In this document: in pieces, positions 1-64,000 of the stretch
Position numbering within the stretch: position 1 is the first letter of the stretch
How the letters are laid out: every line of letters begins with the position of its first letter
Origin: a bacterium
GTDB lineage: Bacteria > Bacteroidota > Ignavibacteria > UBA10030
Reading direction: 5' to 3'
DNA: 64,000 nucleotides
NCBI GenBank assembly: GCA_043803945.1
Contig: JAZDJN010000032.1
Coordinates: 1-64,000, forward strand
Position numbers and translations under genes: made by a program
The notes under the pieces: generated by a model
What the model saw: the letters and a program-made list of their open reading frames with translations, nothing else
Database searches by the model: none
What the model was told of the DNA's origin: nothing

Positions 1-185
1 ATTCTGGGCGATCATCCTTTACGCTGCGCACCCTGCAATTCTTTCTCGGCAAATCAATTACCATTGTGTTTATGAGAAACGACATGATCGAATAAACTAT
101 AACCATAAAGTAATTGCATTAGGTTGACGCCAATGCGTACAGCGGGACATTAATCCGGTGTCCAGTGCCTGCTGTAATCGAATTT

Positions 186-302
186 CTGGATTCCCTGCCT
201 GCCGACCTGTCCGCCGAAACGAAGTGTAGGCGGAAGTGTCTTTGGCACGCAGGCAGGCGGCTTGAGACATGCCTGCCTCGCCGGCAGGCGGGCCGGAATG
301 AC
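186..302. repeat. Nested REP-like palindromic element
   Basis: Outer ctggattcc...ggaatgac encloses cctgcctgc...gcaggcagg, ccgcc...ggcgg and cctgcctcgccggcaggcggg hairpins; related copies at 995-1034 and 14582-14713. Confidence 0.7.
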
Positions 303-362
303 TGCTTACCTTTTTGGGGACACCCTCCTACGCTTTTGTGTTATTGTGTTTTTCTGGAAACG

Positions 363-872
363 ATGAAACAACTTCTGATCATAGTGCCCATGGTTTTATT
401 TTTCCTTTCCTGTAACCCATTCGCGCCGGCACTTGATGAATCGGATCAGGAAGGAAGTTCAATTCTGGGTGACCCTAAAACTATTGAAGGTATCTTCCAG
501 CAGATGAAGTATGCTTACACATTCAAAGACACAACAATTTACGGGCAGCTCCTTGCGAGCGATTTTATTTTTGTCTATCGTGATTATGAAAGGGCTGTCG
601 ATGTGACGTGGGGAAGAGACCAGGAGATGCTGACGGCATACCGGATGTTCCAAAATGTCCAGCGCCTCGATCTGGTCTGGAACAATATGTTTTCCTTCTC
701 TGTCGATTCAACAAGTACACAGGCGTTTATCTCACGGAATTTCAACCTTACTGTAACATTCAATCCAAGCGACATTCTTCGTGTCGATGGATATGCCTCG
801 TTCGTCTTTGCCCGGCACTCGGCCGACGAATCCTGGAGAATTCTTCGCTGGAAAGATGAATCGAATTTTTAG
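363..872 (+). CDS. Hypothetical lipoprotein, possibly NTF2/SnoaL-like fold
   Basis: ATG at 363 gives MKQLLIIVPMVLFFLSC (lipobox); C-terminal WRILRWKD is typical of NTF2-like ends. The upstream ORF extension runs through the REP element. Confidence 0.7.
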   Translation: MKQLLIIVPMVLFFLSCNPFAPALDESDQEGSSILGDPKTIEGIFQQMKYAYTFKDTTIYGQLLASDFIFVYRDYERAVDVTWGRDQEMLTAYRMFQNVQRLDLVWNNMFSFSVDSTSTQAFISRNFNLTVTFNPSDILRVDGYASFVFARHSADESWRILRWKDESNF

Positions 873-994
873 TATCTTATGTTTCGATGCTTCGCATCGA
901 AACAGTTGGGCATGTGTACCATGGTCCATATCGTGACACTTTTGGCACGTTTCTACACGTGAACGTGGAAATAGGCATTTGATTTCCTTTGTGT

Positions 995-1034
995 CCTTCC
1001 CGCCTGCTTAAAAAGATTCTCAGTGGCGGGCAGG
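995..1034. repeat. REP-like hairpin
   Basis: ccttcccgcc...ggcgggcagg inverted repeat of the same family as 186-302. Confidence 0.55.
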
Positions 1035-1079
1035 TGCGGTTGAACTGTCTTATTAATATTTGAAAGTATTAGTAATATC

Positions 1080-1961
1080 ATGCAGATAGGATATTTACTC
1101 AAAGAAGGCCTTTCAGGATTTAAACGGACAAAGCTGGCAATGATTGCAGCGATTACTACTATTGCTATTTCTTTGCTGATTCTCAGCTCCTTCACTATTC
1201 TTTCGCTCAATGCCAATCGGATTGTGGAGTCGTTGCGCGAACGTGTAGAGATGGAGGCCTTTCTTGTCGACTATTTATCTCCGGTCGAACAATCGATGAT
1301 TCGTGACAGCATTGCTGCTATCGAGGGTATCCGTGAAGTGCGCTACATCTCCAAAGCAGAAGCGGCAACAATTTTCAAAGAGGAATTCGGTGAAGATATT
1401 AACCGGGTGCTTGACCATAATCCGTTACCCGCTTCAATCAAGATATATCTGAAAGATGGATACAAGACAGTCAAGGGTGCCGAAGCAATCGTCTTGACCG
1501 TTAAGGCGATGAAGGGGATTGAGGATGTTATTTACCGGAAGTCGCTTCTCGAGATGCTCGAAACCCGCGCACAAACACTGCTCCTGTTCATTCTCGGAAC
1601 CGGTGTGTTTATCATGATTTCTTCCATCTTTCTCGTTGCTAATACCATTCGCCTGGCGATCTATGCAAAACGGAAAATCATCCAGACCATGAAATTGATC
1701 GGCGCGACCCGATCGTTTATCCGCTGGCCCTTTGTTCTAGAAGGACTCCTCCAGGGCTTTATCGGCGGCATCATTGCCGCTGTCATTGTTTTTCTGGTAT
1801 TTGAATATCTAGGCCGATGGCTCTCTGTCGAGTTATACGATCTTGTGCAGGTGCATTCACCTTATTATGCCATTATTCTCCTTGTCGGGTGTCTGCTGGG
1901 ACTCTTCGGTAGCCTCATTTCCGTTCGCCGATTCATCGGTGAGAGCATTCACCAGGATTGA
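1080..1961 (+). CDS. ftsX: Cell division permease FtsX
   Basis: 293 aa; N-terminal TM, periplasmic domain with NPLPAS, NTIRLAIYAKR..I.TMKLIGAT..FIR.PF.LEG motif, three C-terminal TMs. Confidence 0.95.
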   Translation: MQIGYLLKEGLSGFKRTKLAMIAAITTIAISLLILSSFTILSLNANRIVESLRERVEMEAFLVDYLSPVEQSMIRDSIAAIEGIREVRYISKAEAATIFKEEFGEDINRVLDHNPLPASIKIYLKDGYKTVKGAEAIVLTVKAMKGIEDVIYRKSLLEMLETRAQTLLLFILGTGVFIMISSIFLVANTIRLAIYAKRKIIQTMKLIGATRSFIRWPFVLEGLLQGFIGGIIAAVIVFLVFEYLGRWLSVELYDLVQVHSPYYAIILLVGCLLGLFGSLISVRRFIGESIHQD

Positions 1962-2120
1962 CTGTGTCATTCTTGAGAATTGAACTAACTGATTCGCCGA
2001 CACCGGCAATCTGTTCAAAAAGATTGCTTTTTCCGGAAATGTTTTCTACCATCTTTCCAGTGTTTATTTCAACCGAGACTCATTGTTCAATCTCACGTTC
2101 CACCAAATACCGGAATACCA

Positions 2121-2783
2121 ATGGATAAGCTAACCTCCTTCTATAACTCATCGGTCGGTAAGAAAATTGTGATGAGTTTGAGCGGACTCTTTCTGTGTAC
2201 CTTTCTTATTGTCCACGTTTCTATCAACTTGCTATTGTTCAAAAATGACGGCGGTCTGGTGTATAATCAATTCTCCGGTTTCATGTCTTCCAATCCGATC
2301 ATCCGAACGATAGAAGTCCTGCTGTTTGTCGGTATCATTGCCCACATCATCAGCGGCACCATCGTCTGGCTGAGGAACAGGGCATCGCGCCCCGTGGGGT
2401 ATGAGGTCTATAAGTTGAAGGACAACACCAAATTTGAATCACGAACACCCATGCTCACGGCGAGTGCAGCGTTTGTGGGATTCTTTCTCGTGACACACCT
2501 GAACACCTTCTGGGTGCCGATACGCTTCGGCACGGAACCCCACGATACCTACGATATGGTCGTGCAGGCGTTCTCCAGTCCGACGTACGGTCTATTCTAC
2601 ATCATCGCTCTTCTTTTTCTTGCCTTTCATCTGAAGCATGGATTCCAATCCGGATTTCAGACGCTCGGATTAACGGATAAGAAATACAAATGGCTCATCG
2701 ATGCATTTGCGGTAATCTTTTGGCTGGTGATACCGATCCTCTTTGCGGCAATGCCGGCCTATTTCCTATGGTTCAAATCATAA
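2121..2783 (+). CDS. sdhC: Succinate dehydrogenase/fumarate reductase cytochrome b subunit
   Basis: SSVGKKIVMSLSGLFL..FL.VH and HLKHGFQSGFQTLG motifs; directly upstream of sdhAB. Confidence 0.93.
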   Translation: MDKLTSFYNSSVGKKIVMSLSGLFLCTFLIVHVSINLLLFKNDGGLVYNQFSGFMSSNPIIRTIEVLLFVGIIAHIISGTIVWLRNRASRPVGYEVYKLKDNTKFESRTPMLTASAAFVGFFLVTHLNTFWVPIRFGTEPHDTYDMVVQAFSSPTYGLFYIIALLFLAFHLKHGFQSGFQTLGLTDKKYKWLIDAFAVIFWLVIPILFAAMPAYFLWFKS

Positions 2784-2839
2784 CTCGCTGGATCGATTTC
2801 AATTAGCCGCTGAACTTTAGAAATTGGAGTGTAACGACC

Positions 2840-4753
2840 ATGAAGCTTGAATCAAAAATTCCATCCGGACCGATAGAGACAAAGTGGAACACCCACAAGT
2901 TCAACATGAAGCTGGTGAATCCCGCTAATAAGCGGAAATACACCATCATCGTTGTGGGGACAGGACTCGCCGGTGCATCAGCAGCTGCAAGCCTGGGCGA
3001 ACTTGGATACAACGTGCTGACGTTCTCCTACCACGAGTCGCCGCGGCGCGCACACAGTATCGCTGCGCAGGGCGGCATCAACGCTCCAAAGAACTATGCA
3101 AACGACGGCGACAGTGTCTACCGCCTGTTCTATGATACGGTCAAAGGCGGCGACTATCGCTCCCGTGAGGCGAATGTGTATCGGCTCGCAGAGGTGAGCA
3201 ATGGGATCATCGATCAGTGTGTGGCACAGGGTGTACCGTTCGCTCGCGACTATGCTGGCTATCTCGATACCCGGTCGTTTGGCGGCGCTCAGGTTTCGCG
3301 AACATTCTATGCACGCGGACAAACCGGCCAGCAGCTTCTTCTTGGAGCTTACTCTGCACTTTCACGCCAGATCAAAGCCGGTTCTGTGAAATTCTTCGAG
3401 CGGCGCGAAATGCTTGATCTCGTTCTTGTCGACGGACAGGCGCGGGGAATCGTTGTACGCAATATGGTGACGGGGGAAATTGAATCGTACGCTGCCAACG
3501 CCGTGGTGCTTGCGACGGGCGGCTATGGCAATGTGTTCTATCTCTCGACGAATGCCAAGGCATGTAATGCGACTGCGCTCTGGCGGGCATACAAAAAAGG
3601 CGCTCTCTTCGGAAATCCATGCTTTACGCAGATTCACCCGACCTGCATTCCGCAGAGCGGCGATTACCAATCGAAACTCACCTTGATGAGCGAGAGCCTT
3701 CGCAACGACGGACGCATCTGGGTACCGAAGAAGCAGGGTGATACCCGCTCGCCGCAGGACATTCCGGAAGAAGAACGCGATTACTATCTCGAACGGCTCT
3801 ATCCTTCCTTCGGCAACCTGGTACCGCGCGATGTTGCTTCACGCCGTGCGAAAGAGATGTGCGATAAAGGATTCGGTGTCGGCCCGACAAAACTTGCAGT
3901 CTATCTCGATTTTGCCGATTCCATCAAACGGCTCGGCAAGCATGTCATTGAGGAACGCTACGGCAATCTCTTTGATATGTACCATGAAATTACAGCGGAA
4001 GAACCATACAAGACCGGTATGCGAATCTATCCTGCAGTGCATTATACAATGGGTGGACTGTGGGTCGATTACAATCTTATGAGCACGATTCCCGGTATGT
4101 ATGTTCTTGGTGAAGCCAACTTCCCCGACCATGGTGCAAACCGTCTCGGTGCGAGTGCTCTGATGCAAGGCCTTGCAGATGGCTATTTCATTATTCCGTA
4201 TACCATTGGCGATTACCTCGCCTCCACAAAATTTAAAGCGGTGAAGAGTGAGGATGCTGAATTCAAAGCCGTGAAGAGCGATACGGAAGCGCTCATAAAG
4301 AAGCTGATGTCCATCAATGGCAATAAGACGGTAGAAGAATACCACAAGGAACTGGGAAAAGTGATGTGGGAGTGTGTGGGAATGGGAAGAAATAAGGCCA
4401 GATTGCAAAAGGCGCTGCAGGAAATTCCGAGGATTCGCGAGGAGTTCTGGCAGAATGTCAAAGTTGTTGGCGAATCGAGCGATCTGAACATCGATCTCGA
4501 ACGCGCAACCCGCGTGGCAGATTTTCTTGAAATGGGTGAACTGCTTGCCCTCGATGCATTGCACCGTGAAGAATCATGCGGCGGGCACTTCCGTGAAGAG
4601 TATCAAACGGAAGAGGGTGAAGCCCTCCGTAACGACAAGAAATTCTGTTACGTCGCGGCATGGGAATACGCAGGAGAAGGAAAAAGGCCAATCCTCAATA
4701 AAGAACCATTGGAATTTGAATATGTGAAGCCGTCGCAGCGGAACTATAAGTGA
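2840..4753 (+). CDS. sdhA: Succinate dehydrogenase/fumarate reductase flavoprotein subunit
   Basis: GTGLAG FAD motif, [40 protein letters not shown]. Confidence 0.97.
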
Positions 4754-4754
4754 C

Positions 4755-4797
4755 AAGTAAAAATGAAAAATTATAAAGTAAAAAGTAGTAACAAGGT
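4755..4797 (+). repeat. Degenerate 7-mer tract (consensus about AAAGTAA)
   Basis: caagtaa aaatgaa aaattat aaagtaa aaagtag between sdhA and sdhB. Confidence 0.5.
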
Positions 4798-4860
4798 TGT
4801 AAGAATAAGTGAGAAGAAGAAAACAGTTGGAATAGCGGTCTACGTAAGGAGTATGAGAGA

Positions 4861-5601
4861 ATGGATGTTAAACTGAAAGTCTGGCGTCAAAAGAATCGAC
4901 GGGATACTGGAAGATTCGTCATGTACGAAGTGAAAAATGTATCACCGGATGCATCGTTTCTCGAGATGCTCGATATTCTCAATGTCGATCTCGTGAAGAA
5001 GGGCGAGGAGCCGGTCGCATTCGATCATGATTGCCGCGAGGGAATTTGCGGCAGTTGCGGAATGGTCGTGGCTGGCCGTGCTCATGGTCCAAACCGCGGT
5101 ATTGCTACCTGTGAATTGCGTATGCGCTTATTCAAAGATGGCGAGACGATCGTCGCTGAGCCCTGGAGGGCAAAAGCATTTCCTGTCATCAAGGATCTCA
5201 TTGTGGATCGCACGGCGCTCGAACGTATTATGCAGGCCGGAGGGTATACATCCGCGCGGACCGGCGGTGTTCCTGATGCAAATGCTGTCACCATTCCCAA
5301 ACTCGCCGCCGAAGAAGCTATGGATGCTGCAGCATGCATCGGCTGCGGAGCATGCGTTGCCTCATGCCCGAACGGTTCGGCAATGCTCTTCGTCTCTGCA
5401 AAAGTTTCCCAACTCGCCCTGCTCCCGCAAGGACAGATTGAACGTAAAGAACGCGTCCTGCGCATGATTGAGCAGATGGATAAGGAAGGTTTTGGAAACT
5501 GCTCGAATAACTACGCTTGTGAAGCAGAGTGCCCGAAGAAGATTTCGGTGACACATATTGCGCGGTTGAATCGGGAATTTATAAGGGCGGAGATAGTGTA
5601 A
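4861..5601 (+). CDS. sdhB: Succinate dehydrogenase/fumarate reductase iron-sulfur subunit
   Basis: [33 protein letters not shown] Fe-S motifs. Confidence 0.97.
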
Positions 5602-5643
5602 GAAGTAGCAAGTTACAAGTAGTAAATAAAAAGTAAAAAGTGA
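5602..5643 (+). repeat. Degenerate 7-mer tract
   Basis: gaagtag caagtta caagtag taaataa aaagtaa aaagtga directly after the sdhB stop. Confidence 0.55.
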
Positions 5644-5694
5644 GATGGGGGTGTAAAAGGGGAGGTTAGTAAAATAATCACGGCTAAATGACAT

Positions 5695-6768
5695 ATGACT
5701 ATCCCAAAGATTTTAGTGACGACAACTCAGACGCTTGAGGGATGGGTAATAGAATCCTATCTAGGCCCGGTTGTTTCTCATATTGTCGCAGGTACGGGCT
5801 TTTTCAGTGACTTTGCAGCGGGTTTATCTGATATTTTTGGTGGTCGTTCTCAATCATACCAAAGGCAACTTTCTGCAATAAACCTCGAAGTAATTTCACT
5901 TCTAAAGAGTAAAGCAGCGGTAATGGGCGCAAATATGATTATTGGTTTACACATAGATCATGATGAGATCTCCGGCAAAGGTAAACAGATGTTTATGGTT
6001 ACTGCCTATGGAACTGCCGCGCGAGGATCTCAAAAAACACAACCAATTAAAGAGAAAGAGCACATTTCGGTCATCACATCCGAAACGATGAATATTGAAC
6101 TTCGGAAAAAGGATGTTATCGCAAAGTTTAACAAATTGCCGTTAAATGTCACCGAGGAAGATTGGAATTTAGCCACAGATTATCAAATTCATGAGATTGC
6201 ACATTCTGTTCTACTCAGCCTACAATATGCACTAACGAATAATCCCAACGATGAGGGAATATTTGCGAGAAGGAAAAAATTTTTTCTCGGGTTACCTTCT
6301 TCTCTTTCAGTTCCTGTGCTTTACGATCTTACTATATTGAAAATCAATAACCTTATTCATACTTTTGTCGCGGAGGTAATTCATGATGGAGATCTATTTG
6401 ACTTCGAAGGAATATCAACTATTCTTCGATGCGATAATTTCGAACTACAAAAATGGGCTCTCCGTTTGATCTATTCTGAAAAACCCTTCTATACTGCCGA
6501 GGACCTGAAGCTGTTTTCCAATTTGATTGACACTATCAAGTCTAAATTTGGGATTCGAGCAAAGTATATTGAAGAGAAGGCATTGCTATCATCATCTGTC
6601 AAGAAGAAGTGGATTTGTGAGTGCAGCCAAAAAAATGAAACTGCTCAGGAATATTGTGAAAATTGTAGTCGTGACATATATGGCTTCGGAAGAGGACAAC
6701 TGACCTCAGCTTCATCGATTCAGATTATTGAAAACAAGATGCTAGTGCTTAGAGAACATCTTCAATGA
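5695..6768 (+). CDS. YbjQ (UPF0145)-domain protein with C-terminal Cys motif
   Basis: ILVTTT..LEG..I..YLG.V...IV.G..FFSDF.A..SDIFGGRS..Y and MFMVTAYGTA; C-terminal WICEC..N....YCENC; visibly AT-richer than neighbours. Confidence 0.85.
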   Translation: MTIPKILVTTTQTLEGWVIESYLGPVVSHIVAGTGFFSDFAAGLSDIFGGRSQSYQRQLSAINLEVISLLKSKAAVMGANMIIGLHIDHDEISGKGKQMFMVTAYGTAARGSQKTQPIKEKEHISVITSETMNIELRKKDVIAKFNKLPLNVTEEDWNLATDYQIHEIAHSVLLSLQYALTNNPNDEGIFARRKKFFLGLPSSLSVPVLYDLTILKINNLIHTFVAEVIHDGDLFDFEGISTILRCDNFELQKWALRLIYSEKPFYTAEDLKLFSNLIDTIKSKFGIRAKYIEEKALLSSSVKKKWICECSQKNETAQEYCENCSRDIYGFGRGQLTSASSIQIIENKMLVLREHLQ

Positions 6769-7197
6769 GAATTTCGAATGGTGTAATATTTGTCCGCGTT
6801 TTGACTCCCTATCGCGGACAGCTTTTTGATTAGCTTCTTATCTCTCAATATTTTTGACATCTCATAATTGTAGCAGATCTCACGGCTCTCCACATTCTCT
6901 TCACATATCTGTCTCAATTATGTGGCAAAGCGTCCCGCTAAGTCTCTGTAAATCAATAAGTCAACCTTGTTAAAAATCTCACTTCTGTGTCAAGTTGCAT
7001 TAGAAACGAAGGATTCGTAGTACGATGATGATGAATTAAAACGACCGTTTTTTTTCAGGCTCCTTTTTCGAGAGTCCGTTGTTATCACGTACGGTTTTTT
7101 CTTTGTTTTTTCTTCAGCTTCTTTGTCTGCTTTCTGCAATCTGCCAACTGCTGTCTATCACCCATATTTTACACTCCTGACTTGCCAATTGTTCTTA

Positions 7198-7341
7198 CCC
7201 TCTTACGCTCATACACTCTCACTTTCTCCCTCTCTCCCCCTCACACCCTCTTACACTCACACATTCATACACTCCTACACTCCCACACTCCTACATTCCC
7301 ATATTCCCATATTTCCACATTCCCATATTCCCACCCTCTCT
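7198..7341 (+). repeat. Degenerate 8-mer tandem tract (consensus about CAYTCCYA, ~18 units)
   Basis: ccctctta cgctcata cactctca ... cactccta cactccca cactccta cattccca tattccca tatttcca cattccca tattccca. Confidence 0.75.
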
Positions 7342-7380
7342 CCTTGATACTCCATCGAATATGTGCTAACTTCTTCACGT

Positions 7381-10300
7381 ATGATAAGATATAGCATTGT
7401 GATCGCATTCCTGCTTCTAACGGTGGCAGGATATGCCCAGGATACAAAGGAAAACGCCGATTTCAAGCTTGCGGTGAGCCTTTATAATGACCGCCTCTAC
7501 GAGCTCGCCAGTGAACAATTTCACCAATTCATCACGAATTATCCGAATACACAGCAAGGCGTCGAGTCTCGATTCTATCTCGGCCTCATCCAATTGCAAT
7601 TGAAGAAATTCGATGATGCACGCTTTAGTTTTCAGAACTTTGCCCTGCAATACCCCGATAATCCCAAAGCTCCTGATGCATGGTGGAACGTTGCCGAAGC
7701 ATATATCGCTCTGAAGGATTTCCGTGAAGCGGCATTGGCCTTTGAGCGGGTCAAGACGTTTCACCCGAAAAGCAAACAAGCTCCGGCAGCGCTGCTGAAA
7801 GCCAGTGAGTACTTTGAGCTTGCGGGCGACCATGAAAACTCGCGGAAGATTCTCCGTACCATCGTTCAAGACTATACAGCGAATGATGTTGTGCTTCCTG
7901 CACGGTTGAAGCTTTCCGTCGTCTATTTCGATGAAAATCAATTTGAACTTTCACGAATCGAGGCAAAGCGAGTTACCGAGCAGGCAAAAGAACCGGGACT
8001 GAAAGCTCAAGCACTGCTCATGATTGCAAAATCCCTCGGCAAGCTGGGGAAGTATGAAGAGGCGCAAACGACGCTGGACGAAATCCAGAAGGGCAGCAAA
8101 TCGACCTCCTATTATTACTCCGCACTCCTTCTGTTTGGTTCGCTCTATAAAGATATGGGCAATCACACCGATGCGATCGCCGCGTGGATGAATGTTGCCA
8201 ACGATTCAGCCGGCTGTCCGGTTGCAGTACGGCAAGAGGCATTTGTTGAACTTGGCGATGAGTATGTCCTGCGTGAGGATTTCCCGAAGGCGAATTCGTT
8301 CTACGAACGTGCGGCCGCGATCAAAGGCCCGATGCTCGGTAAAGCGCTGGAGCGCGCAGGCCGCGGTTTGATGAAAACGAAATCTCCGAAAATAGCACTA
8401 GGATATTTCAATCAAGTCCTTGAAGATCGCTCGCTCGGCAATGACCGATCAATCACCTTGTCTGAAGCTGTCCATGCTGCCCTGGCCTGCAAAGAGTATC
8501 GGGATGTATTGCGATTTGCCCATCTCTTCAATACTGAGTTTCCCCGGAATTCTAATTCACCCGAGATTCTCCTGGCAGCCGCCAGGGTTGCACGGGATGA
8601 AATGACAGAGTATCGGCAGGCGATCACCTTTGATGAAAAATTGCTTGCCGAGTTTCCTTCACATCGGTTTGCAGATGATGCGCTCTTTGATCTCGCACAA
8701 ACATACCGGGCGATGGGCTCGTTTGATGTTGCCATACAATTGTTTGAATCGATCGAACGCCGGTTTCCTTCGAGCAATCGTGTTGAGCAGGCACGCGATG
8801 CAGTACGCTGTATTCGCGCATTCGAATTGAAGAATAAGGAATCGGGCCTTGAACGATTGACGCTGCTTATCGGTGATCTCATTGCGCAGGAGTCGAAAGC
8901 CGAACTGGCGTACCGACTGGCCGAGATTTATTTTCAGGAACTGAAGGATTACGAACGAGCCGCTGAGCAGTATCGTATTGCACTGCAATCGAATCTCTCA
9001 CTCCAGAAACAGCCGTTGGCTTGGGGCTCCAGAGCAAAATCGTTTGAGTATCTCGCCTGGAAGGCGCGCCTGGAGAGAAAGAGCGATAAGAATATGTTTG
9101 CTCAGACCGCAATTGCTTGCTACGATTCTTTATTGAAGAATTTTTCCATGCACGAGTCAGCCGGAGACGCGCTGCTTGCGCAGGTTCAGTTAAAACTGCA
9201 ATTGGCTGGTTCCGTTGGGGATGTGCGAAAACTCCAGGCGGGTCTGCAGTTACTTCGGCCGGTACCCCGGCAGTACGATGCTATTCTCCTTTTGGTCGGA
9301 AAAGCATACAGCACCCACAAGTCCTATGATGATGCTGTGGGGATATTCCGGATGCTGCTTGGACAATACCCTCAGAGCCCTTCTGCTCCCGAAGCCTTTG
9401 CCTTGCTCGGAGAATCGCTGCTCTTGATGGGAAAGAACGATTCGGCTCAGGTTGTTCTTGAGCAATATCTTGCCCGTTATCCCGCTCACCGCTATTCTGC
9501 CAAGGCCCACAGCCTGCTGGCGAAGGAATATGCCGCCCAGAAAAACAGTGCAAAATCACTCGCTCATCTCCAGAGCATTGAACGATCATTCGGCTATTCC
9601 GAGTTTGCTGATGATGTCGAACTGATACGTGCCAGCCTCTACGATATGGTGGGGGATTACGTGAACGCATCAAAGAGCTATGAGAAGATCATTGGTTCAC
9701 GGCTGGAGGATGCGATAGAATTCTCCGATGTCAGCAGCGATCTTCTATTCAGACTGGCTGTAAGCTGTGATCAAGCAGGGCGGAAACTCGATGCTAAAAA
9801 ATATTATACTTTCTACCTGTTGCGTGATGCATCAAGTGAGCGGTCGGGACAGGTGTACTATGCGTTGGCGGCGATCGCTCGTGATGAGCGCAATATCACT
9901 CTTGCCACCCGATACCTTCAGGAGTCAGGACGGCTTTCAGGGAGTTCCTCCAACATCGCTTTGAAGGCGGCTCTTGAAGCGGCAGAGTTGTATTTCCGCG
10001 TTGAGGACTATACAAACGCAATCACTCGTTTTACCGAGGTGGTACAGAAGGTGCAGGGTGACAGTGCTCAGCAATATCTGCAATCGAGGATTGTTGTTTG
10101 CTACTTTCGGTTGAATAATGTAACGGAGGCAGATAAGAAGGCCTCGGCATTTTTCAAAGCGTTCCCGCAATTGGAGCGTTACGCGGCGGAGTTTGAATAC
10201 GAGCGGGGCATGTATTCCCTCCGCAAGGATGACGTTAGTACGGCTCAACGCCACTTCGATTATGTCCAGCAGAAATATCCTGCCACGCCGGCCATTCCGT

Positions 10301-11031
10301 TTGTTCTTTATGGAAGTGCCCGCGTTGCAGAAGTATCCACGCGGATCCAGGATGCAGCCCGTCTGTATGAAACGGTGCTTCAACAGTATCCAGAGAGTCC
10401 CATCGTTCCACGCGTTCAATTGAGCCTTGGCAACCTGTATTACCAGCAGGAAAAATGGGACCCCGCGGCGCGGCAATATCGTGCCATTCTCGACAATGAG
10501 TCGAAATCACCGGAACTGGTGCAATATGCGATGAACAATATCATCATTGCATTCAAGGAGATGGGATTGATCGATGCTGCTCTCGACCTTACGCGGAAGT
10601 ATATCGATCGTTTCCCCGATGATCCTGAGCTGATAGGCAAACGGATCGATGTTGGTGTGCTTCAGCAGAAACTGGGATACTACGACCAGGCGATTCTTCA
10701 TCTTCAGAATATCCTTGAAAGTGCCGACGCCGACCTCGAAGCCGAAGTGCGGTACTATATCGGCGAAGCCTATTTCTATAAAGGGGATTATCAGCAGGCG
10801 ATCCTCGAATTCCTGAAGGTCCCCTACCTCGTCACCAAACGCACAAAGGTCGATTGGATCGCGACATCGTACTATATGGCCGGCCAATCCTACGAGAAGC
10901 TGAAGAAGTATGACCAAGCTATTGGCATGTACCGTCAGATCATCGAGCGGCAGGGAATCGATGCCACCTTTAAAGCCGGTGCACAAAAAGAGATTGACCG
11001 CGTAACGGCGGCGATGAACACAAAAAAGTAA
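7381..11031 (+). CDS. Large secreted tetratricopeptide-repeat protein
   Basis: Signal peptide (..TVAGYA-Q) then many TPR units of BamD/CpoB type (YPNTQQ, YPDNPKAPDA, YPESP). ATG at 7381 preferred over GTG at 7363. Confidence 0.9.
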   Translation: MIRYSIVIAFLLLTVAGYAQDTKENADFKLAVSLYNDRLYELASEQFHQFITNYPNTQQGVESRFYLGLIQLQLKKFDDARFSFQNFALQYPDNPKAPDAWWNVAEAYIALKDFREAALAFERVKTFHPKSKQAPAALLKASEYFELAGDHENSRKILRTIVQDYTANDVVLPARLKLSVVYFDENQFELSRIEAKRVTEQAKEPGLKAQALLMIAKSLGKLGKYEEAQTTLDEIQKGSKSTSYYYSALLLFGSLYKDMGNHTDAIAAWMNVANDSAGCPVAVRQEAFVELGDEYVLREDFPKANSFYERAAAIKGPMLGKALERAGRGLMKTKSPKIALGYFNQVLEDRSLGNDRSITLSEAVHAALACKEYRDVLRFAHLFNTEFPRNSNSPEILLAAARVARDEMTEYRQAITFDEKLLAEFPSHRFADDALFDLAQTYRAMGSFDVAIQLFESIERRFPSSNRVEQARDAVRCIRAFELKNKESGLERLTLLIGDLIAQESKAELAYRLAEIYFQELKDYERAAEQYRIALQSNLSLQKQPLAWGSRAKSFEYLAWKARLERKSDKNMFAQTAIACYDSLLKNFSMHESAGDALLAQVQLKLQLAGSVGDVRKLQAGLQLLRPVPRQYDAILLLVGKAYSTHKSYDDAVGIFRMLLGQYPQSPSAPEAFALLGESLLLMGKNDSAQVVLEQYLARYPAHRYSAKAHSLLAKEYAAQKNSAKSLAHLQSIERSFGYSEFADDVELIRASLYDMVGDYVNASKSYEKIIGSRLEDAIEFSDVSSDLLFRLAVSCDQAGRKLDAKKYYTFYLLRDASSERSGQVYYALAAIARDERNITLATRYLQESGRLSGSSSNIALKAALEAAELYFRVEDYTNAITRFTEVVQKVQGDSAQQYLQSRIVVCYFRLNNVTEADKKASAFFKAFPQLERYAAEFEYERGMYSLRKDDVSTAQRHFDYVQQKYPATPAIPFVLYGSARVAEVSTRIQDAARLYETVLQQYPESPIVPRVQLSLGNLYYQQEKWDPAARQYRAILDNESKSPELVQYAMNNIIIAFKEMGLIDAALDLTRKYIDRFPDDPELIGKRIDVGVLQQKLGYYDQAILHLQNILESADADLEAEVRYYIGEAYFYKGDYQQAILEFLKVPYLVTKRTKVDWIATSYYMAGQSYEKLKKYDQAIGMYRQIIERQGIDATFKAGAQKEIDRVTAAMNTKK

Positions 11032-11049
11032 TTCGCGGATCGAATCACG

Positions 11050-12342
11050 ATGGGATACATTTTTGAAAAAGAAATCGAACTGATTATCAACACTATCCGT
11101 GCACGGACGATCGGTGAAGAAGAGACTATCCGGCTGAAAGATGTGCTGCACGCGGCAATCCATCCGGCAATCAAGGCCTACTTCAAATCCGAAGTTGAAT
11201 TACTGCTCCAGCAGGAACGCGTGAAGGAGGTCCGTTCGCCCAAGTTTCCGTACGGCTATCCCGACATCTCGACCCTGCAGCACCAGATCGATCTGATCCT
11301 CGTTAACAACTATGAATTTGACCGGCAGGAGTTTGAGCTCAATCTCGATCATGCCGTCCATTTTCAATTCAACTATCTCTGCCGTCCCCAATGGACGCTG
11401 GTGAACTTTGTTTTTGAAAATCAGCGGAGGCGTTCCACGGCGGAGATCATGCGGCGCGTGAAGTATTGTACTGAATACATCTATTACACAGAGATTATCA
11501 AGGGCTATGTGGAAGATCGCGGCCTGGCGGAAATGACCTATGAAGAGTTCAGTGCCCTGCTTGAAAAAATCGATCTCGAAGTTACGGCAACGCATTCGAG
11601 CATAGAACTTGCCCTCATGACGAAGCCGCTCCTCATCTTTATTCTTGCTGGAACGACGCCCATCGGTCAACGGCCGATCGAACCCAAAATACCCAGCACG
11701 GCGACGATTGTCTTCTTTGAGGATAAAAAACTGAACGATATCAAGGAACGGCTTGAATATGAGCGGGAACACAAGGGGCTTCATGATTTTTCGCTCCAGC
11801 AGCTTGCCGATATTATCGAGAAGGTAAGAACGGGCAATGAAGAAGCTCATGTGGAATTTCCTGCATTTGGGGAGCCGAAGGAATCGGAGAGGGCTTCTGT
11901 TTCTGCTGAAGAATCGGTAGAGGCAGGGGCGACAGACGGTGATCCAAAACCGGTTGAAGATGCGGCTCCGCTCCAGAAGCCGCCAGTTAAGGTCTTATCA
12001 GATTTTGTTGAAGACTTGACTCCTCCGGCAGAATTGGTGGGAACACCTTTCCCCGAAGCGGACACTCCGATCGATTCCTCACTTGTGTCGCTGGAGGCTG
12101 TCAGCATTCATTCGCTCTTTTCTCCTTCAGATCAAAAAGCCTATGTGAAAAAACTTTTCAGCCGGGATGAAGTGGCTTTTCGCAATGCACTCGATGCGCT
12201 GAATCTCATGAAAACCTGGAAAGAAGGGGCAGCCTATATCGAGCAGATTTTTGCCTCCAATAACGTCGACCCCTTCAGTGAGGAAGCAATTCTCTTCACA
12301 GATACGGCACAAACCTTTTTTCTGACCTCACGCGGTGGATGA
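11050..12342 (+). CDS. Hypothetical protein (helical N-domain, acidic Pro-rich linker, small C-domain)
   Basis: 430-aa ORF with host-like codon usage, 18 bp after the TPR gene. Confidence 0.8.
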   Translation: MGYIFEKEIELIINTIRARTIGEEETIRLKDVLHAAIHPAIKAYFKSEVELLLQQERVKEVRSPKFPYGYPDISTLQHQIDLILVNNYEFDRQEFELNLDHAVHFQFNYLCRPQWTLVNFVFENQRRRSTAEIMRRVKYCTEYIYYTEIIKGYVEDRGLAEMTYEEFSALLEKIDLEVTATHSSIELALMTKPLLIFILAGTTPIGQRPIEPKIPSTATIVFFEDKKLNDIKERLEYEREHKGLHDFSLQQLADIIEKVRTGNEEAHVEFPAFGEPKESERASVSAEESVEAGATDGDPKPVEDAAPLQKPPVKVLSDFVEDLTPPAELVGTPFPEADTPIDSSLVSLEAVSIHSLFSPSDQKAYVKKLFSRDEVAFRNALDALNLMKTWKEGAAYIEQIFASNNVDPFSEEAILFTDTAQTFFLTSRGG

Positions 12343-12386
12343 GGGAGAGCAATAGTGGAATCGGATCATTTGCGCTTTCGGCGCAG

Positions 12387-13498
<1,112 letters not shown>

Positions 13499-13525
13499 TC
13501 GTTCAGGGATCCCGTAATCACGACC

Positions 13526-14533
13526 ATGCCTATACATTCCCATCTCACTCCACGAAAGGTTGTTACGATCCTCGGCCTGCTGAGCGTTCTCTTGCTGATG
13601 GTGGGAATTGCTTCGGTCCTGCTGGGTGCGAGTTCAATTTCTATTGCAGAGAGCTTGAGATCGGTCTTCGGTGCCGGGGTGAGCGAAGATGATCCAACGA
13701 GACTGATCATTCTCCAAATCAGACTTCCGCGTGTGCTGCTTGCTGCGATCATCGGAGCGGGATTGGCGATTGCAGGAGCGACATTCCAGGCGCTGCTCCG
13801 GAATCCGCTTGCCGAGCCATATATCCTCGGCGTGTCGAGCGGCGGAACTGTAGGCGCAGTCGCCGTGATGATGCTTGGCCTTGGGAGCTCGTACCTCACT
13901 GTTCCTCTTTTTTCCTTCATCGGCTCAGGGCTTGTGATGATGCTCGTCTATACACTCGGGCACCGGCGCGGTTTCCTGGATACTAATGCACTTCTCCTCT
14001 CAGGCGTAATGGTCGGTGCATTTTTCAGTGCAATCGTTCTTCTCATCACAGCACTCGTGAATCAGGATATGCGCACAGCCTATCTCTGGCTGATCGGCAA
14101 TCTCAGTGGTGCCGATATGAAATCGTTCTATACCATCACACCGCTCATCCTCTTTGGCTCAATCGGACTACTTGTCCAGGGGCGTTACTTCAATTTTATC
14201 GCAACTGGCGAGGAAACCGCTCTGCACCTCGGTGTAGAAGTAGAGAGGGTCAAGAAAATATCGTATGCCCTCGCTTCACTCATTACCGGCCTCGCAGTCT
14301 CTGTCAGCGGTGTGATCGGTTTCGTTGGATTGATTGTTCCGCATGTCTGCCGGCTGATTTTTGGGCCCGATCACCGTTTGCTCTTACCGGCTTCACTTAT
14401 CGCAGGGGCATCCTTTCTGATTCTCTGCGATCTTCTTTCTCGGACACTCCTGGCTCCGATCGAACTTCCTGTCGGTGTCGTCACTGCCGTGCTCGGCGCA
14501 CCGGTCTTTATTTATCTTCTCAAAAAGAAATGA
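13526..14533 (+). CDS. BtuC/FecCD-family ABC permease (cobalamin/iron chelate)
   Basis: IRLPRVLLA, FQALLRNPLAEPYILGVSSG, GEETALHLGV, GVIGFVGLIVPH, ELPVGVVTA. Confidence 0.93.
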   Translation: MPIHSHLTPRKVVTILGLLSVLLLMVGIASVLLGASSISIAESLRSVFGAGVSEDDPTRLIILQIRLPRVLLAAIIGAGLAIAGATFQALLRNPLAEPYILGVSSGGTVGAVAVMMLGLGSSYLTVPLFSFIGSGLVMMLVYTLGHRRGFLDTNALLLSGVMVGAFFSAIVLLITALVNQDMRTAYLWLIGNLSGADMKSFYTITPLILFGSIGLLVQGRYFNFIATGEETALHLGVEVERVKKISYALASLITGLAVSVSGVIGFVGLIVPHVCRLIFGPDHRLLLPASLIAGASFLILCDLLSRTLLAPIELPVGVVTAVLGAPVFIYLLKKK

Positions 14534-14581
14534 ACGGTCGTCAATTCAAAATGAAGGATTGTGTCTCACTCGCGAAAGCGA

Positions 14582-14713
14582 CCTGCCCGCCTTTATGATC
14601 CAGAAATGGCAGGCGGGGTGTCCAGTGCCTTGTTCTCAGTTAACCAGCCTTCTGTAAGGCACTTGATTCCCCCGATAGAATACATCGGGACAAGCCGCTT
14701 GCGCGGGAATGAC
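14582..14713. repeat. REP-like palindrome cluster
   Basis: cctgcccgcc...ggcaggcggg (14582-14617) and gattcc...gcgggaatgac (14665-14713) with nested cccgat...atcggga. Confidence 0.65.
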
Positions 14714-14744
14714 AGTACATCGAATTTTCCAGAAAGGATTGGGC

Positions 14745-16136
14745 ATGGCAGAAAACGAAATCAACAAGAATCATAACCAATCAGGAATAATAATCTCAAA
14801 CATATTTCGTGAGATCACCCAGCCATTCGTTGATCTGATCCATGCCTCACGCGCACTCTGGGGTGCAAACCTCTCCTATTTTTTTGTCGGCCTTGTCTAT
14901 TTCGGCATCCTGAGCCTGCTGGCCATCTTCTTCAATGAGTATGTTGGGCTGGACGATATCCATGCCGATCAAATGGTCGGCGTATTGACTGGTGGCATTA
15001 CACTTGCTATGCTCTTTCTCGGAGCCACCGTTGATATGATCGGCCCCCGTCGAGCATTCCTGATCGCATTCAGCCTCCTGCTCGTTGGTACCGTACTGCT
15101 TGCAGTCGGCCCGGAATTTGTACAATCGAAGGGGCTCTGGTCATCCTCACACCTCTTTGCGATGCTGGGAATCTTTGTCATCATTCTGGGCTATGGAATT
15201 TATCAACCGGCAGTCTATGCGGCTGTTAAATTTTTTACGACAGAGAAAACGGCCGCCATGGGATATGCAATGCTCTATGCGGTGATGAACCTCGGTGGTT
15301 TTCTTCCCGGATTGATTTCGCCTCCCGTTCGTCAGGCAACAGGAATTCTTGGTGTATTCTGGGTCTATGCAGCGCTCACGGTACTGGGATTAACGCTCGT
15401 CGCCATCGTCCTTACACGGAAGGCAATGAACGATGCTATGGAAGAATCCGGATATGCTGCTATCAAAAGGAACGAGGAGAAACGGACGGCTGGGAAGCAG
15501 CTGCTCTATTATCTGAAACATTTTCCTCTCACCGATGTCCGATTTCTCTTTTTTATCTTCATCCTCATTCCGGTGCAAACGTTGTTCGCCCACAACTGGT
15601 TAACCCTTCCACAATATTGCAGCCGGGCATTCAGCGGGGTGGTCAGCGAGAACTTTGAATTCTTCGTCAATTTCAATCCGATTCTTATCTTTATTCTCAC
15701 ACCGATGGTCGCCGCGTTGACGGCAAAGAAGAACGTTTACACGATGATGATTCTTGGAACATTTGTCATGGCAATGCCGACATTCATTCTTGCGCTGGGC
15801 CCGAACATTTACACACTCTTTGCCTACCTGATTATCATGACAATCGGAGAAGCAATGTGGCAGCCGCGATTCCTCCAATGGGTAGCGGAGATAGCTCCGA
15901 AAGATATGACCGGCATCTATATGGGCATTGGACAGTTTCCATGGTTTCTTACGAAAATCATTACCAGTCTCTATGCAGGCTGGTTTCTTATGGAGTATTG
16001 TCCGACTGGCGTTGCTCCATCAGAGATGAGTACTCAAACGATGTGGCTGATCTATGGATTAATAGCTATCGTCAGTCCAATAGGATTATTCCTTGCCCGC
16101 CGATGGATGATTAAAGGTCTCACTGCCAGGCATTAA
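14745..16136 (+). CDS. MFS transporter, POT/PTR-like
   Basis: About 12 TMs, GATVDMIGPRRA (motif A), NFNPILI..LTP, IMTIGEAMWQPR; GAAAGGA before ATG 14745. Confidence 0.88.
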   Translation: MAENEINKNHNQSGIIISNIFREITQPFVDLIHASRALWGANLSYFFVGLVYFGILSLLAIFFNEYVGLDDIHADQMVGVLTGGITLAMLFLGATVDMIGPRRAFLIAFSLLLVGTVLLAVGPEFVQSKGLWSSSHLFAMLGIFVIILGYGIYQPAVYAAVKFFTTEKTAAMGYAMLYAVMNLGGFLPGLISPPVRQATGILGVFWVYAALTVLGLTLVAIVLTRKAMNDAMEESGYAAIKRNEEKRTAGKQLLYYLKHFPLTDVRFLFFIFILIPVQTLFAHNWLTLPQYCSRAFSGVVSENFEFFVNFNPILIFILTPMVAALTAKKNVYTMMILGTFVMAMPTFILALGPNIYTLFAYLIIMTIGEAMWQPRFLQWVAEIAPKDMTGIYMGIGQFPWFLTKIITSLYAGWFLMEYCPTGVAPSEMSTQTMWLIYGLIAIVSPIGLFLARRWMIKGLTARH

Positions 16137-16215
16137 GAGGGATTTTGCTGATACAGACGATCAGTTGAAATAAGAAGATTTCCTCAAGTATTTACTCAGT
16201 TTTCAATCTTTTCGC

Positions 16216-16365
16216 TATTATTGAAGCATTGCGAGCAAAGCATTTTGGCTGGCGTTATCCCTGGGAGCAGGACCGCTCGCGGGGATACTGGAATGGCAGA
16301 AGCTACAATGCTTACCTGCTGAAAAAATCAGGCAAGTATATCGTTTTCGTGGGCGATACATCATT
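16216..16365 (+). pseudogene. Fragment of an MBL-fold metallo-hydrolase
   Basis: Manual translation IIEALRAKHFGWRYPWEQDRSRGYWNGRSYNAYLLKKSGKYIVFVGDTS resembles the H...Y.I....I.F.GDT segment of MBL hydrolases; no start or HxHxDH motif. Confidence 0.5.
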
Positions 16366-16403
16366 ACAGTTCATTCTCTATCTCAACTAAAGGAGATTCA
16401 TTT

Positions 16404-16970
16404 ATGAACCCAACACTTCTTGGTGGTATCCTTATCGGTGGCCTTTGCAGCCTCTGGATGCTCGTGTTCGGATATACCGGATGGTACAAAGAGCCTGTGA
16501 TGATGAATATGTTCTGGGTTGTTATTCTGATCCAGATTGGTGTGATGATTTGGGGATTGAAGAAAACTGGAGTTGCAAACTCTTATGGCAAGCAGATTGG
16601 TGCCGGGACATTGATGTCGGTGTATGCAGGCGTGACCCTCTTCTTTGTGTCACTCCTGTTTACCGGTGTTCTCTTCCCCAATTACTTTGAAGAGCTTCGT
16701 GCAATGCACACTCAACTGTTGCGATCTGCAGGAAAATCGGATGCAGATATTGCATTGGAACTTCAGACAATGGCTGCGATGCAAACACCATTCATCAATG
16801 CCATCAGCGGTACGCTGGGCACAATATTTACCGGACTTATTGTCTCTCTAATTCTTGGGGCTTTTCTTAAAAAGAAAGTGGCAAGGGAACAGCAATCTTC
16901 CGCATCACAAAGGAGCGCCTTATTAACGATCGAACCATTCCCCGAAAAGGAAGGGTTCGTTGGTTTATAG
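16404..16970 (+). CDS. DUF4199-like membrane protein
   Basis: Four TMs with SYGKQIGAG and FPNYFEEL..M pattern; AAGGAG SD. Confidence 0.7.
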   Translation: MNPTLLGGILIGGLCSLWMLVFGYTGWYKEPVMMNMFWVVILIQIGVMIWGLKKTGVANSYGKQIGAGTLMSVYAGVTLFFVSLLFTGVLFPNYFEELRAMHTQLLRSAGKSDADIALELQTMAAMQTPFINAISGTLGTIFTGLIVSLILGAFLKKKVAREQQSSASQRSALLTIEPFPEKEGFVGL

Positions 16971-16978
16971 CAAAGCGT

Positions 16979-18547
16979 TTACTTCTTCAAACGACCGGCA
17001 CGCTCCGGATCTCGCACTACCGGCCACTCTCCCGGTTGGCCTGTCCGTTGGTTCACCGGTAAGACTCGCCGATCACGAGGAATGAATTGTGGATCTTCGG
17101 AGGCCAGGTATACCAGGCACGCAATGAGAACAACATTGTTTTTTAACTCATCGAAGACCAATTTATCGTATGTGTCACGATTCGTATGCCAGGTGTAGCC
17201 GTAATCCCACGAGTTCGATCCCAAACCGAATCCCGGAGCGCCTGCTGCATCGAATGAGGCGTGATCAGTACCGCCGCCCGCCGGCATCCCTGGAAAACTC
17301 AGTTTGACTTCGCTTGTTACATCGGAAGGAATACGCGCGATCCAACGTGCAAGAAATTCTGCAGCGTTCATATATCCGGATGAGGAGAGCGAGACAATTC
17401 GTCCTGTTCCATTGTCCTGATTAAAAAGTGCCTGCAGCTTTTCAACAACTTCGGGATGATCTTTCACAAAAGCTTTTGAACCGTTCAGTCCCTGCTCCTC
17501 GCTATCCCAGTGTCCGGTAATGATTGTTCGTTTTGGATTGGGATACACCTGTTTCAGTATGCGCATCGCTTCCATCATCATAATTGTTCCCGTTCCGTTG
17601 TCCGTTGCCCCGCTGCTGCCATCCCAGGAATCGAAATGGGCAGAGAGCATTACGTACTCATCTGATTTCTGAGTTCCACGGATGGTTGCAATTGTATTCA
17701 TGGCCGGACCCGGCTCGAGCATTTTGGATTCAGCGATGATACGGAGGATTGGCTTGTTGCTGCTCTCGGTCAGCCGATATACCAGTCCGTAATCTTCAAG
17801 ATTCAAATCGACTGTCGGGATCGTTGTCGTATTGGCGCTGAAGATTCTGTAGACGCCATATCCATTTGCCCATTGACTCCCGATGAGTCCGGCCGCTCCT
17901 GCGTGTTCGAGTACCTGGGCAAGTGTATCTCGTCGAAAACCCGACTTTCGAAGACGTGCATCCCAATTATCCAAGATCGTTTTACGAAGTTCCTTCATTC
18001 TGTCGAATTCTGGTTTCAGTGCAAATTCCTCCCATGTCTTATCTGGCCGGCCTGTCGGCTGAAGCGCAGCCATCAAAACGAATTTTCCCTTAACGGATGG
18101 AAGCCATTGCAGGAATGCGATAGAGTCCGCTACATCGGGGAAAATCACAACACCGGCTGTCACGCCTCCTTTTTTTGTTGGTGGACACCATGCCAGCATC
18201 GTTCCTTCGATCGATCGTACTCGCGGCTCCAATAAATCGATATGGGAAATCCCGCGTTCCCATCCCTGCCATTTACCGTACTCTTCATTTTTTGCCGGAA
18301 TGCCCCAGGCAGAATATTGATTGACAGCCCATACATGAGCTTTCATGCTTTGAGGCGTGCCAACGAGACGCGGCCCATGCACATCGAGTAATTGGTGCGC
18401 GAGTAATTCAAGCCTCGATGAGTCCATCGCTGCCTTCCAAATGGCTTTGATGACCGGGTCGTCGGTAGGAAATGTTTGTGCATTGGTCGGCCAGTATACC
18501 AGGAGCAGGCTGAAGACGAGCGTGAATTGTATCCAGCGTTTGATCAT
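16979..18547 (-). CDS. Secreted M28 metallopeptidase (carboxypeptidase Q-like)
   Basis: Signal peptide; GPRLVGT, SAHFDSWD, GATDNGTG, SEEQGLNGS, NQDNG, TDHASF, WHT..DTYD. Confidence 0.92.
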   Translation of the reverse strand: MIKRWIQFTLVFSLLLVYWPTNAQTFPTDDPVIKAIWKAAMDSSRLELLAHQLLDVHGPRLVGTPQSMKAHVWAVNQYSAWGIPAKNEEYGKWQGWERGISHIDLLEPRVRSIEGTMLAWCPPTKKGGVTAGVVIFPDVADSIAFLQWLPSVKGKFVLMAALQPTGRPDKTWEEFALKPEFDRMKELRKTILDNWDARLRKSGFRRDTLAQVLEHAGAAGLIGSQWANGYGVYRIFSANTTTIPTVDLNLEDYGLVYRLTESSNKPILRIIAESKMLEPGPAMNTIATIRGTQKSDEYVMLSAHFDSWDGSSGATDNGTGTIMMMEAMRILKQVYPNPKRTIITGHWDSEEQGLNGSKAFVKDHPEVVEKLQALFNQDNGTGRIVSLSSSGYMNAAEFLARWIARIPSDVTSEVKLSFPGMPAGGGTDHASFDAAGAPGFGLGSNSWDYGYTWHTNRDTYDKLVFDELKNNVVLIACLVYLASEDPQFIPRDRRVLPVNQRTGQPGEWPVVRDPERAGRLKK

Positions 18548-18668
18548 AAAAACTCCGAGAGTGATGGAAATAATAATGGTGAATGGAAATACTAGTATAA
18601 TTCTTTTTACTCAGATTGGTTCCATAAGGGAAAATTTATTCATAACAGAACTCGTGTCGCGCCGGCCT

Positions 18669-20657
18669 TCACGATTCATCGAGAAATACCTCTTCCTGTT
18701 CGATGTCCCCGCGGTTCATGAATTCGACTGGACAGCGTGGAAATGATTTGAGTACAATGCTGCCATACGATTTTCGAACAACACGGGAATCGAGAATGGT
18801 GATCATTCCCTTATCGGTCTTCAACCGGATCAACCTGCCGACTCCCTGTCGTAATTTAATAATTGCCTCTGGCAAGGTAAATTCAAAAAATGGTGTACCG
18901 CCGCGCTGTTCAATCTGCTCAATCCTCGATTCGATCAAGGGGTGATCAGGGACAGCAAAGGGAAGTTTGGTAATAATCACATGCTCAAGTGCTTCACCCG
19001 GAACATCGACTCCCATCCAAAAACTATCGAGCCCGAAGAGGACCGAATGGATATCTTCCTTGAATTGTTGGAGTAAGCGGTGACGAGGCTGCTTGCCATC
19101 TTGAACAAGGAGCGTGATCCCTTCTGATTCCAGAGCCTGATGCAGCTGGCCAGCAATCGTCCGGAGGAGTTGAGCATTGGTAAACAGAACAAGAGCGCGT
19201 CCATCTGAACGAAGAATCGCTCTGAGAATCCAGTCTGGCAGTTCTTCTTTATACCTGGGATTATCAGGGAGGGGAATATCTTTTGCAAGAACGATGCGCA
19301 TCTGCCGCTGGAAATCGAATGGTGAATCGAGAACGAGGGATCGGGCACTCCCCGCACCCAGCCGGGATTGAAAATATTCCGTGGATTTATTGATGGAAAG
19401 TGTCGCGCTTGTCAGGATGCATGACATCCCTTCGCGGAAGAGGCGGGCCCCTATACTCTCTGCAATGTCGATGGGAGAGGAGTTCAGATAGATATTGGGA
19501 TATCGTCCATGGCCGAATTCCACCCAGCGAGTGAGCGATGGTTCATCGTTATTCATGAATTCATCCAGGACAATTTCCGCTTCCCACAGCAATCGCCGTG
19601 CGATCAGGAGTTCATCGTTGTTCAAAGAGCTTTTGTCTTCCTGCTCAAGTTCCTTCACTGCTGACTGGAGATCGTGGAGCGGTTTACTGAGGGTGTTTAA
19701 AACAAATCGAGGGGTGCGGATACGGATAGTATTTGACTGGGGATTGGATGAGCGCACTGTAAGCCGGATGGTTTCAAAAAAATCTTCTGCAGATTGCTCG
19801 ACAGACATGCAGAGATCTTTGTGATGTTTTGTCCGGAGTTTTGCGAGAATTCCCTTTTTCGTTTTGGGATTGTAGAGGCGGTGAATGGCGAACAACACTT
19901 GTGCCCGTGAGAGGCTGCTGCCTATACTTGATCCGGCGGCTTGTTCGAGTGTGTGTGCTTCGTCGAAGATGACAAAATCGTCCTTGAAGAGATACCCCTC
20001 GGGCAGGTCCAGCATTGCATAGAGTGTGAAAAACAAGGCGTGATTCATTATCACGAGATTGGCATCACGAGCCCGTTGCTTCGCCTGCTGGAAGAAACAG
20101 TGTCCTCCACAGAGTTTCGTGCCGCAGGCACCCTTCTCCGAGCAAACCTGCTGCCAGACTGAGGGATCGGGGACAAATCCCAGATTCTCCACATCGCCGT
20201 CCACCGTGGTTTTTGCCCATTCCTCGATTGATGCGAGATCGTTTCGTTCCTCCATCGCAAAGAGTGATTTTTGCTGGTGAAGCGTACTTTGGAGCCGGGT
20301 TGTGCAGAGGTAATTTTTTCTGCCCTTTAACACAACAGCGAAAAACTCCCTCTCAATCAGTGATCGTACGATGGGAATATCTTTCCGGAAGAGCTGCTCC
20401 TGTAAATTTTTCGTATGGGTGGAGACAATTGCTTTCCGTTTATTTTCCAGTGCGTAAAGTAAACAGGGTGTAAGGTACGCAAGGCTTTTGCCAACACCGG
20501 TCGGAGCTTCTACAATAAGGTGTTTCTTCTCTTCGAGTACGGAAGCGATTGCTTTGGCCATCTCTAATTGCTGGGGCCGAAATTCATATCCTTCGAATTT
20601 GGAGAGGGAACCATCTTCAGAAAAAAATGATTCTATGGATTGATGGAGCTGATTCAT
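18669..20657 (-). CDS. dinG: DinG/YoaA-family ATP-dependent DNA helicase
   Basis: YEFRPQQ Q-motif, EAPTGVGKS, KGRKNYLC with Fe-S cysteines, DEAH, TSATL, FWMGVDVPG, QGVGRLIR. Start placed at ATG 20657. Confidence 0.92.
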   Translation of the reverse strand: MNQLHQSIESFFSEDGSLSKFEGYEFRPQQLEMAKAIASVLEEKKHLIVEAPTGVGKSLAYLTPCLLYALENKRKAIVSTHTKNLQEQLFRKDIPIVRSLIEREFFAVVLKGRKNYLCTTRLQSTLHQQKSLFAMEERNDLASIEEWAKTTVDGDVENLGFVPDPSVWQQVCSEKGACGTKLCGGHCFFQQAKQRARDANLVIMNHALFFTLYAMLDLPEGYLFKDDFVIFDEAHTLEQAAGSSIGSSLSRAQVLFAIHRLYNPKTKKGILAKLRTKHHKDLCMSVEQSAEDFFETIRLTVRSSNPQSNTIRIRTPRFVLNTLSKPLHDLQSAVKELEQEDKSSLNNDELLIARRLLWEAEIVLDEFMNNDEPSLTRWVEFGHGRYPNIYLNSSPIDIAESIGARLFREGMSCILTSATLSINKSTEYFQSRLGAGSARSLVLDSPFDFQRQMRIVLAKDIPLPDNPRYKEELPDWILRAILRSDGRALVLFTNAQLLRTIAGQLHQALESEGITLLVQDGKQPRHRLLQQFKEDIHSVLFGLDSFWMGVDVPGEALEHVIITKLPFAVPDHPLIESRIEQIEQRGGTPFFEFTLPEAIIKLRQGVGRLIRLKTDKGMITILDSRVVRKSYGSIVLKSFPRCPVEFMNRGDIEQEEVFLDES

Positions 20658-21023
20658 GGAGAAGAGTATACGGAAAAAGTACCTTGCACGGTAGTGTTCA
20701 TATTTCTGCTGCTTGGTGAGTAGAAATTGGCAGAGAATATATTCTGGCATTACAATAATCACTCACCAAATTTTCAATGGAGGTTCAACAAGCGGTTGTC
20801 ATGTATGAATCATACGTTATCTTTTCGAACAACGTACATTACAGTATTTCTGGGTAATTGCAGGGAATACGATCGTATCGTTCACTGATGTGGGAGTCAT
20901 ACTCAGGATTTGGAAGTAGGAATTAAGACCTTCATCAAGTGAATCCATAAATTCCCTGCATCTAGAGCATCAGGAACTGAATAGCCGTAGAATTGGATAG
21001 AGTATTGATTTTTTCTTAAGGTG

Positions 21024-21052
21024 TTGACATCGCGCTGAAATTGCGGTATATT
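21024..21052 (+). promoter_or_regulatory. Sigma70 promoter for tRNA-Met
   Basis: TTGACA-N17-TATATT. Confidence 0.8.
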
Positions 21053-21076
21053 TACATCACTTAAAACGATCGCGGG

Positions 21077-21148
21077 GTGTGGTTCGATCCTTCGATTTCA
21101 CTCAGGATCGAATCGTGAGTTCATCGAATGATTCGACAAGCTCACCAC
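21077..21148. repeat. REP-like cluster in the tRNA leader
   Basis: ttcgatcct...aggatcgaa hairpin followed by gtgagttcatcgaa..ttcgacaagctcac hairpin. Confidence 0.65.
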
Positions 21149-21162
21149 ATCAAGCAAAACAC

Positions 21163-21235
21163 CGCGGGGTGGAGCAATTGGAAGCTCGTCGGGCTCATAA
21201 CCCGAAGGTTGCAGGTTCAAGTCCTGCCCCCGCTA
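21163..21235 (+). tRNA. Initiator tRNA-Met (CAT)
   Basis: CGCGGGG/CCCCGCT acceptor with C1 mismatch, TCGGG-CTCATAA-CCCGA anticodon arm with three G-C pairs, GCAGG-TTCAAGT-CCTGC T arm; CCA not encoded. Confidence 0.97.
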
Positions 21236-21248
21236 CGAAAAACAACGA

Positions 21249-21279
21249 GCCCAGCCGCAATGCTGGGCACGGTTGTTTT
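21249..21279 (+). terminator. Probable intrinsic terminator after tRNA-Met
   Basis: gcccagc-cgcaat-gctgggc followed by ggttgtttt. Confidence 0.55.
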
Positions 21280-21361
21280 CATAGTATCCGGACAGAATAT
21301 GGTGTCCTGTTTACCCCGACGAAGCGCAGCGTAGTCGGGGCCCCCGCTACAAGTTCTAAAG

Positions 21362-21415
21362 AAGATCCTTATCGGTGTTCACCCCGTTAACGGGGTAAAT
21401 CGGTGAGGGTCTTTA
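21362..21415. repeat. Long hairpin with nested accccgttaacggggt palindrome
   Basis: aagatcct...agggtctt arms around the perfect palindrome accccgttaacggggt. Confidence 0.55.
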
Positions 21416-21569
21416 GTTTATATTATGGAATCTCAGGAAAAGTCTGAGGTGTACTGTTGAAGTGATTTTTGAATTGAGTATCAGCCCCTTCCAGAAAAAT
21501 CAAATCTCAATTTGGATGTAATTCAGTCCTTTCAAGTAGGTTGTTTTCACCACAAATCTCTTCTCCTTC

Positions 21570-21607
21570 AGTGTCGCATTGACACTACTCTCAAACATTG
21601 CTACATT
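21570..21607 (+). promoter_or_regulatory. Sigma70 promoter with extended -10 and an operator-like palindrome over -35
   Basis: TTGACA(21579)-N17-TACATT with TGn; agtgtc-gcatt-gacact overlaps -35. Confidence 0.6.
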
Positions 21608-21842
21608 CATTCCACAGTAAGGAGGGAACCGTGCCGCTCCTGCAACAAATAAAATTTTTGTGTTGAATGAGAAACCTCTGGAATCACTGATTGTGATGAA
21701 AGAGGTTTTTGTGTTTTATGAATCCTGAATATTATATCCAACAGGGTATGGCAAGTGGGTCAGAAATTAATAAGAGAAATACTAACTGTTCTGTAACACA
21801 ACAAGAGGAAGCTTGTCAACTATACAAATTAGGAGGGCTACT

Positions 21843-22547
21843 ATGGAACCTGAATCAAATCCAACTGCTCCAAATCGGGAGGGAATTACAATTCTGGCTT
21901 GGATGATTGTAGGCATTGTTCTTGTTAGCATCGCCTATTTCATTCCAGCAGATTCACAAGAACTCTGGCCCAACGTCAATCTCGCATTGCAGATTGCTGG
22001 ACTCTACCTGCTCATCCTTTTAATCTACATACTCCAAAAACCTATCCGGTTGCTGCATGGAGCGCTAATGTGTTTGATTGTGCTCGTCGTAATGGGCTTT
22101 ACCTTCTTTCTGACGTATCGCTTTGAAGATCAAACAAAGTGGCAGGCAGAGCGGCTCCACAAAATTCTTGGTGTAATCAAAGAGGGTATTCGGACTGTTG
22201 AAGCACCAAAGATATTATTGAAGACACTCGAAGCGTATCATCGCAAACAGATGAAGCAGCAAAAGAATCTTGCTGAAACATTCAAGACCTTATACCCAAC
22301 AGCAGAGAGTGGAGTCAATCTGTTCACCAAAGAGTATTTCCCGGATTATTTCTGGTTCGAAAGGACAAGCAATCCTCTTAAAATCTTTGTTCAGTCCATA
22401 GAACCAGGAACGATTGTTCTGGTTGCCATGGATCAATTTCATGAAGGGAAAAACTCCACCTTTAACAATTATGACGGTCAATCGGGAAGGGTGCAGGTTC
22501 GCTACACACTGACTGAGAAAGGAATAACCCATGTCACAGAAAATTGA
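21843..22547 (+). CDS. Hypothetical membrane protein (3 TMs + soluble domain)
   Basis: AGGAGGG SD before ATG 21843; overlaps the next gene. Confidence 0.75.
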   Translation: MEPESNPTAPNREGITILAWMIVGIVLVSIAYFIPADSQELWPNVNLALQIAGLYLLILLIYILQKPIRLLHGALMCLIVLVVMGFTFFLTYRFEDQTKWQAERLHKILGVIKEGIRTVEAPKILLKTLEAYHRKQMKQQKNLAETFKTLYPTAESGVNLFTKEYFPDYFWFERTSNPLKIFVQSIEPGTIVLVAMDQFHEGKNSTFNNYDGQSGRVQVRYTLTEKGITHVTEN

Positions 22548-23319
22548 ACAAGAGACGGTTCTGCCCGTATCTCGACCTGAATTCGAGAAAGGATTTCTTT
22601 GGAAGCTGGGCTTGACTACAATTCTAATCCTTCTTCTAGTTGGAGTTGGCAATTACATTGTGGACAACTTTCAATCCCATGGAATTCAGCTAACATATCC
22701 GTGGGTCATTGCCGGGAGTGTGACCATCGGCAACGGACTGAGCCGATTCAGCTATGAAGCTGGAGGTAAGGAGCCAACACCATTGCCCAGCGCTTTACAC
22801 GCCTGGCCGCTTGCCTCGGTATTGATATTGTATGTCATTACGCCGACAATGTTCCTCTTTGGCTGGAGACGCAACCGTATCCGGTCTAAAGAACCACGCG
22901 AACCCTTACGAGTGCTTCACGTACTGTATATCGCAGCTGCAATCCCGGTGGTTATAACAGCCATATCGGTTATTCCGATGACCTACATCCACGAAGAGGT
23001 CCGATCAAGTCTTCGTGAGGCACAGGCCGTTCAGGAGCAAAAAGACTTCATCATTAACGAATTGAATCTGATTAAGAACAGGGCTATTGAATATACTCTG
23101 CTTCCGAAACAGTTCAATGGAGGGGATGGATCCTTCAATGGGTATGTGATTCCGCAAGAACTTCAAACGACTCCTCAGAGTATGTATGTAAGTACAGTTA
23201 AGGCCGATACGTTGTTCCTTGAAGCTCGCTCGGTCATGTATCCTGAATCCACGGTCAAAGTAAAAATCAGAATCGATGGTACGTGGTTTGACTGGGAATA
23301 TGAAGGGAAACTCCTCTAA
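22531..23319 (+). CDS. Membrane protein with a pilin-like C-terminal domain
   Basis: Three TMs, then QKDFIINELN.I...A.EY..LPKQFNGGDGSFNGYVIP, recalled as similar to Ignavibacteria pilin-like proteins. Confidence 0.65.
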   Translation: MSQKIEQETVLPVSRPEFEKGFLWKLGLTTILILLLVGVGNYIVDNFQSHGIQLTYPWVIAGSVTIGNGLSRFSYEAGGKEPTPLPSALHAWPLASVLILYVITPTMFLFGWRRNRIRSKEPREPLRVLHVLYIAAAIPVVITAISVIPMTYIHEEVRSSLREAQAVQEQKDFIINELNLIKNRAIEYTLLPKQFNGGDGSFNGYVIPQELQTTPQSMYVSTVKADTLFLEARSVMYPESTVKVKIRIDGTWFDWEYEGKLL

Positions 23320-23386
23320 CTGTGTAATGAGGATGGTTTATTCAGAAATAATTAATGACGAATCCTATGGAGTAAAGGAAAAGACT

Positions 23387-23833
23387 ATGGAGAAGATTAG
23401 TTTACAATCACTGATAAAGAATTTTGACTGGCACTGGCTCGTGGTGAGTTATTGTCTGTTTGTCACGCTACATTTACTGCCAACATTTCTTACCCTTTCC
23501 ACCCAGCTCTCAACCGCTGAGTTTGGAATGGGGGGGAGAGTCGTCTGGGCTGCACTTGGAGTACTCTGTATCAGTTGCTATGTCGGTCTCCGATCGAACG
23601 GCTATACCTTACTGGAAACGGCATGTGCCTCAGTTCTGTACGCCCTTACTTTGTCCCTGTTGATTGGGGATTTGCTGTTTCACTATTCTGTTCGTAATGT
23701 TCTTCGGCATGAAATACCCTTTATGCTGGTACTGTTTCTTTTCTCTTTGTTTGGAGCCGCATTGGGGGAATGGATCCAATGGAAGAAGCAGATGAAGGCA
23801 GCAACAACTGCAGAGGGGACGGCTGTTCGATAA
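23387..23833 (+). CDS. Hypothetical four-TM membrane protein
   Basis: AAGGA SD before ATG 23387; four hydrophobic segments. Confidence 0.7.
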   Translation: MEKISLQSLIKNFDWHWLVVSYCLFVTLHLLPTFLTLSTQLSTAEFGMGGRVVWAALGVLCISCYVGLRSNGYTLLETACASVLYALTLSLLIGDLLFHYSVRNVLRHEIPFMLVLFLFSLFGAALGEWIQWKKQMKAATTAEGTAVR

Positions 23834-24126
23834 TATTCTGTCGATAGTGGATATCATCAATTAATTTCTCTACGGTGAACCTGCTAAATCTGCTAGCAAA
23901 CCGACGCTCGCACACCGGATAGGCGATGTTCAAACTGAGATTGGCTAGAGGTAGAGTGCTCACTCCACGGCTGATTGCTGCAAGGAACGAGTCATTCATA
24001 ACTTACAGCGGCGGCTCGCAACGGCGTTTTGCCTCGTTATGTGCCATTTGTCCTGATGGCGTGGATCCTCAATATGAAGGACAAATGCAATGTAAACATG
24101 CCAGGGCGGAAAGGATTCAAGATCTT

Positions 24127-24750
24127 ATGAAAAAGACATTAATATTCTTCCTTTGTTGTTCGACTCTGCTTTACGGTTGCTACCCATTATCTCCGCTAAC
24201 GCAGGAAGACTGGCTTGCACAAAGTTCTTTGCCGGAAAGAGAGATTTTAGTCACTCTTGTCGACGGCTCCGTTATCAAGTCTCAACCTCATCGTTATATC
24301 TATACTACTGGGCCGGCCGACTTCATATATGGTTTTGGAAAACGGAAACATCGTTTCGTTCGCATTGAACATATAGAATTTATTGGCAAGCTGCAATGCG
24401 CATCCATCGATTCCCTCAAGTTAATTGGATCTGTAAATAATAGATACCTAATCTGTTATCTTCCTGACAGTACGGATATTTATTTCCAAGATGGAGATTA
24501 CATTCTGCTAACACCGGATCAACTTCCAGGATTATGGTGTGCAGGAATGCTCAACGTTGATGGCAAACAATCAGTTTTTAGCGGTAGAATCCCAGATGAA
24601 CGCGTCATGCGCATCGAAATGAAGAAATACAATGAGTTACAGACATATCTTTTTTATTGCCGGTGTTGCCGTCGTTGTCGGGATCGTCATCGTCTTAGGC
24701 ATTCTCTCCTCATTCCAACCCAAGTTAAGGAATTTGGATTTTTAGTATAG
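24127..24750 (+). CDS. Hypothetical lipoprotein with a probable C-terminal frameshift
   Basis: MKKTLIFFLCCSTLLYGC lipobox; removing one T from T6 at 24650-24655 gives a clean TM helix ending at TAG 24745. Confidence 0.65.
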   Translation: MKKTLIFFLCCSTLLYGCYPLSPLTQEDWLAQSSLPEREILVTLVDGSVIKSQPHRYIYTTGPADFIYGFGKRKHRFVRIEHIEFIGKLQCASIDSLKLIGSVNNRYLICYLPDSTDIYFQDGDYILLTPDQLPGLWCAGMLNVDGKQSVFSGRIPDERVMRIEMKKYNELQTYLFYCRCCRRCRDRHRLRHSLLIPTQVKEFGFLV

Positions 24751-24769
24751 AATCTATGCAACGATCTAT

Positions 24770-25510
24770 TGTCCCTCTTCAATTGTCCATCCGAACTAAA
24801 AATTCCAACCTTTACAACTCAACCAGGTAGCGATTTCGTAAACCGAGAATAGCATAGAAGAAGATTTTATTGATTGGGACGAGCGAAAGGTGCGGGCATG
24901 TTATTCGCAGGGCAATTTGTCGTCTAAGAAGTAAATGAATTCCCCTCAACCCACAAGGGCAATAGTCGTACGGTAGATTTACTTAAATGTTTCTTACGCG
25001 GCTTTTCTGAGATAGAAATGATGAAGCCCGTTCGCTACGGCCACTCTATCAATCTCCCCATTGGCTTGGACTTTTCTCGGTTCAGGTGAGTCTTTGTTCA
25101 ATCCCAGGTGAGTCCGTTGATTGTTGTAATAGTGAATGTATCGTCTCAAAGATTCCAGCAAATGACGTTCATTCACGATGATCAATAGAAAGCATTTCTC
25201 ACTCCAATACAATTTGAATCCCTGTTGATGCCATCGGAGAACAGTTTCTGGCTTGATGATCAGCAATGTGCTTTTCCAAGAGCTATAGATGTTTGCCAGA
25301 ACGCAGAAGAAGAATCTATCGGAAGGTCTTAGTCGAGGTTTAGGAGATGTGCGAGTCAATATTTCCAGTTGCTTTCTCAGATACACGATTTCAAGCTGGA
25401 GTTGAGTTCTTGATTTGAGGAATCCGAGACAGAATGATAGGAAAGATCTGATCATGTGAGCTTTTACCCTGGCAATTGAGAAAGGACAAAGGTATAGATT
25501 TCAGAGTGAT
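24770..25510 (-). mobile_element. Internally deleted rve-type IS, copy 1
   Basis: Begins tgtccctcttcaattgtccatccg (IR); ORF 24994-25455 fuses the N-terminus (IKPETVLRWH) to the C-terminus (YYNNQRTHLGL.KD.P); the other IR is lost. Confidence 0.85.
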
Positions 25511-25623
25511 AAAACTCTAAGGATCAGTGTACCTATCTGAATAAATTCTTCCCAACAAACCTAACCCTGTTGTTGTGTTGCATCTGGCAGCGAATTTCGA
25601 TATTTTTTATGCATATTATGTTT

Positions 25624-25706
25624 GGAGAGCTGGCAGAACAGCTATTGCATCGGTCTTGAAAACCGCCCTCTACAAGAACTTCGGAGTTCGAATCCCTCGC
25701 TCTCCG
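25624..25706 (+). tRNA. Degenerate tRNA-Ser (TGA anticodon), likely pseudo-tRNA
   Basis: Perfect GGAGAGC/GCTCTCC acceptor, CGGT-CTTGAAA-ACCG arm, long variable region, TTCGAAT loop; D-loop GG absent and T-stem mispaired. Confidence 0.75.
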
Positions 25707-25811
25707 CAACAGTTTCCTCGCTGAGCATGAAGGTTTATTTTTCAGCGGAGATATATACGAGAAATTGCATCGGGGTGGGGTCCATCTCAATCCGATACTC
25801 GTTCTCGATTG

Positions 25812-25840
25812 AATCTCGCTCATAAGCGGGATTTTTTATT
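25812..25840 (+). terminator. Probable intrinsic terminator
   Basis: aatctcgct-cata-agcgggatt followed by ttttattt. Confidence 0.6.
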
Positions 25841-25910
25841 TGCACATCGAATGTTGGCTGTCCAGTTCTGCTGCTGAAGTCCCAGTGCCACAAGTCGGAG
25901 ATAGTTATTT

Positions 25911-27902
25911 ATGGACTCTCAACTCTTCCGCAAGTTCGACCTGACGCGCCCTCTTCAGATAGTCCCTCCCATTGAAGAATGGTGCGGTAGTGACGAAAAA
26001 ACTATGCGTTCCGGTTTTCAAAACCTGATCAACATGGGTGTAAGCGGCTTTGTGACAAACGTGAAGCTCGAAAAGTACTTGACCGATGAAACCTCCTGGG
26101 ACGTGCTTCGGCGGGGAGTGAAACTGGCTCACGAAATGGGTCTCAGAGTCTGGATCTATGACGAGAAAGGGTATCCCAGCGGAACTGCGGGAGGATTGGT
26201 GCTTGAACAGTATCCAAAGGGTGAAGCGGAGGGGCTGATACGGGCATTCAACGACGATGGTACCGCACGTTATAAAGTTGTCAAGCTGTTTGAAAATACC
26301 CACGCCACTGCAAATTTTTTCGAGAAGCGTCATTACATCAACATCCTCGATCGGGAAGCTGTAGCGAGATTCATCAACGTAACGCATGAACGCTATGAAC
26401 AGGCTCTCCATCCGATCGGAGAGTATATCGAAGCATTCTTTACCGACGAGCCTTCTTTGATCTCCACGTACGTGCCTGCGGGACTGGATTACCCGAAGAC
26501 GATTCCCTGGCATGAGAGTCTGCCGCAGATATTCCGTTCACGATATGGATACGATCTCATGCAACACTTGGAAAGCCTGTTTGTCAATACCGGGGAAGTC
26601 GATAGGAAAATCCGATGCGATTTCTATGAGATGATTGCACAACTGTGTTCGGAGATATATTTTGGACAGCTGCAGAACTGGTGCCAGTCCCACAACGTGA
26701 TGTCGAGCGGTCATCTTCTTGGTGAGGAAACGCTCGTGTGGCAGACACTCTTTGACGGTGATCCATTTCCCTGCTATAAACGATTCGATCTCCAGGGCAT
26801 CGATATGATCCTCTCTGATCCAGAGAGGATCATGGAAGACAGAGAACCTTTCTTTCTGGTTCCAAAGGTTGCTGGTTCTGCGGCGCGGCTTAATGGCAAG
26901 CGACGAGTCATGTGCGAGACCAGCGACTTCTTTGGTTTGATGGGAGGACGTCACGCCTCTCTGGAACAAATGAAATGCACTGCGGGCGTCCTCATGAGCC
27001 TCGGGATTACAGATTTCACAAGTTATTACAGTGTTTCTCTTCGGCCAGATCAGCCAGCAGATCATACACTAAAGTCACGACGCTTCTCCGTTGAAGAATA
27101 CCGGCAATATACTGACTATGTGAGCTGCGTAAATACGATGTTCGGTGAAGGAATAGTTGCCCCACGGACTGCCGTTCTGCATCCAATGGTTTCGCTCTGG
27201 GCGAACTTCACGCCGCCAACGCGCTCCATGTACGAACTTCATCCAAGCGAACGGATTCGCCTGATCGATGATTCGTTCGCGAACCTTTGCCGCAATCTGC
27301 TGCAACATCAGGTGGAGTATGATCTCATTGATGAACGGAGTCTGATTGAGGCAACAGTGAAGGAGAAATCCTTGTGTATTGGGGAACGCCAGTATGAAGT
27401 TCTTGTTCTCCCGCCCATGGATACGATTCGGCAGCGAACACTGGAAACAATTCATCGGTTCGTCCGACAGGGAGGCTCGGTCTTTGCACATTCGCTCCTA
27501 CCTGAGTATGCTGCAGAAGGACCTGACAGAGACAACGATATCAGGAAGCTCGTTCGTGATATCATTGCAAGGGGTGGTTTTGGAGGAGCAACACAGAGCA
27601 CAACACCGATCCACTACCTGATTCGTTCCCGTGTACCGCCTCTTTGCCATCTTACTCCATCCACATTGAGTGTTCTCTGCACAACCATCTCGCGAAAGGA
27701 TGGGCGTTCCTATTTCCTGGTTAACTACTCGTCCCGAGAGTATACCGGCATCTGCACATTCCGATCGGTGGGGAGTATGCGTGCCCTTGATCCCGCATCG
27801 GGCAAGGAGCGTGTACTGGAATACAAAAACGTTGACAGAGCAAGCACTCAGGTATCATTGACAATGCCCCCGTTCGCATCACTCTTTGTGATATTTCACT
27901 GA
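25911..27902 (+). CDS. GH106-like glycoside hydrolase (alpha-L-rhamnosidase-like)
   Basis: GLRVWIYDEKGYPSGTAGG, FFTDEP, R.DFYE...Q...WC..H....GHLL.EE, VAGSAARLNG.RRVMCE, class-I GATase-like C-terminal domain; no signal peptide. Confidence 0.8.
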   Translation: MDSQLFRKFDLTRPLQIVPPIEEWCGSDEKTMRSGFQNLINMGVSGFVTNVKLEKYLTDETSWDVLRRGVKLAHEMGLRVWIYDEKGYPSGTAGGLVLEQYPKGEAEGLIRAFNDDGTARYKVVKLFENTHATANFFEKRHYINILDREAVARFINVTHERYEQALHPIGEYIEAFFTDEPSLISTYVPAGLDYPKTIPWHESLPQIFRSRYGYDLMQHLESLFVNTGEVDRKIRCDFYEMIAQLCSEIYFGQLQNWCQSHNVMSSGHLLGEETLVWQTLFDGDPFPCYKRFDLQGIDMILSDPERIMEDREPFFLVPKVAGSAARLNGKRRVMCETSDFFGLMGGRHASLEQMKCTAGVLMSLGITDFTSYYSVSLRPDQPADHTLKSRRFSVEEYRQYTDYVSCVNTMFGEGIVAPRTAVLHPMVSLWANFTPPTRSMYELHPSERIRLIDDSFANLCRNLLQHQVEYDLIDERSLIEATVKEKSLCIGERQYEVLVLPPMDTIRQRTLETIHRFVRQGGSVFAHSLLPEYAAEGPDRDNDIRKLVRDIIARGGFGGATQSTTPIHYLIRSRVPPLCHLTPSTLSVLCTTISRKDGRSYFLVNYSSREYTGICTFRSVGSMRALDPASGKERVLEYKNVDRASTQVSLTMPPFASLFVIFH

Positions 27903-28214
27903 ACACTTACCCGACTTGGCGATAGCTGGTCGTAGATCTCAATGTTCACCGTCGGCTTCTTGAGCAAAAGAAACTCTTGAATCTGATTGTGAAGAAGCCA
28001 CTAGATACAAGATTAACGTTTGCAGAGATCGATTACTCCCAACGAGGATTTATATTTCTTCTTCTTGAAGTGAGTTGTTTGTCCTTCCCGGGAGTGCGTT
28101 ATACGAGACGACAACCGACCAAAGCATGAGAAGGCAGGATCTCCAAGAAATATCTTGAATGTCGGTTTGAAGGAAGAGGGAATATCTTTCTCAAGAAAGC
28201 TGGAACGATTTAGC

Positions 28215-28674
28215 CCTAATTAGTGGAGCTCCCCAGAGAGGATTATCATTCGCAATCTGTTTGATCAGATTGATTTGCTCTTGTGGGATTGTTGGTCTAC
28301 CGAGCGATGATTTGCTTTTCCATCTCCAATACAATTTGAATCCCTGTTGATGCCATCGGAGAACAGTTTCTGGCTTGATGATCAGCAATGTGCTTTTCCA
28401 AGAGCTATAGATGTTTGCCAGAACGCAGAAGAAGAATCTATCGGAAGGTCGTAGCCGAGGTCGAGGAGATGTGCGAGCCAATATTTCCAGTTGCTTTCTC
28501 AGATACACGATTTCCAGCTGGAGTTGAGTTCTTGATTTGATGGATCCGATTCAGAATGATAGGAGAGATTTCATCATGTGAGTTTTGCCCTGTTAATTGA
28601 CACAGAACAAAAGTATCGATTTCAATTTGAATTTATTATTATATTGTACACGGATAGAGTTTTGACAAGGTACA
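28215..28674 (-). mobile_element. Truncated rve-type IS, copy 2 (5' part)
   Basis: Encodes ..RPRLRPSDR..IKPETVLRWH..GRP.I...IANDNPLWGAP; ends cggatagagttttgacaaggtaca (IR). Confidence 0.85.
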
Positions 28675-28791
28675 ACCAATTTGTGATGTTCTGCCAATCG
28701 ATTCAGCCTGCGTTGGCAGAATGCTACAAAACCAGGATCCAGCATATTCACTGCAGGCAATTAATGTATCTGGTATGTATTTTCCTCAAGA

Positions 28792-30237
28792 ATGAATAAT
28801 TCCTCTAAGATGAAGCCACCCGGCCGGAACGATCCCTGTTACTGCGGCAGTAATAAGAAATATAAACACTGTCATGGTACGAGTACGGTTTTACCCTCCG
28901 AAGCAGTTTATTCAAGAATCCGACGACTCGATTGGGAATCTGCATCTCTCCTTTTGAAATTTGCCCGGAGGAAATATGGCGAGGATTTTCTAGAGGAGGC
29001 ATGGGAGGATTTCCGGTTAGCCGATGGTACTCCGTTCGATATGGATGGTCCGGAGGCCGATGCTTTCACACGGTGGTCTCTGTTCAACTTTAAACCGGGA
29101 AGGGATACAACTGTAGCGGAACTGTTCCTCAATGAAGCTGGTACAAGAATCGACCGTGATCTCTATCGATTCATCGAAAGCACGGCAAACTCACCGTATT
29201 CTTTCTATCAGGTTCTGGAGGTTCAACCAGACGAAGGACTCTCCCTCCGGGATATTCTGCGTAGGTGCGATGTGAATGTGAAGGAACGATCGGCATCGAA
29301 GATTCTCCAGCCTGGCCATATTACTCTTGCCCGTGTCGTCGAATTGGATGGTATCCACTTCTTTATGGGGGTTGGTGCAGATGTCATCCAGCCCGGATTA
29401 CTCGATAAAGTGCTGACATTGAGGGAATTCCTGAAGCAGGAGGCCTCGTCGGAGCAAAATTCCATTTCCACTGAAACACTTCTGGAAAAGGAAGAGGTTC
29501 TTCGCGAGGTGTATTTTGATATCAGCGATATGCAGAGAAGGCCTCCGAAGATTCAGAATACGGATGGCGATCCACTTGTATTTTGTACACTGACGTATGA
29601 GATCCCGTCGTTGGAGATCGCCTTTCACGCACTGAAGGATCTTGAACAAAAGGTCTTACCGCGAGAGGATGAGGCATTCTTCGACGAGGCCGAGAGAGAC
29701 AAAGCGGGGCGTCCAATGGAGATTCTCCTCCATTGGCTTCGAAAGGGACACAAGGGCGGATTTGGAGATAACACAACGCTTGCAGCATTGAGGATCTCTA
29801 AAAGGAAACTGGTCGTTGAAGTCAATTCCGAGCGTCGCGCTAAACGCATTCAGAAAGAGATCGAAAAGCGACTCGGAGATGAAGCAGTTCTCCTTCGTAC
29901 GGAAACCCGGTCACACGAAAGCATTTTCAAAGAACTGGAGAATTCGAAGGAGGAGCCGCGTCCAAATTCGGAACATGACCGGCTGATGAAGGAATCGCCG
30001 GAGGCCAGGGATATCATGAAGCAGATGATGGATCAGCATTGGAAATCCTGGCTTGAAGAACCGATTCCCGCCTTGAGAGGAATGACGCCCCGTATCGCTG
30101 CCAAAGATCCGGAAGGCCTCGAACTTCTCGGGTCGCTACTCATGGATTTTGATTTGCGAAATCAATCTGTAGAGGATGAATTCCTGAAGGTCAATACGGC
30201 TATGCTGCGAAGAGAGTTAGGATTGGAGCATGAGTAG
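28792..30237 (+). CDS. SEC-C motif protein with a C-terminal Xre/MbcA/ParS-like motif
   Basis: GRNDPCYCGSNKKYKHCHG at the N-terminus; WLEEPIPALRGMTPR near the C-terminus. Confidence 0.82.
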   Translation: MNNSSKMKPPGRNDPCYCGSNKKYKHCHGTSTVLPSEAVYSRIRRLDWESASLLLKFARRKYGEDFLEEAWEDFRLADGTPFDMDGPEADAFTRWSLFNFKPGRDTTVAELFLNEAGTRIDRDLYRFIESTANSPYSFYQVLEVQPDEGLSLRDILRRCDVNVKERSASKILQPGHITLARVVELDGIHFFMGVGADVIQPGLLDKVLTLREFLKQEASSEQNSISTETLLEKEEVLREVYFDISDMQRRPPKIQNTDGDPLVFCTLTYEIPSLEIAFHALKDLEQKVLPREDEAFFDEAERDKAGRPMEILLHWLRKGHKGGFGDNTTLAALRISKRKLVVEVNSERRAKRIQKEIEKRLGDEAVLLRTETRSHESIFKELENSKEEPRPNSEHDRLMKESPEARDIMKQMMDQHWKSWLEEPIPALRGMTPRIAAKDPEGLELLGSLLMDFDLRNQSVEDEFLKVNTAMLRRELGLEHE

Positions 30238-30273
30238 GACGCAGAAGCATAAGCGTTCTGCTTGATAATCCAT

Positions 30274-31494
30274 TCAGTTCAGTTTTTCGATGGCTTTTAT
30301 CGCATGAACCGGTCTTGGATTACTTTTCGTGAACACTTTCATATCGTTTGTCTTTTCAATTGTCACAAAGCTCTCATCAATCTTTCCATTGCTATCGATA
30401 ATCCTCGAGAGATCCAATTTCAAATACTCCGCGATGAAGGGATACACTGCAGCACGCTTTGACACTCCATAATCATGCCCTTCTTTTGGGAAATGGACAT
30501 TCTGAACCAGATCCTCCACACCATAAAGCTTGTATACTTTTTTAATGTAAGGGTATTCGACTTCGGGATTATTTTTGGTCCAGTCAGCTCCATCTGAAAT
30601 CAGCAAGAGAGGTTTAGGAGCGAACAACGCTGCAATGTCGGCGTTGTTTGTAAGATGGTACGCGCTTTGGTGAATCGGCATCCCGCTTTCGCAGACACAC
30701 CCACCGAAAAAATGAGATGAGACCATAACAGCCGGCACACTCACAGATACTCTCTTGTCAACTGCGGCCAGGAGAAATGTCTGCGTTCCGCCGCCGGAAG
30801 CTCCGGTAATACCAATCCTTTTTGGGTCAACGTTTTTTATGGAAAGCAGGAAATCAACAGCGCGTATGCTGTTTAACAATTGATACTTGAGCTCTTTCCG
30901 GAAACTGTTGTGCGATTGCGGGAATTTGTAATTTTCAAATTGCGTTGATTCTCCCCAGCCGATCATGTCGTACGAGAAGACGATTGCACCCATTCGTGCA
31001 AATGCGGCACAACGGATTTGTTGATCTTTCCTGAATCTCCCACCGCCGCTAAGGGAATCGGGCATGAAATGACCGTGCGGGCAGAGGATTGCGGCATAGG
31101 AACCTTGGTTGGTGGTTGGCCGATAGAGATTTCCAGTGACAAAAAACCCTGGCATGCTTTCAAAGGCAACATTTTCTACGGTGTAACCGTCATAAGATCG
31201 TTTGGAAGTCAAGATTGGCTTCAAAGGTGTCTTTGCTGGGAGTGGATCGAGTTCGGCACTGATGAGAATCTGTTTGCGGATGTTGTTGGCCCTTGTTTCC
31301 CATTCGATGCTGTTTGAATATGTTCCTGAGAAGTTGATCAGTTCCTGTCTTCCTTGTTCTTCAGTGAGAAATTTTCCCTGTCGCAATGTTGCTGCATCCT
31401 GTTTCACTTGCGTATAGGAATTATTGAATAAGAACATCCAGACGAGGATAACCTGAACATGATGTACTCGAGTCAGCTGGAGTAATGTTTTCAT
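30274..31494 (-). CDS. Secreted alpha/beta-hydrolase, acetylxylan esterase-like
   Basis: YTVENVAFES.PG.FVTGNLYRP, CPHGH, GITGASGGGTQT (GxSxG), GGCVCE, HDYG. Confidence 0.85.
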   Translation of the reverse strand: MKTLLQLTRVHHVQVILVWMFLFNNSYTQVKQDAATLRQGKFLTEEQGRQELINFSGTYSNSIEWETRANNIRKQILISAELDPLPAKTPLKPILTSKRSYDGYTVENVAFESMPGFFVTGNLYRPTTNQGSYAAILCPHGHFMPDSLSGGGRFRKDQQIRCAAFARMGAIVFSYDMIGWGESTQFENYKFPQSHNSFRKELKYQLLNSIRAVDFLLSIKNVDPKRIGITGASGGGTQTFLLAAVDKRVSVSVPAVMVSSHFFGGCVCESGMPIHQSAYHLTNNADIAALFAPKPLLLISDGADWTKNNPEVEYPYIKKVYKLYGVEDLVQNVHFPKEGHDYGVSKRAAVYPFIAEYLKLDLSRIIDSNGKIDESFVTIEKTNDMKVFTKSNPRPVHAIKAIEKLN

Positions 31495-31685
31495 CTAATT
31501 CCTTGAATATCTTCGTAGAAAAATGATCCTGTGTAAATTAGGCAGATATTTGCCTATCTGCCACAATTATGCAATATGACAGGGAGAGTTTCTTTATCAG
31601 CCCCACTTTGTTTGTGGGTTTGGGACGGACATTCCAAATTTACAAAACAAGGTTGAGGCTAATGCTTTCTTAAACATAAGGTCTA

Positions 31686-31798
31686 AAAAAAATAACGAGC
31701 CAGACCGTAAGGAGGGTTGGGCGCAGTTGTTATAGTGATGTCCCGACAGAATATGGTGTCCTGTTTATCCCGATGTTGTATCTCGGAATCCCGCTGCA
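31686..31798 (+). repeat. Degenerate copy of the tRNA-Met downstream region
   Basis: gacagaatatggtgtcctgttta is identical at 21291-21313 and 31745-31767; flanks are similar (aacgagcc.., cccgct). Confidence 0.75.
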
Positions 31799-31838
31799 GG
31801 CTCGGCCGATATTTATTGACAGTAATCTGTTCCTGCAA

Positions 31839-32093
31839 CTAAACGATTCGTAAGTTGATGCCAAGAAAATCGATATCCTTCGTTGGTCTGGCATTATGAA
31901 TATTGTAGGCAAGAAGAAGAAAACCACCTTTCAGCACAAACTTGTCGGCATGCTTTGATTCAGCAAGGCATGCAAGAAAGCGTTCCTGTATGTAGCGAAG
32001 TAAAAGGAAATTGAAATCGAGGTTATCTCGTTCAGCAAGATTCTTCAAGCGAGCCAGTACGGAGGCAGCCGTATTTGTTGGATTCTGTTTCAT
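31839..32093 (-). pseudogene. abiEii: AbiEii nucleotidyltransferase toxin, N-terminal fragment
   Basis: ASVLARLKNLA, RYIQERFL, FVLKGG.LL, RPTKDIDFL, then stop. Confidence 0.85.
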
Positions 32094-32317
32094 CCCACAA
32101 GAGCTTTTACATATTGACGAAGGATCCCCTTGACTCTGCATACTTCAGCGTATTTGATGAGCTTAGTCAGATCCCGGTTCCGATGCTTAAGATATTCCTT
32201 GAGTCCTTCGAAGGCAAGATCTTCTCCAAGCGTGTTGCGAAATCGAAAGGAATCGCAGATGGTTTTCTCCGGACCGTAGACTCGGATGTGTCCGGTTTTG
32301 GCATCATGTTGTTCGAT
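32090..32317 (-). pseudogene. abiEi: AbiEi antitoxin, C-terminal fragment (not in ORF track)
   Basis: Manual translation IEQHDAKTGHIRVYGPEKTICDSFRFRNTLGEDLAFEGLKEYL...YAEVCRVKGILRQYVKALVG* parallels the C-terminus of 34064-34663; ATGA overlap with abiEii; cut exactly at the IS IR (32318). Confidence 0.85.
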
Positions 32318-33272
32318 TGTCCCTCTTCAAAAGTCCATCCGAATCAATATTCCAACATAAACCACACATCAGCGGGGGATTTCATAAACTGAGAATCGCC
32401 TGGAAGAAGAATTCAATGATGGGGAAGAACGAAATGTGTGAGGATGGTATATTCCGGGAAGTCTGATGTCTGAGAAAGAAATAGATTACCCTCGACTCAT
32501 GAGGGCAATCTTCCTAAAATAAATTCCTTAGTGTTTCTTACGCGGCTGTTCTGAAGTAGAAATGATGGAGTCCGTTCGCTACGGCTACTCTATCAATGTT
32601 TCCGTCGGCTTGGACTTCTCTTGGTTCGGGTGAGTCTTTGTTCAATCCCAAGTGAGTCCGTTGAGTATTGTAGTAGTGAATGTATCGTCTCAAAGATTCT
32701 AACAAATGACTTTCATTCACGATGATCAATAGAAAGCATTCCTCAGTTGTTGGGTGGACCATTCAGAAGTAGGATGATCAGTCACATTGAAGTGAATGAT
32801 TGTTCTTCTGTCGTGGGAAAGGAAGACCAGGACGTACAGGAGTCGAAAAGTGATCGTCGGTACAACAAAAAAGTCTAAAGAGAGGATTTTCATTCGCAAT
32901 CTGTTTGATCAGATTGACGTGCTCTTGTGGGATTTTCGGTCTGCCGAGTGCTGATCTGCTTTTCCATCTCCAATACAATTTGAATCCCTGTTGATGCCAT
33001 CGGAGAACAGTTTCTGGCTTGATGATCAGCAATGTACTTTTCCAAGAGCTAAAGATGTTTATGAGAACGGTGAAGAAGAATCTATCGGTAGTTCGCAGTC
33101 GAGGTCGAGGAGATGTGCGAGTCAATATTTCCAGTTGCTTTCTCAGGTACACGATTTCAAGCTGGAGTTGAGTTCTTGATTTGAAACATCTGAGAAAGAA
33201 CGATAGGAGATCCTAATCATGTGAGCCTTTGGCCTGTTAATTGACGCAGAACAAAAGTATCGATTTCAATTT
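32318..33272 (-). mobile_element. Internally deleted rve-type IS, copy 3
   Basis: Begins tgtccctcttcaaaagtccatccg; retains the N-terminus, the rve segment DFFVVPTITFRLLYVLVFLSHDRR..HFNVT.HPTSEW..QQLRNAF and the C-terminus, in different frames. Confidence 0.88.
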
Positions 33273-34067
33273 GTTTGTTTTGTGAAAAGCGGTCCACTGT
33301 ATTTCCTTGGTGGAGTCACTCTTAAAGGTATCGCTGAAGATCATTTGCCGGTCCTGGAGAGGAGTGCTCCTGGTGCGGAATGTTAATCGTATCGCTTCAG
33401 CCAGCATCTCTGCGGCAAACGATTGATGCTGTGCCAAATGGATCACATCGTAGAAATCCTTCATTCGACTCGAGACAACATTAAACCGGATAATTGCCTC
33501 AAACTTTTCAGCTATCGCGGATTCCAATGAATAGACCATGATATGTGGCGAGGGAAAATCCAGCATTGCCGGATACTCAATCTCGAGTGGACCAGCAGTA
33601 ATCTTATCGCCAAATCCTACATCAATTTGGAGAACGTTTCTTGCTCCTCCAATAGAACACCGGATAGCTGCGCGAAGGCCGCCGTACTCAGCTTGTTCTG
33701 CAATATGTTCTACAGCAATCGAGGTCGTATCAAACGTCACACCATCATCTGCGGTGATGGCTGCAATTTCTTCCATTGCAGATTTCATACTGTCAATATC
33801 ATTCTTAACGCCTGAGCAGAGAAAGTCAATATCCTTCGTTGGGCGGTGGTTGGGCATTTGGTGGGTCAGGAAGAGCAGGGCTCCTTTAAGGATGAAGTTG
33901 CTTCGATACTGTGAAACAGAAAATCTATAGAGCAGTCGTTCCTGTGCATATCGAATAAGAACACGATTGTAATCCTGGCCGGTTTTCCTGGCAATGTTCA
34001 ACAGTCGAGCTCGAACCGATGCACCAACATTTGTTCGATGTGGTTCCATTTCTTTCTTTACGCTCAT
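33237..34067 (-). CDS. abiEii: AbiEii type IV toxin (nucleotidyltransferase), C-terminus replaced by IS sequence
   Basis: ASVRARLLN, ERLLYR, FILKGA, RPTKDIDF, QIDVGFGD, AEKFEA, SRMKDFYD; last ~11 aa are read from IS sequence that matches 28595-28630. Confidence 0.88.
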   Translation of the reverse strand: MSVKKEMEPHRTNVGASVRARLLNIARKTGQDYNRVLIRYAQERLLYRFSVSQYRSNFILKGALLFLTHQMPNHRPTKDIDFLCSGVKNDIDSMKSAMEEIAAITADDGVTFDTTSIAVEHIAEQAEYGGLRAAIRCSIGGARNVLQIDVGFGDKITAGPLEIEYPAMLDFPSPHIMVYSLESAIAEKFEAIIRFNVVSSRMKDFYDVIHLAQHQSFAAEMLAEAIRLTFRTRSTPLQDRQMIFSDTFKSDSTKEIQWTAFHKTNKLKSILLFCVN

Positions 34068-34663
34068 GAGACCATTGCTTTGATGTATGGGAGAATAATC
34101 GTTTTTACGCGGCAAACGGCGGCAAATTCATTGAGTTTCTTTATGTTCGAGTCTTTGCGTCGGAGATAATTCTTGAGTGCTTCGAGTGCAAGATTTTCAC
34201 CGATCTTATTGCGGTATCGGAACATATCGCAAATTGTTTTTTCTTTGTTATACATGCGAACGATTCCTGCAGAAGTTCCAATTTCTTCAATACCTGCTCG
34301 GTAGAATCGCTCCGGGTAGTAGAAGAAACGGATCGGTGGAAATGCAATTTTGGGAGGTTTATCAGAGAGCGGAATTGCAACATAGATCTCTGATGGCACA
34401 AATGTGGAGAGGCCATAATGAGCGATGGCTGACGCAAGTGCAATGATTCCTTTTGGGACCGCGTGCGAGACTTCTACTAGACTGGCATTTATGTCGGTGG
34501 ATATGTTAATCTCCGGCAGTTTGTAAAGGCCAGATTTCACTTTTTCAATTTGTCCTTCCTGGACCAGTCTGGCGATATCCCTCGTCTGGAATGATGCGGC
34601 TCTTAGCTCGCTCATTCGGGCAAAGCCGCCTTTTCGCTTGAGATATTTTAGGATATTGTTCAT
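34064..34663 (-). CDS. abiEi: AbiEi type IV antitoxin
   Basis: N-terminal wHTH (LVQEGQIEKVKSGLY), SA..HYGLST..P, YNKEKTICDMFRYRNKIG; ATGA overlap with abiEii. Confidence 0.9.
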   Translation of the reverse strand: MNNILKYLKRKGGFARMSELRAASFQTRDIARLVQEGQIEKVKSGLYKLPEINISTDINASLVEVSHAVPKGIIALASAIAHYGLSTFVPSEIYVAIPLSDKPPKIAFPPIRFFYYPERFYRAGIEEIGTSAGIVRMYNKEKTICDMFRYRNKIGENLALEALKNYLRRKDSNIKKLNEFAAVCRVKTIILPYIKAMVS

Positions 34664-34919
34664 TTCTCTGCCTGAATCATTTATCCTGTTGCTGAGATGT
34701 ACTTACAGAATATTCGATTCATATGCAAGATGCAAAAGCCTTATAACGAATTTTCCTATCCAAATAAAGGGGAAGGATTGAATTCACAATGGGAAGGAAG
34801 CTCTTCCGACTATCGTTCCTCTCGGGGATAACGGATTATGACAATTATCTTAGCTCTTCCAAAATAGATTGACAGAGCAAATCTTTAGGTATCAGTCGCT
34901 TTTTACAATCGTGTGTACT

Positions 34920-34969
34920 TCCTGCTCTCGCTACAAAAAAGCAACGAGCCCGACTTAAATGTCGGGCTC
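34920..34969. terminator. Terminator of the RND operon overlapping a degenerate tRNA-Met 3' copy
   Basis: gagcccgac-ttaaat-gtcgggctc with a T-run on the minus strand; tcctgctctcgctacaaaaaagcaacgagccc resembles tcctgcccccgctacgaaaaacaacgagccc at 21222. Confidence 0.65.
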
Positions 34970-35041
34970 AATTATTTCGATGGTTTCTGATCCTATAATT
35001 ACCAGTCACTCATCGTAAAGTTTCTAAGATTATTACCAGAC

Positions 35042-38000
35042 TTATCTCCTCTTTCTGAAATACTCCTTTACTCTATCCCCTGCATGCTCAAACACAATAT
35101 AAAGCACTGGAATGATGATGAGGGTAAGCACCGTTGTGGCGGTCAATCCACCGATGACAGCCCGGGCTAACGGCGACCACGTTTCGGAACCCGAACCCAT
35201 CTCAACAGCGAGCGGAACCATCCCAAGAATTGTCGTTAATGCCGTCATCAACACCGGCCTCATTCGTGCCTTACAGCCGAACTCGACTGCTTCATACAGA
35301 TCCATGCCATGATGCCGCTGTTGATTGATGTAGTCCACGAGAACGATTCCATTGTTCACGGCGATCCCCACAAGCATCACAATGCCGACAAGCACCATGA
35401 CGCTGAACGTCGTTCCGGTGATCGCGAGAAATATAAAGACACCGATGATTGAAAGGGGGACGGTAAACATGATAATGAATGGATCTATGAAGGATTCAAA
35501 CTGAGAAGCCATAATCATATAGACAAGGAGAATTGCGGCGATGAACGCAAGGCCTAAATAGAAGAATGCTTCCTGCTGATCTTCGGCAGTCCCACCCACG
35601 ATCACCTGATAGTCCGAGGGAATAGGAGTGTCGGCAATAATCTTATTGATGGCACTGACAGCAGTGGAAAGGTCTATACCGGATAATCCGCATCCCACCG
35701 AGACATACCTGTTCTGATTTTCTCTGTAGATCGATGGATTCGATTGCTCCTCCACGATGGTCGAAATGTCCTTCAATTTGATTCTGCCGCCTGTTGGCAG
35801 TGCCAGTTCGATCTGTTCCAGCGACTCTCTTTTGTTCCGGTACTCCTTTGCAAACTGGACATAGATGTCGTACTCATCTCCCTTTTCATGATACTGAGAA
35901 GCTACTCTGCCCTGAATGGCGGTTGAAATATTACCTGCAACCTGCAGTGTGGAGAGATTGTAATAATTCAACAGATCTTTGTTCAGGTGAACCTGCAGCT
36001 CCGGCGTCGTCTCTTTGGTGTTTAACGAAATATCGACCAGGCCTTTGACTTTTTCTAATTTGGATTTCAATTCATTGGCAAGAGTCTTGGCACCTGTGAT
36101 ATTAAATCCAATAACTTTAATTTCAATTTCTCTTTCGGTAGTAATCATACCACCTTCCTGAAAGACATACGTGATGCCGGGCATCTGGTCGAATCGCTCA
36201 CGCAATTTATCCTGGATGGCAAATTGTGTAGTTGTTCTCTTCTCCCGTGGAGTCAATTTTACCATGACCTCTATCGTGCTTGAGGTGACTCCGAACGCAC
36301 CAAGGCCTTCCCGTTCACCATAAAAGATTGCCAGCGATTCAAAATCTTCTTTGCCGATGGTTTCTTTAATAATATCTTCAATGCTGTACGCATATATTCT
36401 TGTTTGTTCAATGGGAGTACCCGACGGTGATTCCATGACAGCATAGATCATAGCTTGATCTGATTTTGGCATAAATTCACCGCCAAGAAATGCCGCTAAT
36501 CCACACGAAAGTACGAAGAGGATGGTAACGGAGATTAATACCGTCTTTTTATGATAGATAGACCAGTGCAACGTTTTGCTATAGTTATCGGACAGCTTCA
36601 GTAACCAGGTGCCCATTCTCTCCTTAATTCTTGTAAAAAGGTTTTCTGCTCTCTTCGTTTCTAGTTTCAGGATTCTGGTAGACATCATTGGCACTAATGT
36701 CACGGCAACTATTAACGATACTGCCAGGCTGTACGATATTGTCAGCACCATGTCCTTGAACAATTGCCCGGTGATATTGGGCACGAATAACACCGGAATA
36801 AACACTGCAATCGTCGTCAGGGTCGAAGCGGTAATGGCCATGCCGACTTCGGTGGTACCAATATTCGCGGCATCCATGAGATTCTTTTCCATCTCATGGT
36901 GGCGGTAAATGTTCTCGAGCACCACGATCGAATTATCTACCAGCATCCCAATAGCAAGTGCGAGACCGGCCATCGAGATGACATTCAGTGTGACATTTGC
37001 CGCGTACATGACGGCGAATGTTGCAATGACAGACACAGGAATTGAAATTCCCATGATGATACTGCCGCGGATATTTCTTAAGAAGAAATAGATGACGGCA
37101 AACGACAAGACAAAGGCAATAATTGCAGAATCCCGCAGGTTACTCACAGACATCAGAATGAAATCCGACTGATCAAAAATGGGGACAAATTTCGTTCCCT
37201 CCGGTAATATCGCTTCAATCGAAGGGATCGCTTCTTTTACTTTCCTGCTTGTGAGAATAGTATTGGCGTCGGATTGTTTCATGATGATCAACATTACGCC
37301 TTCACCGTAATCTGCCCTGACCTCGTTTGTATTTTCCTTGTATCCATCTTCTACCACGGCAACATCGCTGACGTACACTGGCACTCCGTTTTTGTAAGTC
37401 AGAATGGTCTTCTTAATTTGTTCGAGGGAGGCATATTCGCTCAACACCCTGAGGTTATAGTTCTTTTCTCTCGTTTGAATAGTACCGGAAGGCTGCAGGC
37501 TGCTGCCGAACTGAATTGCCTGCGTCACATCATTGGGGGATAAATTGTAGGACGCCAGCAATACGGGATTGATATTCACATTGATGCGCCTCTGTGAACC
37601 TCCCATCGTCTCAACCGATGCAACGCCATCTACTCTCTCCACCAGCGGCTCGATTTTTTCTTCGGCTAATCGTCGTAGTTCGGCGGGGCCGAGATAGGGA
37701 GAGCTTATGCTGTAATAGCTTATCGGCATCATCGAGGGATCGAACACAAAGACCAGTGGCTCTGAAGCATCAGCGGGTAAGTAATCTCTGATATAATCCA
37801 GATTCTTTCTGATATCGTTTTCCGCCTGGTCCATATCGGTTCCATACCTGAATTCAAGAGTAACAATCGAGTTCCCTTTGGAAGACTGTGAAGTGACTTT
37901 TTCGATATTTTTAACAGACGATACTGCTTCTTCGATCGGCCTGGAGATCAGGGTCTCAATATCATCGGGACCGACACCTGCGTAACTGGTTATGACCCCG

Positions 38001-38134
38001 GCAATGGGGAAGGTGATGTCCGGAAAAAAATCGATTTTCAATTGTGAAAAGGAAAAGAAGCTGAAAAGGATTATTACCGCATACACCATCATTAGCGTAA
38101 TTTGTCGTTTGAGAGAAAATTTCGTGAGCAGCAT
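35042..38134 (-). CDS. RND efflux permease (AcrB family)
   Basis: 1030 aa; GLALAIGMLVDNSIVVLENI, GIAVNNGIVLVDY, RMRPVLMTALTTILGMVPLA. Confidence 0.96.
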   Translation of the reverse strand: MLLTKFSLKRQITLMMVYAVIILFSFFSFSQLKIDFFPDITFPIAGVITSYAGVGPDDIETLISRPIEEAVSSVKNIEKVTSQSSKGNSIVTLEFRYGTDMDQAENDIRKNLDYIRDYLPADASEPLVFVFDPSMMPISYYSISSPYLGPAELRRLAEEKIEPLVERVDGVASVETMGGSQRRINVNINPVLLASYNLSPNDVTQAIQFGSSLQPSGTIQTREKNYNLRVLSEYASLEQIKKTILTYKNGVPVYVSDVAVVEDGYKENTNEVRADYGEGVMLIIMKQSDANTILTSRKVKEAIPSIEAILPEGTKFVPIFDQSDFILMSVSNLRDSAIIAFVLSFAVIYFFLRNIRGSIIMGISIPVSVIATFAVMYAANVTLNVISMAGLALAIGMLVDNSIVVLENIYRHHEMEKNLMDAANIGTTEVGMAITASTLTTIAVFIPVLFVPNITGQLFKDMVLTISYSLAVSLIVAVTLVPMMSTRILKLETKRAENLFTRIKERMGTWLLKLSDNYSKTLHWSIYHKKTVLISVTILFVLSCGLAAFLGGEFMPKSDQAMIYAVMESPSGTPIEQTRIYAYSIEDIIKETIGKEDFESLAIFYGEREGLGAFGVTSSTIEVMVKLTPREKRTTTQFAIQDKLRERFDQMPGITYVFQEGGMITTEREIEIKVIGFNITGAKTLANELKSKLEKVKGLVDISLNTKETTPELQVHLNKDLLNYYNLSTLQVAGNISTAIQGRVASQYHEKGDEYDIYVQFAKEYRNKRESLEQIELALPTGGRIKLKDISTIVEEQSNPSIYRENQNRYVSVGCGLSGIDLSTAVSAINKIIADTPIPSDYQVIVGGTAEDQQEAFFYLGLAFIAAILLVYMIMASQFESFIDPFIIMFTVPLSIIGVFIFLAITGTTFSVMVLVGIVMLVGIAVNNGIVLVDYINQQRHHGMDLYEAVEFGCKARMRPVLMTALTTILGMVPLAVEMGSGSETWSPLARAVIGGLTATTVLTLIIIPVLYIVFEHAGDRVKEYFRKRR

Positions 38135-38148
38135 GGGTTCATTTTCCC

Positions 38149-39270
38149 CTATTCAATGACATTCACAGATTGACCATCTTTAACGATATTCTGTCCGACA
38201 ACGATGACAGAGTCGCCGATTGCAAGTCCATTGGTAATTTCTATCTGCCCGTTGTTGGCGATTCCCGTTTTCACCTCTTTCAGTTTAGCTTTGTTCTGTT
38301 CGATTACAAAGAGAAAGAATTTTTTCAAAGTGTGTTGAAGTCCTGTCTCCCTGTTGATGATGATTTCGGTCTGGGGAATCAATGCCGTCTCGGGAATCAC
38401 CAGGCGATTAGCAATGTTCTGAGTCTCGATAAAAAACTCACCGAATAATCCAGATTTAAGACTTCTGTCATTTGAGAGAAGTACTATTTCAACTTCCAGT
38501 GCCTTGGATGTCTGATCGATAGCGGTATTGATTTTATTCACTCTGCCGGAGAATTCTCTTCCGGTGAGGGTTGGGAATTTGATAAGCACTCGCTGGCCGA
38601 GTTTCACCGATTGAATATCAGCGCCGGTTAAATTTATTTTGGCCTTCATTTTCGAAGGTGAAATGAGTTGCACCACAGGCTGGCCCATCATCAGCGTTTG
38701 ATTTTTTTCGACATAGACAGCTGCAGCAATCCCATCGAAGGGTGCCTTAATCAACGTATTCTCCAACTGCTCCTTTGCCTGCTTTGCCATCGATGTTGCC
38801 TGATCAAAGGCATGTTCGGCAGTCTCCTTTGCTGTTCTCGCCTGATCGAATTGCTGCGGGCTGATCGCTTTTTCTGAGTAGAGTTTACGCATCCGTTCAT
38901 AATCACTGGCGATCAGTTTTGCCTGTGCTTCGGCGGTTTTTAACGCGGCGTTCGCAATTTCCAGCCCCTGTTGCATGATGTCATTTTTCTGTTCAACAAG
39001 AATTTGGCCGTTCGTAACGGCCTGTCCCGGTATGATATGAATGTATTCTACCCGTTCCGCAACTTTGCTGTACAGGATAACATCCTCATCGCCGGCCACC
39101 GAACCTGTCGCCCTGATATATTGTGAGATGGATTCAGATTTGACGATGTACTTTTTTATCGGTACTGTTTTCCCGACCTGTTTTTCTTCTGATTGTGAAC
39201 AGCCGGCAAGCAGCAATGCCAGCAAGGAAAAGAAAAGTGATAGTTTGTAACTCATGGTCTCCTCGAACAT
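38149..39270 (-). CDS. RND membrane fusion protein (lipoprotein)
   Basis: LLAGC lipobox, IKAPFDG, LKSGLF, V.TG......EI..GL..GD.VIV.GQ; ATG 39255 (GAGGAG SD) is an alternative start. Confidence 0.93.
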   Translation of the reverse strand: MFEETMSYKLSLFFSLLALLLAGCSQSEEKQVGKTVPIKKYIVKSESISQYIRATGSVAGDEDVILYSKVAERVEYIHIIPGQAVTNGQILVEQKNDIMQQGLEIANAALKTAEAQAKLIASDYERMRKLYSEKAISPQQFDQARTAKETAEHAFDQATSMAKQAKEQLENTLIKAPFDGIAAAVYVEKNQTLMMGQPVVQLISPSKMKAKINLTGADIQSVKLGQRVLIKFPTLTGREFSGRVNKINTAIDQTSKALEVEIVLLSNDRSLKSGLFGEFFIETQNIANRLVIPETALIPQTEIIINRETGLQHTLKKFFLFVIEQNKAKLKEVKTGIANNGQIEITNGLAIGDSVIVVGQNIVKDGQSVNVIE

Positions 39271-40616
39271 TATTTCCAGATATTCTCTAACAGCCCGACT
39301 GATCTCAATAACGCCAGCTGGCTCACATTGTAGCGGTACACTCCCTGAAGATACTCAGTATTGCTTTTAGTATAGAGCAGTTGAGCATTGAGAACATCCA
39401 GCTGGTTGCTCATGCCCTGTAAATAAAGCAGGTTGGATATCCTCAGACTTTCTCTGTACTGCTCAAGCGTCTCTTTCAGGCTTTGCAGACTTTTTGATGT
39501 TTCGATATAGTTATAATAGCTCTGTTCAACATCCAGCTCTATGCCCTGCTGCGCTTGTTTGACAAGCAGTCCCATCTGATCGGATTTCATTTTCGCAATC
39601 TGATAATCGAGAACCCGCTTTCCGCCCTCCAGGAGAGGCCACGAAATTGAAAGTGTGATCGATTTCGACCTGATATAATCGGACCAGGCAACCCGGGCGT
39701 TATCAATCGGGGCAGAGTGATCGACGCTGCCGATAAGTGTGACGGAGGGGGTGAACTGTCCGAGTGCAAGATGTTCGCCGGATTTTGCCGCCTCCTGCTG
39801 ATACTGCAGCGCTTTCATATCGTTTCTATGCTCGTTGGAAAGTTCTTTAAAATGTTCGAGCGGTACGGTAGAATACTCGTTGAGAAATTCCATTTTCTCC
39901 AGGCTGTCGACAACAACCAGCGAATCGGTGAGCGGAAGATCCAGAAGGCCCTTCAATCGTTGGAAGGAAAGTTTATAATTTGATTGCGCAGATTCGAGAA
40001 GGGGGAGAGTCGATGAATATTGTGCTTTCGCCCTTTGATAATCCAATTCAGTCGCAGTCCCGGCATTATAGAATTTCTGAACCTGATCCAGATTATGTTT
40101 TGCTACCATGACGGCTTCATCGGTGGATCTGGTTAACTCACCGGAAAGAATAATGCCATAGTATGCCTGCATCGCGTTCAGAACTGTTTCTTCTTTTTTC
40201 CCCTGTAATTCTTCAGCTAACGATTTCTTTATTGAATTCTGCATGGAATGATTCAACCATCTGCTGCCGCCGGTCAGAATAGGCAATGAAAGGCTCAACG
40301 CATGCTGGAAGGTGTACGGAGTTCCCACTACAAACCGCTGGCCCATAAAGACGAAGACCGGAAGTTCGATATTATTCTGTGCCAATCCCTGATAGCTTAA
40401 TGAAGGCAGGAAATAGGAGAGCGATTTCCATGTTTCCAGATTCTGGATATCATACTCAAGTGATTTCAATTTCAGGCTGAGATTGTCCTTCAAAGAACGA
40501 TCAACAACATGTTTCCATGACAGAAAGATAATTCGCTTCTCAACTTGTCCATGCACCGTCGCCAGGGAAAGCGACAGGATGAGCAATAGGATCCAGGAAA
40601 TTCTGCTTCTGATCAT
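39270..40616 (-). CDS. TolC-family outer membrane factor
   Basis: Signal peptide; two OEP repeats (YNAGTATELD, YLQGMSNQLDVLNAQ). Confidence 0.92.
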   Translation of the reverse strand: MIRSRISWILLLILSLSLATVHGQVEKRIIFLSWKHVVDRSLKDNLSLKLKSLEYDIQNLETWKSLSYFLPSLSYQGLAQNNIELPVFVFMGQRFVVGTPYTFQHALSLSLPILTGGSRWLNHSMQNSIKKSLAEELQGKKEETVLNAMQAYYGIILSGELTRSTDEAVMVAKHNLDQVQKFYNAGTATELDYQRAKAQYSSTLPLLESAQSNYKLSFQRLKGLLDLPLTDSLVVVDSLEKMEFLNEYSTVPLEHFKELSNEHRNDMKALQYQQEAAKSGEHLALGQFTPSVTLIGSVDHSAPIDNARVAWSDYIRSKSITLSISWPLLEGGKRVLDYQIAKMKSDQMGLLVKQAQQGIELDVEQSYYNYIETSKSLQSLKETLEQYRESLRISNLLYLQGMSNQLDVLNAQLLYTKSNTEYLQGVYRYNVSQLALLRSVGLLENIWK

Positions 40617-40637
40617 AGCGGGTACCTCAATAATTCC

Positions 40638-40895
40638 TCAAGAAAGAAGTTCTTTATAAAAATTATCCCAGAGCGAGTTCTGGCTTAACCTGCTGTAGTC
40701 GATCATCATTTTCTCGAAAAAGAACGTATTGATGACTTCAACGAAAAGTTGTTCCTTGCTTTCGAAGTAATGATAGAAGGCTCCCCTGGAAAGTCCGATA
40801 GCCTTAACAATTTCGTTCATTGTCACTTCTTTGAAGCTCTTATGAAGGAAGAGGCAGAAGGAGGCTTTGAGGATATGTTCTTTGGAATCGCTCAT
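40638..40895 (-). pseudogene. Truncated TetR-family regulator (HTH only, 85 aa)
   Basis: KEHILKAS..LF..K.F..VTMNEIV...GLSRGAFYHYFESKEQLF followed by only ~35 aa. Confidence 0.75.
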
Positions 40896-40946
40896 ATACC
40901 GACCGTTCGGTATATAAAGTTTAATTATTCTTATACTAGGATTCAA
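40894..40946 (-). promoter_or_regulatory. Promoter and TetR operator of the efflux operon
   Basis: Minus-strand TTGAAT-N17-TAAACT; palindrome atataccga-ccgt-tcggtatat (40894-40915) overlaps the start codon. Confidence 0.75.
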
Positions 40947-40970
40947 GAAATTATTCCAAGGAATCCCTGT

Positions 40971-41959
40971 TGTCCTACTTCAAAAGTCCCTCCGGGCTAG
41001 AAATCTGTCATTAATCGTACGATCAGGTAGCGATTTTGTAAACCGAGAACAGCATAGAAGGAGAATTTTTTGATGTGGATGAGCGGAGTGTGGGAGTATT
41101 TTACGTGAAGGGCAGTTTATTTCCTGAGAAGGAAATGGATCACCCTCGACCCACGAGGGCAACATTCGTAATAGATTCCTGAATGTTTCTTACGCGGCTT
41201 TTCTGAGATAGAAATGATGAAGCCCGTTCGCTACGGCCACTCTATCAAACTCCTCATTGGCTTGGACTTTTCTCGGTTCAGGTGAGTCTTTGTTCAATCC
41301 CAGGTGAATCCGTTGATTGTTGTAATAGTGAATGTATCGTTTCAAAGATTCCAGCAAATGACGTTCATTAGAAAGGATTTCAGCGGAGTGATTCTTGAGA
41401 AATGTCTTCCAGGGTTGCCCGGTTGCTCTTTTGGATTTCTTGGGCATGTATCGCAGTACGGTAGATTCTGAAATATCAAATCTGAGTTTAAGCATCTCGC
41501 CGTGAACACGTGGAGCTCCCCAGAGTGGGTTTTCATTCGCAATCTGTTTGATCAGATTGATGTGCTCTTGCAGGATTGTTGGTCTACCGAGTACTGATCT
41601 GCTTTTCCATCTTCAATACAATTTGAATCCCTGTTGATGCCATCGGAGAACAGTTTCTGGCTTGATGATCAGCAATGTGCTTTTCCAGGAACTGAAGATG
41701 TTTGTGAAAATGGTGAAGAAGAATCTATCGGTAGTTCGCAGTCGAGGTCGAGGAGATGTGCGAGTCAATATTTCCAGTTGCTTTCTCAGATACACGATTT
41801 CAAGCTGGAGTTGAGTTCTTGATTTGAAACATCCGAGAAAGAACGATAGGAGGGATCTAACCATGTAAGCCTTTGCCCTGGTAATTGAGAGAGGACAAAG
41901 GTATCGATTTCAGATTGAATTTACCACGTCATACGTGGATGGCGTTTTTACGAGGTACA
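40971..41959 (-). mobile_element. Internally deleted rve-type IS, copy 4 (both IRs, 989 bp)
   Basis: tgtcctacttcaaaagtccctccg ... tggatggcgtttttacgaggtaca; retains WGAPRVHGEMLKL..ISESTV.RYM...WKTFLKNH, has a premature stop and lacks the rve core. Confidence 0.88.
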
Positions 41960-41961
41960 GG

Positions 41962-43197
41962 CTAACGCTGAGTCCCGACGCTCAGCCCTGCTTTGATCGC
42001 TGCAACTGCTCCACGATTTCCTCTGATGCCGCTCCAATTGTAGATGCACATATAACGGCATTTTGGATCCGATAACGTTCGAGTGATTGCTACGTGCCAT
42101 GCCTCTTCGTCCTCTGTCCCCATGAGCATCCACTCCACGGCGCCCCAGAAAGAGGCGTCGCTCTTCTGCAGAACCCTCTGTACACCTCTATCTTGTGAAG
42201 GGTCAGCTGCATGTCTGTAGAAGCTCCATCCGGGACAGGCGAATGTGTTGAGCGCGGCGTCGTAGAGCAACTCCTCCTCTTTCCAACCACCAACATGCGT
42301 AAACAACTTCTCCCGCGGCACACCGAGCTCTGCTGCCAGAGCACACAGGTCGTCGAGGTGGCGCCGGACGATTTCAGCCAAGTCTTTTTCCTGTAGGGCT
42401 CCACTCTTCGACAAACCGGCCGTCGTGACGGCTGCATAGCCACTCGCGACTACTCCGCGACCCGGTACCTGATCGGCCTTCAGTTCCTTCTGAGGATCCT
42501 CATTCTCAGGTCGGTCGAGAAGATCGTTCCCATTCGGATAGTAGAATGCGTTCACTCCAATTGAACTTTCCCATCCGAGTTTGATGCCGATGAGCAATGA
42601 TTTCTTCTCATCAGGCAACTGCTTCCACCACTCAAGGACCAGGGGAATGAGAACTCGCATCTCATCATGACAGGCTTGGCGGTAGGGGGGACTCATAAGA
42701 TTCGGGGGCGGGAGGACCCGGATCTGTCTTCCCCAATTCCGCCATGCTATTTTCATCGCGTGCTCAGGACCCCAACCCGTCCACTCCACATTCCACTGGT
42801 TCCGGGGATTGTAGCCATCACGCCCGGGATCCCACCAGTTCCAGAGGTCGGGGCGGGCTTCCCACCATTGTTCACCGTCAAGCTGCACGACTACCGGGAT
42901 GTCGTATTGTTGCGCAAGAGAGAGAAATTCGAGTACGCGGGACTTGCATCGGTCACTGGGCTCATTCAGATATGAGAAAATTGCTCCAATACCTAAGCGA
43001 ACATGAGCGGAACTCTTCGGGCTCTGAAGCTGTCGAACCTGTTCAAATACCTCCTCGTATTGTTCGCCCGGTATGATATTGACAACAAGGTACTGTTGTC
43101 TTGCGACGGCATCGCGTTGAACCGATAATAGGAAGAAAAGAATAACGAGTGCGGTCAGAACACCGTGTCTCCATTGTTGACGGGTCATAGGCGTCAA
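41962..43197 (-). CDS. Secreted hypothetical protein, possible TIM-barrel glycoside hydrolase
   Basis: Signal/TM segment; Trp-rich; IGIKLGWE and WGAVEW resemble clan GH-A beta4/beta7 glutamates. Confidence 0.6.
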   Translation of the reverse strand: MTPMTRQQWRHGVLTALVILFFLLSVQRDAVARQQYLVVNIIPGEQYEEVFEQVRQLQSPKSSAHVRLGIGAIFSYLNEPSDRCKSRVLEFLSLAQQYDIPVVVQLDGEQWWEARPDLWNWWDPGRDGYNPRNQWNVEWTGWGPEHAMKIAWRNWGRQIRVLPPPNLMSPPYRQACHDEMRVLIPLVLEWWKQLPDEKKSLLIGIKLGWESSIGVNAFYYPNGNDLLDRPENEDPQKELKADQVPGRGVVASGYAAVTTAGLSKSGALQEKDLAEIVRRHLDDLCALAAELGVPREKLFTHVGGWKEEELLYDAALNTFACPGWSFYRHAADPSQDRGVQRVLQKSDASFWGAVEWMLMGTEDEEAWHVAITRTLSDPKCRYMCIYNWSGIRGNRGAVAAIKAGLSVGTQR

Positions 43198-43365
43198 TGA
43201 ATTTTGTGTGATTTGAAGATCGTATTCACAAGTCCGATACTCGATTTCATCCTTCTCAAAAGGATTAAGTAAATCGTCATAATCTATTGACTCTTAGCGC
43301 GTACCCTAGTATAACTATATGGAGAGGAAGAGTCAAATGACTTGCAGGGGGGCGAAGAAAAGCGG

Positions 43366-43592
43366 TGTCGCTCTTCAAAAGTCCATTCGCACCATGACCG
43401 CATAATGAACCATCCAATCAATATTTCCAGCTGGAGTTGAGTTCTTGATTTGAAGAATCCGAGATAGAACGATAGGAGTGATCTAATCATTTGTGCTTTT
43501 CCTCTTTGCCATGATAGTTGACATAGAACAAAAGGATCGATATCAATGAAATTCACTATTTTTGTATGCGGATGGAGTTTTGACGAGGCACA
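43366..43592 (-). mobile_element. 227-bp MITE-like derivative of the same IS, copy 5
   Basis: tgtcgctcttcaaaagtccattcg ... cggatggagttttgacgaggcaca, with only the first ~23 transposase codons inside. Confidence 0.85.
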
Positions 43593-43802
43593 GAGGATTC
43601 TGAATACCCTATTAAAGGAATACCGAAACATAGATAAGAATAGTCACAGCTCAGATATCAATTTTCATATTCTGAATTCACTACGTCCATAAAAAATAGT
43701 TACTCTAATATTCAAAGAACAAATTCGCATTACATTCCGCTTCCCAATCAAATGGCTTCTTGTTTCTCTCAGTCTGCTCATTTCGAGAACTAAAAAATTA
43801 AC

Positions 43803-43859
43803 TTGACAATGAAATAGAAATGGTTTAAAATGTAACCGGTTACATTGTAACCGGTTACA
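43803..43859 (+). promoter_or_regulatory. Sigma70 promoter with two tandem perfect LacI-type operators
   Basis: TTGACA(43803)-N17-TAAAAT; TGTAACCGGTTACA at 43831-43844 and 43846-43859. Confidence 0.9.
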
Positions 43860-43893
43860 TTTCACTCCTGAGACTCGTACCTTGAGCCCTATT

Positions 43894-44910
43894 ATGAAGA
43901 TGAGAGAAAAAATCACAATTCATGAAGTTGCGAGAAAAGCTGGTGTCTCCGTAGCAACTGTCTCTCGTGTCTATAATAATAGTAATCTGGTGACTGAACC
44001 GACAAAGGAACTTGTCCGTCAGGTTGCAGCAAAGTTACGATACACACCAAGTGTGTCTGCACGAAATCTTAGCAAGAGAAGCACGGAGACGATTGGTCTC
44101 CTTCTCCCCGATATGCATGGCGAATTCTTCTCTGAGATCATTCGTGGCGCTGATAGTGTTGCACGTGAGTACCAATACCATCTGCTGGTGTCTAGTTCCC
44201 ATAGCAATAAAGAAGAGCTCTTTTCCGCAATTCGGACGATGGATGGACGCGTCGATGGACTTGCTATTATGTCTCCACATCTTGATGGTGAAATTCTAAA
44301 TCATCATGCACTTCAAGTAATACCAACCGTAGTTATGAGTGCGTCAAAACAAGTTGCACTGCATGATACCGTTAAAGTCGATAATCTCGGTGGAGCAAAG
44401 CAGGTCATAAAACATCTCCTTGAAAAGGGGCATCGGAAGATCGCCCTGATTAAGGGTGAATCTGGGAATGAAGATTCTGAAGAACGATTTATTGGTTGCC
44501 TGAAAACCATGAAAGGTGCAGGATTGACATTCATTAAGGAGTACATTCTTGATGGAGATTTCACTGACACAAGTGGTTATACGGTTGCTGCAGATCTCCT
44601 GAAGAGAAGGGAACGGCCTACCGCTATATTTGCCTTCAATGATGAAATGGCAATCGGAGTGTTGCGACTCTTGAGAGAAAAAGGTTTGAAAGTCCCAGCA
44701 GATATAGCGGTTGCCGGTTTTGATGATATCCAAATCTCCAAATTGATCCATCCTTCTCTAACAACGGTCCATGTCAATATCAGCGAACTTGGTTCCAGGT
44801 CGATTAAACTTATCCTGAAGAAATTAAACTCTGAAAAAGAGCGAGAAAAACATTTACACCTTCTCCTCCCAGCATACCTAATTGTCAGAGACTCGACGAG
44901 AAAACAGTAA
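43894..44910 (+). CDS. LacI-family transcriptional regulator
   Basis: TIHEVARKAGVSVATVSRV, L.YTPS.SARNL, PTAIFAFNDEMAIG, VP.DIAVAGFDD, PSLTTV. Confidence 0.96.
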   Translation: MKMREKITIHEVARKAGVSVATVSRVYNNSNLVTEPTKELVRQVAAKLRYTPSVSARNLSKRSTETIGLLLPDMHGEFFSEIIRGADSVAREYQYHLLVSSSHSNKEELFSAIRTMDGRVDGLAIMSPHLDGEILNHHALQVIPTVVMSASKQVALHDTVKVDNLGGAKQVIKHLLEKGHRKIALIKGESGNEDSEERFIGCLKTMKGAGLTFIKEYILDGDFTDTSGYTVAADLLKRRERPTAIFAFNDEMAIGVLRLLREKGLKVPADIAVAGFDDIQISKLIHPSLTTVHVNISELGSRSIKLILKKLNSEKEREKHLHLLLPAYLIVRDSTRKQ

Positions 44911-44994
44911 GGAATGTTTTGAAGTGTTTAAGGTTGCTCGTACGTTTTCGAATCAAATATTTCTTTTTCAATTCACACTTAATAGGAGGAAGCA

Positions 44995-46812
44995 ATGAAA
45001 AATTTCGTGCTAGTTGTTTTTTTTCTTGCCTTAATTCTTGCAGGGACAACAACTCTCCTTGCACAAACGGTGTGGGACGATCCACTATCGTTGACGGTAA
45101 AGAATGCAACGGGAGCTGTCACCTTAGACGGCAAGCTCGATGAGTCGGATTGGGCGGGTGCACCGACGCTGGTATTTGGGATGGGAGCGCATTTGAAGAA
45201 GCTGGTTGGTGAGTACACGGTGACGAGCAGCGCTGATGTGAAGAATGGGTTCGACGATGCGGGAGTGAAGTATTACATACCGCATAAGGACAGCACGGTG
45301 ACGAGGGTGAAGTTTTTACGGAAGGGGACGAATCTGTATATCGGCATCCAATCGAATGACAAGTCGATCTGCAAGTTTGATTGGGAAGGCGATGGCATGT
45401 TCATGAAGATCAAGACGTTGGCCGGACAGGAGAAAGAGTATAAGCTGTATTGGCAGAACATCGAGGCGAACAAGGATACGATACGGTATGAGGAAGGAGT
45501 CGCCGGATCAGGAGATGGGAAGGGATACCTGTTGACCGGCAGCACGGTGAACGACACGGCAAATACAGACAACGGATATACAGCGGAGATGGTGTTACAG
45601 TTGGACAAGTTGGGGTATGCGTCGACGTTGACGAGCGTTCAGTTGCTTATCAACATATTTGATCCGGATGGATTCAAGCATCCGATGAGCTCGTGGCATC
45701 ACACGATAGGGTCGTTTTACAAGTCGTGGTGGGGGAGTGAATGGGGAGGAACGATGAGAACACTGAACTTCACAGCGGAGCCCTTTGATGATCCACCCTC
45801 ATTGACGGTGAAGAATGCGACGGGCGGTGTTACGCTTGATGGGAAGTTAGACGAATCGGATTGGACGGGTGCGCCGACGCTGGTATTTGGGATGGGAGCA
45901 CATTTGAAGAAGCTGGCTGGTGAATACACGGTGACGAGCGGCGCTGATGTGAAGAATGGGTTCGACGATGCGGGAGTGAAGTATTACGTACCGCATAAGG
46001 ACAGCACGGTGACGAGGGTGAAGTTTTTACGGAAGGGGACGAACCTGTATATCGGTATCCAATCGAATGATAAGTCGATCTGCAAGTTTGATTGGGAAGG
46101 CGATGGCATGTTCATGAAGATTAAGACGTTGGCCGGGCAGGAGAAGGAGTATAAGCTGTACTGGCAGAACATCGAGGCGAACAAGGATACGATGCGGTAT
46201 GAGGAAGGAGTTGCCGGATCGGGAGATGGGAAGGGCTTTCTGCTGACCGGCAGTACGGTGAACGACACGACAAATGTGGACAATGGATATACTGCTGAGC
46301 TGATGCTCCAGCTCGATAAGCTTGGCTATGCCACATCGTCAACGACAGCCCAGGTATCGATTGACATATTTGATCCGGATGGATTCAAGCATCCGATGAG
46401 TTCGTGGCATCACACGATAGGGTCGTTTTACAAGTCGTGGTGGGGAAGTGAGTGGGGAAGTGCGTATCGGACACTACTCCTCAATAATACCACAGATGTT
46501 CGAGATGAGGTCGCCCTGATCCCGGACGTCTTCTCGCTCTCCCAGAACTATCCAAATCCGTTCAATCCTAGCACAACGATACAGTATGGCATTCCCGAAC
46601 GGAGTACTGTGGCATTGAAAGTCCATGATGTTATTGGTCGTGAGATTGCTACGTTGGTGAATGAAGAACTTCCTGCAGGGACACACCGCATAACGTTCAA
46701 TGCATCTACGTTAGCCAGTGGATTCTATTTCTATCGGCTGGTAGCAACTCCTAGAAGCTCTCCGCAGAAGGAACCGTTTATTACTGTAAAGAAATTATTA
46801 CTCATCAAATGA
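44995..46812 (+). CDS. Secreted protein with two near-identical CBM9-like domains and a T9SS-type C-terminal sorting domain
   Basis: Signal peptide (LLA-Q); VTLDGKLDESDW and GYTAE motifs in each 237-aa repeat; LSQNYPNPFNPSTTI...LASGFYFYRL...KKLLLIK tail. Confidence 0.8.
   Translation: MKNFVLVVFFLALILAGTTTLLAQTVWDDPLSLTVKNATGAVTLDGKLDESDWAGAPTLVFGMGAHLKKLVGEYTVTSSADVKNGFDDAGVKYYIPHKDSTVTRVKFLRKGTNLYIGIQSNDKSICKFDWEGDGMFMKIKTLAGQEKEYKLYWQNIEANKDTIRYEEGVAGSGDGKGYLLTGSTVNDTANTDNGYTAEMVLQLDKLGYASTLTSVQLLINIFDPDGFKHPMSSWHHTIGSFYKSWWGSEWGGTMRTLNFTAEPFDDPPSLTVKNATGGVTLDGKLDESDWTGAPTLVFGMGAHLKKLAGEYTVTSGADVKNGFDDAGVKYYVPHKDSTVTRVKFLRKGTNLYIGIQSNDKSICKFDWEGDGMFMKIKTLAGQEKEYKLYWQNIEANKDTMRYEEGVAGSGDGKGFLLTGSTVNDTTNVDNGYTAELMLQLDKLGYATSSTTAQVSIDIFDPDGFKHPMSSWHHTIGSFYKSWWGSEWGSAYRTLLLNNTTDVRDEVALIPDVFSLSQNYPNPFNPSTTIQYGIPERSTVALKVHDVIGREIATLVNEELPAGTHRITFNASTLASGFYFYRLVATPRSSPQKEPFITVKKLLLIK
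45076..46480 (+). repeat. Intragenic tandem duplication, period 711 bp
   Basis: Units start at 45076 and 45787 and share long identical nucleotide runs. Confidence 0.95.
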
Positions 46813-46824
46813 TGGTATCGTATT

Positions 46825-46858
46825 GAGCTGCAGAATGGGATTTTTCATTCTGCAGCTC
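46825..46858. terminator. Intergenic hairpin (weak terminator or mRNA stabiliser)
   Basis: gagctgcagaatg-N8-cattctgcagctc, 13-bp perfect stem, no clear T-run. Confidence 0.55.
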
Positions 46859-46944
46859 TCATATTTAATGGAATGGTTCTTGTGAAGAGTGCAGTTGTTT
46901 CATCGGATATCACTCTTAATTCTTGAAAGGAGGCCACCCATCTT

Positions 46945-48867
46945 ATGAGGCCCTGGAATATCCTTTTTTCGATACTAATCGTATGCATTTTGACTGTAGG
47001 TGTCACTCGAGGACAAATGATGAAGAGAACCGATGCCCTCTGGGCTCGAGTCGTTCCTGCTGGAACAGTGACTGTTGACGGCAAACTCACTGAATCTGCG
47101 TGGGCGAAGGCCGAGTCTACCGTGATCCGGTATGATCCATCTAACTCAAATAATATCCCCGGGAGCGGATGGAAGTCGGAGCGGTCAGGTGGAAGCTGGA
47201 ACGGAACGGTGACCGATCCAACAAGGGCTGTCATCAAGTTCTTAATACAAGGCGATGAGTTGATCCTTGGAGTCTTTGTCTCCGACAGTTCTGTCGGTGG
47301 AGGATTGTTCAATGAATGCGATGGTCTCTTGATGAACTTGCGTGACCATGCCTCGCCAAACCTTCCCGCCCCTCCCTTTGAATACGGTTATGCTTGGGTC
47401 ACAGAAACGTGGGGGGATCCAAACGCTGGTAATGTGAATGCCAGTCCGATTTATTTTGGCCCGGTGAAATCCGACCGGTCGATCTATACCGGAGCAACCC
47501 AGGTGCTGGGAGTTTCGAATGATGACAAAAACGGCGGGACAAGTATCACTGCAGATCAAGGTTACACCATGGAAATTCGTTTCAATTTGCCGGCGAGAGG
47601 TTACAACGTCAATAAGCCAGGTGGTGAGATCATTGAGTTCACCCTCTCGGTCTATGATGCAGATTGGCAGTGGCCATATAACGATTCGAAGTTTTACGGA
47701 AATCGGGTCTGGTGGCAAGGACAGTGGGGAAATAGTGATACCTGGAATGTTGGAAGGATCTACGTACGTCAGGATGTTACAATATCGACAACTTCTCTGC
47801 CGGTGATTGGTCCTGATCTGATAATCCCCAATGGAAAAAATCATCCGGCACCAACCATCGATGGGAACCTGACAGAAGGTGTGTGGAAAAAAGCATCAAG
47901 TTTTCGCATTACCTTCAATGATAGCACACTGAGAAAATCCTATCCAGGTGTTGGTCCATGGAGGAGCGGACAAACCCAACCGGTGTTGACCGGTGCCATA
48001 GGAACACCCCCGGTATTAGATCCTGGAGATGCCGTTTTCAAGTACTTCTTCATTGCAGATACCCTGTACTTAGGTATAGATGTGAACGATCAGGTTGTCA
48101 CTTCGATTGAAGATTATGATCGGTGGGATGCCGTGCGTCTGATGATCAGTTCTCGCGACTCGCTTGAAAAAATTGATCACGTCCTCCTCACACGGATGTT
48201 AACGGTTCGGTTTGACAACATGGGGAAAATACAGCTCCGAGATTATCTCCAATACCTCGATTCTCTCAAGTATGCTCGTGCAGCATTGAAGATGAAATCT
48301 GGAACGACTATTAATGATCCAACGGATGCCGATGCAGGATACACTATCGAGATGGCCATTGCCCTCTCGCCGTTTGGCTATCCGGCTGGCCGGGGTGATG
48401 GTGTGCTCTTCCTTGGCGCAACGTTGATGGATGGGGATAAATTCTCGAATGCTGCCGATGATTATGGTACGCGTGCATGGTTCATGCGTGAACATGACCG
48501 GAGTTCTGCACCAGCCTGGTGCTATATGGATCCTAACTCTGTCATCACGTCTGTCGTTGAAGAAACCTCGGTATCACCAGTGCGAGAATTCAGATTACTG
48601 GGAAATTATCCGAATCCGTTTAATCCGTCCACTACTATTCTCTATGAAATTCCAGATGAAGGTCTAGTAACACTCATAATATACGATGCTCTCGGGCGAA
48701 TAGTGGAAAAGTCAAACGCAGGATATCAGAACACGGGTACACACTCTCTCCTGTTTCACGGCCAAGCACTAAGCTCTGGTATCTACTTCTATCACCTTGA
48801 GCTGCAGAATGTACGATCGACGACTTTAGTGCGTACCTCTCCCGGTAAAATGATTCTTGTAAAATAA
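46945..48867 (+). CDS. Secreted protein with two divergent CBM9-like domains and a T9SS-type tail
   Basis: Signal peptide (TRG-Q); VTVDGKLTESAW / PTIDGNLTEGVW and GYTMEI / GYTIEM; LLGNYPNPFNPST...LSSGIYFY...KMILVK. Confidence 0.78.
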   Translation: MRPWNILFSILIVCILTVGVTRGQMMKRTDALWARVVPAGTVTVDGKLTESAWAKAESTVIRYDPSNSNNIPGSGWKSERSGGSWNGTVTDPTRAVIKFLIQGDELILGVFVSDSSVGGGLFNECDGLLMNLRDHASPNLPAPPFEYGYAWVTETWGDPNAGNVNASPIYFGPVKSDRSIYTGATQVLGVSNDDKNGGTSITADQGYTMEIRFNLPARGYNVNKPGGEIIEFTLSVYDADWQWPYNDSKFYGNRVWWQGQWGNSDTWNVGRIYVRQDVTISTTSLPVIGPDLIIPNGKNHPAPTIDGNLTEGVWKKASSFRITFNDSTLRKSYPGVGPWRSGQTQPVLTGAIGTPPVLDPGDAVFKYFFIADTLYLGIDVNDQVVTSIEDYDRWDAVRLMISSRDSLEKIDHVLLTRMLTVRFDNMGKIQLRDYLQYLDSLKYARAALKMKSGTTINDPTDADAGYTIEMAIALSPFGYPAGRGDGVLFLGATLMDGDKFSNAADDYGTRAWFMREHDRSSAPAWCYMDPNSVITSVVEETSVSPVREFRLLGNYPNPFNPSTTILYEIPDEGLVTLIIYDALGRIVEKSNAGYQNTGTHSLLFHGQALSSGIYFYHLELQNVRSTTLVRTSPGKMILVK

Positions 48868-48875
48868 GCGAGCAG

Positions 48876-48904
48876 CCGGAGGAGTTCCTTTCAACGTCCT
48901 CCGG
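48876..48904 (+). terminator. Intergenic hairpin
   Basis: ccggaggagtt-cctttc-aacgtcctccgg followed by T-rich sequence. Confidence 0.5.
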
Positions 48905-48938
48905 TTCTTGATCCATTTTTCATTTTTTTGAATAGCCT

Positions 48939-51614
48939 ATGAAGAGTGCTTTGAGGTCTGAATCACGCTCCTTTTCGTTCCAGTTCCCAATTGTATTACT
49001 CTTTTCTCTAGTACTTGGTCTGACTCCACTACAAGCAGACACGAAAGGGAAATTGGCAGGAAAAGTCGTTGATAAAAAAAATGAACCTCTTATCGGAGTG
49101 AATATCCTCCTGGTGGGGACAACTCTGGGAAGCGTCACTGATCTTGAGGGGAACTATGTCATCCTGAACATTCCCCCGGCACTCTATCAGGTACGGGTAA
49201 GCAGCATTGGTTATAGCCCACAGGTTGTGAGCGAAGTGCGCATCTCAGCAGGTCAAACAACCACGATTAATGTAACACTCTCTGAACAAGCTGTCACATT
49301 GGAGGAGGTGGTTGTCAAGGCAGAAAAACCGATCGTCGATGTACGACAAACGAGCTCTGTTGCGATCCTCGGTAAGGACCAGATTGCAGTTCTTCCTGTA
49401 CAAGACCTGAACGATATTGTAAACCTTCAGGCGGGTGTCGTCGATGGACACTTTCGTGGGGGGCGTCTGGGTGAAGTGCAATATCAGGTTGATGGAGTTT
49501 CTGTGAATAATCCGTTTGATAATTCCTCCAGCGTAAAACTCGACAGATCGGTGCTCCAGGAGGTCCAGATCATCAGCGGGACGTTTGATGCTGAGTATGG
49601 ACAGGCAATGAGTGGTGTTGTGAACGCCATCTTGAAGAGCGGTTCGGAGGATGCGTTTGAGTGGAATGTGGAACTTTACAGCGGCGATTATATCAACTCT
49701 GGCAAGACAGAGCGATTCCCGTTTATTAACCGGATTGATCCTCTGGCTATTCAGAGCTATCAAATCAGTCTAAGTGGGCCAACAGGATTAGAGAAGACTA
49801 CTTTTCTTGTAGGTGGCCGATATTTCAATAATGCGGGATGTCTCTTTGGTGAACGACGGTTTGTGCCAGGCGATGTGAATGATTTTCAGAGTTATCGATT
49901 CCACCCGACGGGAGATGGAAAACAGGTTTCCATGGGTGATGCTGAAGAGCTCTCCGGACAATTAAAAATTTCCAATCGCTCACTCGCTGGAATTCAATTA
50001 GGTTATCAAGCGATCGGCAATGTGATCAAATCCCAATTCTATTCCCACGCTTTTCGCTTCAATCCCGATGGCGCAAAGAAGCAGCGAAGTGTCTCACTGA
50101 GCCATGGCATTGACGCCACGCATTCCCTATCGAACACATTGTTTTATACTGTGAGCCTGCGTCAAAACTACTATCGCTATACGGATTTTGTCTATGAGGA
50201 TTTGTTCGATCCACGTTATGTGCAGTATGGTTTTCCCAAGGGAGATCGGAATTACGAAGTAGGTGCTTACGTTCAGGGAGTCGATCTGAGCAGATTCAAG
50301 CAGGAAACCTCTTCTTGGATTCTGAAAGCCTCCTTAACAAACCAAATTCAACGCTATCATCTCTTGAAAGCGGGTGCTGAATTTCAGATTTCGAAGATCA
50401 TCTTTGGTCCACCTGGGTCATTGGTGCCGACAACTGTGAATGGTGTCCAGGTCCTCGTGCCGATTATCGACAGTCCTGATTATCCGGGATTGAGATCGTA
50501 TCATCCTCTAATGGGCTCGGCCTTTATTCAGGATCGGATTGAGTTGGAGGATTTCCTTGTCCGGATTGGTGGGCGGCTCGAATATTTTAATGCTCGATCG
50601 GAATTGCCCGGTGATTTGCAGAATCCTGCAAATGCAATTTCCGGTGCACCTACTTCGAACCTCAGACCGATAAATCCGAAAATGATTTTTGCTCCGCGGC
50701 TTGGCATCTCCTATCCCATCACTGATCAGGGATCGATTTTCTTTTCCTATGGACATTTCTATCAGATGCCAGGTCTCGGACAGCTCTTTTCCAATTCTGA
50801 CTATACGATCTTGAAAGACTTGCAGGCAGGCAGCATCTCATTTGGCGTTATGGGTAATCCCAATCTTAAACCAGAGTTTACGACGCAATATGAAGTCGGG
50901 GTGAAGTCTCAGCTCTCTTCAAGTCTGGGATTTGATTTTAGTATCTACTATAAAGACATCCGCGACTTGCTTGGAGTGGAATTCGTCTCTACCTATACGG
51001 CTGCCGAATACGCACGCTTGACGAATGTTGACTTTGGTGAAGTCGAGGGATTCACTCTCGCAATTGATTATCGGAGTGGTGAATTGCTGAGTGCGAGTGT
51101 GGATTACAGTTACCAAATTACGACGGGGAATTCAAGCGATCCGCGCGAAACGGCGACTCGTGCTGCTGGCGGCGAAGATCCTCGCCCGCGGAAAGCTCCG
51201 TTAGCATGGGATCAACGGCATACGCTCAATGCAAATCTCATCATCTCTGAACGGGAAAATTATTCAATCACCGCTCTTGCCCGATTTGGATCGGGACAAC
51301 CCTATACACCGACGGTCTTGAGCCGGCTTGGTGCTAATCTAGAGACGAATTCAGGTCGGAAGGCGACTTTCCTGGTAGCGGATCTCCGCGCTGAAAAATC
51401 ACTTGACATCTTTGGTGTACGATGTAGTCTCTTTCTCCGGGTGTTCAACCTTTTTAATACCCACACAGTGAATGGATTTGTGTTCACGGATACGGGTAGC
51501 CCTGATTATACGCTGAATGTCGCAGGGAATGCTTCTCTGCTCCTCGATCCAAGTCGCTACTATCCACCCCGTCGTATAGAACTCGGATTTTCTATGAACA
51601 GTATTAGCCGGTGA
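48939..51614 (+). CDS. TonB-dependent receptor (non-SusC type)
   Basis: N-terminal carboxypeptidase-regulatory-like domain (GKLAGKVVD...PLIGVNI...GT..G.VTD..G.Y), plug (HFRGGR.GEV.YQVDG, GTFDAEYG.A.SGVVN), GNPNLKPE, PRRIELGF end. Confidence 0.93.
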   Translation: MKSALRSESRSFSFQFPIVLLFSLVLGLTPLQADTKGKLAGKVVDKKNEPLIGVNILLVGTTLGSVTDLEGNYVILNIPPALYQVRVSSIGYSPQVVSEVRISAGQTTTINVTLSEQAVTLEEVVVKAEKPIVDVRQTSSVAILGKDQIAVLPVQDLNDIVNLQAGVVDGHFRGGRLGEVQYQVDGVSVNNPFDNSSSVKLDRSVLQEVQIISGTFDAEYGQAMSGVVNAILKSGSEDAFEWNVELYSGDYINSGKTERFPFINRIDPLAIQSYQISLSGPTGLEKTTFLVGGRYFNNAGCLFGERRFVPGDVNDFQSYRFHPTGDGKQVSMGDAEELSGQLKISNRSLAGIQLGYQAIGNVIKSQFYSHAFRFNPDGAKKQRSVSLSHGIDATHSLSNTLFYTVSLRQNYYRYTDFVYEDLFDPRYVQYGFPKGDRNYEVGAYVQGVDLSRFKQETSSWILKASLTNQIQRYHLLKAGAEFQISKIIFGPPGSLVPTTVNGVQVLVPIIDSPDYPGLRSYHPLMGSAFIQDRIELEDFLVRIGGRLEYFNARSELPGDLQNPANAISGAPTSNLRPINPKMIFAPRLGISYPITDQGSIFFSYGHFYQMPGLGQLFSNSDYTILKDLQAGSISFGVMGNPNLKPEFTTQYEVGVKSQLSSSLGFDFSIYYKDIRDLLGVEFVSTYTAAEYARLTNVDFGEVEGFTLAIDYRSGELLSASVDYSYQITTGNSSDPRETATRAAGGEDPRPRKAPLAWDQRHTLNANLIISERENYSITALARFGSGQPYTPTVLSRLGANLETNSGRKATFLVADLRAEKSLDIFGVRCSLFLRVFNLFNTHTVNGFVFTDTGSPDYTLNVAGNASLLLDPSRYYPPRRIELGFSMNSISR

Positions 51615-54600
51615 GTATTTCCATGAACAGACGCTTTGGATGCAAGAAAACACTTGTCCATCTCCTTTTTATCGTTGGATGTGTTGCGCCTGGATTTGGA
51701 CAGATCCGTACTCCGGTTCCAGAATCCCAGCGCGGACGCATCGACGCAGAACGATCGGGAATGCATGATGCAGCGAGTATACGTACTGTTTTCTATAACT
51801 TTGGCATGGTGGGCGATTATCCGCCCGATCCGGGTAATGTCGATCTGAGCGTATTCCACTCGGTGGAAGTGCCAAAGGGATTGGGTCTCAACTACAGCGA
51901 TGGCATTACGCCATTTGTCCTTGCAAAAGTGCGGCAGCGGAACGGGGTCAATGCTTATATCATGGAAACGGGATTTCGCGAGCGTCAACAGTGGAGTCCA
52001 TATACACGACGGGTGATGAGGTTTGAACCACGGCCGGGTTATATGCAAGCCGACCCCGCCAAGAACATCAAGCGATCGCTCGCATTAAGCAGTGATAAGC
52101 GCACCTGGCCTGATGAATGGATAGACAAACTCGAAGACGTTACCGATCCGGGATGGAGAGGATCGTGGAACGGCTATTTTGGAAAACGCCCTGCCGCCGA
52201 TCAAGAGAGCTTCTTCGTTATGGATGATAATTTTTATGATGCGTGGGACTTCTATCCCGATAGCAGAGATACAACGAGACGGGGTCTTGGTTTGCGCGTG
52301 GAGGTTCGAGGATTTCAATGGTCCAATCCACAGGCAGCCAATGTCATCTTCTGGCACTACGATATCACCAACGAATCCACAACAGACTACAATGATAACA
52401 TCATCTTCGGTCTCTACATGGATTCCGGTGTGGGGGGCTCGGCACTTTCATGCGATGGTGTGTATGAATCGGACGACGATAATGCATACTTTGACAAATC
52501 CCTCGGCCTTAATCTCGTTTATACCTGGGATAAGAATGGTCATGGTGTTGCGTTCAATTCCAACTGCGCAACGAGCGGTTTTCTTGGATATGCATATTTG
52601 GAGACACCCGGGAATTCGACCAATGCAATTGATGATGACGACGATGGGATTCTCAATGAGAAGCGCGATGGTGGACCGGGTCAATTAATAACCGGTCAGG
52701 CAGCGATCATGGCGTTTGTCGCTTCACACTATGACACTGCAAAGTTTCAAGCCGCCTATGGGAAAATTGAGGATCGACCAGCGTTTCGTGCAGGCAAATG
52801 GTGGACAGGTGATGAGGATATGGATTGGGTTGCCGATCTTCATGACACTGGTGTTGATGGGATTTTCAATAAGGATCATCCAGATGTCGGGGAGGGAGAT
52901 GGAATTCCAACTGCGGGTGAACCCAACTTCGATCAGACAGATCTCCATGAATCCGATCAAATTGGCCTGACGGGATTTAAGATGAATCGCATCGTTGCCG
53001 GTCAGGGTACTCCCAATCCGCAGGTGGATGACATTGTCTTTTTTGATGATGGTCATGCATGGCCGAAACAACAGTATGAAATGTGGACTGACCCTGTTCA
53101 AGAGAAACGATTTGATGCTGCACTGGTAAGCAACTATAACATTGGATTCTTTTTTGCCTCGGGGCCGTTCAGACTCCTTCAACAAAAACGTGAACGTTTC
53201 AGTCTGGCTCTAGCCTATGGCAACGACCTCGACGAGTTGAAGCGTACCGTCAAAGTTGTGCAGCAGATTTACAATGCAAATTATCAGTTTGCTGTTCCTC
53301 CACCGCTCCCGACCGTTCAGGCGGAAGCTGGCGATGGGTACGTCCGTCTCTCATGGGATGATGTTGCTGAACGTGGTATCGATCCCGTGACGGGTTTGAA
53401 TGACTTTGAAGGATATCGTGTCTATCGTTCCACTGATCCAACTTTTCTTGATCCGAAACTTATCTCCAATGCGAGGGGGACGGGTCCGCTACAGGGCAGT
53501 AATGGAAGACCCATCGTTCAATTTGATCTCAAGAATAGTTTCAGGGGATTTTCCTCGCTTGCCGTTGAGGGTGTCCTATACTATCTGGGTGATGAGACGG
53601 GTATTACGCATACCTGGATTGATACAACGGTGACTAACGGAATCCTCTACTACTATGCAGTGACAGCCTACGACCACGGCGCCGATACTCTTGATTTTCA
53701 CTTCTATCCTTCGGAGAATCCAATCAGCGTTACACAGGATGTTCGAGCAGGTATCGTCTTACCACCCAACGTCGCCCAGGTGCGACCGAATCAACGTGTG
53801 ATGGGCTATCAACCTGCCGGTGCGAATGAAGCTCTGCGTCGTTCAGGTACAGGTTCCGGTTCGGTGAAGTTAAAAGTCTTGACATCATCGCTTGTGCCGA
53901 ATAATCATACTCTCTTGATCAAGTTTAGAACGAATCATCCCGACAGTATCAGGGCAGACTACTACGAGATGATCGACAGCACGACCAATACACTGCTGAT
54001 CGGTCAAGGCACAGATCTGATGGGAGAAGGCATTGGTCAGGTTGGTGCCGGAATTCAACCGATCATTGCTACACCCTTAACGACTTCGGTCGATACCCTT
54101 GCGAGTCAGTTCTTACCATCTGGTAAAACAAATGTGAAATTGAAATTCACCTATCAGCCAGTTGTCTCTCCAAATCGGAGGAGGTCCGGTTATCCGGCAA
54201 ATTTGACAATAACCTTTTCCGATACACCGCTCGATACGACACTTCAGGGCATTGGAAGACCACGCAAACCGGTAAAATACAGCATTGTCGCAATCGATTC
54301 GAATAAATCGATTCCTTTAAAGAGTCAACTCTTCGATCGTGACAACGACAGCACGTTGAGTCGGCCCGGGGAGTATATCGATGTCGTCACTTACTTGCCG
54401 GAAGCACTCACATCGGCAAAGGTCACATGGCGCATTCAGATCGATACCACTCGCATGCCTTCCGGTAGTCAGATCATCATCCCTTGCACAGGAGATCAAT
54501 TTACCGCCGTTATCAATAAACCATTCGGTGAGGGAGATGTCTACGCATTCACGACAGTGGGTGAGAGTATTGATAAGGACAAAGCAAAGCAAGAGTTTAC

Positions 54601-54910
54601 CGGTGAGCCCTATGTTGTTCCGAATCCGTATGTCGGTTTTTCGAGCTTCGAGCCGGAGCGTTTTGCAGTATCGGGGCGCGGAGAGAGGCGTATTGAATTT
54701 CGGAATCTTTCCAAGCAATGTACAATTCGGATCTTTACCCTTCACGGCGATCTCGTCCAAACACTCTACCATGATGGATCAATGGCAGGTGTTGTCGCCT
54801 GGAACTTACGCACGAAAGACAATTTAGAGGTAGCACCCGGTCTCTATATCTTTCATGTGGAAGGAGGTGAGCTGGGGACGAAAATTGGGAAATTTGCTAT
54901 TATTAAATAG
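51611..54910 (+). CDS. Large exported protein with Asp-rich motifs, FN3-like domain and variant C-terminal sorting domain
   Basis: GTGA overlap with the receptor stop; signal peptide; DDDDDG and GEGDGIPT.GEPNFD; VRLSWD..FEGYRVYRS..YYYAVTAYD; VVPNPY..IEF.NL..CTIRIFT..GDLV..WNL....VAPGLYIFHV..GKFAIIK. Confidence 0.8.
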   Translation: MSISMNRRFGCKKTLVHLLFIVGCVAPGFGQIRTPVPESQRGRIDAERSGMHDAASIRTVFYNFGMVGDYPPDPGNVDLSVFHSVEVPKGLGLNYSDGITPFVLAKVRQRNGVNAYIMETGFRERQQWSPYTRRVMRFEPRPGYMQADPAKNIKRSLALSSDKRTWPDEWIDKLEDVTDPGWRGSWNGYFGKRPAADQESFFVMDDNFYDAWDFYPDSRDTTRRGLGLRVEVRGFQWSNPQAANVIFWHYDITNESTTDYNDNIIFGLYMDSGVGGSALSCDGVYESDDDNAYFDKSLGLNLVYTWDKNGHGVAFNSNCATSGFLGYAYLETPGNSTNAIDDDDDGILNEKRDGGPGQLITGQAAIMAFVASHYDTAKFQAAYGKIEDRPAFRAGKWWTGDEDMDWVADLHDTGVDGIFNKDHPDVGEGDGIPTAGEPNFDQTDLHESDQIGLTGFKMNRIVAGQGTPNPQVDDIVFFDDGHAWPKQQYEMWTDPVQEKRFDAALVSNYNIGFFFASGPFRLLQQKRERFSLALAYGNDLDELKRTVKVVQQIYNANYQFAVPPPLPTVQAEAGDGYVRLSWDDVAERGIDPVTGLNDFEGYRVYRSTDPTFLDPKLISNARGTGPLQGSNGRPIVQFDLKNSFRGFSSLAVEGVLYYLGDETGITHTWIDTTVTNGILYYYAVTAYDHGADTLDFHFYPSENPISVTQDVRAGIVLPPNVAQVRPNQRVMGYQPAGANEALRRSGTGSGSVKLKVLTSSLVPNNHTLLIKFRTNHPDSIRADYYEMIDSTTNTLLIGQGTDLMGEGIGQVGAGIQPIIATPLTTSVDTLASQFLPSGKTNVKLKFTYQPVVSPNRRRSGYPANLTITFSDTPLDTTLQGIGRPRKPVKYSIVAIDSNKSIPLKSQLFDRDNDSTLSRPGEYIDVVTYLPEALTSAKVTWRIQIDTTRMPSGSQIIIPCTGDQFTAVINKPFGEGDVYAFTTVGESIDKDKAKQEFTGEPYVVPNPYVGFSSFEPERFAVSGRGERRIEFRNLSKQCTIRIFTLHGDLVQTLYHDGSMAGVVAWNLRTKDNLEVAPGLYIFHVEGGELGTKIGKFAIIK

Positions 54911-54976
54911 TGGATGAAGAGTGTGCTGGATCATCCTCAACGACGGAAAGGGCCAGTGGATATCAGACGAGAGCAT

Positions 54977-56002
54977 ATGAATAAAACATTTTTCTATCGC
55001 TGTACAGTGTACCTGACTTTCTGTTGCAGCCTCGTTGTGATTGCATTGCAGAGTCAGACTAAGACAGGAACAACTGTCGGACAATTCCTGCTCATAGAAC
55101 CGAGTGCCCGCATCGCTGCGATGGGAAATGCCGGCGCCGGGGCCTTGAACGAAGTGCAGGCAGGATATTATAATCCAGCGGTATGGGGAACGCTTGAGCG
55201 ATCAGGTGTTCAATTCACTCATAGTCTCTGGCTAGCCGATATTACTTATAACTATGCAAGTGTCGGCGTTAAGACAGGCTCACAGGGAGCGGTTGCGGTG
55301 ACCTTTACATCACTGAGTTCAGGTGAAATCGATGTAAGAACTGTTGAACAACCGCTTGGCACGGGCGAACGATATTCGGTCACCAATATAGCGTTGGGAT
55401 TAGGGTATGGCTACCGTTTGAGCGATCGATTCTCCGCAGGTATTACACTGAACTATATTCAGGAAACAATCTGGCATAGCTCGCTTGTTGCAGTTGGCCT
55501 GAACTTCGGAACGCTCTTTCGTGTGACAAGCGATGACCTTTACCTTGGGGCAAGTCTTTCGAACTTCGGAACGCGGGCCAGATACAGTGGGACGGATTTG
55601 CGAATCCGGTTTGATGGCAATCCATCAACATACGGAGATAACAGTAATCTGCCCGGTGAAGTTTATACAGAAGAATACCCTTTACCGATCCTCTTTCGGG
55701 TTGGGCTTAGTTATCCTCTTAGGATCGATTCGAAAAATCATCTGTATGTTGCGATCGATGCACTTCATCCGAGCGATAACACGGAGAGCATAAACGTCGG
55801 TCTCGAATGGACGTTTATGGAGATTGTTTCGTTGCGTGGAGGATACCAACAACTTTTCCAAAGGGATTCAGAGATAGGGCTCACCCTGGGAATGGGCCTT
55901 CACTATGAGTTCTTTAGTGTTCCGCTACACCTCGACTACGCCTGGGCAAACTATAAACAGCTTAAAGAGACACAGCGCATCACATTTGGCTTACAATTCT
56001 AG
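54977..56002 (+). CDS. PorV/PorQ-family outer membrane beta-barrel
   Basis: GTT.GQFL.I.PSAR..AMG.A, YYNPA, H..WLADI, LP..FRVG, G.EW......LRGGY, DYA, terminal F. Confidence 0.85.
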   Translation: MNKTFFYRCTVYLTFCCSLVVIALQSQTKTGTTVGQFLLIEPSARIAAMGNAGAGALNEVQAGYYNPAVWGTLERSGVQFTHSLWLADITYNYASVGVKTGSQGAVAVTFTSLSSGEIDVRTVEQPLGTGERYSVTNIALGLGYGYRLSDRFSAGITLNYIQETIWHSSLVAVGLNFGTLFRVTSDDLYLGASLSNFGTRARYSGTDLRIRFDGNPSTYGDNSNLPGEVYTEEYPLPILFRVGLSYPLRIDSKNHLYVAIDALHPSDNTESINVGLEWTFMEIVSLRGGYQQLFQRDSEIGLTLGMGLHYEFFSVPLHLDYAWANYKQLKETQRITFGLQF

Positions 56003-56063
56003 AATTCCTTAGATTGTTGGAAGGAAAGCGTATTGTTCTCTATTTCTAGAGAGGAAAGCAAGA

Positions 56064-58457
56064 TTGTTTAAGACGAAGTATGGCTATTTTTCTTCGAACG
56101 GAAAAGAATTCATCATCACAAATCCCCAGACACCTCGCCCCTGGGTGAATGTCATCAGCAATGGTGACATGGGCTTCATTCTTTCTCAAGCAGGTGGTGG
56201 ATACAGTTGGCGAACGAATGCACAGATTAATCGGCTGACACGCTGGGAGCAAGACATTGTTAAAGATGAATGGGGAAAATTCCTTTATATCCGTGATGCA
56301 CAAATCGGAAAACTATGGTCTGCAGCGTGGAAGCCATGCTGTGTAACTCCCGACTTCTATGAAGTCCACTATGGTGCGGGATATGCCACTATCCTCTCAC
56401 GGCTAAATGGAATCCAGACGGCATGGACAATGTTCGTTGCTCCTGATGAACCGATTGAGCTATGGAAATTAATCGTTACAAATACTTCAAAAAAAAATCG
56501 GACGTTACAGCTCTTCACGTTCTTCGAATGGTGTCTCGGTGCTGCACCGGATTGGCATCGAGAGTTCCATAAATGTTTTATCGAGACGCAGTATGACTCT
56601 TCCATGAATGCCATTCTTGCCACTAAGCGATTATGGGAAGTTCCTTCTGGACAGGGACACTGGAACGTGGCGTGGCCTTATATTGCATTTCATTCTGTCA
56701 ATATCAAACCCGCGGCGTTTGATTGCAGTAAGGAAAATGTCTTGGGCCCTTACGGCACACCGAGTCGACCACTCGGGATCACATCGGGTCGTTTGAAGAA
56801 AGCGTCGGGAAATTATCACGATCCAGTCGCATCCCTGCACGTTAATGTCGCCTTGGCACCCGGGCAAAGTAAGACACTCATTTTTACACTCGGTGCATCG
56901 GCCAATAGGGATGAAGTCAGGGCTCTCACAAAAAAGTATCGTTCTATTCCAAACGTGGATGCTGCACTTGAGAAGGTTCAGCAACGATGGAATACGTTGC
57001 TCTCAGCCTCACAGGTGAAGACACCCGATGCGTCGATGAATATACTACTGAACCACTGGCTTAAATATCAAGCTATTGCCGGCCGCCTTTGGGGGAGGAC
57101 TGGCTACTATCAAGCGGGAGGTGCCTATGGGTACCGGGACCAACTGCAGGATAGCCAGATCTTTCTTTCCGTTCAGCCGGAGAGGACGAAGGAACAAATC
57201 CTCCTACATGCACGTCATCAATTCAAAGACGGCACCGTCTACCATTGGTGGCATCCTCTTTCCGAGGTTGGATACTCCACGGCGATGACAGACGATCTCC
57301 TCTGGCTTCCCTTCCTTGTTAATTCTTATTGGGAAGAAACAGGGGATTCATCAATCCTCGATTGTAAAGAGCCGTTTGTTGATGACCACGAACCATCCTC
57401 GCTCTACGATCATTGCTTTCGCGCTATTGAAAAAACACTTTGCCGGGTCAGCCCTCGAGGGCTTCCGCTCATTGGCGCCGGCGATTGGAACGATGGCTTG
57501 AGTGCCGTTGGCCTGAAATGGAAAGGGGAATCAATATGGCTTGGCGAATTCCTCTATTACATCCTCAAGAGATTCGTGAGAATTACAGCGATTTATGGAG
57601 ATGCTGCACGGTCGGAACAATATCTCCGGGAAGCGGAAAAACTCATCTATGCGATTAATCAATATGGATGGGATGGCCACTGGTATTTCTATGGAACAAA
57701 AGACTCGGGAGAGAAGATTGGATCGCAAGAAAATAAGGAAGGCCGCATCCATCTTAATCCTCAAACGTGGGCAATCCTTGCCGATATTGCAGACGGACCA
57801 CGGGCGTCGGAAGTCCTTGATGTAATCTTTAAGAATTTAGAAAGTGAAGCTGGCCCTATTCTGCTCTCGCCAGCGTATCATACGCCGGATGAATACATTG
57901 GATATCTGACACGGTATGCACCAGGTACACGAGAGAATGGAGCCACCTACACTCATGCCGCAACATGGGCAATTATTGCCGCTGCGAAACTTGGAGAGGC
58001 TGAAGCCGCATATCGATTGTTTTCAAAAATTAATCCAATCGTGCGCGGGAGTAAACCCGATCACTATTGCGTTGAACCTTATGTATCCCCAGGAAATATT
58101 GATGGTCCCGATTCTGAATTCTATGGTCGCGGAGGATGGACCTGGTACACTGGTTCGGCTGCTTGGCTTTGGAAATCGGGTATGGAATGGATCTTAGGAG
58201 TTCGTGCCACTCCTGAAGGACTGCTCATTAAACCATGCATTCCAGCACAATGGAAAGAATATTCAGTGAAACGGATATTCCGTGGCGCAACGTATCGCAT
58301 TGCTGTCTCAAATCCTAATCGTGTCAATCGAGGTATTGTTACTGTCCTTGCTGATGGTCAACCATTGGAAGGATTTCAGCCTGCAGATGAAGTTGTACTC
58401 CCACTCTATCCGCCCAGTTCAAATCATGAAATCACGGTAGTCCTTGGTAAAGAATAG
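56064..58457 (+). CDS. GH94 glycoside phosphorylase (NdvB/Cgs phosphorylase-like)
   Basis: TPRPWVNVISN, YQAGGAYGYRDQLQD, DDLLWL, GDWNDG, RENGATYTHAA, GRGGWTWYTGSAAW; TTG start with GAGAGGA SD; no signal peptide. Confidence 0.92.
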   Translation: MFKTKYGYFSSNGKEFIITNPQTPRPWVNVISNGDMGFILSQAGGGYSWRTNAQINRLTRWEQDIVKDEWGKFLYIRDAQIGKLWSAAWKPCCVTPDFYEVHYGAGYATILSRLNGIQTAWTMFVAPDEPIELWKLIVTNTSKKNRTLQLFTFFEWCLGAAPDWHREFHKCFIETQYDSSMNAILATKRLWEVPSGQGHWNVAWPYIAFHSVNIKPAAFDCSKENVLGPYGTPSRPLGITSGRLKKASGNYHDPVASLHVNVALAPGQSKTLIFTLGASANRDEVRALTKKYRSIPNVDAALEKVQQRWNTLLSASQVKTPDASMNILLNHWLKYQAIAGRLWGRTGYYQAGGAYGYRDQLQDSQIFLSVQPERTKEQILLHARHQFKDGTVYHWWHPLSEVGYSTAMTDDLLWLPFLVNSYWEETGDSSILDCKEPFVDDHEPSSLYDHCFRAIEKTLCRVSPRGLPLIGAGDWNDGLSAVGLKWKGESIWLGEFLYYILKRFVRITAIYGDAARSEQYLREAEKLIYAINQYGWDGHWYFYGTKDSGEKIGSQENKEGRIHLNPQTWAILADIADGPRASEVLDVIFKNLESEAGPILLSPAYHTPDEYIGYLTRYAPGTRENGATYTHAATWAIIAAAKLGEAEAAYRLFSKINPIVRGSKPDHYCVEPYVSPGNIDGPDSEFYGRGGWTWYTGSAAWLWKSGMEWILGVRATPEGLLIKPCIPAQWKEYSVKRIFRGATYRIAVSNPNRVNRGIVTVLADGQPLEGFQPADEVVLPLYPPSSNHEITVVLGKE

Positions 58458-58458
58458 C

Positions 58459-60690
58459 ATGAAAGGAAGACGAAATTCTTTGCTACCAATAAGCTCAACA
58501 CTACAATACCTTCCAGAGCGACGCTCGAAGCGTCGCGTCATTGCTCAATGGTTCATTCTCGTCTTACTGCTTATGAATTTCCCAAGCATTGTATTTGCTC
58601 AGGGAATGACATTTTCCATTATTTTTGATGATGACCCGGGTTCAACTGTCTATCGTGATGCCTCGTGGGGATACGCTAATGGAGGAGATTATCTGCGTCT
58701 TGCAGGTGCGGGCGATAAATTACCACTTGAAACCTCACAGCACTATAGTGGAACAATGTGCGGTGTTCTTGACTATCGTCATGCAACGAATGGAATGTGG
58801 GAAATGTTCATCGCAAGCAACTCGTGGCAATCTCGAGATTTCTCGAGCTATGATAGCCTCGTCTTTTATGTGAATGCTCCTTCGGCAATTCCCGATAATG
58901 AACTCCCTCGTCTAGGTCTTGAAGCCTCGAATAGCGCAAAGAGCGCAATCATCACACTTTCACAATACCTGAGATTGGATGGTTCCACGGTGACATGGCA
59001 GCGTGTCAGTATTCCCTTCAACGCCTTTGAGCCGTTCGGAAGCTTCTCCCTCTCAGCGTTCAAGGCCATACGATTCCTCGCTGGTGGAGAGACCTCTGCA
59101 GAACGAACTCTCTGGATTGATTACATCGGCGCTGTTAAGAAGGGAGCTGTTCTGCCACTCCCGACACTTTCGGATCAGCAACTGCTTGACTCTCTTCAAT
59201 ATAAGGCATTTCTCTTTTTCTGGAATGAAGCCAATCCATCCAACGGGTTGATTCGAGATCGTAACACGATCACATCATCGGCCAGTATTGCTGCCGTTGG
59301 ATTTGGATTGACTGCTATTGCCGTTGCCATTGACCATGGATGGATCACGCGTGACGCCGGACGAGATCGAGTCCTGACAACGCTGAGAACGTTTTGGGAA
59401 AAACCGCAGGGGAGTACTCCGAGCGGAACGATCGGCTACAAAGGATGGTTCTACCATTTCCTTGATATGAATACTGCAACTCGATTATATTCTCCTTCAT
59501 GGAAGAGTGAACTCTCATCCATTGACACCGGGCTGTTACTCGCAGGGATTTTATTTTCCCGGGAATATTTTACTGGAAGCGACAGCATTGAAGTCCGCAT
59601 CAGATCATTAGCAGATTCAATATCCAATCGGATTGACTGGCAATGGATGATGGACGGCGGTTCATCGCTGACACATGGATATACTCCTGAAAACAATATG
59701 CTCCCTTACCGCTGGATTGGGTACAGCGAAGCGATGATTCTCTATATTCTTGGAATGGGATCGACCAAAAATCCGGTACCACCGTCTGCATGGAATGCCT
59801 GGACCAGTGGGTATTCCTGGCTAACTCATTATGGATATTCGCATGTGAATTTTCCCCCGCTGTTCGGTCATCAATATTCACATTGTTGGATCGACTTTCG
59901 CTCGATTGCAGATGGTTACATGCGAGAGAAAAAAATAACATACTTTGAAAACTCCCGCCGTGCAACATTAGCCAATCGTGCTTACTGCATAGCGAATCCT
60001 TCAGGATTCCAAGGTTATGGAGCGACAATCTGGGGACTTACAGCGTGCGATGGACCAACGGGATATAATGCCCGAGGTGCACCTCCAGCGCAAAACGATG
60101 ATGGAACCATTGCTCCGACTGCAGCGGCAAGTTCAATGCCGTTCGTACCGAACGAGTCGATCACAGCCATGCAGGCAATGTATACACTCTATGGTCCACA
60201 ATTGTGGGGGAGATATGGTTTTGGTGATGCTTTCAATCCGACGAAGAACTGGTTCGGATCGGAGGTGATCGGCATCGATCAGGGTCCGATTATTATCATG
60301 ATCGAAAATTATCGGACAGGTAAAGTTTGGCAAACATTTATGAAAAATCCTCAAGTGAAGTTGGGATTATCCTCAGCAGGATTTCAACCACTACCAACTG
60401 CTATTAATGAACACACGCGGATCCCACAGACAACGATGCTTCATCAGAATTTTCCAAATCCATTTAATCCTTCAACTACCATTCGTTATACCCTTAACGA
60501 TCCGGGTCAGGTGACACTCTCAATTTTTAATGTGATGGGTCAACTCGTGGGGCGGATGACGCACGAGCATTATACGGCAGGAGAATATCAATTCCAGTGG
60601 GAGGCAATGAACAACCCAAGCGGTATCTATTGTTATCAATTGCAGCATGGTGTGACGTCTCTGACAAAACGTATGATACTTCTTAAATGA
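58459..60690 (+). CDS. GH144 beta-1,2-glucanase with N-terminal CBM-like domain and T9SS-type tail
   Basis: SIAAVGFGL, GWFYHF, ELSSIDT, PLFGHQYSH.WIDFR, WGLTACDGP, DDGTIAPTAA, GIDQGP...IENYR; QNFPNPFNPST tail. Start uncertain. Confidence 0.9.
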   Translation: MKGRRNSLLPISSTLQYLPERRSKRRVIAQWFILVLLLMNFPSIVFAQGMTFSIIFDDDPGSTVYRDASWGYANGGDYLRLAGAGDKLPLETSQHYSGTMCGVLDYRHATNGMWEMFIASNSWQSRDFSSYDSLVFYVNAPSAIPDNELPRLGLEASNSAKSAIITLSQYLRLDGSTVTWQRVSIPFNAFEPFGSFSLSAFKAIRFLAGGETSAERTLWIDYIGAVKKGAVLPLPTLSDQQLLDSLQYKAFLFFWNEANPSNGLIRDRNTITSSASIAAVGFGLTAIAVAIDHGWITRDAGRDRVLTTLRTFWEKPQGSTPSGTIGYKGWFYHFLDMNTATRLYSPSWKSELSSIDTGLLLAGILFSREYFTGSDSIEVRIRSLADSISNRIDWQWMMDGGSSLTHGYTPENNMLPYRWIGYSEAMILYILGMGSTKNPVPPSAWNAWTSGYSWLTHYGYSHVNFPPLFGHQYSHCWIDFRSIADGYMREKKITYFENSRRATLANRAYCIANPSGFQGYGATIWGLTACDGPTGYNARGAPPAQNDDGTIAPTAAASSMPFVPNESITAMQAMYTLYGPQLWGRYGFGDAFNPTKNWFGSEVIGIDQGPIIIMIENYRTGKVWQTFMKNPQVKLGLSSAGFQPLPTAINEHTRIPQTTMLHQNFPNPFNPSTTIRYTLNDPGQVTLSIFNVMGQLVGRMTHEHYTAGEYQFQWEAMNNPSGIYCYQLQHGVTSLTKRMILLK

Positions 60691-62099
60691 GAACAGGGAA
60701 ACAATCGATGACCGGTAAAAGATTTTTCCTAGTATCATTCGTTGTCCTCTCTCTTCTGTGTTCTCTGAGTGTTGCTCAGCAAAAAACGAATTCTCTGAAG
60801 ACAGACCCTTTCCTCAATGAACTGCACTATCGTACATTTCGGTGGTTTTGGGATGTCACCGATCCATCCACCGGATTGGTACCTGATCGCTGGCCGACAC
60901 TCACGTTTTCGAGTGTGGCTGCAATAGGATTCGGATTGACAGCCTATGGTGTTGGTGCCGAGCATGCATACATTCCACGGGATTCGGCTGCAATGCGTGT
61001 GCTCGCTACTTTAGAATTTCTGTATAAACTGCCGCAACATGCAAAGGCCGATGCCATTGGCGGGTATCAGGGCTTCTTTTACCATTTCCTAAAGCTCGAT
61101 TCTGGACATCGACTGGATGCTCGCGATGAGCTCTCCACAATCGATACGGCATTGTTGATTGCCGGAGCGTTGTTCTGTCAGTCTTATTTTGATCGTCCAA
61201 ATAAAGCGGAACGAAGAATCCGCGCGCTAGCAGATTCACTCTACCGCCGGGTGAATTGGAAATGGTTCCAGGTGAAGGGATCGTTGCTTTCCATGTCCTG
61301 GACACCGGAAGGAGGATATAATCCCACACGCTGGATGGGCTACAGTGAGGGGATGATTCTCTATATTCTTGGATTAGGATCTCCAACCTATCCATTGCAT
61401 CCAGATGCTTGGAAGGAGTGGACAAGATCGTATGTCTGGTCTTCGTATTACGGACCTCCCTTTGTGAGTTTTGGACCGCTCTTTGGGCATCAATATTCAC
61501 ATTTGTGGATTGATTTTCGTGGGATTCAGGATGATTACATGAAACACAAGGGAATTGATTATTTTGAAAACTCGCGCTGTGCAACGTACTCTCAACGAGC
61601 TTACGCGACTGAAAATCCGAAACACTACAGCGATTATTCGGCAAGGATCTGGGGATTATCAGCTTGCGATGGACCCGCCTCTACAACGATGGTTATCGAT
61701 GGTGTTAAGAGAACATTTGTAGGTTATGCAGCAAGAGGATGTTCCGTCGATTGGACGAACGATGATGGAACGATTGCACCGACGGCTGCAGGTGGATCGG
61801 TGATGATTGCACCGGAAATCTGTATTCCTGCATTACAAGCGATGAAGGAACAGTACGGTGCTAACCTCTATACAACTTACGGATTTCTCGATTCCTTCAA
61901 TCCTTCATTCCGAACACCTGACCATCCGGATGGATGGTTCAATAAAGACTATCTGGGAATCGACCAGGGGCCAATCTTGCTCTCGATTGAGAATCTGAGA
62001 ACTGAACTAATTTGGAAGCAGATGAAAAAAAATCCGTACATCATCCGGGGATTGAAGCGAGCGGGGTTCTCAGGAGGGTGGTTGGACAAGAAGAACTAG
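60687..62099 (+). CDS. Second GH144 beta-1,2-glucanase (signal peptide, no tail)
   Basis: Same motifs (ELSTIDT, PLFGHQYSH, WGLSACDGP, DDGTIAPTAA, GIDQGP); ATGA overlap with the previous gene. Confidence 0.92.
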   Translation: MRTGKQSMTGKRFFLVSFVVLSLLCSLSVAQQKTNSLKTDPFLNELHYRTFRWFWDVTDPSTGLVPDRWPTLTFSSVAAIGFGLTAYGVGAEHAYIPRDSAAMRVLATLEFLYKLPQHAKADAIGGYQGFFYHFLKLDSGHRLDARDELSTIDTALLIAGALFCQSYFDRPNKAERRIRALADSLYRRVNWKWFQVKGSLLSMSWTPEGGYNPTRWMGYSEGMILYILGLGSPTYPLHPDAWKEWTRSYVWSSYYGPPFVSFGPLFGHQYSHLWIDFRGIQDDYMKHKGIDYFENSRCATYSQRAYATENPKHYSDYSARIWGLSACDGPASTTMVIDGVKRTFVGYAARGCSVDWTNDDGTIAPTAAGGSVMIAPEICIPALQAMKEQYGANLYTTYGFLDSFNPSFRTPDHPDGWFNKDYLGIDQGPILLSIENLRTELIWKQMKKNPYIIRGLKRAGFSGGWLDKKN

Positions 62100-62110
62100 A
62101 GTATTCAATC

Positions 62111-64000
62111 ATGCCTCCCTTCCACTTTGTTATCAACGGACAGACTCCCCGATCGCTATTCTCTCTCAATGGACTCTGGTTTATTGAACCATCTTTCTCC
62201 GATGTTCCCCCTGAGAAGTATACCCATACTCTCCCTGTACCTTCACTTGTTGATACTGCACGTCCTGAGTACGATTGGTCTCTTGCTACAGGCCATTGGT
62301 ACTGCACGGAGTTCTCCCTTGATGGAATCATACCGGAATCGATCGTCTATCTCAAAATTGAACAGGCGATGTTTGGAACACAGGTGTGGATGAATAGAAC
62401 TTCTGTTGGTGGCAGCATAAGCTGCTACACCTCGCAGGAATATCGTATCGATCACTTGCTGAGTCGAGCAGGACTGAATTCACTGGTCATCAAAGTGGGC
62501 GATCGCGCAACGCTGCCACCAGCAAGTGCCGTCGGCAATGATCAGGAACGGGAATCGTTCATCCCCGGGATCTGGGGTGATATCTGGCTTATTGTGTGTG
62601 GGAGTACACGCGTGGTAGCCACGCAGGTCATTCCACACATTCGAACGACAGAGATTGAAGTGAGACTGACACTCGAACACCTACTTCATAAACCGGGCCG
62701 CAGTTCCGTCGTGATGCGGGTCTTCGAACACCAAGGAGGCAAACAAGTATCGAGCCTTACTATGGAAGAGATTATTATTTCTCCAGGCCTTCACACGCTC
62801 CAACAGAGTGTGCATATAGAGAGAATGGAAGAATGGTCGCCTGAACATCCATTCCTCTACGATCTCACCATCGAGCTGATTGTAGATGGAATTCCCACAG
62901 ACTCACAAACTACACGGTTTGGCATGCGAGAGTTTACTATCGCTGGTGGTGACTTCCATTTGAATGGTAAGAAGATCCTCTTGCGTGGTTCGAACATTGC
63001 TTTCCATCGATTCTTATCTGATCCACAGAGGCAACTCTTGCCGTGGAATATGGAGTGGGTGAAACGTCTGCTCATCGATATTCCAAAAGAGCATCACTTC
63101 AATTTTTTCCGGATCCATCTCGGTCAGGCATACAATCGTTGGTATGATTTGGCTGATGAGTATGGAATCTTGATTCAGAATGAATGGCAGTTTTGGCGGG
63201 CGTCTGGAGAAAAAGAGCAAATTGTCAAGGAGTTTTCCGCTTGGTTGAGGGATAATTGGAACCATCCCAGCATCATTATATGGGATGCATTGAATGAGTG
63301 TATGGAACCACTCATCGAACAAGAAATTATTCCACTTATAAAGGACCTGGATCCGACGAGACCGTGGGAGCCTAATGATCTTAAGGATCATCACGCCTAC
63401 ATTTACTCCTTAGGGCCGATCTTACCAGAGCAACGCTTTGGCTTTTCAGATTCCATTGCCACACTGGAATCTCAAACCTCGCCTACGATCGTCAACGAGT
63501 TTCTCTGGTGGTGGTTAACTGATGAGGGAGAACCCACAGTCCTGATGAACGGTGTTATCGAGCGGTGGCTTGGAAATTCCTGGACACGAGAGAAACTCCT
63601 ACAACATCAGGCGTGGCTTGCGCAGGAACTCATTGAGCTATTCCGGCGCATAGAAGTGGATGCAATTCAACCATTTGCCTATCTCGTTAATGGGAGGGGG
63701 GCCACTGCTCATTGGTTTTTGGGTGATATCGCCGAGCTTCGTCCAAAGCCAATTCTCACAGCGATAAAGAATGCCTTTGATCCATTTGGAGTCAGTATTG
63801 AGCTGTGGGATCGCCACTTCTTCCCTTGTGAGCGCCGTACGATAACTATCCATGTCTTCAATGATTACAGGGAACAAGTATACGGAATACTCGATGTGAG
63901 CTTCGTGGATCAAGGCTCCCGCGAGTTTTTGGTGTACCGACAAGAGATCACTCTTGCTGCCACAACTCATCAAAAAATATCCATCGAACTCCAGTTCCCG
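62111..64000 (+). CDS. GH2 glycoside hydrolase, partial (runs off window; absent from ORF track)
   Basis: Manual translation MPPFHFVINGQ..SLNGLW..LPVP..QAMFGTQVWMN..WSPEHPFLY..FGMREF..F.LNGKKI.LRG.N..DLADEYGILIQNE..NHPSIIIWDALNE. Confidence 0.88.
   Translation, partial: MPPFHFVINGQTPRSLFSLNGLWFIEPSFSDVPPEKYTHTLPVPSLVDTARPEYDWSLATGHWYCTEFSLDGIIPESIVYLKIEQAMFGTQVWMNRTSVGGSISCYTSQEYRIDHLLSRAGLNSLVIKVGDRATLPPASAVGNDQERESFIPGIWGDIWLIVCGSTRVVATQVIPHIRTTEIEVRLTLEHLLHKPGRSSVVMRVFEHQGGKQVSSLTMEEIIISPGLHTLQQSVHIERMEEWSPEHPFLYDLTIELIVDGIPTDSQTTRFGMREFTIAGGDFHLNGKKILLRGSNIAFHRFLSDPQRQLLPWNMEWVKRLLIDIPKEHHFNFFRIHLGQAYNRWYDLADEYGILIQNEWQFWRASGEKEQIVKEFSAWLRDNWNHPSIIIWDALNECMEPLIEQEIIPLIKDLDPTRPWEPNDLKDHHAYIYSLGPILPEQRFGFSDSIATLESQTSPTIVNEFLWWWLTDEGEPTVLMNGVIERWLGNSWTREKLLQHQAWLAQELIELFRRIEVDAIQPFAYLVNGRGATAHWFLGDIAELRPKPILTAIKNAFDPFGVSIELWDRHFFPCERRTITIHVFNDYREQVYGILDVSFVDQGSREFLVYRQEITLAATTHQKISIELQFP

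Follow-up and report, generated by a model that had tools for sequence, protein, structure and literature searches.

A conserved triad of a TonB-dependent receptor, a large exported protein and a PorV/PorQ-family barrel as a candidate outer-membrane import module in mostly SusD-less FCB bacteria

The window analysed in this study, a 64,000-nucleotide stretch of an Ignavibacteria genome (contig JAZDJN010000032.1, positions 1 to 64,000), contains at 48939-56002 three plus-strand open reading frames (ORFs), encoding a TonB-dependent receptor, a large exported protein (hereafter the partner) and an outer-membrane barrel of the PorV/PorQ family. The same triad recurs across FCB bacteria, and we lean towards the view that its three genes specify one outer-membrane module for nutrient capture and import, filling the role that SusC/SusD has in Bacteroidia. 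CAZyme clusters of Ignavibacteria and several other FCB phyla, polymer degraders of soils, sediments and wastewater, are mostly without susCD according to PMC10576277; therefore, the uptake of oligomers in these lineages needs explaining. The triad, which is abundant, is conserved across about ten lineages and consists of three families that are unannotated or mis-typed, is a concrete and testable candidate for this uptake, and is probably a capture and import route for both sugars and peptides in genomes that mostly lack SusD. A literature search found no description of it.

Gene content of the locus

The features of the locus are as follows (window coordinates).

43882..44910, + strand: LacI-family regulator heading the locus (Pfam LacI and Peripla_BP_3; homologue in 48 of 80 related loci)
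44995..46812, + strand: CBM9-like protein that carries an ordinary type IX secretion system (T9SS) type A tail (Pfam CBM9_1 and Por_Secre_tail; tail start NYPNPFNPST)
46945..48867, + strand: second CBM9-like protein (CBM9b), ordinary type A tail (Por_Secre_tail, weak CBM9_1; in 62 of 80 loci)
48939..51614, + strand: TonB-dependent receptor, non-SusC, 891 aa (CarboxypepD_reg, Plug, TonB_dep_Rec_b-barrel)
51611..54910, + strand: large exported partner, 1099 aa from GTG or 1095 aa from ATG at 51623 (no Pfam family)
51704..53290, + strand: conserved N-terminal body of the partner, residues 32-560 (Asp-rich part, residues 401-560)
53291..53815, + strand: FN3-like region of the partner, residues 561-735 (weak profile match to 3mpc)
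53816..54595, + strand: variable region of the partner, residues 736-995 (lowest conservation among orthologues)
54596..54907, + strand: variant T9SS C-terminal domain of the partner, residues 996-1099 (distinct subclass in the tail alignment)
54914..56002, + strand: PorV/PorQ-family outer-membrane barrel, 362 aa, likely start at the ATG at 54977 (NF033709)
56064..58457, + strand: GH94 phosphorylase (Pfam GH94)
58444..60690, + strand: GH144-like glucanase plus CBM30, ordinary type A tail (PF10091, CBM30, Por_Secre_tail)
60687..62099, + strand: second GH144-like protein (PF10091; in 61 of 80 loci)
62012..64000, + strand: GH2-family glycosidase running off the window (Pfam Glyco_hydro_2 domains; the genome ORF extends to C32:64750)

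The GH94 product found its best solved match in the phosphorylase domain of cyclic beta-1,2-glucan synthase (557.8 bits; cellobiose phosphorylase, 434), and the PF10091 proteins match the endo-beta-1,2-glucanase 5gzh and relatives in the PDB. Judged from these matches, the substrate of this LacI/GH94/GH144 locus is most likely beta-1,2-glucan.

TonB-dependent receptors carry a Plug domain and, after it, a barrel domain of 22 strands; the receptor matched PF07715 Plug with 24.1 bits (cut-off 23.9) and PF00593 with 130.4 bits (cut-off 27). The SusC/RagA model TIGR04056 gave 93.7 bits, far under its cut-off of 368.25, with the match confined to residues 38-160. Because of this low score the receptor is not regarded as a SusC, in agreement with the original prediction. 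The GTGA overlap that the prediction had placed between receptor and partner is present in the sequence (...agccggtgagtatttccatgaac). The partner record (P0004) begins at an ATG 12 nt downstream of the GTG and gives 1095 aa; with either start, the gap between the two genes is at most 8 nt.

The gene directly after the partner had been called PorV-like, and its product matches the PorV/PorQ family model NF033709 with 192.7 bits (cut-off 90) over residues 53-362. It scored below the cut-offs for PorV proper (NF033710, 86.8 versus 250), for PorQ proper (NF033711, 96.5 versus 220) and for BamG (20 versus 250), and a Pfam search gave no PorP/SprF match. A canonical PorV (308 bits, beside PorU) and a PorQ (242.6 bits) are encoded elsewhere in the genome. 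Altogether, this genome has 19 PorV-family barrels, of which 14 are in triads; the canonical PorV and PorQ are among the remaining five. The T9SS parts found were PorU, PorV, PorQ and SprA, and the Pfam GldM_1st model had no match in the genome. In three triads, a fourth gene product gave a weak match to the BamG model.

Conservation, copies and substrate contexts of the triad

Among 80 related loci, the receptor is encoded upstream of the partner in 72 and the barrel downstream in 76. Every miss falls at a contig end. This order is beyond chance. These loci come from Ignavibacteria, Rhodothermales, KSB1, Calditrichota, Eisenbacteria and Gemmatimonadetes, and others from Fibrobacteres, Latescibacterota, Krumholzibacteriia and Zhuqueibacterota, about ten FCB lineages in all; similar triads, proposed earlier for Ignavibacteria-like genomes, are widespread both there and in other FCB genomes. 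Receptor orthologues in the 72 loci are 46-69% identical.

In the genome carrying the window, 13 triads are strict and one is reordered; two other genomes probably contain 16 and 19 copies. Among receptor matches in the own genome, the 14 triad receptors and one neighbour take the top 15 places, below which the score falls from 164 bits to 85. Over the 14 paralogous triads, the receptor, tail and barrel distance matrices are correlated with one another (r = 0.58, 0.56 and 0.39; p ≤ 0.001 each), the lowest value being that of barrel and tail, and block duplication alone can explain these correlations. The three genes co-occur and diverge together, as had been anticipated, and have been duplicated as a block. 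The barrel comes right after the receptor, with the partner elsewhere in the locus, for 6 of 59 barrels in other genomes and in one locus of the own genome.

The large protein had been placed in the usual position of susD, and the triad stands where susCD would in CAZyme loci of a genome that has no SusD above cut-off (a single PF07980 match, 20.5 bits versus 23.1). In 48 genomes of the same class, the family of the large protein was found in 41 and SusD in 12. Triad neighbours in the own genome are GH94 and GH144 enzymes; a CBM20 protein; GH29, GH97 and a heparinase-like protein; PL6-like proteins; GH88 with GH28; NamZ; and peptidases or GGT. Several copies adjoin peptidases, so the restriction to glycans in the original prediction does not hold.

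The variant tail, the partner body and the proposed mechanism

The partner tail starts with VVPNPY and ends with GKFAIIK. The three neighbouring tails (genes at 44995, 46945 and 58444) start with N[YF]PNPFNPST and are matched by Pfam Por_Secre_tail (PF18962), whereas the partner tail is matched neither by PF18962 nor by the other curated type A model, TIGR04183, which bears out the distinction drawn in the original prediction. It aligned weakly to the tails of PorZ (NF052228, E 6e-4; 5m11, E 0.026) and PorU (6za2, E 0.04), and a profile built for it also picked up proteins with ordinary tails at 15-45 bits. The PNP motif, the central strands and a terminal K or R are common to variant and ordinary tails in the alignment, in which the variant tail forms a subclass apart, probably within the type A domain of the T9SS. 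The type B CHU_C tail had no match in the window partner; its sole match was a sub-threshold one in a paralogue on contig C63 (19.9 versus 27 bits).

The variant tail is linked to the barrel genes. Five other genomes gave 54 strong tail matches (at least 72 bits, a threshold picked after the score gap was seen), of which 38 end within 233 nt upstream of a barrel and 7 others are no more than 9 kb from one, while none of 21 weaker matches is adjacent to a barrel; the specific link predicted between tail and co-encoded barrel is thereby upheld. The nine strong matches without a nearby barrel include four tandem partner-like genes preceding a receptor in G204:C26. The tail is also under unusual constraint: it is 73% identical among orthologues, compared with 62% for the body, and exceeds the body in 57 of 57 cases. 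The pattern is reversed in CBM9b of the same loci, in which the ordinary tail is 34% and the body 43% identical (n = 47).

These two observations bear on an alternative which we consider unlikely, namely that the barrel does no more than help or shuttle its specific cargo during secretion, like PorP/SprF for type B cargo, that the partner is released or attached to the surface by the usual sortase route, and that the receptor imports alone, the genes being merely co-regulated. The linkage of tail and barrel would suit such a helper as well as it suits an anchor, the PorU sortase is encoded in the genome, and a shuttle role is described for PorV in a review, which presents PorP/SprF as barrels used for particular substrates (PMC10202324). 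For a signal serving transit alone, however, conservation above that of the mature protein is not expected; this tail shows it, and the ordinary tails of these loci do not. In addition, the receptor subfamily matches the barrel in its specificity to the triad and co-diverges with the other two components, neither of which need follow from co-regulation alone.

A Pfam-A search at E ≤ 0.1 with the 1099-aa partner matched no family, including the SusD-family models (e.g. PF07980), and the view that it is distinct from SusD homologues is thus retained. The partner has more than 2647 homologues (3911 representatives at E ≤ 1e-3), and its orthologues are 57-73% identical across phyla. For a substrate-specific binding protein like SusD, lower identity across phyla would be expected, and conservation of the observed degree would fit an enzyme or structural component too. 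The predicted Asp-rich runs are visible in the translation, and many Asp, Glu, Trp and Asn residues are invariant in the N-terminal 730 residues. The N-terminal body (residues 32-560) gave no credible match in the PDB or Pfam; its sole PDB match, a glutathione S-transferase over 34 residues, was attributed to chance. A weak match to PDB 3mpc, an Fn3-like protein (E 0.039), is consistent with the FN3-like domain proposed earlier, and this region is the best segment common to the paralogues. An esterase-like protein whose tail is ordinary (C86:31886-34405) also contains the variable region (182 bits). When bodies without tails were used in a leave-one-out HMM search of 9912 ORFs, 13 of the 14 own-genome partners ranked first and are assigned by this profile evidence to one superfamily, the outlier being C87:295533-298226. 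In 15 aligned orthologues the signal peptide ends in A-x-A/G followed by Q, E, D or V, and Cys is not conserved. For this reason, of the two signal types proposed originally, SPI is most likely and SPII is disfavoured.

Could the partner instead act chiefly as an enzyme at the cell surface, such as a glycanase or peptidase from a family yet to be recognised, and not as a binding lid, whatever its anchor? We think this rather improbable, even though high conservation across phyla, the invariant residues and the want of a known family or solved relative would all accord with it. One body superfamily stands beside beta-glucan, starch, pectin-like, PL6-type and peptide loci, contexts so varied that a common scaffold or receptor-docking role combined with a variable binding part fits them more easily, and the loci already contain dedicated secreted enzymes. 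Since no family or solved relative is known, some catalysis by the partner may nevertheless occur. Finally, it is very improbable that the barrel serves the receptor rather than the tail, as a BamG-like assembly partner or a FadL-like side channel, with the tail a divergent ordinary secretion signal: PorV, BamG and FadL are described as homologous 14-strand barrels and BamG as packing on BamA, another barrel (PMC12578637), the barrel directly follows the receptor in some loci, and the window barrel and the fourth gene of three triads match the BamG model weakly, but the window barrel scores 193 bits on the PorV/PorQ family model against 20 for BamG, most strong tail matches end right before barrels and the tail is specially constrained.

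Under the import-module reading that we favour, the partner would cross the inner membrane by Sec with cleavage by signal peptidase I, and the outer membrane by the T9SS with the C-terminal domain as the signal. According to the same T9SS review, the tails of PorZ and PorU stay on PorQ and PorV, and cognate PorV-like barrels have been proposed to shield tails from cleavage (PMC10202324). By analogy, we infer that the C-terminal domain remains uncut and stays on the co-encoded barrel, and that this docking would fix the partner at the cell surface beside the receptor, with which it may be in contact. There it would bind and perhaps process the substrate and pass it to the receptor. At the window locus, the substrate would most likely be beta-1,2-gluco-oligosaccharides freed by the GH144 enzymes, and breakdown of the imported product would be completed by GH94 and GH2 under LacI control.

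If the module is confirmed, it would tie nutrient import directly to the T9SS, account for the expanded set of PorV/PorQ paralogues, define a new processing-resistant tail subclass and provide a marker for PUL prediction in genomes where SusD-based searches come up empty. More broadly, and more tentatively, FCB lineages with little or no SusD may use a third general import design, in which TonB receptors work with T9SS-delivered capture proteins held on barrels by an uncleaved specialised tail, a generalisation to which we give slightly less than even credence. Were it true, the T9SS would be an assembly line for import machines, and the PorV-family expansion (14-25 per genome) would be a set of cargo-specific anchors.

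Comparison with known systems

The triad resembles SusC/SusD (RagA/RagB) in that a CarboxypepD_reg-like TonB receptor gene is followed at once by the gene for a surface partner, and in that multiple copies occupy regulated loci of differing substrates with secreted and periplasmic glycan enzymes. It differs in that the receptor fails the SusC model, and the partner has no SusD homology, is two to three times larger, and carries a T9SS-type tail and most likely an SPI signal instead of a lipobox. Moreover, the third gene encodes a PorV/PorQ-family barrel, and some triads lie in peptide loci.

The original prediction took PorP/SprF as a precedent. Type B cargo with PorP/SprF (e.g. SprB-SprF) does share a co-encoded, cargo-specific barrel for a subclass of T9SS cargo, as described in PMC9143113 and PMC10202324. 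However, the triad barrel is of the PorV/PorQ family and the triad tail of a type A-like kind, and SprB-SprF has no receptor. We replace this precedent with PorZ-PorQ and PorU-PorV of the T9SS attachment complex in Porphyromonas gingivalis, in which type A tails are retained; as in these pairs (reviewed in PMC10202324), a type A-like tail is predicted to be kept and to dock on a PorV/PorQ-family barrel. Those proteins are single-copy machine parts, and the PorU, PorV and PorQ of the own genome are separate genes, whereas the triad pair is multiplied about 14-fold, always with a TonB receptor and in catabolic loci.

The alternative lids of Bacteroides described by Price et al. (bioRxiv 10.1101/2023.03.17.533168) likewise combine a non-SusC receptor with an adjacent non-SusD partner. 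According to that preprint, those lids are lipoproteins and their transporters apparently take smaller substrates than SusC-like ones, whereas triad partners are large and of the T9SS type, have a barrel of their own and are encoded in loci for polymer degradation.

Composition of the triad and its variant tail

The three-gene layout first described for the window was recovered as the same three open reading frames, hereafter called the triad.

48939-51614, + strand: TonB-dependent receptor, 891 aa
51611-54910, + strand: large partner protein, 1099 aa counted from GTG
54914-56002, + strand: PorV/PorQ-family barrel, 362 aa

The GTGA overlap of the receptor and large-protein genes was present in the sequence; the large protein on record begins at an ATG 12 nt downstream of the GTG. 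For the barrel, the probable start is the ATG at 54977, ahead of its signal peptide. The receptor carries N-terminal CarboxypepD_reg-like, plug and barrel domains and lies outside SusC, as proposed, with 93.7 bits against TIGR04056 (cut-off 368). The third gene product was likewise confirmed as PorV-like (192.7 bits, NF033709), and scored under the cut-offs of PorV proper and PorQ proper. The large protein matched no Pfam family; its translation contains Asp-rich runs, an FN3-looking YYYAVTAYD stretch, and a tail starting with VVPNPY and ending with GKFAIIK. The variable part of the large protein (window 53816-54595) shares homology (182 bits) with a domain of an esterase-like protein of 839 aa with an ordinary type A tail, encoded on another contig of the same genome (C86:31886-34405).

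Of the two signal peptide types left open in the original prediction, cleavage by signal peptidase I is most likely, judging from orthologues with A-x-A then Q, a pattern that would be in keeping with the glutamine rule described for Bacteroidetes (PMC5837995, in excerpt). The lipoprotein reading (signal peptidase II, IVG-C) was set aside, as the Cys was unconserved among 15 orthologues. The tail had been regarded as distinct from ordinary type IX secretion system (T9SS) tails, and its alignment with the ordinary tails of the same genome revealed four differences: VVPNPY/F where ordinary tails have NYPNPFNPST, 10-15 additional residues past this motif, a conserved LP..CTIRIYT strand, and a GKFAIIK/R ending. 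Curated type A models did not recognise the variant tail. Based on its weak alignment with the PorZ and PorU tails, and on the low-scoring matches of the variant-tail profile to ordinary tails, the variant tail was read as a putative divergent subclass of the type A domain.

Triad copies within and beyond the genome

The genome (GCA_043803945.1; 5.54 Mb, marker-gene completeness 100%) encodes 19 PorV-family barrels detected by phmmer, 13 of which lie directly 3' of a variant-tail gene that is itself directly 3' of a receptor gene, and at one further locus these three genes occur in a different order. The other five barrels are the true PorV (adjoining PorU), PorQ, a PorV2-like protein, and two small tandem barrels. 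The top 15 receptor matches consisted of the 14 triad receptors and one neighbour, after which the score dropped from 164 to 85 bits. In leave-one-out profile searches of 9912 ORFs with tail-less partners, 13 of the 14 ranked first (76-224 bits) and the remaining one was not recovered; the partners therefore belong to one superfamily with a common N-terminal body and variable middle parts. The full architecture of the large protein is present in only three partners of this genome. Distances among receptors, tails and barrels correlated across the 14 paralogues (r = 0.58, 0.56 and 0.39; all p <= 0.001); the three parts have therefore been duplicated and have diverged as a unit, contact not being implied. 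The suggested link to carbohydrate-active enzymes was also found, with triads adjoining a CBM20 protein, GH29, GH97 and a heparinase-like protein, PL6-like proteins, or GH88 and GH28; other neighbours are NamZ with an M19 dipeptidase, and a racemase, DctM and GGT. The triad is a general module and no isolated case.

In three closely related triads, the PorV-like barrel is followed directly by a fourth gene (511-522 aa).

L097:9490-11025 (contig C81): fourth gene
L102:6420-7961 (contig C56): fourth gene
L101:12652-14220 (contig C75): fourth gene

Its products are mutually homologous (183.7 and 92.5 bits) and show weak FadL/BamG/PorV-family similarity. Elsewhere in the genome, at L104:4489-7903 (C34:48489-51903), a gene for a 521-aa protein ending in a T9SS-type tail precedes two small PorV/PorQ-family barrels in tandem (319 and 298 aa); this locus lacks a receptor.

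We also searched the five genomes behind L048 (Eisenbacteria), L079 (Ignavibacteriaceae), L010 (Zhuqueibacterota), and L037 and L036 (bacteria/uncultured bacteria). Among their 59 PorV-family barrels, 38 had a same-strand receptor match 1.2-7 kb upstream, six had one directly upstream, and 15 had none. A profile built from the 14 variant tails generated 54 matches of at least 72 bits in these genomes, a threshold chosen after the score gap between 72.8 and 66.1 bits had been seen. Of these strong matches, 38 end within 233 nt before a barrel, seven lie within 9 kb of a barrel in a different order, and nine have no nearby barrel; none of the 21 weaker matches adjoins a barrel. In the variant order, found at L093 (C87:29001-39468) in the original genome, and at G203:C1:1260991-1268128 and similar loci (6 of the 59 barrels of the five other genomes), the barrel is directly 3' of the receptor and a variant-tail partner of ~710-780 aa is encoded elsewhere in that locus, on either side. 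Another genome carries four tandem partner-like genes (~1009-1052 aa; tail 99-103 bits) before a receptor match at G204:C26:172908-188092, with no PorV-family barrel near on that strand. With the starch-locus paralogue as query, the best 120 matches were all unnamed or 'hypothetical' metagenome proteins.

The catabolic locus of the window

The window triad belongs to a LacI-headed locus that also encodes two CBM9-like proteins, each ending in an ordinary T9SS tail, together with a GH94 phosphorylase, a pair of PF10091 (GH144-type) proteins and a GH2 protein. The GH94 protein matched the phosphorylase domain of cyclic beta-1,2-glucan synthase at 557.8 bits versus 434 bits for cellobiose phosphorylases, and the PF10091 proteins matched solved endo-beta-1,2-glucanases; from these matches, the substrate of the locus is likely beta-1,2-glucan. 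No terminator-like site was found between the receptor and the glycosidases. A perfect 15-bp hairpin lacking a clear T run (46825-46858), located just 3' of the first CBM9 gene, may separate that gene from the downstream operon. The window also contains a TPR-rich protein of 1222 aa (7363-11031) and a minus-strand RND efflux set (35042-40616) with an AcrB-type pump (35042-38134) and an outer-membrane factor (39270-40616).

More than 2647 homologues of the large protein were found. The top 120 share 60-75% identity with it along the full length, are all unnamed or 'hypothetical', and belong to Ignavibacteria, KSB1, Calditrichaeota, Eisenbacteria and Zhuqueibacterota. Scanning one genome per species yielded at least 500 loci; the 80 retained for comparison add Rhodothermales, Gemmatimonadetes, Fibrobacteres, Latescibacterota and Krumholzibacteriia, and include Ignavibacteria. 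Co-occurrence of the triad genes held in this set, the receptor being directly upstream in 72 of 80 loci and the barrel directly downstream in 76, and at every miss (8 receptor, 4 barrel) the contig ends at, or a few hundred bases from, the large gene. Matched neighbours were LacI (48), the second CBM9 protein (62), GH94 (50) and the GH144 proteins (71 and 61). Given these conserved neighbours, the 80 loci are orthologues of one old catabolic locus, which accounts for the high identity of the large protein. A single housekeeping machine, suggested by 60-75% identity across phyla, was dropped, as the entire catabolic locus is orthologous and paralogous triads occur elsewhere.

Proposed function and relation to known systems

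The genome encodes the T9SS components PorU, PorV, PorQ and SprA; Pfam GldM_1st (PF12081) found no match in it, so that the motor protein GldM is either divergent or missed. We propose that each partner protein would be secreted via the T9SS, that its tail would remain docked on the co-encoded barrel beside the receptor, and that the docked partner would capture substrate for import. As precedents, excerpts of a review (PMC10202324) describe PorZ and PorU as T9SS cargo that keep their tails and are seated by them on PorQ and PorV, and suggest that cognate PorV-like barrels shield tails from cleavage.

The barrel could instead be a helper in secretion only, which we consider unlikely. Among 57 orthologues, identity to the window protein was 73% in the tail versus 62% in the remainder, with the tail better conserved in all 57; in the CBM9 neighbour at the same loci, the values were 34% for the ordinary tail versus 43%, and the tail was better conserved in only 4 of 47. 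A tail better conserved than the body fits a permanent interface, not a disposable address label. That the partner protein is mainly an enzyme seems quite improbable, and a barrel serving the receptor is highly improbable. Queried with the family profile and with the first 531 residues (N-terminal), the PDB yielded nothing beyond weak matches to the tail and FN3 regions and a chance 34-residue glutathione S-transferase match. The ESM Atlas, which contains no model of the large protein, returned unnamed clusters alone for the full length and no useful match for residues 30-560.

Under the preferred reading of a docked, substrate-capturing partner, the partner would take the place of SusD. It is not a SusD homologue, having failed the SusD membership test, and no SusD above the cut-off was present in the genome. 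The sole SusD_RagB match (C9:13582-14001, locus L091; 584-aa frame) scored 20.5 bits versus a cut-off of 23.1.

Genomes with the large-protein family and with SusD among 201 genomes of the phylum
Group; large-protein family; SusD
Whole sample; 103/201; 112/201
Own class; 41/48; 12/48 (1-2 matches per listed genome)
Family f15; 1/12; 11/12
Family f20; 0/13; 13/13
Family f27; 25/33; 33/33
Family f19; 0/39; 0/39

These counts indicate that the triad system and SusD tend to substitute for each other, yet can coexist. A strict either/or was rejected, since f27 has both and f19 neither. In excerpts of published work, susCD is scarce in Ignavibacteriales CAZyme clusters (PMC10576277), and Mros0761-0759 of Melioribacter roseus were named SusC, SusD and SusE in the genome paper (PMC3534657). 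In line with the original prediction, no description of the triad was found in the literature searched, a library with few subscription journals. Its parts are of known kinds; what appears new is their combination into a repeated import module. The module resembles SusC/SusD in place and logic but fails the membership tests of both, and is set apart from the lipoprotein lids of Bacteroides non-SusC transporters as described in part of bioRxiv 10.1101/2023.03.17.533168. As for the tail and barrel, the pair is similar to PorZ-PorQ, except that here it occurs in many copies and is linked to a receptor.
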